A stretch of 54,173 nt of DNA, counting the filler, from Jimgerdemannia flammicorona (taxonomy: Eukaryota): the NCBI GenBank assembly GCA_003990765.1. It is 3 parts of 3 records of this genome, joined end to end, with 100 filler letters (N's around TTAATTAATTAA, not from the genome) between each part and the next. Parts side by side here need not be neighbours in the genome. Positions count along the whole stretch, not along the records: positions 36,187 to 54,173 come from RBNJ01002340.1; 2 more parts are not named here. The stretch is one strand, 5' to 3'. Each line of letters starts with the position of its first letter. Position 1 is the first letter of the stretch. The translations under genes were made by a program, and so were the position numbers. Of this stretch, positions 1 through 54,173 are shown piece after piece. Below the pieces are notes generated by a model. It saw only the letters and a list, made by a program, of their open reading frames with translations, did no database searches and was not told the DNA's origin.

Positions 1-710
1 ATTTCGAATGGCTTTTGTTTGGTGGATGTGGCAGGGGTATTCCGAATTTCCCATAGGATCTCAGGTAAGCAGAGGTCCCAATTAGTAGGGTTGACTTGGG
101 CAAGTCCTTTCTTGATGGTCTGGTTCATTCTTTCTGTCATACCATTGGTCTGGGAGTGGTATGATGTGGTCCTTTTGAGGTGGATCTTGTGAATTCAGGC
201 ATAACTTGTGATTATATTGTTGATGAATTCTGTGCCTTAGTCAGAAATAAGTTCTTCTAGAGGTCCATATCTGAGTGTGAGTCCATAGAGGAGGCCTACA
301 ATGGTTAAGGCATCTGTGATTTCCATTGGAAAAGCCTTGGGCCACTTGGTCAGATGTTCTACAAATACAAGGATATATTTGTTTCTTCTTGGTATAACTA
401 GTAGAGGTCCGATTACATCTACTCCCCATCTTTGAAAAATGTGAGTGGGTGGGGGAATTAGTTGCAGAGGAGCTTGGTAGTTCTTCTTTCCTTGGTACTT
501 CTGGCAGATATCACATTTCTGGATAATGTCCTGAACTTGAGTTCTGAGGTGGGGCCAATGTTGATATTGTTTTCGAATCTTGTCTTCTATACTTGTCTGT
601 CCTTGGTGGGCTTTCTGGTGTTCTTTTCGGATAAGATCTTCTTGTGCTTTGATAGTCTGAGGAGCTTCCTTTAGGGTGTAGTTCCTCGGGACACCCTTAT
701 TCTGGTTCAT
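1..710 (-). pseudogene. Family A integrase (partial)
   Basis: H-x3-H...CDIC zinc motif, WGVDVIGPL, ISD, QTNGMTERMN. Confidence 0.92.
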
Positions 711-2170
711 TGGAGCTGACAGGAAAGTACATCAACATTGTTGTGAGCTTTCTCTGCTTTGTGAATGATGGTGATTTTGTAATACTGATGGATGAGAATC
801 CAGTGGGCTAGAATTCTGGTAGGTTCCTTGTAGTTGAATAGCCATTTGAGGGCTGCATGGTCTGTAATCAGAGTGAACCTTTTTCCGATGAGGTAATGCT
901 TGAACAGGGTGACCATCCATATGACTGCAAGGCATTCCAATTTGGTGCTGCCATAGTTCATCTGCTGCTGATTGGTAGCTCTGCTTGCATAAGCTATCAC
1001 ATGGTACTGTTGGTCAGATCCTTCTTGGGCTAGAACTGCTCCTAGACCATCTTTGGAAGCATCTGTATACAAGATGAACAATTTCTGTAGATTGGGGCAC
1101 ACAAGGATTAGTGCTGTAGTCATGCAGTTCTTGAGTTCCCTGAAGGCTTTTTCCTGTAATTCTGTCTATTTGAATGGCACTTCTTTCTTGAGAAGAATTC
1201 AGATTGGGGCAGTGATTTGGGCAAAATCTTTGATAAACCTTCTGTAGTAGGATACTAGCATCAGAAATGATAGTGTTTCCTTTGGAGTCTTGGGTACTGG
1301 CCAATTGTTGATCTTCTTGGTTTTCTTTGGGTCTGTATGAGTTCCTTCTTTTGAGACCATGAATCCCAGGAATTCAAGTTTCTGTTTCCCAAAGTAGCAT
1401 TTCTTTGCATTCAATCTCAAGTGATTCTTACGGGTGAGCTTGAAGAATTCCTCCAGGTGGTGCAGGTGTTCTTCGAAATTTGCTGAATAGATGTTAGAAT
1501 CATTCATATATACAATCAGACAGTAGTGGATCAAGGGGGCATAGACTGAATTCATCATCCTCTGGAAGGTGGGGGGTGCATTGCAGAGTCCAAAGGGCAT
1601 TCAGAGGTATTCAAACAGTTTTCCTAGAGCAAGGAAGGCTGTCTTTTGAATGTCCTTGGGGTCCATGGGGATCTCATGGAATCCCGTGAAGAGGTCCATA
1701 CTGCTGAAGTATCTGGTATCTTGTAACTGGTCCAAAAGGTCATCGATTCTGGGCAAGGGATAAGCATCCTTTTCAGTGACTGAGTTGAGTTTTCTGTAAT
1801 CCACACAGAGTCTCCATCCTCCTTTCTTTGGTACAATAAGTATAGGGCTGGCCCAGGGGCTGGTAGAGGGTCGGATGACTCTATTGTCTAAGAGTTCTTG
1901 GATGTGCTCTTTTTCGAATGTTTTCAAGTGATGGGGTATTCTATAGGGTTTCTGCCGGATGGGTGTTGCACTTCCTGTATTTATGCTATGGTGATATGAT
2001 GGGTTGTATGGTAGGTTGCCATAATTGGTAGTGAAGATATCTTGATATTTATTGAGAAGTTCTACTAGTTGTTGCTGTTGTTGAGGTGTCAATTCTTCTC
2101 CAATGTTGGTGGAAGGCTTCACTATCTCCTGGGTCGCAGAGGGGCCTTTCCTTTCTTCTGGGACATTTTG
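707..2170 (-). pseudogene. pol: Family A reverse transcriptase and RNase H
   Basis: SPWASPILIVPKK, RLCVDYRKLN, YPLPRIDD, MPFGLCNAP, YMND (decayed YxDD), YTDAS, TDHAAL. Confidence 0.95.
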
Positions 2171-2532
2171 CCATTTCCCGATAGGTTTAGTTCATAAACT
2201 TCCCTATGAGTTCAGTTGAGGAAAGGCACCAGATGTCCTATAATGGTTCCTTTTGGCAGGATGATGGTCTCCCAACTTTGGTTGATTGCTCGGGAGTGTA
2301 CTGGATTCATCTTATCTGGGAATGTGTGTCCCTCTATGTCTAGGTGTGGGATATCTTCCTTAGGTTCAAAGAAAAGATTTCTGGGGTTGGGTGGTGCAAA
2401 GATTTCGAAAGTAGTTTGTTCTCCAGGCTCCAGGATGAGATTCTTGTGTAGTCTGACTGGTTGCCGGTATACTTGCTGGGGAATATTCCTCTTGAGGTGG
2501 TTGACTTGGAGGAGATGTACCTCTTTTCTGTC

Positions 2533-2940
2533 TGAACTTCCAAATCCCTTGGCTTGTCTTATTCCTTCAGTTAGTTCAGAGACTTCCTGTAACTGTGGGG
2601 TCTTGACCTTCATGAAGACTGCTTGGGCAATCTTCTGTCCTCTAATGATTTGGTGCCATTCTGCACTACTGTTGTGTAGGATAACCTTGATTTCGTCTAT
2701 ATATCCAGGGTCAATGGTTCCTCCTTCTACAGTTATTCCTTGTCTGGCAAGTCCCGACCTTGAGGTCAGTTGAATATAAGCTCCTTAAGGTGGCTGCATG
2801 GCTAATCTGATTCTGACCATGAAGGTTTTTCCAGACTTGATGGATTCATCCTCTAGGCTGTGAAGATCATATCCTATATCCTCTGGGTGAGCTTTGGTCG
2901 GGGGTTTGGCCTTGGGGTGCAGCAGGGCATACTGGGCAAT
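2533..2940 (-). pseudogene. dut: Family A dUTPase domain (between PR and RT)
   Basis: Five trimeric dUTPase motifs: IGYDL, RSGLA, GGTIDPGYIDEI, IAQAV, RQAKGFGSS. One internal stop. Confidence 0.92.
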
Positions 2941-4249
2941 ATCCTTGCTGAGTTTGGGCTTTCCTAAGGCTGAAGCTCCACTGGTGGAAAGCCTCCAAGC
3001 TCTAAGGTTGAGGTGTGGCCATCTGGCTCCAGTAGAGGGGTCTCAGAGGTAATTGATTCCCCTCCTTCCTGTAGGGTCAAGGGCTTCCATGAAGTTGGTG
3101 GCATCTTCTGCCCATCCTTGACAGGTTACATGTCTGATGAGAGCTAGGATGTCTTCTTCCAAATCATAGATCTTGAGAGTTCTTTTTCCAGGCTTCTTGG
3201 TCTGGCTTTTTCGAATCTGGCTTTTTCGAATCTGGCTTTGGTTATCTCCTTTCTTCAAGGTGTGCACTGCAACATCATGGCTGAGGTGAATCTTCTGGTA
3301 TCTGCAGTCTCAGCAATCAAGGTGTCTCCCATGGTTGCAATTTCCCATTGCTTGGAAATGATGTTCCTGGCTATTTATCTCTTGTTGCCTTGGGAATCGG
3401 TACCCATCTTGATCATAGGTTGGGGGAAGGATAGACAAGGGGTATATTTCTGTTCAGGTAAAGAAGCCTTGTCCCCTAAATCGACTTTGTAACCTTGTGG
3501 TGACTTTTTGGAAGGTGGTAGACTGTGCAAGAGTAGTTGGGGGTTCTGGTCTCTGGGGTCTCTGTCTTTCTTATTGGTCCAATAGATAACACTGATAGCA
3601 GTAGTCTCAGGGAGAGTGGAAGATCATTTGATGTGGACATCTTCCTAGCTGGAAAGCTTTCTCTTGGTGGGTTTCTTTCTTGGGGATAATGGTAATGGTA
3701 CTGGGTCCTTCCTCTGTATTCCAGGGGTCATTGTCTTCAGGTGGTGTCCAGCGAGGGTCATCCCAGGGAATGAGTTTGGGGACTTCTTCTTCATTGGGTG
3801 CTTCTTGTTCAGAAACTTCTTGGTCAGAAGTTTCTTCTTCCTCGGATGATTCTTGACCCCAAATTGCTTGTACTTCTGCAGCTTTGGTTGCAGGTGTTTC
3901 TGGAATATGTCTGCATTTCTTCTTCTTTCTTCTGCATTCTGGGCAGGCTGCGCCAGGTGATTTTCTTGTTCCCATGATCTTGGATGAGTGCTCAGGACAC
4001 TTGTGTCTCTTGAGGCATGTGGGGCATCCTTTGGCTTCTCCTGCAATGGCTCCAATAGTGATAGGGATAGTGTCCTTAGCCCACACATTGTCTTCTGGTC
4101 TGTCATCCATCAGGTTAATTCGGGGATTCAGTCTGGGATCATTTCCATCTTCAGATTCTTCTTCTTCTTCAGTGGTAGATTCTTCACTGCTGGCATACTC
4201 TTCCTGAATAGTGACCTTCTTTTTCTTCTTCAATTGCTCATAGCTGGTC

Positions 4250-4600
4250 ACCTTGACTCTGTACTTCTTGCCTTGGTAGTCAAACTTGAGTACTTGTTGG
4301 CCAATGTCAACAACTGCATTCATCTCCTTCATCCAATTGGTGCCAAGAATCATGTCATAGGTGACAGCTTTAGTGACAACAGCTTTGGGAATGGAGAACT
4401 GAATGTGTCCAAGGGAGATAGTGATATTTCATACTTCTCTAAGGGGTTGAGTTTGGGCTCCATCTGCTACTATGATGCTGAGGTTGGATGGTCCATCAAT
4501 GGGCCATTGGAGGGTGTCCAAGAATCATTTGGCAATAACACAGACAGCTGCTCCTGTATCTATGAGGATTTTTGCTTTTTGTCCTCCAATGTCTCTATGT
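4250..4600 (-). pseudogene. Family A aspartic protease
   Basis: LIDTGAAVCV at ~4566-4537 and downstream ILGTNWM motif. Confidence 0.9.
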
Positions 4601-5196
4601 AAGTAGGTGCTGACATGTCTTTTGGCTGCTTGGACAGGGATGGAGGCTGGTTCTTGCTGTGGGATAGGAACTCGGCCAGTGCTAGACCTGGTGGTTCTCA
4701 GCAATTTGTTTCAGACTCCAGCTAGTGTCAGTTGCAAGAACTGCAGGAGAGGGACTTCCATCTTGGCTTTTTGAATCTTCTGCCAGGCTTCATTGTAAAT
4801 ATCCCTAGGCATGGTCTTCAGGGTGTACTTCTTCTTAGACTTTGGGGCAGCAGGTTCCTGTTCTTCTTGTTCTATTTCTTTATCTTCTGGTGGCAACTCA
4901 TTTGTCTCAGGCACAAAAGGTAAGGGGGTTCGGGGAGGTGTTTCAACTTGTTTCTCCTCATGTTCTTCATCTTCTTCTTGAATGATTCTTCTGCTGATGT
5001 TCCTGGATGGTCTTTCCACAGATCTCTTTCTTTTTTCTGCTAGGTAGACTGTCTTTTGGGTAGTAACCTTAGTAGGATACAAGTCTAGGTCACTGTAGTC
5101 TTTACTGTTGCTTGCTTCCTCGAAATCTTCAACAGGATGGGCTTCAGTCTTCTTGTACTGGGTGTCATTCCTTCGGTTTGGTGGTTCTGAGTCCCT

Positions 5197-6480
5197 TCAG
5201 TTACTTCTTTTGTTGTCACATTCAGTGGCATAGTGTCTGAATTGTCCACAGTAGAAGTATTGGACTTGGGCTCTGTCTTGGGCAGGGTACCTTCTTTCTT
5301 CTTGCTGGTAATTCCTGTTATCTCTTGGTGGATAACCTTGGCTCCTCTGTGGTGGGTATCCTCTGTTGTTTTGGTAGTCCCGATTTTCGTGTGTGGTGAG
5401 TTTTTCAATCTGCCCAACCAATTGGTCTAACTTGGAGCTGAGGTCTTGAATTTCACTTCTATCCTTCTTTCCTTCCTTGGCTGGCCTTCTTTCTTCAGAC
5501 CTTTCTTGTCCTTGAAGGAGTCCTTGCAGGGCTTTGACCAGGATATCTTCTTTATCTTCCTTCTTGTCATGTTCACTCCAGGTAGTTCCTTGCCTGATAT
5601 CAAAGAATCCTTGGGCTGCATCTACCTGCTCTTCAGACCTTCTGATGCCTAGAGTGTGGACATGCTGGGCAATGTTTGGAGGAATTCCATTCATGAAGGT
5701 CATTGGACCTATGATGTCTTGGTTGGTGGCATTGAACCTGGCAGAATACATTCTCTTCTAGATTCTTGTGAAGAAGGCCCTGGGTGATTCTCCAAGATTC
5801 ATCTTCATCCCCATGATGGATTCCTGAGCCTTGTGGCAGGTTTCATTTCCTGCATACTTTTCGATAAGCCAGTGGACCATGGCCTCATATTCTAGCTCAT
5901 AAGACATTGCTGCTTGTATCTGTCTTGCTAGTTCTGAATCTCAGTTATTTGCTGTTCGATGGAAAATTCCTCTGGCTGGTTCTCTGAGCTGGGCTTTGTA
6001 GATGGCTATTTTTCTTTCATCTGAGAGATTTCTCAAGGCTGCAATTCCTTCAATTCCATCAAGGAATTCTCTGGGGTCCTCCTTTGGGTATCCCACAAAA
6101 GTTGGCAATGAGGTGGCCATTTCATCATCACTTTCTTCTGATTCCAGTTCAAGTTCTGATTCTGATTCTGATTCACTTTCTGAACTGTCACTAGAGACAG
6201 GGGTGCTTGGGTATCTTGAAGATGGTGTTCTGGTTCTTGGGCGGGGTAGAATAGGCCTAGGTATCCTTGTAGGAGCTACTTCTGGTTCTGCAAGAGGTTG
6301 TGGTAGGGGTTCTATTAGTGAGATTGGTGGGACTGGTGTGGGGTGTCTGGCTGTAAAGTGCTGGGTCTGGGTAATAAAATCTTCTAGTTCTTGTACAAGT
6401 TCTCCAAAATCTCTGGCAGGGCTACCTGTGTTGTCTGGTTGATCTGGTTGATCTGGTTGAGGATTTCAGACTATACTGCC
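5197..6480 (-). pseudogene. gag: Family A gag (Pro/acidic leader, capsid-like region, decayed zinc knuckle)
   Basis: MATSLPTFVGYPKEDPREFLDG from 6120. YFYCGQFRHYATEC is a decayed CX2CX4HX4C. Start is approximate. Confidence 0.85.
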
Positions 6481-6668
6481 TTCTGCTTCTGGTTAGGATC
6501 CTTCTGATGCTGGATAGTTGGTGAGTCTTGAGGTGATTACTTCTCTTCCTGTCCAAATGCTAGTGATAACTGGTTCTCCTGTAGTGGCAGAGATTGGTGT
6601 TATATCAAATGTATCCAGTTTGACTGTGGGTTCTTGTGAGCTGAAAAGTCATGTCAATTTTGAAATCT

Positions 6669-6685
6669 TCCCAGTTGAGCCCCCA
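6669..6685 (-). promoter_or_regulatory. Primer-binding site, tRNA-Pro type
   Basis: TGGGGGCTCAACTGGGA 2 nt after the LTR end. Reversing CpG decay gives TGGGGGCTCGACCGGGA, close to the MLV-type Pro PBS TGGGGGCTCGTCCGGGA. Confidence 0.75.
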
Positions 6686-6687
6686 AA

Positions 6688-8266
6688 TGTAATGTGCCAG
6701 CTCAATAGCGGCAAATTACAAGGTTGGGGATTGATGTAGTTTGGTTTGAGCCCCCAGTTACTTTGTCAAAAAGCAACAAAATGTTCTAAGATTCCTAAGG
6801 TCCTTGGTGTTTAGCAGTATAATAGTCAAAGCTGGATATCTGCAAGCGATTTCCTTATTGGGACGGTTCTCTGGGTGTAGCGGTAATTTGTATGTCTTTT
6901 CCTTCTTGGGTCAACTGGGAATGGCAGAATTTCGTGTATAGCATGAGCAGTTTCCTTCTTGAGTAGCGGGTGATTTCTGTGTAGCATGATGATCTCCTTG
7001 TGCGTGATGGTCTGGCAATTTAGTGGTTCTCCTTATGCGATTTCTGTGTGATGGTCTTAGTGCGATGATCTTTGTGTAGCGTGACAATCTCCAAAAGTAT
7101 GCGATTTCTGGTGGATGACTCGATTTGGCTCACTGGGAATTGTATGGCATGGATTCTTCCATAACAGGCTCACTGGGAATAATGGATAACTCAGATGGCT
7201 CTTCTGGGGATAATAACTTGGGTTTCTTCCTGATTCGGCAGCTTTTCTGAGAATACAATAGCGCAGACTCTTCCTGAATCAGCAGCTTCAACTGGGAATG
7301 TGGATAACTTGAAAACGGCAAATGATGCAGATTCTTCCTGAATTGGCAGACTTCTTGAAAATGGCAGCTTAACTGGGAATTAACTCAGATGGCATGGACT
7401 TGGCTTCAACTGGGAATATGGTGGATAACTCAAAAATGGCAGGTGATATGGATTCTTCCTGAATTGGCAGGCTTCTGGGAAATGGGATGGCAGCTTGGAA
7501 AGGGTCTCTTGGCAAAGTTGCATTAAGGACTGACTTCATTTGCATGACGGATCACTGTGAAGTTGTATCAGAAACTGGCTTGAGCAAGGCGGCTTTCTTG
7601 AGAAGGCAGAGGATAGGGTTCTTCAGGCTTATCTGGCAAGCATACCAATAGTGCAGCTTATTCCTTTCAGCAGCGGGTTCTTCAAAAGGTGGCAAAGTTC
7701 TCCTTGAACTTAGGCAGCAAACCTTCAGGCTTATCTGACAAGCAAACCAAAAATGAACTTGTTCTTTGTATTGGAAAGTGGACTGGAGTGGAAAGGGGAA
7801 ATAAGCTCACAATCTCCTAACAGTGGCTGTAGAGTTCCTCTCGAAGTGTGGTAGTCAGACTTGTCTTTTGCTTTAATTTCGGACTTTTCGGACTGAGGTT
7901 TTATTCACTCTTACCTCTGGGGTAATTTATACAAGTTGGTTGCTATCTGGTTACTATGTGGCTAACTATAGATTTGCTATCTTCAGTAATGTTTGGATGT
8001 ATCCTCTGGATATAGGTGTGTCCACAGGACATGAGTGTGTCTGCAGGACATGAGTGTGTCCGCAGGACATGAGTGTGTCCGCAGGACATGAGTGTGTCCT
8101 CAGGACACAGGTAAACAATCCTGATCTGATGTCTTGGCTAATTATAAGTGTGGCGGGCATGAGTAACTATGATACACTGGAAGTCACATCATACTGAGTA
8201 AGTATGCTAATTGTTCATGTCATCTGGCTAAGTTATAATTCAGGTGGTACATTTTGGTCTGTTACA
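6688..8266 (-). repeat. 5' LTR of family A (~1.58 kb)
   Basis: Starts TGTAA (8266) and ends TTACA (6688), 5-bp inverted termini, with a PBS right after. TATAAA at ~7931-7926 and AATAAA at ~7905-7900 on minus. No second LTR in the window to confirm the outer end. Confidence 0.75.
8025..8107. repeat. 19-bp tandem repeat (~4.4 copies) in the family A LTR
   Basis: CAGGACATGAGTGTGTCCG-like unit x4 plus a partial copy, with no spacers. Confidence 0.95.
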
Positions 8267-10114
8267 GTATATATCCTAGATTTATCTTTAAACTGTTTAG
8301 TAAGCAAAAATATTTCAATACCTTACAGAGTCTCTCAGATTATTCATATTCAGTAATAAAATATTAGTTATATTATTCATAGGAAATTAATATTATATTA
8401 TAGTCTATCTCCTTTATAATTCTACACTCATCTCCTCTTACACTAAGTTCAGACTATATTTAATAATTGTTTCCTTATCCTTGATCTTCTTAGTATCTAA
8501 TCTAGCCAGAATCTCAGTGATAACCTTATCATTCTTGACCTCTATCTTCTCCTTATACTCCTTATATACTACTTACCAGAGCTACAAACTATACCTCTGC
8601 TTTCACTAGAAAGTAATATACTCTCCAGTATCTATCTCATATCCTTTCTTCTTTAGAAATACTATTAAAACCTCTGCCTTCAGTTTCTCAATCACTCTAT
8701 TATCTCTCAATACTCTCACTAAATACTTCTCACTAATAATATATAAATCTACCTCTCTCAGCTCCTCTAAAGCTAACTTATTTATCATTATACTCATCTA
8801 TTACAGATTACTAATATTTTTCCCATCTGATATCATAGGTCTTCCCTTTTTTAGCATAGTGGTATCTATTCTAGTATTAGTAAACTCATCCCACTCTCTC
8901 TCTAGAATATCTTATAGCTCATCCTCTATCACTCTGACCACCTACCTCTCTTTACTATATATATTAGATACTCTAAACTAAATCTTATATATATCCTCTA
9001 ACTCTATATCCTCCACAATCTTCCTGTTCTGAGTACTAGCTCTCACCTTACACTTCTTCTTATCTTAGATCTTGAGCATACTATCATTATAAAGCTACTG
9101 GCTTCTTACTTCTCTACTCTCTACCATACTCTCTCTCTACTCCCCTATACTATCTCTAGCTTATACACTCACCTTTACACTATCTGAGTTCTCCTCAGCC
9201 CCAGTTACAGGTCTCTTACTCTTATCACCTTATTAATAAAAGTACTCTACATTATTACTAAAGTTAGTCATAAGTCTTCCCAGTAACCTCTCTCTTAGTA
9301 AGCTAGAGTTAGATATTCATATCTCTAGTTCTGAACAAGATCTTCTCCCAGACTCAGAATCTAATATTTACTATATTACTATACTCTACTATAATCTCCT
9401 CTACTCTTCTGCTTATCTCAACTATCATTACTGTATATATCTCTTTTATTAGGAGGTAAACCACTCTTAGGTCTCATCTTAAGTACTGAGCTATCAGTAC
9501 TACCACCTCACTAACTATATATAAGGCCTCCTCCAACAGCTCTGTCTTCTTGAAGCCTATCTCAACTTTCTCCAATCTCTACAGAAACTTTACTAAAGCT
9601 GCCTTAGTCATCTGCTTTACAATTAGTCCTAAAACTATCTTAGTTATTACTACTAACTCCTAGAAGTATAATGTAATAATAAATTTAAAAATTAATTACT
9701 TGAGTAATAGAGCCACCATCAGGTCTATTATACTATCTATTAGGTCTCTCTTCTCTTTATATTACACCTGTTCAGCCTCTCTAATAGTAGTTACATCTGG
9801 ATTTTTTATAAGATTATCTACTATATTACTATTAGTAGTTACACTTTTACCCCCTGCAGTAGTTTCACTAGCTTCTATATCTGTTCTATCAGTTATTGAT
9901 CTACTAGTTCTTCCAGTACTCACCTTTTCCCTATCCCCAGACTTGGTGCTCTGAGTACTCTCAGGCTAATCTCCTATATTTATCTTAATAGTAAAACTCA
10001 TTGGCATCTATCCTCCTCTACCTATACTCAGTAGCAGACTCTTACCAGACCCCCTTACTACTGAAAAACTCTATCTCTATACTATAATTTCTTCTAACAT
10101 ATTGCTACTCAAAT
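8267..10114 (-). mobile_element. Heavily eroded L1/Tx1-like LINE 5' part (putative ORF1 and start of APE endonuclease), interrupted by A1
   Basis: Minus ~8365-8300 reads NILLLNMNNLRDSVRY*NIFAY, like the APE start xIxSLNVNGLR. Upstream is purine-rich eroded coding-like sequence. Left limit is the A1 LTR; right limit approximate. Confidence 0.5.
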
Positions 10115-10122
10115 GTTCCAGA

Positions 10123-10503
10123 TAATGCTTTCAAATGAATCAAATTAATTTAAATTGAATTAAATTGAGAGTCATTTGAATCAAATAAAATTAGAGATTT
10201 TTTAATTCAAATAAAGTTTAAATTGAATCAAATTTGAATTAAATTTAGGGTCTAATTTGAACTCTATTTTTCAAAATATAATAACATAATGAAAATATAT
10301 CCAAATTTAATGATCTTTAGCTTATTAGATTTCTTTTATACATATAGAGAAATCTAACAAGCTAAGAATCATTAAATTTGGATATATTTTTATCACATTA
10401 TTATATTTCAAAAATAGAGTTCAAATTGAATCTTAAATTGAATTGAACCTTTGATTTGATTCAAATTGAATTGAATTGGATCTTTGATTCATTAGAAGTA
10501 CTA
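10123..10503 (+). mobile_element. hAT-like fold-back MITE, copy 1 (381 bp)
   Basis: Termini TAATGCTTTC...AAGTACTA, 8-bp TSD GTTCCAGA/GTTCTAGG (6/8), ~100-bp internal inverted arms centred near 10340. Confidence 0.85.
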
Positions 10504-10669
10504 GTTCTAGGTTTACCTGACCCAGTATATCTGTTAGAACTTTGTATAATCTGTCAGAACTTCTATATAATCTGTCAGAACTTCTGTATATTATTGTATC
10601 TTTTCTCTAAAAACTATATAAAAAGTATTAAAAGATATTTGTATAATGTAAATTATATTGGATAAAAGT

Positions 10670-13600
10670 GTGGACTAATAGAGAGTTGAATAACTCTATT
10701 GTCTAAGAGTTTCTGAATATGTTTCTTCCCAGTAGTAGGATATTCTATAAGACTTCTACTAAATAGATATTATATTTTCTATATTTATAAAGGAGTTCTA
10801 CTAATTGCTGCTGTTGCTAAGATATCAATTCTTCTTTAATGTTAGAGAAAGATCTTACTTTCTCCTAGATCATAGAAAGATATTTCTTTTTTCTGAGACC
10901 TTTTGTTATTTTCTAATAGATTTAGTTTATAAACTTCTCTGTATATCTAATTGAGATAGGGCATCAGATGGCCTATAATAATTTTTTTTAGCAGAATGAG
11001 GCTATCTCAGTTTTGATTAATTGCTCAAAAGTATATAGAGTTCATTTTGTCTGAAAATATATATTCTTCTATATCTAGGTTTCTGAGATCTGGTAGTATA
11101 AGGATTTCAAAGACAGTCTGCTCTTCTAGTTCTAGGATAAGATTCTTATATAGCTTAACTAGTTGATAGTATACTTACTAGAGAGTATTCTTCTTAAAGT
11201 GATTAATCTGAAGGAGATAGACTTCTTTCTTATCTGAGCTTTTAAATGTTTTAGTTTGTCTTATATCTTGGGTCAGTTTGGAGACTTCTTATAGTTGGGG
11301 AGTTTTGACTTTTATAAATATTACTTGTACAATCTTTTACTCTTTGAAGATTTAGTTCTATTCTATACTTCTATTACTTACAATGACTCTGATTTTGCCT
11401 ATATATCTAGAGTATATTGTTTTTCCTTCTAAATTAATTTCTTATCTAGTGAGTCTAGACCTTGAGATTAGTTGAATATAAGTTCCTTTAGATAACTACA
11501 AAGTAAGTTTTGTGCTGAGTACTATTGTTTTTCCAGACTTGATGAATTTGTTTCAGAGACTATAAAGATTATATTCTATATCTTTCTAATAAACTTTTAT
11601 TAGATATTTGGCCTTGGAGTATAGTAAGATATACTGAACAATATCCTTTCTGAGTTTGAGTTATTCTTAGACTGAGGATCCAGTGAATATAAGTCTCTAT
11701 ACTCTGAGATTGAGATGCAGCCATCTGGCTCTAGTAGAGGGATCTTGAAGATAATTGATTTCTCTTTTTTCTATAGGATCTAGGGCTTCTATGAAGTTGA
11801 TAGTATCTCCTATCTATTCTTGATGAGTTTTATATTAATAAGGACTAGGATATTATTTCTTAGATCATAAATCTTAAGAGATTTCTTCTTCTCTCTTGAG
11901 TATATATACTATAACATTTTAGCTGAGATGAATCTTCTGATATAGATAGTCTCAGTAGTTTGGGTGTTTTTCATAATTATAATATTCCATTGCTTGAAAA
12001 TGCAGTTCTTAGTTATTGACTTTTTACTATCTTAGAAATTAGTATCTATCCTTATTATAAGTTAGAAGGAGAGTGACCAAGAAATGTACTTCTATTTAAG
12101 TAAAGTGATCTTATCTATTGACTCATCTTCTCAACATTATAGTAGTTTCTTCAAAAGTAGTTATTTGTATAATTATTATTAGAGATCTTGGTCTACAATA
12201 TCTCTATCATTCATACTAGTCTAATAAGTAGTACTAATAGCATTAATCTCAGAAAGAGTGGAAGACCATTTGATACTGATATCTTTTTAGCCAAAAGCCT
12301 CTTTTCTAATTTGTTCCTTATTTTGAAACAATGGTAACTATACTTGATCCTTCTTCAATATTTTAGAGATTATCACCTTTTGATAGTATCTAGTAAGAAT
12401 CATCTCAGAGAATTAGCTCAGGGGATTTTTCTAGTTTAGATACTTCTTTTTTAACTATTTCTCATCTCTAGATTACTTATACTTCTATAGCTTTGATTAT
12501 AGATATCTTTAGAGAGTAGCTGCAATTCTTCTTTCTTTTTCTATATTCAGAGTAGACTATACTAAGTAAATTTCTTATTTCAATAATCTTGGAGAAATGT
12601 TTGAAGTATTTATATCTTTTAAGATAAGTGGAATATCTTTTTGCTTATCCTGTAATGACTCTAATTTTAATAGGAATAGTATCTTATACTTATATATTAT
12701 CTTTTGATCTATTATCTACTAGATTAATGTGTGAGTTAAGTATAAAATTATTTCCATCTTCAGATTTTTCTTTTTACTCTATAGTAGATTCTTTACTACT
12801 AGCATACTCTTTTTAGATAGTAATCTTCTTTTTCTTCTTTAATTACTCATAGCTGATTATTTTAATTTAGTATTTCTTTTCTCTATAGTTAAATTTGAGT
12901 ATCTGTTAATCAATGTCAATAACTGTATTCATTTTCTTCATCTAGTTGATACCAAGGATCATAGTATAGATAATAGCTTCAATAATAATAACTTTTGAGA
13001 TAGAGAACTATATATATCCTAGAGTAATAGTGATGTTTTATACTTCTCTTAGAAATTAAGTTCAAGCTCTATCAACTACTATGATACTGAGGTTAGATGG
13101 TCTATCAATAGACTACTAGAGAGTGTCTAGAAATTATTTAGCAATAATATAGATAGCTGCTTCTGTATCAATGAGAATTTTTACCTTCTATCCTCTAATA
13201 TATCTATATAGATATATATTGATATATATTTCTATAGCTTAGATGATTCTTGTTATAGAATTAGAACTCAATCAGTATAGAATCTGATAGTTCTCAATAA
13301 TTTGGTTCAAACTCTAGTAGATATTAATTATAAAAACTACTGGAGGAACTTCTATTTTAGTTACTTGAATATTTTATCAGACTTTATTATAGTTATCTTA
13401 AGATATGGTCTTTAGAGTATACTTCTTAGGGTTTGTAATTATTGACTCTTATTCTTCTTGCTTGATTTCTTCATTTTCTGGTAGTAGTTTATTTATTTCA
13501 GAAACAAAAGATAAGAGAGTCCTAAGAGATATTTCAACCTACTTCTCTTCATCTTCTTTATATTTTTTCTGAATAGTTCTTATATATCTCTGGATGACCT

Positions 13601-15418
13601 TTCTACTAGTCTCTTCTTTTTCTCAACTAGGTAGACTATTTACTTAGAAATGATCTTTATTAGATATAGATCTAGATCACTATATTCATTGCTATTACTT
13701 TTCTCTTTAAAGTCTTCAATGGAGTGGTCTTTAGCCTTTTTATACTGGGTTACATTTTTTTGATTTAGTGACTCTAAGTTCTTTCAGTCACATCTTCTAC
13801 TATCACAATCTATAATATAGTATCTAAACTATCTATAATAGAAGTATTGAACTTGAGCTCTATCTCAGAATAGATATTTTCTTTCTTTTTATAGCTGGTA
13901 GCTTCTGTTGTCTCTAAGTAGATAGTCTTAGTTTCTTCATAATATATAATCTTTATCTTATAGATAGCTCTGATTTTTACATATAGTGAGTTTTTCAATT
14001 TGCTTCACTAATTAGTTCAACTTGGAGTTGAGGTCTTGGATTTTATTTCTCTCTTTCTTTCACTCCTTAATTGACTTTTCTTCTGGTTTTCTATATTCTT
14101 AAAGGAGTTCTTATAGAGTTTTAACCAAGGTCTTTCTTGTTATCTTTCTTATTATAATTACTCCAGGTAGTTTCTTGTCTAATATTGAAAAATTCTTATA
14201 CTGTATCTACTTATTCTTCAGACTAGTACTCTCAATGAATTGAATCAAAGGTCTAATTCAATTTGATTTAAGGTCTAATTTGAACCCTATTTTTTGAAAT
14301 ATAATAACTCAACAAATACACATCCAAATTCAATAGTCTTTAGCATGTTAGATTTCTCTTATATAGGGGAATCTAACAAACTAAAGATTATTGGATTTGG
14401 ATATATATATATTTATCAAGTTATTATATTTTGAAAAATAAGGTTTGAATTAGACCCTTAATTTAATTTGAATTTAATTTGATTTGAACTTGATTTAAAT
14501 TGAAAAATCCTCAATTCAATTTAATTCAAATAACTCTCAATTTAATTCAATTTGAATTAATTCAATTTATTTGTAAGTACTACATCAGATCTTCTAATGC
14601 CTAGGATGTAGATATACGGAATAATATTTAAAAGAATTCTATTCATAAAGATTATTGGACCTATGATGTCCTAGTTAGTAATATTAAACTTAACTATATA
14701 TATTTTTTTCTAGATTCTGGTGAAGAATACTCTAGGTGATTCTTTAAGATTTATCTTTATTTCTTATAATAGATCTTAGATCTTATAACAAGTTTCATTT
14801 CTTATATATTTTTTGATGAACCAGTGAATCATGGCTTTATATTCTTTATTCTAAGATACTACTGTCTGAATAGCTGTTCTAAGATCTGAGTATGCATTAT
14901 TTGCTACTCAGTTGAAAATTTCTTTAGCTGGTTTTCTGAGTTGGACTTTGAAAATAGCAATCTTTCTCTAAACAGTAAGATACTTTAGAGCTGTGATTCT
15001 TTTAATTTTATTAATGAATTCTCTTGGATCTTCTTCTGAGTATCTTACAAAGATTAGTATTAGAGTATATAGTTATTTTATTATCACTATCTTCTGGTTC
15101 TAATTCTAATTCTGATTTACTTTCTGAGTTATTACTAAAGCTTAGAATACTTGGATATCCTGAAGATAGAGTTGTTAATCTTAAGCAAAATATAGTAGAT
15201 CTGAGTATTCTTAAAGATACTGAGCTGAGAGAATCTATTAGTTTTAGTAGTAGTGAGATTGGTGGTACTTCTGCTATAAGAAACTAATAATGGGTAATAT
15301 AATCTTTAAGTTTCTATACAAGTTTATCAAAAGTTTAGATATAGTCTTCTATATTCTCTAGCTAGATCAAATCTCTTAGTAATAAGTCTACTGGTACTTT
15401 TTGGGTATTTATGAGCTG

Positions 15419-15421
<3 letters not shown>
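10670..15421 (-). mobile_element. Family A copy A2 (gag to RT start), hyper-mutated
   Basis: Colinear with A1 ~1860-6430. Differences are overwhelmingly C>T/G>A. Interrupted by the MITE and ends at the LINE tail. Confidence 0.9.
14224..14582 (-). mobile_element. hAT-like fold-back MITE, copy 2 (359 bp), inserted in A2 gag
   Basis: Reverse-complement homolog of 10123-10503. Termini TAGTACT...AGTACTA. TSD CTTCAGAC/CATCAGAT; A1 has a single CTTCAGAC at the empty site (~5631-5638). Confidence 0.9.
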
Positions 15422-15459
<38 letters not shown>

Positions 15460-17960
15460 TAGTTACTTGGACTTTGCCATTTATTACCAATCTATAGATA
15501 TAGTTACAGTACCACCTCCCACTCTCTTCACACTTGAAAGCCACCCTTTTGCCCATCACCCCAACTCTCCCCCCACTCTGCCTATAGATTTTCTCAACCA
15601 AACTATACTACTGATCACCCTGTAGGCCCAATCAAGCCACTAGCCTATCAAGATATCCTCCATCAGCTCTTCTCATCTTAGCAGTCATGTCCTCAATCCT
15701 AGTCTCCTTTTATCCTCGAAAACAAATAACCAGTAATTCACCAACCTCACTTATATAGCCAAAACCCAATCTAGAGTAAGCTACTCTAATCTAATCCCCT
15801 CTATTAATCTATCTTGCAAATCCTCCCATTGGTCTCTCATATTACCTCCCCTATGTACTACACTTAATCAATGCCCAACTACTAATCAGAAGTTGCCAAG
15901 TACCTCATACTCTCTCATTCAATATTCAGACATCTATATAAAACCCTCTTCCTACTCTACATTATAACACTCCTCACAGTCAAAACTTCTCCCCTTAACT
16001 AGATGGCCTAAGCAAAAGTTAAGTATGACATTTCTCCACAATATATACTACTAGACCACCCAGTACTTTGGTGGCAACTATTGTCTGACCTCAGCACTCC
16101 AGGCCCAAACCCCATTCCAATCTCACTCCACCCCAATATCTACCTGCTACTATCCATCTGGCTACAAATCCTGTCCTAACTCTCTCTAATACTCTACCCT
16201 ATCACTAATATCAAAATCTAGTAGCAAGATATCTCCCAACAGTATATGGTCCCATCTCCATATTGCAGGGCCCCAAGGCATCTCCCCTTTATCTCTCTGC
16301 CAATGAATTCTAATGCAGTGTGTACTATCTACAATCCCCCACCAGAATCTCTTATACTATATATGACCATTGTTCTGAAGCCTAACTAAGGACAGTAGAT
16401 CACCTGTAGAGTCTCTTGGTGAGGACTTCATCTCCCAGACCCTCTTTATCAGGGGAACCCAGTTACTATTTCTTAGCTCCACTGCTCTCTTCAGCCACCA
16501 CACTCTCAGGTAGTACAGTCTCTTTGGAAAGTCAACCAGCCTCAGACCTCCTCTAGTAACTAGCAGAGACAAGATTTCCCAGCTAACCTGACTCCTTCTC
16601 CCAGCCCAGATCCAACTCTTGGCCAGTTTCAACAATTGCTTCACCATCCAGGCTGAGAAGTCCAGATGATAAGCCAAGTACTATAGCTTTGGTAGCTAGT
16701 AGATATTCAAAATAGAAACATGTCTAGCTAGAGACAACTGGTGGCCACCCCAACTCTGCAGAGCCTCCCCCCAGATTGCAACTTACTGTTCCCACCAAGC
16801 TCTAGGTAAGACTGATCCATAAACTGAGAGATAAATACCTAGATATCTCACTACCTCTCTAGCAGAGATAATTGTTCCAATGACATCGCCACCCATCAAA
16901 CCATTACCTAATACTATTATCTCATACTTATGCTAGTTGAGTTTAGCCCCAGAATGTATCTCATATCACTCTACTATTGTCTTGAGTTTTTTCATATTGA
17001 CAATTGATCTCAAGCCAACCACTATGTCATCTGCAAAGACTCCAACCTTCTATCCAATGCCTAATACTGAGAGCCCTACTATCTTCTGCTGAATTCTATC
17101 TATCAATGGCTCCAATGAGAGTGCATACAAAATGGGGGACAGCAGATCCCCTTGGAGGACCCTCCTACCCAGAGGAAAAGCCCCCCCTCAGTACTTATTA
17201 CACATAAGCACTACTTGACTCCCTTCTAGTAGACTGATCATTGCTACTCAGAACTGCTGAGGGATACCAATTTTATCCAGTACATTTGTCAACAAGACCC
17301 ACTAAACACAGTCATATGCCTTCTCTTGATCCAGAAAAACCAGGCACCCATCCAGTCTGCAGGCTTGTACCCCTTCAATAACACCATACACCTAAGCTGT
17401 GCTATCCCTAATGAGCTAGTCACCTACAAAGCCCTACTACTCCTCCCCCAATACCTGCTGGGCCACCTTCTGCAATCTTACTACTACCAAATTAGTAACC
17501 AACTTCCTGTCCATATCCAGTAGCATGATTGGCTGCCAGTTCCTCCAGTCTTCTCTTCTGCCTTTATCCTTATAGAGCAGTACTACCAGCCTCAGATCCT
17601 GCTTGCCCACTCATCTCTCTGACTGTAGCACTATATCACATATTGCCATCAATTCTTCTAGCACACCAGAGATTCCCACCATCTTCTTCCAAATGTCCCA
17701 AGGCAAGCCATCCTCTCCTGGTACTATATTCAGCAAAGTCATGGTAAAAATCTGACAAATCTCCTCCTCCTATACCAGTAGCACCAGATTGTCCAGTCCT
17801 CTCACCTATGGTGGGTGCCAATTCTCCAAAATACAGTCAATGGTAGCATCATCAGCCCCCCTCTCCTCCTCACTCCACAGACTACTCCACTTTCTCTTTA
17901 ATAATTTGAGAATATCTTGTATACTGTGCACTAGATGATTATCAGCATCCAAAACCCCCT

Positions 17961-17963
<3 letters not shown>
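15422..17963 (-). mobile_element. L1/Tx1-like non-LTR retrotransposon, 3' part with poly(A) tail
   Basis: LDQEKAYD, QGDLLSP, FADD, RYLGI and WAGRRSQVSWEIL...RGGLRLVD on minus. T35 at 15422-15456 is the tail. Confidence 0.9.
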
Positions 17964-17995
<32 letters not shown>

Positions 17996-18095
17996 NNNNN
18001 NNNNNNNNNNNNNNNNNNNNNNNNNNNNNNNNNNNNNNNTTAATTAATTAANNNNNNNNNNNNNNNNNNNNNNNNNNNNNNNNNNNNNNNNNNNN
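17996..18095. other. Artificial contig linker
   Basis: N44-TTAATTAATTAA-N44, which places stops in all six frames. Confidence 0.98.
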
Positions 18096-18278
18096 AAAAA
18101 AAAAAAAAGGACTTTGATTGAGACGTCAACCTGATCTTGAAATCAATAAGCATAGAGGACATACTCCATATGAAAATTAATCTTGACCATAAGAAAACAG
18201 TCTTCCAGAATATCCAGAACTTCCAGAAAATCCTTCCAGAACTATATAATGGTTACCCTAAAAAGCAACCCTCTTATA

Positions 18279-21200
18279 ACTTGATAGCAGTGGTTTACAA
18301 TCTAATTCTGCTTCAAGATGCTTCCTCACCCCACTATAAACCCCTCTGTGAATTCCTACAAGTTGGTATAAAGCCCAACCTCTGAACTGGAATTTATCCT
18401 GAACTATCTAACAATCTAGAGAGAATTGAACCTGACATACAAGGACAATTTGACCTCCACACCTGTAACAAGTGGGACAAACTTCATTTGAAGAAAGAAT
18501 TACTCCAGTTAAATCAGCAAATAGGTGAAACTCTATTCACCAAACTCCTTGCTCTACACCCAGTAAGTCAAGACGAAAAAGGCCTTATAGAAGCCTTCTT
18601 TACTCTTCTCAACAAGAGTTTTGTCAGCTCTACAAATCTGAGTAATCTAGAACAACCAGCAGCAGTCTTTCTAGCTTTAGTTCCTCATGAAGCCCAAGCC
18701 TCTATAGCTAAGTGGCTCAACTCTACTGATTTTCACTACACCAGGACCAAGACTGCATTATACTACTGATTTCAGAACAGCAAGGCCTACCATATTCTTA
18801 AAGAAGAAGTAAGAGAAACCCTTCATCAACTATCTGATCCTGAACCTGAAACAGGCCCTGCTACAGCTCTACCTGAATCTGAAACCAATACTGAAGCAGA
18901 ACTTGACTTTGAATTAAGTCCATCTGAAATCAGATACACAACTGATTCTGTCTACTTTGATGCCGAGCAAACCCAATTATACAAGGACCAAACTGAAGAA
19001 GAGGAGGAGTATCTCAGCAAATTCGATTCTGGATACACCACTGAAGGAGAAGCACCTCCATCAGGACAGAATATACCTATACAGTAACAAACAGCTACCT
19101 ATTGAGCTCTCACTCCAGACCCACAACTATTACTCTAGTAACTTATACAGACTCAAAGAACACCCTCACACTCTGCACCAGTACCTCAAGTAGTACCAGT
19201 AACACCACTACCAGCAGTCCAACCGCCTCCAGTAGCTGAACAGACCCAACCTACCAAAAATCTGAGCCTACCTATCTTCAATGATACTGCACAAGAAGTC
19301 CAAAGCTTTATTAGTATAGTTGATACTAACTTCGAAGCCAATCAATGGACCAATGAGCAAGTTGCTGACCACATTCTGACAAACAATCAAGACCACACTC
19401 TGGAACAACTCTTTGCTACCACTACAGCCTATATCTGCTGAGTTGTTACATTTTTCCAAGGATCTGCCAAAGAATGGTGGCAAACCCTTCTTGAAAAACT
19501 CCTCATATGGGATACCTAACCAGCAGTAGTTGCTCAGAATGCAGCAAACAATGTCCTAGGATATGGAGCTCATCCTGCAACCCCTGGACTCAAAAAACTC
19601 ATAATTGCTCAATACTACAGCGAAACTATGATTGCTGAATCCTGAGTAAAACTCTGCAACCTCAAATTTGATGTATATAGCAAAGAAGAATTTGAAACCT
19701 TCTGTACAAAACTCAAGTCACTCCTGAACACTGTTGGCCTAGGATACATTACCAATGATGAAGCATGAAATGGTATAAGAGCAGACCATTTATTCAATAT
19801 ACTGCCTGAATGGCTTACTAGAAAAATCTAAGAACAAGGCCACCTAGTTGGTTGTGACCACCAACAATGGTGTCTAGCCAGAATCAAAACTATGATTAAG
19901 TGAATCCTAACAGCTGGACCAATTCTGCTCTGAAGACAATTCAAAAACAAGAAAAAGACTTGGACCAAGAAAGAAGAACCCAAGCATGAAGCATCCCAAG
20001 CTCCCTCCACATCCTCCTCTTGGACACCCAGAAATCATGAACCCACTCAGCCAAGTACCTTCAAGAAACTCACTGAAGGTGAAAGGAATGAACTTCGAAG
20101 AAGCAGAGCATGCTTCTATTGCCGAAAGACAGGACACATGGCCAGTGCCTGCCCTAACTGAAAACCCTGAACAGCAACATGAGCAACTGTTACCACTCTG
20201 CACCACCTCAACAACCTGACTACCAGAATACTGAACTTTGTCAAGTTAAGACAAACTGCTAAGGTCCCAACCAAAGGAAGTCAAAAAGCAGCTAGATATG
20301 ATCTATATACAGCCGAAGAAGCTACAGTTTCCAACTGAGAAGTTAAACAAGTCTACACAGGAATCAGTATCCAAATCCCTGAAGGATATGTTAGAAGAAT
20401 ATGCTGTCACAGCAGCCTAGCATTGAAAGGACTCTCAGTAGAAGGAGGAGTCATTGATGAAGACTATACAGGTAAAGTCATTGTCCTCATCTGAAACCAC
20501 AGTTGGACACTCTTCAAGATCCCTATTGGTTTCTGCATTGCCCAGATTCTATTCAAAAAAATTGAGTCAACCCTGACAGTCAAGGAAGTCCCTGAACTAC
20601 TACCTACCATCCGAGGATCTAAAGGATTTGGCTCATCAAACAAGGCCCCAGCCCAACCTACTATGAGTAAAGAAGAACAATTCTATAAGAAGATTGAAGA
20701 CAGATATGTACCAAGTAGCTGATGCTCTCATGGCATTAGAATGTACTCTTCCCGAATGATTGATGATTGCTTCTCTTGTATCAATGAACTAGCATAAAGA
20801 AGAACCAACAGAAGGAAAGCCCCTACAACTGAAATCACTACCATTGGATCAGACAAACTACTTACACTTAAAGCTTTTGTCAACTGAGCACTTGTCAAGA
20901 TTATAATAGACAGTAGTGCCTCAGGCAACTTCATCAATGAAGAAACAGCCAACAGACTTAAGGTCTTCACCTCTCCAATACAACAAACCCAAGCAGTCGC
21001 CACAGCCAATGGAACCTCACATGTTATTAGCAAGGAAGTCTGCAACCTACCCTTCTGAATTGGAGACTACCGAGTACATATTACTCTCCAAATTGTACCA
21101 CTTCCTGACAATGAAATCATCCTTAGAACCCTATGGTTGAAATAAGAGAATCCCATGATTGATTGGGTAAACCATTCTCTGACCATTAAGAAAGGATGCC

Positions 21201-21596
21201 ATAACTTCAAACTGTAAGGCAAAAAGAACCCACTCAATTCTAGTGACCCTGGACCAAAGATCACCCATATCAACAAGCTATAACTCAAGAAATTGGCCAA
21301 GAAATGCCCTCTTTTTGCTATCTCCATCCGCACATCCAAAGGAGAACCCAAGAACTCTGAAGAAGACTTTTCCAAAGTTGACAGCTGTATCAGACCACTA
21401 CTCCAGAAGATCTGAGACACATTTCTGAACTGAACTACAGAACCACCTGTACCTGTCATTAGTAATGACTAAGAAGAATATAAAGTTGAACAAATCCTCA
21501 ACAAACACAGCCACAAGAATCATCCAAATGGTACAACAACACCAGAACAAATTAGAAGACCCTGACAAGGACATTGAAAGCTAAGAAGGAGAGAGT
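18279..21596 (+). pseudogene. Internal region unit 1: gag-CCHC-dUTPase-protease, no RT/RH/IN
   Basis: CFYCRKTGHMASAC, dUTPase ~20237-20635, PR ~20900, deletion junction ~21420, private ~75-bp gag deletion near 19233. Confidence 0.9.
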
Positions 21597-23090
21597 TGTA
21601 AGCACATAATCTCTAAGCTACCAAAATTGCATGGCATCCTCAGAACTAATTTGGAAACCACATGCGAGACTACAAAACAAGTTACTGAAGAGATCATCTG
21701 GTTACACGAAATACACCAGCAAGCATAAGAACCTACCACCAAGATATAAGAATACTAGAAGAAGTACTACAACCACAAGACTAACTCCAAACCACTATAA
21801 CTAGTTTGGTATACTGTATTATTACAAAAGAAAACTGAAAGTACCAAACTCAAATCAAGACAAGAAGAACTCTATCTCATCTACCAAAAGGTTTACGAAC
21901 TGTACTTATCAACTCAAGACCAAGATACACTGTGACTATATAAGACCTCATTACTTAGCAGAAGCAAAATGCATTTGAACAACTCTATTTGCTCTATCTG
22001 TATCACCTCTATTGGAGAGTGACAGATGCTTCATCTGAACTCAAAAAAGCCAACAACATCAAAACCAATCTCAAGCTATCCATGTGATAGATATTACTAC
22101 TAGAAATTGTCTCAGATTACAGAAAATATCATTTCCGAGAGGTTCAAATCCCCAGCTGTGACATTGGGAGCCCTTGCCCTAGATGAGAATAGCCAGTCCT
22201 CACAAATGTACCAGCAGACCAAAAAAAAAAGAGAACCAAGACCTGTTATCCTTGTACAACCACTGCCACCAAGGATAGCCTTAATCTTGCAAGAGATAGA
22301 AGTGACAATATCTTGAAACTGATGATGTCAGAAGTCAGAAAACTGCTCAGACTTTGCCAGCAATGATGTCATCAATAGTGATGTCATCAAAGACTAACCA
22401 GACAGCACCTAAACCTATAAATAGCTTAGCAGTCATAGTATAGTTAGATCAGCCTTGTACAATGTGACTGTAAACTAACTCAGCAGTCAGACGATCTCTT
22501 GACATATCAGATCACTCTTGTACTATGTGACTGTATTCTGATTCAGCAAGGCACTTAGTGCTACATCCATATCTAGTATAGTCCAGATAGCCCCTCACTA
22601 ATATAAATACCCCCTCCCCCAGACCTCAGAATCTCAGACCTGAACAATCCGAACACAACTCCTGAGTACTTCTCCACAATATCCCTTTACCTAACTATTT
22701 CTAGTATAGCAATATCATGAATAGTGAATAAACCTATTTAATAACCCACAAACCACTCTTAAGTAAACCCATCCCCTGTTAGATCCCACTCCTAACCCTG
22801 TCACGAATTTCCTAATTGGGTATTGTCTGCAGCAATATGCCAATTCAACTAAGCTAGTCTTAGTTTCTTGAACTTCCTGAAATATGGAAAATCCTGAATA
22901 TCCAGAACTAGTCCAAGAAAGGACTTTGATTGAGATATCAACCCGATCTTGAAATCAATAAGTATAGAGGACATACTCCATATGAAAATTGATCTTGACC
23001 ATAAGAAAATGGTCTTCCAGAACATCCAGAACTTTCAGAAAACTCTTTCAGAACTACATAATGGTTACCCTAAAAAGCAACCCTCTTACA
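21597..23090 (+). repeat. Shared LTR of the array (1494 bp, variant U3)
   Basis: TGTAAG...CTTACA, preceded by a PPT and followed by ACT-TGGTAGCAGTGG. Confidence 0.93.
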
Positions 23091-26000
23091 ACTTGGTAGC
23101 AGTGGTTTACAATCTAATTCTACTTCAAGATGCTTCCTTACCCTGCTACAAACCCCTCTGTGAATTCTTACAAATTAGTATAAAGCCCAACCTCTGAACT
23201 GGAATTTATCCTGAACTATCTGACAATCTAGAGAGAATTGAACCTGACATACAAGGACAATTTGACCTCCACACCTGCAACAAGTGGAACAAACTTCATT
23301 TGAAGAAAGAATTACTCCAGTTAAATCAGCAAATAGGTGAAACCCTATTCACTGAACTCCTTGCTCTACACCCAGCAAGTCAAGATGAAGAAGGTCTTAT
23401 AGAAGCCTTCTTTACTCTTCTCAACAAGAGTTTTGTCAGCTCCACAAATCCAAGTGACCTAGGATAACCAGCAGCAGTCTTTCTAGCTTTAGTTCCTCAT
23501 GAAGCCCAAGCCTCTGTAGCTAAGTGGCTCAACTTTACCAATTTTCACCACACCAGGACCAAGACTGCATTATACTACTGATTCCAGAACAGCAAGGCCC
23601 ACCATATTCTCAAAGAAGAAGCAAGAGAAACCCTTCATCAACTACCTAATCCTGAACCTGAAGCAGGCCCTGCTATAGCTCTACCTGAATCTGAAACCAA
23701 TACTGAAGCAGAACTTGACTTTGAATTAAGTCTATCTGAAATCAGATATACAACTGATTCTGTCTACTTTGACACCGAGCAAACCCAATTACACAAGGAC
23801 CAAACTGAAGAAGAGGAGAAGTATCTCAGCGAATTCGATCCTGAATACACCACTGAAGGAGAAGCACCCCATCAGGACAAAATACACCTACACAGCAACA
23901 AACAGCTACCTATTGAGCCCTCACTCCAGACCCACAACTATTACTCCAGCAACTTATACAGACTCAAAGAACACTCTCACACTCTGCACCAGTACCTCAA
24001 GTAGTATTAGTAACACTACTACCAGCAGTCTAACCACCTCTAGTAAACAATATGGCAAACCAACAGATTCTTGACCTCACAGCCCAGGTAGCAATAATGG
24101 CAGCAACCATTACTGCCTTAGCCAAACAGACCTGATCTACCAAAAATCTGAGCCTACCTACCTTCAATGGTACTGCACAAGAAGTCCAAAGCTTCATTAG
24201 TGTAGTTGATACCAACTTCGAAGCCAATCAATGGACCAATGAGCAAGTTGTTGACTGCATTCTAACAAACAATCAAGACCACACTCTGGAACAACTCTTT
24301 GCTACCACTACAGCCTATGTCTACTGAGTTATTATATTCTTCCAAGGATCTGCTGAAGAATGGTGGTGAACCCTTTCTGAAAAACCCCTCACATGAGATA
24401 CCCGACCAGCAGTAGTTGCTCAGAATGCAGCAAACAATATCCCAGGATATGGAGCCCATCCTGTAGCCCCTGGACTCAAACAACTCATGATTGCTCAATA
24501 CTGCAGCAAAACTATGATTGCTGAATCCCAAGTAAAACTCTACAACCTCAAATTTGATGTATATGGCAAAGAAGAATTCAAAACCTTCTGTACAAAACTT
24601 GAGTCACTCCTGAACACTGTTGGCCTAGGATACATTGCCAATGATGAAGTATGAAATGGTACAAGAGCAGACCATTTATTCGATACACTGCCTGAATGGC
24701 TTACTAGAAAAATCCGAGAACAAGGCTGCCTAGTTGGTTGTGACTACCAACAATGGTGCCTAGCCAGAATCAAGACTATGGTCAAGCGAATCCTAACAGC
24801 TGGACCAATTCTGCCCTGAAGACAATTCAACAATAAGGAAAAGACTTGGACCAAGAAAGAAGAACCCAAGCATGAAGCATTCTGAGCTTCCTCTATATCC
24901 TCCTCTTGGATACCCAGAAATCATGAACCCACCCAGCTGAGTACCTTCAAGAAACTCACTGAAGGTGAAAGGAATGAACTTCGAAGAAGCAGAGCATACT
25001 TCTATTGCTGAAAGACAGGACACATGGCCAGTGCCTGCCCTAACTGAAAACCCCAAACAGCAACACAAGCAACTGTTACCACTCTGCACCACCTCAACAA
25101 CCTGACCACCAGAATACTGGACTTTGTCAAGTTAAGACAAACTGCTAAGGCCCTAACCAAAGGAAGTCAAAAAGCAGCTGGATATGACCTATATGCAGCT
25201 GAAGAAGCTACAGTTTCCAACCGAGAAGTCAAACAAGTCTACATAGGAATCAGTATCCAAATCCCTGAAAGACATGTTGGAAGAATATGCTGTCACAGCA
25301 GCCTAGTATTGAAAGGACTCTCAGTAGAAGGAGGAGTCATTGATGAAGACTATACAGGCAAAGTCATTGTCCTCATCCGAAACCACAGTTGGATATCCTT
25401 CAAGATCCCTATTGGTTTCTACATCGCCCAGATCCTATTCAAAAAAATCGAGTCAACCCTGACAGTCAAGAAAGTCCCTAAACTACTACCTACCATCTGA
25501 GGATCCAAAGGATTTGGCTCATCAAATAAGACCCCAGCCCAACCTACTATGAGCAAAGAAGAATAATTCTACAAGAAGATTGAAGACGGATATGTATCAA
25601 GTGGCCGATGCCCTCATGGCATTGGAATGTACTCTTCCTGAATAATTGATGATTGCTTCTCTTGTATCAATGAACCGGCACAAAGAAGAACCAACAGAAG
25701 AAAGCCCCTACAACCGAAATCACCACCATTGGATCAGACAAACTACTTACACTTAAAGCTTTTGTCAACCGAGCACCTGTCAAGATTATGATAGATAGTG
25801 GTACCTCAGGCAACTTCATCAATGAAGAAATAGCCAATAGACTTAAGGTCTTCATCTCTCTGGTATAACAAACCCAAGCAGTCACCACAGCCGATGGAAC
25901 CTCACATGTTATTAGCAAGAAAGTCCACAACCTACTCTTTCAAATTGGAGACTATCAAGTATATATTACCCTCCAAATTGTACCACTTCCTGACAATGAA

Positions 26001-26481
26001 ATTATCCTTGGAACCTCATGGTTGAAACAAGAGAACCCCATGATCGATTGGATAAACCATTCTCTGACCATCAAGAAAGGACACCATAACTTCAAACTGC
26101 AAGGTGAAAAGGACCCACTCAATTCTAGTGACTCTGGACCAAAGATCACCCATATCAACAAGCTACAACTCAAGAAATTGGCCAAGAAATGCTCTCTTTT
26201 TACTATCTCCATCTGCACATCCAAAGGAGAACCTGAGAACTCTGAAGAAGACTTTTCCAAAGTTGACAGCTGTGTCAGACCACTACTCTAGAAGGTCTGA
26301 GACACATTTCTGAACTGAACCACAGAACCACCTGTATCTGTCATTAGTAATGACCAAGAAGAATACAAAGTTGAACAAATCCTCAACAAACACAGCCACA
26401 AGAATCATCCAAATGGTACAACAACATCAGAACAAATTAGAAGGCTCTGATGAGGATGTCGAAACCTAAAAAGGGGAGAGT
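23091..26481 (+). pseudogene. Internal region unit 2: gag-CCHC-dUTPase-protease, no RT/RH/IN
   Basis: Colinear with unit 1. dUTPase ~25123-25521, PR DSG ~25794, same deletion junction ~26306. Confidence 0.9.
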
Positions 26482-27976
26482 TGTAAGCGTACAATCTCTA
26501 AGCCACCAAAATCACATAGCATCCTCAGAACTAATTTGGAAACCACATGCAAGACTACAAAACAAGTTACTGAAGAGATCATCTGGTTACACGAAATATG
26601 CTAGCAAGCATGAGAACCTACTACCAAGATACAAGAATACTAGAAGAAGTACTACAACCACAAGACTAACTCCAAACCACTATAACTAGTTTAGTGTACT
26701 GTACTATTACAAAAGAAAACTGAAAGTACCAAACTCAAATCAAGACAAAAATAACCCTATCTCATCTACCAAAAGGTTCACAAACTGTACTTATTAACTC
26801 AAGATCAAGATATACTGTGACTATACAAGACCTCATTACTTAGCAGAAGCAAAATACATTTGAATAACTCTATTCACTCTATCTGTGTCACCTCTGTTGG
26901 AGAGTGACAGATACTTCATCTGAACTCAAGAAAGCTGACAATGTTGAAACCAATCTCAAGTCATCCATGTGACAGATATTACTATTAGAAATTGCCTCAG
27001 ATTACAGAAAATATTATTTCTGAGAGATTTGAACCTCCAGCTACAACATTGGGAGCCCTCGCCCTAGACGAGAATGGCCAGTCCTCACAAATGCGCCAGC
27101 AGACCAAAAAAAAAAAGAGAACCAAGATCTGTTATCCTTATACAACCATCACCACCAAGGACAGCCTTAATCTTGCAAGAGATAGAAGTAACAATATCTT
27201 GAAATTGATGATATCAGAAGTCAGAAAACTGCTCAGACTTTGCCAGTGATGATATCATCAATAGTGATATCATCAAAGACTAACCAGACAGCACCTAAAC
27301 CTATAAATAGCTTAGCAGTCATAGTATAGTTAGATTAGCCTTATATGATATAACTGTGAACTAACTCAGCAGTCAGATGATCTCTTGATATATCAGATCA
27401 CTCTTGTACTACGTGACTGCATTCTGACTCAGCAAGGTACTTAGTGCTATATTCATATCTAGCATAGTCCAGATAGCCCCTCACTAGTATAAATACCCCC
27501 TCCCCCAGACCTCAGAATCTCAGACCTGAACAATCTGAATACAACTCCTGAGTACTTCCCCATAATATCCCTTTACCCAACTACTCCTAGTATAGCAATA
27601 TCATGAATAGTGAATAAACCTATTTAATAACCCACAAACTATTCTTAAGTAAACCCGCTCTCCGTTAGGTCCCACTCCTAACCCTGTTATGAATTTCCTA
27701 ATTGGGTATTATCTGCAGTGATATGCCAATTCAACTAAGCTAGCCTTAGTTTCTTGAACTTCCTGAAATATGGAAAATCCTGAACATCCAGAACTAGTCC
27801 AAGAAAGGACTTTGGTTGAGACATCAATCTGATCTTGAAATCAATAAGCATAGAGGATATACTCTATACGAAAATTGATCTTGACCATAAGAAAATGGTC
27901 TTCCAGAACATCCAGAACTTCCAGAAAACTCTTCCAGAACTACGTAATGGTTACTCTAAAAAGCAACCCTCTTACA
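26482..27976 (+). repeat. 3' LTR of the array (1495 bp, variant U3)
   Basis: TGTAAG...CTTACA, PPT upstream, non-PBS flank downstream. Confidence 0.93.
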
Positions 27977-29150
27977 ATTACCATAGCTATTTTTATAACT
28001 ATCAAATATCAATAGATCTCTATAGAATTACTCTCTATTAACATATAAATTTCTGAAGACTCTAATCCAAATAAAGTCCAATAATATCTTGAAAGAATTC
28101 AATATTTCCAAGTTTTTTACTACTAATAAGAATTGAAGGAATATTATAAAATCAGACTACTTATTTACTAATAAGCAATTCTTAGCAAAGTCAAGCAACT
28201 ATTTTATCTGTTTATTGATAACTATATCTATATTATTATAAAAAGATTATATATTCATTTTTATACTCAGCTCTAAGTTTTCAACCACCTCTGTAAAATA
28301 TCTCTTAAAAATATTATCAATCTTACTAATAAATACTAAAGTAATATTATCTTCTAAAGTAGTCTAGTATATAGTCCTCTAGTTTGATAAGTACTTGAAA
28401 TTCAGTACTGATCTTAATAAGTAGATTCTGATAAAGAAGGGAAGAATATAATAGTTTATTATATAACAATAAAACTACAGACCATTTTATTACTTTTTAT
28501 TTAAAAAAGAGAAGAATATAATAGTTTATTATATATATCAATAAAACTACTGAAAATTTCAATAAAATTTCCAATAAATAGTTATAAAATATACTAATAA
28601 GCTACTGAAATTTCCAATAGAAATTTTAATAAAAATTCTAACAGATTTCTAATGAGTAGTTATAAATACTATATAGTATAACTATATATAGATATATTCA
28701 ATATACTATATTTAGTCATAGCTTTGAATCTGTATAATATCCTCTATACTGAGTATATTGTAATCTTAGCTCTGCTTTTTTCCAATATAAGAATAAAGCA
28801 GTATTCTTATCAAAGAATCCTCAGATCCAACTTATTAATAATTTTGAACCTAATCAATTTAGGATACAAGTACAGCACCTTTACCAGCACAAGATCCTGA
28901 AAGTGATACTTAGACTATACTACTATATAAAGCAATTGAAACTTAGTACTTCCTTACAAGAACTCAATAGTCATCTTGATTATCTGTAATATATTATATA
29001 ATTCTATCAGCATATAGTTTTATTATATAATTCAAATTAGTCTTAAAGTTAAATATTAATTAAAATCAAACTTATATATATTCAAGGTCTTTTATATTAA
29101 TATTTTTTAATATTTTCCATTCTAAGTTTTATTTATCTAGAGATAATATA
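27977..29150. other. AT-rich, CpG-free eroded repeat of unidentified origin
   Basis: TpA-rich. ~40-bp duplication GAAGAATATAATAGTTTATTATATA...CAATAAAACTAC at ~28441 and ~28511. No recognisable protein motif. Confidence 0.45.
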
Positions 29151-29666
29151 TATTTGACACCCATTGAAAGTATCATGTGTAATGATATCATTTTTCTTTA
29201 TAATTACACCCCTCTTTTTTATATGACGCAATTATAGAAATTATAGAGGGACGACAGTACTATAGTTAATTGGAAGATGTCATGTGTTGAAACCTCTATT
29301 CATGTTTTCTAGGAATCAAACAAGGCATACCCATTTCTCAAGCTCGTTACACACTTGCTCGACACCTTATCATTCACACATACAAGCACCAGAAAGGATT
29401 TATTCCGCGCAAAGGCCCCGCAGGCCAAAATCCGTCCTTACGACACGCAGACAGGGTTGCCTCGTGCTTTGATCCGATTCGATCCGAGTCCGATCCGATC
29501 GCGTCGGCGGCCCTGCTGGTGATTAGATTGAACCAAACGACGTGTTTATATACAGCACAGCAAGGCGAGGGTCGTCAGGACACGCACGTACCGTATCATG
29601 GGCGGACATCCAACGAGCCCTCGAATTTCGCAAGCATAGATTATATGGCACTGAATGCAGAGATAA

Positions 29667-29668
<2 letters not shown>

Positions 29669-29760
<92 letters not shown>
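29669..29760 (+). repeat. Poly(A) homopolymer (92 nt)
   Basis: Seen directly, ~230 bp beyond the TRF4 stop. Confidence 0.95.
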
Positions 29761-29761
<1 letters not shown>

Positions 29762-29991
29762 AGAAGATACTCAAAGACGGGTCCCTTGTCCGACCGAGAC
29801 CGCCTCGTTACATAGAGAGTGGCAAATTGGTTATATACAAGAGCAATGTTGATGATTAGGAAGGTAACGCGCGCAACAATGGGACGCACCCTAGCCGTAC
29901 GAACGAGAGCGCAACGTCGCCTTTCCTGAACGCGCAATGGTCCAGTCTCCAGTCTTCGATCCCTCCACCTAGATTGCCATAAAGCGTTCCT

Positions 29992-32290
29992 CTAATCGCT
30001 CATCTCCATATCGCTGCTACAGCTCGCCGCATGTCCTGCCCTGTTCGCGTACGCGCCGCCGTTCTCACCAATCGGGTCCGCCGGGTCATAGGGGTCAGTC
30101 GCGCCAGGCTCTTGGAGCCTGGTGTCCGGTGGGGGATATATTTGCTCTTGGGGACCATTACCTGGCGAACGGATGTTCTGGTACGGCTCAGTACCAGGTG
30201 GATAAATCAGTTGAGAGCTCGTGCTATAGGGGAGCGCAGCATCCAAGTTTGACGCCGACGACGGGTGAGCATTGTTGATCGCCGTGGCACTGTTGATCGC
30301 CGTGGCGACCTCCCTGGCCCATCCGAGCTCGCCGTCATCGGTCGTTGTCGTCTCAGTCTCAGTGGCGACGCCAATGAGGGCCGTGTCCGTGCGATCGTCT
30401 TCCTCCAAGTGCCGGCGGTTCTTCGAGTCGTGGTCGTACTTCCGTATCTTCCTCGCATGCTCGTCGTTCCCATCCCTCGCGGATCTCGACCTCCCCGTGG
30501 CGTCCCTGCTACTATTGCGCCTGCGTGAGGAGCGATGGTGATCTTCACGACGCACATCTGTCAACTCGGCCGTGTCCACCAGCTGTCCCGGGAACGCCAT
30601 TGACGACCCAAGATCCAGATTCTCCACAACGCCCAAATTGGGCTGCAAGATGCGCTGAGCGAACTCAGACCGGATGTGAGCGCGGTGCTTGACAACACTG
30701 TCCGAGACCTCGATGATAGTGGCGAGGAAGGAATCCGGGTTGTCGGTGCGGTTGTTTTGCCGATCGTACTGGGTGACATGAATGAAGGCGCGGCAGAGGG
30801 TCGCAGTGAGGAGCTGATAGGCTCCGGCAAAGGTCTGCTTGATATTCCAGAGGTAGTACGAATTCCTGGCGATGTCGTTTGCTATGGTGAGAGGATGGAG
30901 GGAATGCAAGATAGGGAAGGAAATTAGGAGGTTGGACAGGATAGTAAAAAAGAGAGAGAGCGTCGGATGGGGAGTGAAACATACCTGGATCCGTAGGATC
31001 CCGCACGCTCAACAACAGCTGCTGCTGCTGCTGCCAGCCGCCGCGGAAGACGGGTTCGCGTGTAGTCCTGTAGTATCCCACATCGGAACCGTTGCTCTCG
31101 ATCCCGACCTTGAGGCCCACGACATCGTAATTGAAGGCCTTACCGTAGAGTTCGAAGAACTCGATAAGCAAGATCCCGAGGTTTTGGATGGCGCGGATCT
31201 CGCCGGATTGGATTTTCGGGTGGATCTGTAAGTGAGGAAAGAAGGTGGGATAGGGTATGAAGAGTAAGAGAAACGCGAATCATATATACCTTGATATCCG
31301 TACCAAAGAGGAATGCAAATTATGCGTGAATCGTTTAAATTACCTGCAAAAAATTGGCAAGCATGCACACAATCGCGTAGCTTCCCAACCCGCCAGTATA
31401 GACCTCATTCAGTCCCCTCTGATTTAGAAACCACTTGATGAGGAGTACCAGTTCCCTCAGCCCGCCCACATTCTTGACAAGCTCCTTGACGGCCGTGGCG
31501 GACTGGATGCCATTATTCATGTTGAAGCTAATATCGACGCGATAACTGGTGATGGACTCGGAGAACTTGATGATGGGAACTTTGGCCTTGTCGATGACCT
31601 GTGTAACTTTGGCGACACCGTCCACCTGGAGGTGGTTAGCCAGAGTGTGGAGCGGGCGGTAGCGAGGGTGAAGGTTGAGAATCTCCTTGCATTGTACAAC
31701 GAGGTCGATATCCGAGGTAGGGAGGTACAGGCGGGTATCGTAGGAGCCGAAAACGTCGACAGTGGCGGTGGGCCAGAGTCTCTGGATGCTGGTCTCGATG
31801 CGGCGGACAACGTAATAACGCATGGCGTGCTCTTCTTGGGTGGGGTTGATATAGTCCACGAAGTCGAGGATTTCTTCGTGAAGGCTGGGGGTGGAGGAAA
31901 AGGGAGATGGGTTGGGGGGGTGGAGGTGGGTTGGAAGATTGTTGGGTTGAGGAGATTTCTCAATGTGCCCACCAACAAAGAAATAAAAATAAAAAATAAA
32001 ATAAAAACATACAATTTGGCTTACCGTAGGCTCACGTTCTCGTCAGGCCTATGATAGCGGCCCCTTGCGTACAACCAAGGGCATGTACGATCTCGGCTGA
32101 AGCTGTCCGGGGTTGGGGAGCGAGACCGTTTCTGAGGGCGGGAGGTTTCGACCTCCTCTGTGTCGGAAAGCGGGAGAGCAATGTATTCCTCGTAGACATG
32201 GTTGATCCCGTTGCTCCTGGGGTTAATATTTGCTACTTTCAGGTTCGTGGTGTGCATTGTGTCCGGATCGTAGTTGCTGTTTAGTGTCAT
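29992..32290 (-). CDS. TRF4: Non-canonical poly(A) polymerase Trf4/Pap2/Cid14 (TENT4 family), 4 exons: 32290-32025, 31884-31344, 31225-30985, 30881-29992; 645 aa
   Basis: RLHEEILDFVDYI, VFGSYDTRLYLPTSDIDL, VDISFN, GGLGSYA, NLGILLIEFFELYG, DPTDPANDIA. GT-AG introns with compatible phases. Start ATG is inferred. Confidence 0.93.
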
Positions 32291-32932
32291 GTAGTTTGTC
32301 TCTCTCTCTCTCTCTCTCTGCTGTATAGAAATAGCAGCACGTAAACTGGGGAACTGGGGGGGGGAGGGGGGGGACTGTTGGACTGTTTGGGAGGAGGAGG
32401 AATAGGAGTAGGAGGAGTAGGTGTGGAGTAGGAGGAGTAGGTGTGGAGTAGAGGAGTAGGTGTGGAGGAGGAATAATTTGGCTTGTTGACATTTTCTCGC
32501 GTGGAGATGTGACGTCATCGGAAGTGTTACATGTCTGTGTCTGAATAATGATGGCGAGTTGGATGAATGAACCCTTAACGATATCGGGCCGAAGCAGTAA
32601 GCCTCATCCTTCCACCGCACAAATCATCGAATTTATTGCTCATTTTTGTGTAAATTAGGAATTTGCTTGCTGTCTGTGTACCCTGCACAGCCTGCGCCTC
32701 GACCCTGTCTGGAAAGAAAATCAAACCCTACTTTCTATCTTGTCCAAATACAATAACCTCCGACTCCCTTTCTTCCATCTTAACGCGTCCCACAAGAGAA
32801 CAAAAAATATATTCCCCCCCCCTCTTGTTCACGTCCCTGTGAACTCTCGTGTGAACTCTCCGTCCCTGTGATCTCTCGGCCTTCACTCGCCAAACCAACA
32901 CAAAGACTAAAATCCCTCACATACCCTCAACA
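32291..32932. promoter_or_regulatory. Divergent promoter/5' UTR region between TRF4 and DIP2
   Basis: Head-to-head start codons ~640 bp apart. TGACGTCA at 32510-32517, (TC)n at ~32299-32319, GGAGTA-rich repeats at ~32390-32470. Confidence 0.6.
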
Positions 32933-35900
32933 ATGAACACAATAGACCTGACACGGCTGCCAGCAAGCGTTCTTCGCAGCCTCGCTGACATCCAGCAGGA
33001 GCTCGAGGAGGGCGACATCACTCAGAAGGGCTACGACAAAAAACGCGCAAAGATCTTTGAGGGCTACCTTGCCGAACAACTCCCGACCCAACCGCAGAAT
33101 GGCGTTGACGTCCCACAAGTCGAGATCTCCGTGGAGCAACCGCAAACGTCGACGCTCAATGACGGCAAACGCTCGAATCCAAACTCGGGCCGCTCGTCGC
33201 CCCTCGCGGATGATTACGAACGGATCACACTACCATTGTCGCACTCCCGCGCTGCCTCCGATCGGGAATCGTTATTGTCCAAGCCGGAATCGCTCTACGC
33301 CGGCGAGGAGCCGCCGAGCAATACGCCCTCTCCCGCCCTGCGGGGCCAGGATTCTGCCACCGAAGAGGTCGAGCGCATCTACTTGCATACGCTGGAAAAA
33401 TCGGGGAGTGACGGTGAAGAGACGTCAAGGAAGCTGGTCAAGTCCGACGAGAATGAACCAGCAGACCGGAAGGGTCGGCCGGCGCTCCCCCCAACTATCA
33501 CCACAAAGGTTCACTCGCGATCAAGCTCCAAGTCCAGCATCAAAATGTCCATTCAGTCTCCTCCGCCCTCGGGCCCTTTGCCCGACATCCCAATCGCCTC
33601 TCCGACTCCATCTGCCTCGGTCTCGCCCACCCTTGCCGCCACAACACTGCCCCCCCAACCCCAGATCCTCGTCCGCCAATCCACAGCCGACTTCCAGCTC
33701 GAACCGCCCGCCGATGAGCAGCAGCAGAGGCAGGTCCCGCCGGGCAGGCCTGAGGCTGTGGTCGCGCAATCGCTCGCGCACGAGGTGATCGAGCGCGCGC
33801 TGAACAAGACGAGGAGTTCGACCGAGCTCAGGCACAAGGGCAGCGCCGACTCCCTCAAACGTGCCGTCGCCCAGAGAAACTCGAAGGAGCTCAGATCCAA
33901 AGGCAGCATCGAGTCCCTGAAACGACCCGCAGCCCACACCCGTCCCGTCGTCTCCGCCCTCCGCCTCGACACCACCACCGACCAATCCCTCCCTCCCATC
34001 GCCCACCCGTCCCCCCTCCTTCCTGAAAGCATGATGCTCCCGCACGCCAACCACTACGTAAATCACCCGCACGACCTGCCCCAACGCCCTCCTCCGCACC
34101 GCCCCCCAATGGCCATCTCCCATTACCAATCCCTCCCCGCCGTGCGGCCTCCCACACCAGGCGCCTCAGGCGGTCCCGTCCTTCTTCAACGTCCCCCACC
34201 AAGCCAATACCCACCAGGGGCCTACTACCGGCCCTCGAACCCGCACTACCACCCACAAGGTCCGCCCCCACCGCAGCAAGGACCTTCCCCGGGTGCATCA
34301 CATCGCCAATCCTATCATCCGTCGCCCAACCCCGGCATCCCCATCCAACCAGGATATAGCTACTCGGTACAGCGCCCCCCACCAGGTCCATACGCATACC
34401 GTCCACCCTCATCCCCAACCTCCGACATCCACCCACCCCACCTGCCCCGCCCGCCGGGGCCATCCAATTCGTACCCGCAACGCCCGGGCTACAACAACCA
34501 CGATGCCTCCATCTACCGCTTCTCGGCCGGCGGGCCATCACCCGCCGCGCCGGGGATTATGGCATCGCCAAGGCTGGGGCCGGTGCCGTCTAACGACTCG
34601 AGAGACGGGTTTAGGCAGAGCATATATATGTCGTATTCGCAGGGGCCTGGGTACCCCCCGGGACAGGCCGGGCACATGTTGGGTGCTGGGGGAGGGAGGA
34701 GGAAGAGTTTCGATTCGAACCCCGTCGGAGAGAGAGATGACCCGGCGGGGTTGGCCAGGGCGCAGACTATTAGGGGGGATTTGGTGCAGGGTGCGCAGAG
34801 GAAGGATTGGGGTGAGTACATGGGTGGTGGGTAGGTTAAAAGTTTGATGGTGTGTTTGGTGGTATTTGGGGTATTAAAGGTATTGTGCTTTCATACCTTT
34901 CACTAGACACCGGCTCCGTCAAGTCTCTCTCGTGGGGCGGTGGTCGCACTCGCTCCGGCTCTGTAGCTTCCTCGATCAACCCTCCGATCAGCATCCGTAG
35001 CGGCAGCATCCGCCGTCGGTCCGGCTACATGAGTGGCAGCTTCCGGACCGTCGAACCCGCCCAGATGCCGACCTTCCACCCCGACGACTTTGACCCACAA
35101 GAGCTCGCCGATCTCGCTGGCCTTCAAATGTTCCCTCTAGAACCGCGCGAGATTCCCTTCCGCGTCATGGACCCGAATGGGCACACAGAGATGTCCTCGT
35201 TTTCCAACATCGCCGCCATCATGCGTTACCGCGCCCTCAACACCCCGCGCAACCCGGCTTTTGCCATTTGCGACCCCAAGGGCAAGGAGCTCGCAAATTT
35301 GACGTGGGACAAGGTGAACGCGCGTGCAGAGAAGGTGGCCCACATCATCCGCGACAAGTCCGGGCTGGACCACGGCGGCCGCGTGGCGCTCATCTACCGT
35401 AAGTCGGAGATCCTGGACTTCGTCGCCGCCTTCTTCGGCTGCTTTCTAGCCGGCGTCGTCGCTGTCCCCATCAACGCTGCCGAGGAGATGGCAGAGCTTT
35501 CCTTCATCCTCAACTCCACCGGAGCCTGGCTCGCCCTTACAACCGACCACAACCTACGCGCCTTCACCCGCGACCTCGAGGCCCGTCGCGCCGAGTTCCC
35601 CCCAAACATTGAGTGGTGGAAAACAAACGAATTCGGATCCTGGTATCCGCAGCGGAAGGGTTCCACTGAGTACCCGCCCATCCTGGCCCCCGACCTCGCT
35701 TACGTCGAGTATTCCAAGGCGCCCAACGGCGAACTCAAGGGCGTCGCCATCTCGCATCGTACTATTATGGCACAGTGTACAGCTTACAAGGGCGCGGTAA
35801 CGCCGCCGTCGGATAGGCCCTCGTCGTCGCAGTTCTCTCCTGGGCTCAAGGACGTAGCGACGCAGGGCGGAGTGGGACCCTTGGCGAATGCGCAGAGTTA

Positions 35901-36067
35901 TAACCATTCATCGGATGTCGTTGTCTCGTATATTGAACCTAGGCAGCAGGTTGGATTAATTCTCGGGGTGCTGTGTGGAGTGTTTTGTGGGAACTTTACG
36001 GTGTTCGTGAGTTCGAGTGTGATGGATACGCCGGCTGTGTGGGTCAACTTGTTGACGAGATATCGAG
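32933..36067 (+). CDS. DIP2: DIP2/Cps1/Cmr2-family protein (DMAP1-binding domain plus FAAL-like AMP-binding domain), 5' partial; exons 32933-34811 and 34907-36067
   Basis: ELEEGDITQKGYDKKR (DMAP1-binding), PLEPREIPF, LTWDKVNARAEKVA, IEWWKTNEFGSW, LAYVEYSKAPNGELKGVAISH. Phase-1 GT-AG intron. Next donor at 36068 runs into the contig end. Confidence 0.93.
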
Positions 36068-36086
36068 GTGAGGTTTTTTTTTTTTT

Positions 36087-36186
36087 NNNNNNNNNNNNNN
36101 NNNNNNNNNNNNNNNNNNNNNNNNNNNNNNTTAATTAATTAANNNNNNNNNNNNNNNNNNNNNNNNNNNNNNNNNNNNNNNNNNNN
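36087..36186. other. Artificial contig linker
   Basis: N44-TTAATTAATTAA-N44. Confidence 0.98.
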
Positions 36187-37988
36187 GGGAGCTCGAGATG
36201 CTTCATGCTTGGGTTCTTCTTTCTTGGTCCAAGTCTTTTCCTTGTTGTTGAATTGCCTTTGGGGCAGAATTGGTCCAGCTGTTAGGATTTGCTTGACCAT
36301 GGTCTTGATTCTTACCAGGCACCATTGTTGGTGATCACAACCAACTGGACAGTCTTGTTCTCAGATTTTTCTAGTAAGCCATTCAGGCAGTGCATCGAAT
36401 AAATGGTCTGCTCTTGTGCCATTTCATGCTTCATCGTTGGCAATATATCCTAGGCCGACAGTGTTCAGGAGTGACTCGAGTTTTGTACAGAAGGTTTCAA
36501 ATTCTTCTTTGCCATGTACATCAAATTTGAGGTTGCAGAGTTTTACTCGAGATTCGGCAATCATTGTTTCGCTGCGATATTGAGCAATCATGAGTTGTTT
36601 GAGTCCAGGGGCTGCAGGATGGGCTCCATATCCTGGGGCATTGTTTGCTGCATTCTGGGCAACTACTGCAGGTTGGGTATCCCATGTGAGGGGTTTTTCA
36701 GGAAGGGTTCACCACCATTCTTTGGCAGGTCCTCGGAAGAATGTAACAACTCGGTAGACATAGGCTGTAGTTGTAGCAAAGAGTTGTTCCAGAGTGTGGT
36801 CTTGATTATTTGTCAGAACACGGTCAGCGACTCATTCATTGGTCCATTGATTGGCTTCAAAGTTGGTGTCAACTATACTAATGAAGCTTTGGACCTCTTG
36901 TGCAGTGTCATTGAAGGTAGGTAGGCTCAGATTTTTGGTAGGTTGGGTCTGTTCGGCTATGGCAGTAATAGTTGCTGCCATTATAGCTACTTGGACTGTG
37001 AGGTCTAGAATCTGTTGGTTCGCCATGTTGATTGCTGGAGGCGGTTGGACTGCTGGTAGTGGTGTTACTGGTACTACTTGAGGTACTGGTGCAGAGTGTG
37101 ATGGGGTTCTTTGGGTCTGTGTAAGTTGCTGGAGTAGTAGTTGTGGATCTGGAGTGAGGGCTTGATAGATAGCTGTTTGTTGCTGTGTAGGTGTATTCTG
37201 TCCTGATGGATGTGTGTCTCCTTCAGTGGTATATCCAGGATCGAATTCGGTGAGATACTCCTCCTCTTCTTTGGTTTGGTCCCCGTGTAATTGGGTTTGC
37301 TCGGTGTCAAAGTACACAGAATCAGTTGTATATCTGATTTCAGATGGACTTAATTCAAAGTCAAGTTCAGGTTTGGTATTGGTTTCAGATTCAGGTAGGG
37401 TTGTAGTAGGGTCTGGTTCAGGTTCGGAGTCAGGTAGTTGATGAAGGATTTCTCTTGCTTCTTCTTTAAGGATATAGCAGGCCTTGCTGTTCTGGAATCA
37501 GTAGTATAAGGCAGTCTTGGTCCTGGTACAGTAATAGTTGGTAGAGTTGAGCCACTTGGCTACAGAGGCTTGGGCTTCGTGAGGAACTAAGGCTAGAAAG
37601 ACAGCTGCTGGTTGTCCTAGGTCGCTCGGATTTGTGGAGCTGACAAAACTCTTATTGAGAAGAGTAAAGAAGACTTCAATAAGACCTTCTTCATCTTGAC
37701 TTGCTGGGTGTAGTGCAAGGAGTTCGGTGAATAGAGTTTCGCCTATTTGCTGGTTTAACTTGAGTACTTCTTTCTTTGAATGAAGTTTATCCCACTTGTT
37801 GCAGGTGTGGAGGTCAAATTGTCCTTGTACGTCAGGTTCAATTCTCTCCAGATTGTCAGATGGTTCAGGATAAATTCCAGTTCAGAGGTTGGACTTTATA
37901 CCAACTTGTAGGAATTCACAGAAGGGTTTGTAGCAGGGTGAGGAAGTGTCTTGAAGCAGAATTGAATTGTAAACCACTACTACCAAGT

Positions 37989-40046
37989 TGTAAGAGGGTT
38001 ACTTTTTAGGGTAACTGTTATGTAGTTCTCAAAGGGTTTTCTGGAAGTTCTGGATATTCTGGAAGACTATTTTCTTATGGTCAAGATCAATTTCGTATGG
38101 AGTACATCCTCTATGCTTATTGATTTCAAGATCGGGTTGACGTCTCAACCAAAGTCCCTTTTTGGACCAGTTCTGGATGTTCAGGATTTTCCGTATTTCA
38201 GGATTTTCCGTATTTCAGGAAGTTCAAGAAACTAAGACCAGCTTAGTTGAATTGGCATATCGCTGCAGACAATACCCAATTAGGAAATTTCATGATGGGG
38301 TTAGGAGTAAGACCTAACAGAGAGCCGATTTACTTAAGAGTGGTTTGTGGGTTATGGAATAGGTTTATTTGCTATTTATGATATTGCTATACTAGAAGTA
38401 TTTGTGTGAAGGGGTATTGTGGGGAAGTGCTCAGGAGTTGTGTTCGGATTGTTCAAATCTTTCAAGTCTGAGATTCTGAGGTCTGGGGGAGGGGGTATTT
38501 ATACTAGTGAGGGGCTATCTGGACTATGCTAGATATGGATATAGCACTAAGTGCCTTGCTGAGTCGGAATGCAGTCACATAGTACAAGTGTGATCTGACA
38601 TGTCAAGAGATTGTCTGGCTGCTGAGTCAGTTCACAGTTACATTATACAAGGCTAATCTATCTATACTATGACTGCTAGGCTATTTATAGGTTTAGGCAC
38701 TATCTGGGTAGTCTTCGATGACATCACCATCGATTGCATCATCTCTGATGAAGTATTCATCTAGGAAGAGTGGTTCGCAGATAACTTCTCCTTGTTGGCT
38801 GAGATAGTAATACATTGGGACTTCATCTCCATCTCACAGGATAGCATCGTCTGTTTCATATGCTGGATAAGGTGTTGGTGGGCAAAGGATGGGTGTATTG
38901 TCTTCACTTTCATCAGATTCGCTGTCTGCATACCTTCTATAAGTTACAGTACTATGAGTCGCGGGGTTGTAGTAAGCTGACGGCTGTGGTTCAAGTTGCT
39001 CGTACTCAGGTGGTGGGGTTGTTGGTTCGATCTCTAGGGTTGTTTGGAGGTACAGGTTGTGTTCTCCGGTCTCTTCATTATAGTTGAAGTAGTCAGGGGT
39101 GAACGCAGGTTGGTATTCGTGCCAGTGGTCATTGTCCCAATAAGTCTCGTATGTAGTTATGAACTGTTGTAAGTTCATTGGCAAGGTTGACAGAGTGATC
39201 AGGGTTGGCAGAGATCCTTGGCTAGAGGTCATGTCAGTGTCAGAGGGATCATTGTCTTCTACTTCATCTTCGTCGAAGTGAATTATATCGTAGACGTCCT
39301 TCATGGCGTATCTGACTTGAGGCATTTGCAGGATATGGTCATCAGGGTGCGGGAAGGTTCTGTCTGTGGTCTGGACGTATTCGAGGTACTTGTGGTTGAG
39401 TTCTTGTATCATGTCATCGATTTGGCCGTAGGACAGAGTAGCAACCATTTCACTGGTAGTGACTCGGAGACGGGGAATAAAGGTGTTGTACTCATAGAAG
39501 AGTTCTCGATGTTTGCGGGCGATGAGCTTCTGGTGTTGAGACATCTGGGTAATGTCTGTATCATGGTGGTATTCGACCATGTCTTCTAAGAGGTGGCCAA
39601 TCTGGTAGTAGCTTGAGATTTGTCCTATTCGGTGGGCCTCGCTAAGCATGTTCAGGGCATTCCATCGGGCTTCCACGAAGTAGAGGGGTGCCAGACTATG
39701 GATATTCATGAGGGGCAGAGGGGGTGTGGCTCGGTTGACAATGGCATTCCAAATGTCAGTGCGGATGCAGTTGTAAATCTCAGTGGTCATGTTTGTGTGT
39801 TTGGAAGTTGTGGTTGTTGTTTGTTTTGGTTCTCTGATTTGACGTGTCTCGGTGCTCAGTATATATGCATTTGGTCCTGATTGGTAAGGTTCCATTTGTG
39901 TAGATCTTGTGTTCCGTGACTTCGTATTGACTCAGCTTTGTGTGCTGTGACTTCGGTTTGACTCAGCTTCATGATCAAGCAGGTGATTTCCAGATTTGTT
40001 CAGAGGTTGCATGTATTTTTGGTGGCTTGGAGGTTGTGCGCTTACA
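37989..40046 (-). repeat. Family B full LTR (2058 bp), 5' LTR of B1
   Basis: TGTAAG...CTTACA followed by the PBS. Colinear with 47431-49473. Confidence 0.95.
38693..39895 (-). CDS. LTR(U3)-encoded accessory ORF, 400 codons, unknown function (one TGG>TGA stop at codon 354)
   Basis: 353-aa open frame, and the last 46 codons match the open frame of the 53218 copy. Confidence 0.8.
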
Positions 40047-41204
40047 TTATAACAGTATACAAGACTTATTGGAACAATGACCACTGGCATGAATACCAAC
40101 CTGCATTTACTCCCGACTACTTCAACTACAATGAAGAGACCGGAGAACACAACCTGTACCTCCAGACAATCCTCGATATTGAACCAACCACTCCACCACC
40201 TGAGTACAAGCGACATGAACCACAGCCACCAGCTTACTACAATTCTGCAACTCATAGTGCTATAACCTATAGAAGGTACACAGACAGTGAATCCGATGAA
40301 AGCGAAAACAATACACCCCTCCTTTGCCCACCAATACCTTATCCAGTGTACGAGACAGACGATGCTATCCTATGGGATAGAGATGAAGTTCCAATATATT
40401 ATTACCTCAGCGAACAAGGAGAAGTAATCTGTAAGCCATTATTTCTAGACAACTACTTCATCAGAGATGATGCAATCGATAGTGATGTCATCAAAGACTA
40501 CCCAGATAGCACCTAAACCCATAAATAGCCTAGCAGTCATAATATAGTTAGATTAGCCTTGTACGACATAACTGTGAACTGACTCAGCAGTCAGACGATC
40601 TCTTGATATGTCAGATCACACTTGTACTATGTGACTGCATTCCGACTCAGCAAGGCACTTAGTGCTACATCCATATTTAGCATAGTCCAGATAGCCCCTC
40701 ACTAGTATAAATATCCCCTCCCCCAGACCTCAGAATCTCAGACTTGAACAGACTCGAACACACAAGAACATTCCTGAATACTTCTCCACAATACCCCTTC
40801 ACACAAATACTTCTAGTATAATAATATTATGAATAGCAAATAAACCTATTTGATAACCCACAAACCACTCTTAAGTAAATCTGCTCCCTATTAGGTCCTA
40901 CTCCTAACCCTGTCATGAAATTTCCTAATTGGGTATTGTCTGCAGTGATACACCAATTCAACTAAGCTGGTCTTAGTTTCTTGAACTTCCTGAAATACGG
41001 AAAATCCTAAACATCCAGAACTAGTCCAAAAAAAAGAACTTTGGTTGAGACATCAACCTAATCTTGCAATCAATAAGCGTAGAGGACATACTCCATATGA
41101 AATTGATCTTGACCATAAGAAAACAGTCTTCCAGAACATCCAGAATATCTAGAAAACCTTTCTAGAACTATGTAATGGTTACCTTAAAAAGCAACCCTCT
41201 TACA
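40047..41204 (+). repeat. B2 5' LTR, distal 1158 bp (cut by B1)
   Basis: Colinear with 48316-49473 and begins inside the U3 ORF. Confidence 0.93.
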
Positions 41205-43230
41205 ACTTGGTAGCAGCGGTTTACAATCCAATTCCGCTTCAAGACACTTCCTCACCCCACTACAAACCCCTCTGCAAATTCCTATAAGTTGGTATAAAGC
41301 CCAACCTCTGAACTGGAATTTATCTGAACCATCTGACAATCTGGAGAGAATTGAACCTGATGTACAAGGACAATTTGACCTCCACATCTGCAACAAGTGG
41401 GATAAACTTCATTTAAAGAAAGAAGTACTCAAGTTAAACCAGCAAATAGGCAAAACCCTATTCACCGAACTCCTTGCACTATACCCAGCAAGTCAAGACG
41501 AAGAAGGTCTTATTGAAGCCTTCTTTACTCTTCTCAACAAGAGTTTTGTCAGCTCTACAAATCCGAGCAATCTAGGATAACCAGCAGCAGTCTTTCTAGC
41601 CTTAGTTCCTCACGAAGCCCAAGCCTCTGTAGCCAAGTGGCTCAACTCTACCAACTTTTACTGCACCAGGACCAAGACTGCCTTATACTACTGATTCCAG
41701 AACAGCAAGGCCCACCATATCCTTAAGGAAGAAGCAAGAGAAACCCTTCACCAACTATCTGATCCCGAACCTGAAGCAGGCCCTGCTACAGCCCTACCTG
41801 AATCTGAAACCAATACCGAACCTGAACTTGACTTTGAATTAAGTCCATCTGAAATCAGATATACAACTGATTCTGTCTAATTTGACGCTGAGCAAACCCA
41901 ATTACACGGGGACCAAACCGAAGAAGAGGAGGAGTATCTCACCGAATTCGATCCCGGATATACCACTGAAGGAGACACATGTCCATCAGGACAGAATATA
42001 CCTACACAGCAACAAACAGCTATCTATCAAGCCCTCACTCCAGATCCACAACTACTACTCCAGCAACTTACACAGACCCAAAGAACCCCATCACACTCTG
42101 CACCAGTACCTCAAGTAATACCAGTAACACCACTACCAGCAGTCCAACTACCTCCAGCAATCAACATAGCGAACCAACAGATTCTTGATCTCACAGCCCA
42201 AGTAGCTATAATGGCAGCAACTATCACTGCCTTAGCTGAACAGACCTGACCTACCAAAAATCTGAGCCTACCTATCTTCAATGGCACTATATAAGAAGTC
42301 CAAAGCTTCATTAGTGTAGTTGACACCAACTTCGAAGCCAATCAATGGACTAATGAGCGAGTTGCTGATCGTGTTCTGACAAACAATCAAGACCACACCC
42401 TGGAACAACTCTTTGCTACCACTACAGCCTATGTCCACCAAGTTGTTACATTCTTCCAAGGACCTGCCGAAGAATGGTGGCGAACCCTTCCTGAAAAACT
42501 CCTCACATGGGATACCCGACCTACAGTAGTTGCCCAGAATGCAGCAAACAATGCCCCAGGATATGGAGCCCATCCTGCAGCCCCTGGACTCAAACAACTC
42601 ATGATTGCTCAATACTGCAGTGAAACCATAATTGCTGAATCTCGAGTAAAATTCTGTAATCTCAAATTTGATGTATATGGCAAAGAAGAATTTGAAACCT
42701 TCTGTACAAAACTCGAGTCACTCCTGAACACTGTTGGCCTAGGATATATCACCAATGATGAAGCACAAAATGGTACAAGAGCAGACCATTTATTTGATGC
42801 ACTACCTGAATGGCTTACTAGAAAAATCTAAGAACAAGGCTGCCCAGTTGGTTGTGATCACCAACAATAGTGCCTGGCAAGAATCAAGACTATGGTCAAG
42901 CAAATCCTAACAGCCGGACCAATTCTGTCCCGAAGACAATTCAACAACAAGGAAAAGACTTGGACCAAGAAAGAAGAACCTAAGCATGAAGCATCCTGAG
43001 CTCCCTTCACATCCACCTCTTGGACACCCAGAAATCCTGAACCCACCCAGCCCAGTACCTTCAAGAAACTTACTGAAGATGAAAGGAATGAACTTCGAAG
43101 AAGTAGAGCATGCTTCTATTGCCGAAAGACAGGACACATGGCCAGTGCCTGCCCTAACCGAAAGCCCCAAGCAGCAACATGAGCAACTGTCACCACTCTG
43201 CACCACCTCAACAACCTGACCACCAGAATA
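41205..43230 (+). pseudogene. gag: B2 gag with long N-terminal extension and zinc knuckle
   Basis: LSLPIFNG, FFQGPAEEWW, CFYCRKTGHMASAC at 43111-43152. Scattered transition-type stops. Confidence 0.88.
41208..41219 (+). promoter_or_regulatory. PBS, probably initiator tRNA-Met type
   Basis: TGGTAGCAGCGG 3 nt after the LTR CA; resembles the iMet PBS TGGTAGCAGAG. Confidence 0.65.
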
Positions 43231-43236
43231 CTAGAC

Positions 43237-43636
43237 TTTGTCAAGTTAAGACAAACTGCTAAGGCCCCAACCAAAGAAAGTCAAAAAGCAGCCAGATATG
43301 ACCTGTATGCAGCTGAAGAAGCTACAGTCTCCAACTGAGAAGTCAAACAAGTCTACACAGGAATCAGTATCCCAATCCCTGAAGGACATGTTGGAAGAAT
43401 ATGCTGTCGCAGCAGCCTAGTACTGAAAGGACTCTCAGTAGAAGGAGGAGTCATTGACAAAGATTACACAGGCGAAATCATTGTCCTCATTCGAAACCAC
43501 AGTTGGACACCCTTCAAGATCCCTATTGGTTTCTGCATTGCCCAGATCATATTCGAAAAAATTGAGTCAACCCTGACAGTCAAGGAAGTCCCTGAACTAC
43601 TGCCCACCATCCGAGGATCCAAAGGATTTGGCTCAT
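43237..43636 (+). pseudogene. dut: B2 dUTPase, in frame between zinc knuckle and protease
   Basis: AARYDL (AAGYDL in unit 2), CRSSL, GGVIDKDYTGEI, IAQII, RGSKGFGSS. Confidence 0.92.
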
Positions 43637-43849
43637 CAAACAAGGCCCCAGCCCAACCTATCATGAGTAAAGAAGAACAATTCTATAAGAAGATCGAAGA
43701 TGGATATGTACCAAGTGGCTGATGCCCTCAGGTATTGGAATGTACTCTTCCTGAATGATTGATGATTACTTCTCTTGTGTCAATGAACTGGCTCAAAGAA
43801 GAACCAATAGAAGGAAAGCTACTACAATGGAAATTACCACAATTGGATC

Positions 43850-46800
43850 AGACAAACTGCTCACCCTTAAGGCTTTTGTCAATGGAGCACCTGTTAAGAT
43901 TATGATAGACAGTGGTGCCTCAGGCAACTTCATCAATGAAGAGACAGCCAACAGACTCAAGGTCTTCACCTCCCCAGTACAGCAAACTCAAGCAGTTGCT
44001 ACAGCTGATGGAACATCACATGTTATTAGCAAAGAAGTCCACAATCTATCTTTCCAAATTGGCGATTACCGAGTACATGTTACCCTCCAAATCATACCAC
44101 TTCCTGACAATGAAATTATCCTTGGGACTCTATGGTTAAAACAAGAGAACCCTATGATTGATTGGGTAAACCATTCTCTGACCATCAAGAAAGGACGCCA
44201 CAACTTCAAACTACAAGGTGAAAAGGACCCACTCAACTCTAGGGACCCTGGACCAAAGATCACCCACATCAATAAGCTACAACTTAAGAAATTAGCCAAG
44301 AAATGCCCTCTCTTCGCCATCTCCATCCAACCATCCAAAGGAGAACCCGAGAACCCTGAAGAGGATTTTTCCAAAGCCGACAGCCATGTCAGACCACTAC
44401 TCCAGAAATTCTGAGACATATTCCCAAAGAAGCTCCCGAAAGGCCTACCTCCCAAACGAGCAGTAGACCATGCAATCAAGACTATCCCAGATACCAAACC
44501 AGCCTTCAAGTCAATCTACCACATGTCTCTGAGAGAAATTGATGTACTCAAGAAAGAAATTGATGAACTCCTAGAACAAGGATTCATCAGACCTAGCGTA
44601 TCACCCTATGGTACACCAGTCCTCTTTGTTGTCAAGAAAGGAGGAGACCTATGAATGTGCATTGACTACCACAATCTCAATGAACAGACCATCAAAAACT
44701 GTTGCCCACTACCAAGGATTGATGAAATATTCAATAGACTTACCAACCCACAATTCATGAGCTCTTTTGACCTGCAAAATGGTTACTGGCAAATTTCCAT
44801 GAAAGAAGAAGACATCTACAAGACAGCTTTTCAAACTCGCTATGGACACTTCGAGTTCCTGGTTATACCCTTTGGCTTAACTAATGCTCCAGCAACCTTC
44901 CAGACACTGATGAATACCATTCTGCATCCATACCTGGACAAATTCGTTGTTGTCTATATTGATGACATCCTAGTCTTCAGCAAAACCCTGGAGGAACATC
45001 TTGAACACCTTGAACTAGTACTACTGAAACTCTGAGAAAACCAACTCTTTGCAAAACTCAGCAAGTGCGAATTTCTTTTGAAAGAAATTCAATTCCTTGG
45101 ACACATTATCACTCTAAATGGAATTAAAGTGGACCCCAGCAAAATCTCTGTGATCAAAGATTGGCCCATACCCAAGAAGCTGAAAGACCTTCAGTCATTC
45201 CTGGGATTAGCAAATTATTACAGGCGATTTGTTACCAACTTTGCTAAAATCGCTACTGCCCTCACCCAAATGACCAAGCATAGCAAGAAACAAGAACAGC
45301 CCTGGACCATGAAATAAGAGAAAGACTTCAACAATCTTGTAAATTGGGGATACAAGCAAGATACCACCTTTCAAGCACTGAAGGATGCCTTGATAACCAC
45401 TCCAGTACTTCAAGCAGCAAACTCTGCCCTACCATATGAAGTTACTACTGATGCCTCTGACCTAGCTCTTGGAGCAGTGCTCGTGCAAGAAGGACACCCT
45501 GTGGCCTATCACTCCCACAAGTTCAATGATGCCGAAATCAACTACACAACTCACGAGAAGGAAATGCTAGCCATCGTAGACACTCTGATCAAATGGCGAC
45601 CATACCTAGATAGAGCACACTTCACAGTATTGACTGACTACAAGTCATTAGTCAACATCAAGACACAGGCTACCCTTTCTCGAAAGCAAGCCAGATGGAT
45701 GAAAGTCCTCACCAACTTTGACTATGAAATCCTATACCACCCTGGCAAGGAAAATATTATTGCTGATACAATTTCCAGACCACCAATTGAAGAGGTTATC
45801 CAAACTCTGATCTTGGTTACCAACACTATCATGGAACAAATCATTGCAGCATGTGTTGATAATAAAGAAGCTCAAGCACTCTGAGAAATCTTGAACAGTG
45901 ATGATGCTAACAAGTATACCCAGTATAACCAATACCAACTCAAGGACAATACTATCTACTACAAGGACAGACTGTATGTTCTGAACAACTGAGATCTCAG
46001 AAGGACTATCCTATTCGAATGTCATGATGCCCCTACAGCTGGATATTTAGGATTTGATAAATACTATAAAGTTATCTTCCAAAACTTCTATTGGCCCCAT
46101 ATAGCAGATCAGCTCAAAACCTACATCACTTCCTGTGATGCCTGCCAATGAAACAAGTCCTCAACACTAGCAAAACCTGGCTTACTCCACTCTATCCCAG
46201 TACTATCCACAACTTGGGAACAAATCTCTATGGACTTCATTATACAACTACCCCGAACCAAGAATGGGAAAGATGCAATTGTTGTCTTTGTGGACTATCT
46301 CAGCAAACAAGCCCACTTTGTGCCTACTACCACTACTGCAACAGCACCAGATATAGTCACACTCTTGTTTGACAACATCTTCTGCTATCATGGTCTTCCT
46401 AAGATCATTGTTAGTGACCGAGATCCGAAATACACCAGCCACTTTTGGAAAGCCCTCCATACACACCTTGGAACAAAACTTGCACTATCCACAACCTTTC
46501 ACCCAGAAACTGATGGCCAAACTGAAAGAATGAACCGAACTCTGGAACAAATGCTAAGGAACTATGTTTCCTACAGAAAGATGATTGGCATGAACACCTC
46601 ACCGCAGTTGAGTTTGCCTACAACAATAGCAAACAAGTCTCTCTTGGAATGACCTCATTCTTCACCAATACTGGACAAAATCCAAACACCCCTTTGACGC
46701 TTATCCAAACTACTGATGAATCCTCCACAGTTGAAGCTGTTGAAGAATTCCTACTTCGAATGCGCAATCTAAGCTAGATTGCAATTGAGAATTTATCACA

Positions 46801-47290
46801 AGCTCAAGAACAACAGTCACAGTATATTAACCAATACCGCCAAACCTTTGATATTGGAGAAAAAGTTCTACTGGACATCAGAGGATACTGAGTTGACAAC
46901 CTCAAGTACAGACCATCTACTAAGCTGAACAGCAAGTTCATTGGACCATTTGAAGTCATCGCACAAGTCTCTCCAACCTCCTACAAACTGGCACTACCAG
47001 ACACCATTAAGATTCACCCAGTCTTTAATGTTCAACATCTCAAGCAATATAATGAGAATGATGATGAGCTATTTCCAAACTGGACCACCAAACCACCTGC
47101 ACCTGTCATTATTAATGACCAAGAAGAGTATGAAGTTGAACAAATCCTCAATAAATGTGGCAACAAGAACCATCCCGAGTACCTTGTCAAATGGAAAGGT
47201 TACCTGATCCATGATGCAACCTGGGAACCCAAGACCAATCTCCAGAATACTACTGACCTAGTTCAGGAATATGATTTCTTGAACAACTAG
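43850..47290 (+). pseudogene. pol: B2 pol: protease, RT, RNase H, integrase, chromodomain
   Basis: [58 protein letters not shown], then EEYEVEQIL...YLVKWKGY...ATWEP (47123-47290). A 1-nt loss near 46576 relative to B3. Confidence 0.96.
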
Positions 47291-47416
47291 AACCAAATAT
47301 TCCACACCTATCCATATATACTATATATTATCCTTCCGAACATTATAATTATTACAAACCAAACCAAGAACTCAGCAGAACAAAATTAGAAGGCCCCAAC
47401 GAGGATGTCAAAAGCT

Positions 47417-47429
47417 AAGAAGAGGAGAG
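47417..47429 (+). promoter_or_regulatory. Polypurine tract
   Basis: AAGAAGAGGAGAG one base before the 3' LTR TGTAAG. Confidence 0.9.
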
Positions 47430-47430
47430 T

Positions 47431-49473
47431 TGTAAGCACACAACCTCCAAGCCACCGAAATTACATGTCACCCTCTGAACAAATCTGGAAATCACCTGCT
47501 TAATCATGAAGCTGAGTCAAACTGAAGTCACAGCACACAAAGTTGAGTCAAAATGAAGTCACAGAACACAAGAATTATACAAATGGAATCTTACCAATCA
47601 GGACCAAATGCATATATACCGAGCACCGAGATGCGTCAAATCAGAGAACCAAAACAAACAATAACTACAACTTCCAAATATACAAACATGACCACTGAGA
47701 TCTACAACCATATCCGCACTGACATTTAGAATGCCATTGTCAACCAAGCTACACCCCCTCTGCCCCTCATGAATATCCATAGCCTAGCACCCCTCTACTT
47801 CGTAGAAGCCCAATGGAACACTCTGAACATGCTTAGCAAGGCCCACCGAATCAAACAAATCTCAAGCTACTACTAGATCGGCCACCTCCTGGAAGACATG
47901 GTTGAATATCACCATGATACAGACATTACCCAGATGTCTCAACACCAGAAGCTCATCGCCCACAAACATCGAAAACTCTTCTATGAGTATAGCACTATTA
48001 TTTCCTGCCTCCGAGTTACTACCAGTGAAATGGTTGCTACCCTATCCTATGGTCAAATCAACGACATGATACAAGAACTCAACTACAAGTACCTCGAGTA
48101 CATCGAAACTACAGACAGAACCTTCCCATACCCCAATGATCATATCCTGCAAATGCCCTAAGTTAGATATGCCATGAAGGATATCTATGATATAATCTAC
48201 TTCGATGAAGATAAAGCAGAAGACAATGATCCCTCTGATGCTGACATGACCTCTAGCCAAGGATCTCTGCCAACCCTGATCACTCCACCAATCTTGCCAA
48301 TGAACTTACAACAGTTCATAACAGCATACGAGACTTATTGGGACAATGACCACTGGTACAAATACTAACCTGCATTCACCCCTGACTACTTCAACTATAA
48401 TGAAGAGACTGGAGAACACAACCTGTACCTCCAGACAACCCTCGAGATTGAACCAACCACTCCACCACCTGAGTACGAGCGACATGAACCATAGCTGCCA
48501 GCTTACTACAATCCTGCAACTCATAGTGCTGTAACCTATAGAAGGTACGCAGACAGTGAATCCGATGAAAGTGAAAACAATACACCCCTCCTTCGCCCAC
48601 CAATACCTTATCCAGTGTACAAGACAGATGATGCTATCCTGTGGGATGGAGATGAAGTTCCAATGTATTATTACCTCAGTGAACAAGGAGAAGTAATCCG
48701 CGAACCATTATTCCTAGACGACTACTTCATCAGAGATGATGCAATCAATGGTGATGTCATCAAAGACTACCCAGATAGCGCCTAAACCCATAAATAGCCT
48801 AGCAGTCATAATATAGTTAGATTAGCCTTGTACGACGTGACTGTGAACTAACTCAGCAGTCAGACGATCTCTTGACATATCAGATCACACTTGTACTACA
48901 TGACTGCATTCTGACTTAGTAAGGCACTTAGTGCTACATCCATATTTAGCATAGTCCAGATAGCCCCTCACTAGTATAAATACCCCCTCCCCCAGACCTC
49001 AGAATCTCAGACTTGAACAGACTCGAACACACAAGAACATTCCTGAATACTTCCCCATAATACCCCTTTATATAAATACTCCTAGTATAACAATATTATG
49101 AATAGCGAATAAACCTATTTGATAACCCACAAACTACTCTTAAGTAAATCTGCTCCCTGTTAGGTCCTAATACTAACCCCATTACGAAATTTCCTAATTG
49201 GGTATTGTCTGCAGCAATACACCAATTCAACTAAGCTGGTCTTAGTTTCTTGAACTTCCTGAAATATGGAAAATCCTAAAAATCCAGAACTAGTCCGAAA
49301 AAAAGGACTTTGGTTGAGATGTCAACCTAATCTTGCAATCAATAAGTATAGAGGACGTACTCCATACAAAATTGATCTTGACCATAAGAAAATGGTCTTC
49401 CAGAACATCCAGAATATCCAGAAAACCTTTCTAGAACTACGTAATGGTTACCTTAAAAAGTAACCCTCTTACA
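47431..49473 (+). repeat. B2 3' LTR (2043 bp)
   Basis: TGTAAG...CTTACA, TATAAATA at ~48975, AATAAA at ~49108. Confidence 0.95.
47583..48785 (+). pseudogene. U3 accessory ORF in the B2 3' LTR (several stops)
   Basis: Same 1203-nt ATG-to-TAA span as 38693-39895. Confidence 0.85.
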
Positions 49474-52400
49474 CATAGGACAGGGTAGCAATCATTTTGA
49501 CTGTGGTAACTCAGAGATAGAGAATAATAGTGCTATACTTGTAGAAGAGTTCTCAATGTTTGCAAGCAATGAGCTTCTGGTATTGAGATATCTGGGTAAT
49601 GTCTGTATTGTGGTAGTATTCAACCATGTCTTCCAGGAGACAGCCAATCTGATAGTAGCTTGAGATTTGTCCAATCTGGTGGGCCTCATTAAGTATGTTC
49701 AGGGCATTCCATCGGGCTTCCATGAAGTAAAGGAGTACTAGGCTATGGATATTCATGAGGAGTAGAGGGGGTGTGACTCGGTTGACAATGGTATTCCAAA
49801 TGTCAGCACAGATGTGGTTGTAGATCTCAGTGGTCATGTTTGGATATATTCAGAAGTTATAGTTGTTGTTTGTTTTGGTTCTCTGTTCGACATGTCTCGG
49901 TACTCAGTATATATACATTTGGTCCTGATTGGTAAGATTCTGTTTATGTGAATCTTGTATTCTGTGACTTTGTTTTGACTCAGCTTCATGATCAAGCAGG
50001 TGATTTCTAGATTTGTTCAGAGGTCACATGTGATTTCAGTGGCTTTGTTCAGAGGGTGATGTGTGATTTCAGTGGCTTAGAGGTTATGTGCTTACAACTC
50101 TCCCCTTCTTAGCTTTTGATATCCTCGTCGGGGCTTTCTAATTTTGTTCTTAGTGTTGTTACACTGTTTGAGAGGTCAAAAGTCTAGTAAAGTCCATTTT
50201 TCTCAGAAAGTGGCATGCTCATAGTACAGTTGTCTAATGCATTGGATTCACACATTAAAGAGTTGTGTGTTCAATGCCATGCACCGGAAGTAATTCTGAT
50301 GTTATTCACTGCTGGAGAATTTCCTCTAAGGAATTTTCTTAAATATCTATACCTTGTTTCCCACCAGTGGTATGAGGAGAATAGGCTGGCTTTCAGTTTT
50401 GCTATTTTTCCAGAGGGTTGGTATTCTTGTCTTATTTTGCTGAGTTCTTGATTTTTGATAATTATAGTATTCAGGAGAATAATATATAATATGTATGGAT
50501 GGTATCAGAGTATTCAGATTTCAGTTGTTTAAGGAATCATATTCCTGAACTATATCAGTAGCATTCTAGAGATTGGTCTTGGGTTCCCAGGTTGCATCAT
50601 AGATTAGGTAACCTTTCCATTTGACAAGGTACTCTGGGTGGTTTTTGTGGCCACATTTGTTGAAGATTTATTCAACTTTGTATTCTTCTTGGTTATTAAT
50701 AATGATAGGTGCAGGTGGTTTGGTGGTCCAGTTTGGAAATAGCTCATTATCATTCTCATTATATTGCTTGAGATATTGGACATTAAAGACTAGGTAAATC
50801 TTAATGGTATCTGGTAGTACCAGTTTGTAGGAGGTAGGAGAGACTTGTATGATGACTTCAAATGGTCCAATGAACTTGCTGTTTAGCTTTATAGATGGTC
50901 TGTGTTTGAGGTTGTCAACTCGGTATCCTCAGATGTCTAGTAGAACTTTTTCTCCAATGTCAAAGGTTTCTTCTCGGTGGTGTTGGTTAACATACTGTAA
51001 CTGTTTTTCTTGAGCTTGCAATAAGTTCTCAATTGCGATCTGGCTTAGATTGCACATTCAGAGTAGAAATTCTTCAACAGCTTTGACTGTAGAGAGTTCA
51101 TCAGTAGTTCAGATAAGTGTCAGAGGAGTGTTTGGGTTTTGTTCAGTATTGGCAAAGAATGGGGTCATTCCAAGAGAGGCTTGTTTGCTGTTGTTATAGG
51201 CAAACTCAACTGCAGTGAGGTGTTCATGCCAATCATCTTGTCTGTAGGAAATATAGTTCTGTAGCATTTATTCCAGAGTTTGGTTCATTCTTTCAGTTTG
51301 GCCATCAGTTTCAGGGTGAAAGGCTGTGGATAGTGCAAGTTTTGTTCCAAGGTGCACATGGAGGGCTTTCCAAAAATGGCTGGTAAATTTCAGGTCTCAG
51401 TCACTAACAATGATCTTAGGAAGACCATGATAGCAGAAGATGTTGTCGAACAATAGTGTGGCTATGTCTGGTGCTGTTGTATTTATAGTAGTTGGTACAA
51501 AGTGGGCTTGTTTGCTGAGATAGTCTACAAAGACAACAATTGTATCTTTTCTGTTCTTGGTTTGGGGTAGTTGTATAATGAAGTCTATAGAGATTTGTTC
51601 CCAATTAGCAGATAGTACTAGAATAGGGTGGAGTAGGCCAGGTTTTACTAGTGTTGAGGACTTATTCTATTGGCAGGCATCACAGGAAGTGATGTAGGTC
51701 TTGAGCTGATCTGCTATGTGGGACCAATAGAAGTTTCAGGAGATAACTTCATAACATTTATCAAATCCTAAATATCCAACTATAGGGGCATCATAACATT
51801 CGAATAGGATAGTCCTTCAGAGGTCTCGGTTGTTTGGGACATACAGTCTGTCCTTGTAGTAAATAGCATTGTCCTTTAGTTGGTATTGATGATACTGTGT
51901 ATGCTTGTTGGCATCATCACTGTTCAGGATTTCTCGGAGTACTTGAGCTTCTTTATCATCAGCACATGCTGTGATAATTTGTTCCATGATAGAGTTGGTA
52001 ACCAGAGTGAGAGTTCGGATAACTTCTTCGATTGGTGGTCTTGAGATTACATCAGCAATAATATTCTCCTTGCCAGGGTGGTACTGGATTTTATAGTCAA
52101 AGTTGGTGAGGACTTTCATCCATCTGGCTTACTTTCGAGAAAGGGTAGCCTATGTCTTGATGTTGACTAATGACTTGTAGTTAGTCAATACAGTGAAGTG
52201 TGCTTCTTCTAGGTATGGTCGCCATTTGATCAGGGTGTCTATGATGGCTAGCATTTTCTTCTTGTAGGTTGCATAGTTGATTTCTATATCATTGAACTTG
52301 TGGGAATGATAGGCCACAGGGTATTCTTCTTACATGAGTACTGCTCCAAGGGCTAGGTCAGAGGCATCAGTAGTAACTTTATATGGCAGTGCAGGGTTTG

Positions 52401-52539
52401 CTACTTGAAGTACTGGAGTGGTTATCAGGGCATCCTTTAGTGCTTGAAAGGTGGTATCTTGCTCAGGTCCCCAATTTATAAGATTGTTGAAGTCTTTTTC
52501 TTGTTTCGTGGTCCAGGGCTATTCTTCTTTCTTGCTATG
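49474..52539 (-). mobile_element. Family B copy B3 fragment (RH-IN-CHD, 3' UTR, PPT, first 623 bp of the 3' LTR), cut by B2 and B4
   Basis: Reverse homolog of ~45280-48050. LTR starts at 50096, PPT 50110-50098, ~33-bp duplication at ~50012-50076. Confidence 0.93.
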
Positions 52540-54173
52540 TGTAAGAGGGTTGCTTTTTTAGGGTAACCGTTATGTAGTTCTGGAAAGGTTTTCTGGATAT
52601 TCTGGATGTTCTGGAAGACCATTTTCTTAAGGTCAAGATCAATTTCGTATGGAGTACATCCTCTATGCTTATTGATTTCAAGATCAGGTTGACTTCTCAA
52701 CCAAAGTCCTTTTCCGGACTAGTTCTGGATGTTCAGGATTTTCCATATTTTAGGAAGTTCAAGAAACTAAGACTAGCTTAGTTGAATTGGCATATCGCTG
52801 CAGACAATACCCAATTAGGAAATTTCGTGACGGGGTTAGGAGTGGGACCTAACAGGGAGCAGATTTACTTAAGAGTGGTTTGTAGGTTATGGAATAGGTT
52901 TATTTGCTATTCATGATATTGCTATACTAGGAGTATTGTGTGAAGGAGTATTGTGGGGAAGTATTCAGGAGTTGTGTTCGGATTGTTCAAGTCTGAGATT
53001 CTGAGGTCTGGGGGAGGGGGTATTTATACTAGTGATGGGCTATCTGGACTATGCTAGATATGGATGTAGCACTAAGTGCTTTGCTGAGTCGGAATGCAGT
53101 CATATAGTACAAGTGTGATCTGACATGTCAAGAGATCGTCTGACTACTGAGTCAGTTCACAGTCACATTGTACAAGGCTAATCTAACTATATTATGACTG
53201 CTAGGCTATTTATGGGTTTAGACACTATCTGAGTAATCTTCGATGATATCACCATCGATTGCATCATCTCTGATGAAGTAGTTATCTAGGAAGAGTGGTT
53301 CGCGGATTACTTCTCCTTGTTGGCTGAGGTAGTAATACATTGGGACTTCATCTCCATCCCACAGGATAGCATCATCTGTCTCATAGGCTGGATAGGGTGT
53401 TGGTGGGCGAAGGATGGGTGTATTGTCTTCGCTTTCATCCAATTCACTATCTGCATACCTTCTATAGGTTACAGCACTATGAGTTGCAGGATTGTAGTAA
53501 GCTGATGGCTGTGGTTCATGTTGCTCGTACTCAGGTGGTGGAGTGGTTGGTTCAATCTCGAGGGTTGTCTGGAGATACAGGTTGTGTTCTCCGGTCTCTT
53601 CATTGTAGTTAAAGTAGTCGGGGGTGAACATGGGTTGGTATTCATGCCAGTGGTCATTGTCCCAATAAGTCTCATATGCAGTTATGAACTGTTGCAAGTT
53701 CATCAGCAAGTTTGGCGGTATGATCAGGGTTGGCAGAGATCCTTGGCTAGAGGTCATGTCAGCATCAGAGGGATCATTGTCTTCTGCTTCATCTTCATCA
53801 AAGTAGATTATATCGTAGACATCCTTCATGGCGTATCCAACTTGAGGCATTTGCAGGATATGGTCATCAGAGTGCGGGAAGGTTCTGTCTGTGGTCTGGA
53901 TGTATTCGAGGTACTTGTGGTTGAGTTCTTGTATTATGTCATCAATTTGGCCGTAGGACAGGGTAGCAACCATTTTGCTGGTAGTGATTCGGAGGCGGAG
54001 AATAAAGGTGTTGTACTCATAGAAGAGTTCTCGATGTTTGCAGGCGATGAGCTTCTGGTGTTGAGACATCTGGGTAATGTCTGTATCATGGTGGTGTTCG
54101 ACCATGTCTTCCAGGAGGCAGCCAATCTGGTAGTAGCTTGAGATTTGTCTGATTCGGTGGGCCTCACTAAGTA
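52540..54173 (-). mobile_element. Family B copy B4: 3' or solo LTR (partial), inserted in B3 pol
   Basis: LTR end CTTACA at 52540 is followed by B3 RT/RH sequence, not a PBS. Confidence 0.92.
53218..54173 (-). CDS. U3 accessory ORF in the B4 LTR, open to the native stop (5' end off window)
   Basis: 295-aa ORF equals residues 106-400 of the B1 ORF. Confidence 0.82.
   Translation of the reverse strand, partial: LSEAHRIRQISSYYQIGCLLEDMVEHHHDTDITQMSQHQKLIACKHRELFYEYNTFILRLRITTSKMVATLSYGQIDDIIQELNHKYLEYIQTTDRTFPHSDDHILQMPQVGYAMKDVYDIIYFDEDEAEDNDPSDADMTSSQGSLPTLIIPPNLLMNLQQFITAYETYWDNDHWHEYQPMFTPDYFNYNEETGEHNLYLQTTLEIEPTTPPPEYEQHEPQPSAYYNPATHSAVTYRRYADSELDESEDNTPILRPPTPYPAYETDDAILWDGDEVPMYYYLSQQGEVIREPLFLDNYFIRDDAIDGDIIEDYSDSV

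Follow-up and report, generated by a model that had tools for sequence, protein, structure and literature searches.

Can the long terminal repeat (LTR) of a retrotransposon carry a protein gene? LTRs are usually taken as non-coding control regions and are masked by annotation pipelines, and to our knowledge protein genes are almost never found inside them. In the window analyzed here, a stretch of 54,173 nt from Jimgerdemannia flammicorona, a sequence-only reading had reported an open reading frame (ORF) of 400 codons in the U3 region of a chromovirus LTR. We found that this ORF is real, with 1203 nt and 400 codons, and that it lies on the minus strand, which the reading had omitted. With a probability of about 0.7, we consider it to be a real, selected, element-borne gene in the U3 of this chromovirus family.

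The carrier element was analyzed by Pfam search. It is a chromovirus (Ty3/gypsy) with a dUTPase domain, and its LTRs are 2043-2058 nt long with the ends TGTAAG...CTTACA. The gag-pol order PR-RT-RNase H-INT with a C-terminal chromodomain was found, together with LTRs possessing a primer-binding site (PBS) and a polypurine tract (PPT). The matches were gag-asp_proteas (1.4e-14), RVT_1 (5.6e-26), RT_RNaseH (1e-31), rve (4.8e-09), Chromo (5.9e-16) and dUTPase (3.8e-25), the last being located before PR. For the gag of the B2 copy, the Pfam search gave no match. The features are listed in Table 1, where B1 to B4 denote the copies of the autonomous type (B type). The gag of B1 extends from the PBS leftwards to position 36187, where the run of N starts. 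The CA end of the B4 LTR at position 52540 adjoins pol sequence and no PBS is present there. Thus, B4 belongs to a 3' LTR or to a solo LTR, and not to a 5' LTR. The idea that B4 and B3 form one element with an internal deletion was rejected, since the B4 LTR end meets pol and a PBS is absent.

Table 1. Positions of the LTRs, internal regions and ORF copies along the window.
Feature	Position	Strand	Remarks
A-type LTR, non-autonomous tandem array	21597-23090	+	1494 nt
A-type LTR, second copy	26482-27976	+	same tandem array
B1 primer-binding site TGGTAGTAGTGG	37974-37985	-	3 nt past LTR end
B1 5' LTR	37989-40046	-	2058 nt, TGTAAGC...CTCTTACA; PBS, then gag behind
ORF copy B1	38693-39895	-	ATG at 39895, terminal stop 38693-38695
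B2 5' LTR, truncated	40044-41204	+	from LTR position 881 to the end
ORF piece, B2 5' LTR	40046-40513	+	final 155 codons, stop-free
B2 internal region	41205-47430	+	reading frames disrupted by stops and 1-nt deletions
B2 primer-binding site TGGTAGCAGCGG	41208-41219	+	after ACT behind LTR end 41204
B2 dUTPase	43339-43719	+	Pfam
B2 protease	43755-44411	+	Pfam
B2 RT	44655-45032	+	Pfam
B2 RNase H	45318-45881	+	Pfam
B2 integrase	46152-46649	+	Pfam
B2 SH3 and chromodomain	46892-47287	+	Pfam
B2 polypurine tract AAGAAGAGGAGAG	47417-47429	+	one base ahead of 3' LTR
B2 3' LTR	47431-49473	+	2043 nt; opens TGTAAGC, closes CTCTTACA
B-type-specific U3 module	47500-48735	+	ORF minus last 16 codons, plus two upstream repeats
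ORF copy, B2 3' LTR	47583-48785	+	400 codons, 5 internal stops
TATAAATA box	48975-48982	+	189 nt past ORF stop, B2 3' LTR
AATAAA, presumed poly(A) signal	49108-49113	+	B2 3' LTR
B3 3' LTR fragment	49474-50150	-	identity about 82%
ORF piece B3	49475-49940	-	N-terminal 156 codons, 69.5% identity, frameshifts, without ATG
ORF copy B4	53221-54171	-	codons 84-400 (317 codons) open; rest cut by window edge

The ORF is in sense orientation, occupies LTR positions 152-1354 and ends 189 nt ahead of the TATAAATA box, in agreement with the earlier estimates of about 150 nt from the LTR start and about 190 nt to the TATA box. As had been claimed, it lies wholly inside real LTRs, namely a 5' LTR with the PBS behind it and a 3' LTR with the PPT ahead of it. 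Judged from the predicted TATA-type box, it is entirely within U3. When the window was searched by tblastn with the B1 protein, exactly five places were found (B1, B2 5', B2 3', B3 and B4). These are all (5/5) of the B-type LTR copies in the window, so that the earlier statement on ORF pieces in every autonomous-type LTR stands and the ORF is a feature of the family and not of one copy. Both complete copies span the 1203 nt that had been reported. The single internal stop that had been noticed in B1 was confirmed as a TGA at codon 354. In the copy of the B2 3' LTR, four of the stops are located at B1 glutamine codons and are C>T changes. B4 is stop-free as stated, and its open stretch up to the window edge is 317 codons instead of the claimed 295. 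All of the copies that can be assessed as a whole are broken: B1 has one stop, B2 has five, and B3 is frame-shifted and without ATG.

The window also contains LTRs of another type (A type), which have LTR positions 1-69 and 1306 to the end in common with the B type. The ORF is missing from both (2/2) complete A-type LTRs. The middle of the A-type LTR is a segment of 697 nt unrelated to the B type, and its longest open frame is 79 codons or shorter. The two repeats of the B-type-specific module are about 30 nt each, both carry TGAGTCA (47513-47519 and 47544-47550), and they sit 30-70 nt upstream of the ORF ATG. Relative to the A-type LTR, the module with the ORF and the upstream repeats is exchanged as one unit, which we count in favour of a real gene. 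Since A-type elements lack the ORF and nevertheless multiplied, it is not required in cis. This modular structure of U3, with an unrelated segment at the same place in the A type, would also be expected if the ORF had been captured into U3 as a fragment of some host gene or other mobile element, and were useless to the element that carries it, with the open frame as a remnant. The final 16 codons, which extend into LTR sequence common to the ORF-less type, fit such a capture, and LTR retrotransposons are known from two articles (PMC6431247, PMC7264820) to have taken up foreign ORFs downstream of pol. The codon usage and the relatives of the ORF bear on this explanation and are given below.

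In the B1 LTR, as many as 365 consecutive codons are free of stops. In 1000 first-order Markov simulations of this LTR, the longest open frame averaged 103 codons, with a maximum of 222. No indels were found in the ORF among B1, B2-3', B2-5' and B4, compared with 6 indel events in about 700 nt of LTR past the ORF. In the same copies, 2157 aligned nt of the ORF contain 0 gaps, compared with 7 gaps in 7324 nt of gag-pol. The differences at codon positions 1/2/3 are 77/33/122 in the ORF and 223/150/346 in gag-pol. The GC contents at these positions are.53/.36/.50 in the ORF, whereas they are.41/.40/.38 in the LTR past the ORF.

The private changes of the ORF comprise 82 synonymous changes, 93 non-synonymous changes and 8 stops. 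A null matched for trinucleotide context gave 62.8 +/- 5.6 synonymous changes, and 82 was reached in 0/2000 shuffles. When the frame was shifted, only 48 and 42 synonymous private changes were counted. Between elements, the dN/dS of the ORF (Nei-Gojobori) is 0.16-0.28 in frame and 0.58-1.55 out of frame, and the gag-pol sequences of these copies have 0.23-0.32 and 0.58-0.89, respectively. In frame, dN/dS is thus not near the value of 1 that the sequence-only reading had named as evidence against its proposal. This measure is biased low by a strong transition bias: with 38 differences only, the paired LTRs of one element, which are expected to diverge neutrally, have a dN/dS of 0.37 (frame 0) and 0.36 (frame 1). 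Since the neutral baseline is about 0.37/0.36, the margin below neutrality is about two-fold, not five-fold.

The same data allow us to weigh the explanation that there is no gene. In that case, the long frame would come from an A/C-rich and T/G-poor strand, and the constraint from context-dependent C>T decay in a small sample. Stops are rare in such a composition, as seen in the simulated mean of 103 codons. The decay is mostly C>T and G>A at CpA and CpG and is uneven across codon positions, and the LTR pair of the same element likewise avoids position 2 (20/3/18 differences at codon positions 1/2/3). However, the run of 365 codons exceeds the simulated maximum, the context-matched null is surpassed, and the low dN/dS is lost when the frame is shifted. 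Furthermore, the GC periodicity is confined to the ORF and is absent from the remaining LTR, there are zero indels among the four copies, and the frame of a relative, P0001, is open at 68-70% identity. We therefore regard the absence of a gene as very unlikely.

Decay of the ORF and of gag-pol was compared by the codons with a single difference. The changes that create stops are 10/172 in the ORF and 28/570 in gag-pol. The implied contrast between an intact ORF and a decayed gag-pol is not borne out by these counts. Since decay is equally fast in the ORF and in gag-pol, there is no sign of present-day host-level selection. The codon usage (RSCU) of the ORF correlates with that of gag-pol at r = 0.77, compared with r = 0.14 for the neighbouring GC-rich host genes. 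Taken as sequence comparisons, these results indicate that the ORF evolves like gag-pol, under purifying selection and with the element's own codon usage.

Searches of libraries that represent about 15 billion proteins gave only two true relatives. These are P0001 and P0002, and both are partial. P0001, which has 247 aa and is encoded on a metagenome contig of 998 nt, shares 68-70% identity with the ORF protein, has 2 gaps in frame, and is open to the same C-terminus. In an alignment of four sequences, the block at aa 246-285 does not vary. In 300 runs of neutral simulation to 68% identity, a mean of 4-6 stops arose and 0-2% of the frames remained open; the comparison carries an ascertainment bias, because the open frame of P0001 is the reason why the protein database includes it. 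P0003 (E = 1.3e-06) was rejected as a relative, since it is a six-fold repeat protein and matches one 38-aa helix. Scans of JGI metagenome contigs and viral contigs gave no DNA of ORF relatives. When a neighbouring DMAP-binding ORF was searched against the ESM Atlas and a further protein set, no match that would indicate the host taxon was obtained. Neither a host gene nor any other relative outside element copies was found in the libraries for about 15 billion proteins, and the check for an already described domain or a host gene, which had been proposed beforehand, gave no match in Pfam, PDB and these proteins. This speaks against the capture of a useless piece, as do the codon usage, the in-frame constraint, which equals that of gag-pol, and the preservation of the frame in a lineage that is only 68-70% identical. 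We judge such a passenger to be unlikely, and retain the selected, element-borne gene as our reading.

The predicted product of the ORF is an orphan protein of about 400 aa. No Pfam family was found at E<=0.01 or at E<=10, the profile search against PDB sequences gave 0 matches at E<=10, and the top score in the ESM Atlas (0.78) is under the usable range. The whole protein has a net charge of -48 and a GRAVY of -0.72. The C-terminal half had been described as very acidic. Indeed, aa 181-400 have a net charge of -44, with 49 D+E, 5 K+R and 29 Y/F/W, and are rich in Pro. This region has the composition of acidic activators, that is, an acidic region mixed with bulky hydrophobics, a resemblance of composition only. 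The N-terminal part, roughly aa 31-176, is predicted with low confidence to be helical. It is slightly acidic (pI 5.85), unlike what would be expected of a DNA-binding domain. The pLDDT values of AlphaFold2 were 32.4 for 353 aa and 50.1 for aa 30-185, which are unconfident. The Foldseek search against PDB with the model of aa 30-185 returned generic helical bundles with a best E-value of 0.66, and was discarded. No DNA-binding or recruiting domain was found by the Pfam, PDB profile and Foldseek searches. The maximum 19-residue Kyte-Doolittle mean is 0.86. Thus, the protein has no hydrophobic segment, and neither the signal peptide nor the transmembrane segment of env-like third ORFs was found in it. 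A canonical PPxY motif (PPPEY, aa 295) was first taken for a possible ligand of WW domains; it was dropped, because P0001 has TPLSEY there.

The position of the ORF downstream of the PPT within U3 means that it is present twice per full element and would be kept in any solo LTR. Its protein would act in trans, as the non-autonomous A-type relative without the ORF suggests. On the genomic RNA, the ORF would be the last cistron, about 290 nt past the pol stop. For such a position, a 3'-coterminal mRNA or a spliced subgenomic mRNA would be needed. The former might start within the initial ~150 nt of the LTR and end at its own AATAAA; the latter would be a second route. The 11 joints listed from the assembled contigs of 4 runs over positions 40600-48850 included no link from the leader to the ORF, and these contigs are assemblies, from which starts, ends and expression levels are not readable. 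When sequencing runs were matched by words, the best of the 20 listed runs reached 0.30 and no RNA run was among them. The depth of two small 'RNA?' runs was uneven over 40600-48850 and is not interpretable.

The protein may be an adaptor, the acidic, aromatic tail of which contacts basic components of the host's transcription or chromatin apparatus. From its composition, we suggest with low confidence that this adaptor favours expression of the element, as a co-activator or an anti-silencing factor. The interpretation of the sequence-only reading is thus supported for the gene itself, whereas the regulator that it proposed is a conjecture from the composition of the protein. It is similarly speculative that the LTR is a self-contained gene, in which the paired TGAGTCA repeats could be the promoter and the LTR would use its own poly(A) signal, with the product being an acidic regulator that tracks the LTRs. 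If this is true, both LTRs and every solo LTR express a family-specific regulator, the dose of which follows the genomic LTR number. The element would then have a new means of sensing or raising the number of its copies, and the ORF would be the first case in a retrotransposon that corresponds to the U3 accessory genes of retroviruses.

The gene may, on the contrary, restrain the element. Its product would then be a self-limiting factor, with a dose rising with the number of LTRs including solo LTRs, and might bind basic surfaces of Gag or integrase. Ty1 p22, which acts in copy-number control, is an analogue. The location in the LTR, by which each element has two copies of the gene and solo LTRs would retain it, is compatible with restraint, as are the dispensability of the ORF in cis and the strongly acidic tail, which could bind basic nucleic-acid-binding proteins. 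However, when the ORF protein was compared by hhalign with the two gag pieces of the element, the probabilities were 1.6% and 0.1%, so that there is no sequence tie to Gag, and element-level selection for self-restraint is presumably harder to sustain than that for self-promotion. We consider a restraining function decidedly unlikely.

If the ORF is a selected gene as we propose, retrotransposons can evolve retrovirus-like accessory genes, and solo LTRs can stay protein-coding. Age estimates presume that LTRs drift neutrally; with coding constraint on part of the LTR, LTR-based dating would be biased. If expressed, the orphan protein would be a handle on the dealings between chromovirus and host in transcription, silencing or copy-number control.

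The ORF extends the known theme of the "additional ORF". It resembles aORF-3S, which are in sense orientation past pol, occur across the copies of a family, have no similar host gene and are unassigned in function, according to a review (PMC7264820). Family-wide presence and, in the protein libraries searched, the lack of a similar gene outside elements were likewise found for the ORF. In contrast, aORF-3S belong to the internal region, where they follow pol and precede the PPT and the 3' LTR, whereas the ORF lies past the PPT and 152 nt into the LTR, and is also present upstream of the PBS. The text of that review contains no instance of "within/in/inside the LTR". Several aORF-3S described there are env-like with transmembrane segments, which the ORF protein does not have. 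In fungi, Boty (BcGypsy1) of Botrytis cinerea carries brtn, an extra gene of a Ty3/gypsy element with unassigned function like the ORF; brtn is antisense and internal, whereas the ORF is sense and inside the LTR. An "add. ORF", likewise an extra gene of unassigned function, is drawn for fungal chromoviruses in PMC2864245.

By position, the ORF is nearest to MMTV sag, the only protein ORF inside an LTR that we found in the literature searched. Like the ORF, sag is in sense orientation, is several hundred codons long, lies wholly past the PPT inside U3, occurs in both LTRs, and is not required for reverse transcription itself. The nef gene of HIV/SIV and bel/bet of foamy viruses are 3'-end accessory genes that reach into U3; unlike the ORF, they only overlap U3 and are translated from the spliced mRNAs that complex retroviruses produce, and their sequences have no relation to it. 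The likeness to sag is also one of position and not of protein. In sequence, the ORF protein is unrelated to MMTV Sag, as Pfam returned nothing for it at E<=10. Unlike Sag, which is a membrane glycoprotein, it has neither a hydrophobic segment nor a membrane anchor. Finally, sag is carried by a vertebrate retrovirus and the ORF by an env-less chromovirus, in which a retrovirus-like accessory gene would thus have evolved at the position of sag.

Self-comparison and Pfam scans revealed copies of a single chromovirus family nested together in the window, with the domain order gag, dUTPase, protease, RT, RNase H, integrase, and SH3 plus chromodomain. The purine run AAGAAGAGGAGAG was found at 47417-47429, and the LTR start TGTAAGC lies one base downstream. 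The LTR terminus is CTCTTACA, which is followed in the 5′ copies by the primer-binding site (PBS), ACT-TGGTAGCAGCGG. B1 to B4 are copies of the autonomous type (B-type); the A-type is a non-autonomous relative.

Features of the window and copies of the LTR-borne ORF
Feature	Position	Strand	Remarks
Second Ty3/gypsy family with dUTPase	1-6465 and 10781-15173	- (1-6465)	integrase zinc finger, RNase H, RT, dUTPase (Pfam)
A-type non-autonomous tandem array	18101-27976		LTR-internal-LTR-internal-LTR
Cid1/TUTase-like nucleotidyltransferase gene	30668-32042	-	MTPAP-like_central, PAP_assoc; GC-rich (55-62%), host-type
DMAP1-binding domain then AMP-binding domain gene	32855-36084	+	GC-rich (55-62%), host-type
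B1 full 5′ LTR, 2058 nt	40046->37989	-	then PBS and gag down to 36187
B2 truncated 5′ LTR	40044-41204	+	
B2 internal region	41205-47430	+	
B2 full 3′ LTR, 2043 nt	47431-49473	+	
B3 truncated, more divergent 3′ LTR	50150->49474	-	
B4 LTR, 3′ or solo	54171->52540	-	CA end adjoins pol sequence
ORF copy, B1	38693-39895	-	400 codons, one internal TGA
ORF copy, B2 3′ LTR	47583-48785	+	five internal stops
ORF copy, B4		-	317 codons open up to window edge
ORF piece, B2 5′ LTR		+	155 codons open
ORF piece, B3		-	first 156 codons, frameshifts, no ATG

B2 and B4 sit within other copies of their own family, that is, they are nested insertions. CATAG stands in the 3′ flank of both of these independent LTR ends (49474-49478 and 52535-52539), either by chance or through a target preference. 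The window contains four 44-N runs, arranged as two identical pairs with 12 bases between the runs. One pair (17996-18039, 18052-18095) is to the left of the A-type array, and the other (36087-36130, 36143-36186) lies between the right end of the GC-rich gene block (29000-36086) and the B1-B4 nest. The break-offs at 18101 (A-type array) and 36187 (B1) coincide with N runs and therefore may not be biological. In B2 gag-pol, some or most of the covering contigs of other samples have one extra base at 41323, 43730, and 46577. Thus, part of the B2 gag-pol breakage consists of private 1-nt deletions. Among the sequencing runs listed, those with matching sequence are soil metagenomes and two coded organisms.

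The ORF occupies LTR positions 152-1354. In the B2 3′ LTR, TATAAATA is at 48975-48982, 189 nt downstream of the ORF stop, and AATAAA is at 49108-49113. Since both signals come after the stop, the ORF must lie in the U3 predicted from them. No copies beyond the five places in the table were detected in the window by tblastn. The sequence-only reading, which had put the ORF start at about LTR position 150, its end about 190 nt before the TATA box, and pieces of it in all five autonomous-type LTRs, was right with three exceptions. Its coordinates for the B1 copy, 38693-39895, hold, but the strand, which it omitted, is minus. B4 was mislabelled, because its CA end adjoins pol sequence and it is thus a 3′ or solo LTR. 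Finally, the ORF had been implied to be better preserved than gag-pol. It is not: among codons with a single difference, the change created a stop in 10 of 172 for the ORF and in 28 of 570 for gag-pol.

Within the B1 LTR, a frame stays free of stops for up to 365 codons; in 1000 first-order Markov simulations of this LTR, the longest such run averaged 103 codons and never exceeded 222. Among the B1, B2 3′, B2 5′, and B4 copies, no indel was detected across the 1203 nt of the ORF, and six indel events were found in the ~700 nt of LTR past it. Differences at codon positions 1, 2, and 3 numbered 77, 33, and 122 in the ORF and 223, 150, and 346 in gag-pol of the same copies. Of the private ORF changes, 82 were synonymous, 93 were non-synonymous, and 8 created stops. 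When each change was relocated to a site of identical trinucleotide context, 62.8 ± 5.6 synonymous changes were obtained, and 82 was reached in 0 of 2000 shuffles. The two shifted frames gave 48 and 42.

dN/dS was estimated by the Nei-Gojobori method. In-frame values between elements were 0.16-0.28 for the ORF (0.58-1.55 out of frame) and 0.23-0.32 for gag-pol (0.58-0.89 out of frame), in a measure that is biased low. C>T and G>A at CpA and CpG make up most of the decay, which pushes dN/dS down. The two LTRs of B2, expected to be neutral, gave values of 0.37 (frame 0) and 0.36 (frame 1), based on no more than 38 differences. With this baseline, the real margin of the ORF below neutrality is therefore about two-fold. 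The ~10% divergence between copies is mostly post-insertion decay.

GC at codon positions 1/2/3 was.53/.36/.50 in the ORF,.52/.36/.41 in gag-pol, and.41/.40/.38 in the other LTR sequence. The relative codon usage of the ORF correlated at 0.77 with gag-pol and at 0.14 with the neighbouring GC-rich host genes. The ORF thus resembles gag-pol in both measures and differs from the other LTR sequence in GC and from the host genes in codon usage, which argues against its recent capture from the host.

P0001, a database protein of 247 aa encoded on a metagenome contig of 998 nt, shows 68-70% identity across the C-terminal 200-250 residues. Neither of its two gaps breaks the frame, and its C-terminus coincides with that of the ORF. 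In 300 neutral simulations of the matching stretch, with no indels included, decay to 68% identity produced a mean of 4-6 stops and only 0-2% of runs stayed open; an open frame is, however, what brought P0001 into a protein database. Length, indels, codon positions, private changes, dN/dS, composition, and P0001 together, with selection tests that draw on five copies, all decayed, and a single outside fragment, indicate that the ORF is probably a genuine gene belonging to the element family (probability roughly 0.7-0.8).

The predicted ORF product is an orphan protein. In a word-index search, 1 of 553 candidates matched in the near length class, as did 1 of 20 in the shorter class. Exhaustive HMMER search of 1.84 billion cluster representatives gave three matches, two of which, P0001 and P0002 (128 aa, 93% identical), are real. 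The third, P0003, was rejected as a repeat protein in which only a single helix matched. No match was detected in Pfam, PDB sequences, or the ESM Atlas. Direct comparison revealed no likeness to the element's own gag. Low-confidence structure prediction (pLDDT 32 and 50) suggests four long helices at about aa 31-176 with scant regular structure after them, and a fold search with this model found only generic helical bundles (E at least 0.66). The protein has a pI of 4.3 and a net charge of -48; aa 181-400 contain 49 acidic versus 5 basic residues, 29 aromatic residues, and 23 prolines. No hydrophobic segment was detected by hydropathy. Conservation against P0001 peaked at 0.72-0.76 over aa 252-353 and was lowest (0.40) at aa 200-224, the most acidic stretch.

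In the A-type internal region, gag, dUTPase, and protease are retained as far as the position corresponding to 44422, from where the sequence jumps to the polypurine tract (PPT) region. The A-type LTR (1494 nt) has only positions 1-69 and 1306-end in common with the B-type LTR. Its middle 697 nt is unrelated to the B-type and has no open frame of more than 79 codons. In the second Ty3/gypsy family, ~950 codons in one frame upstream of dUTPase had no Pfam match. Its second copy is 67-69% identical, with 27% GC versus 45%, and 478 of the 710 differences between copies were G>A or C>T, mostly CpA. Judged by this substitution pattern, the second copy is RIP-like hypermutated. The DMAP1-binding and AMP-binding gene has an architecture like that of DIP2/CPS1.

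Because the PPT is upstream of the ORF, reverse transcription would copy the gene to both LTRs. The ORF is the last cistron of the genomic RNA, ~290 nt past the pol stop and in a different frame, so that it would require its own mRNA. The module distinguishing B- from A-type, to which the ORF belongs, begins 84 nt upstream of the ATG. It includes two ~30-nt tandem repeats that precede the ORF by 30-70 nt, each with TGAGTCA (47513-47519, 47544-47550), which is the consensus site of AP-1/Gcn4-type factors. The repeats also occur in B1, with one copy in B3, and the A-type LTR lacks them. If a transcript ran from the repeat region to the AATAAA of the LTR, the LTR would be a gene unit complete in itself; alternatively, a spliced subgenomic RNA might be used.

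Since A-type elements multiplied without the ORF, its product, if used, would act in trans. Only in composition are the acidic, aromatic aa 181-400 like activation or histone-binding regions; the helical part is not basic. On these grounds an adaptor or co-activator/anti-silencing factor, itself a doubtful assignment, is preferred over a DNA-binding transactivator. By analogy with Ty1 p22, the product might instead be a self-limiting factor, a standing rival that we consider improbable.

LTR retrotransposons are well known to carry additional ORFs, but in the internal region, where these lie in either orientation and mostly between pol and the 3′ LTR; the text of the review that describes them mentions none within an LTR (PMC7264820). 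Among fungal examples, brtn of Boty is antisense (PMC7264820), and an unspecified 'add. ORF' is drawn in a figure of PMC2864245. In a full-text library of limited scope, searches for LTR-internal ORFs or genes yielded MMTV sag and foamy-virus miRNAs, all other matches being irrelevant. Searching for additional ORFs of fungal LTR retrotransposons gave no further LTR-internal case, and no protein ORF located in the LTR of an LTR retrotransposon was found. MMTV sag is the closest analogue by position, but it is unrelated to the ORF in sequence and protein type.
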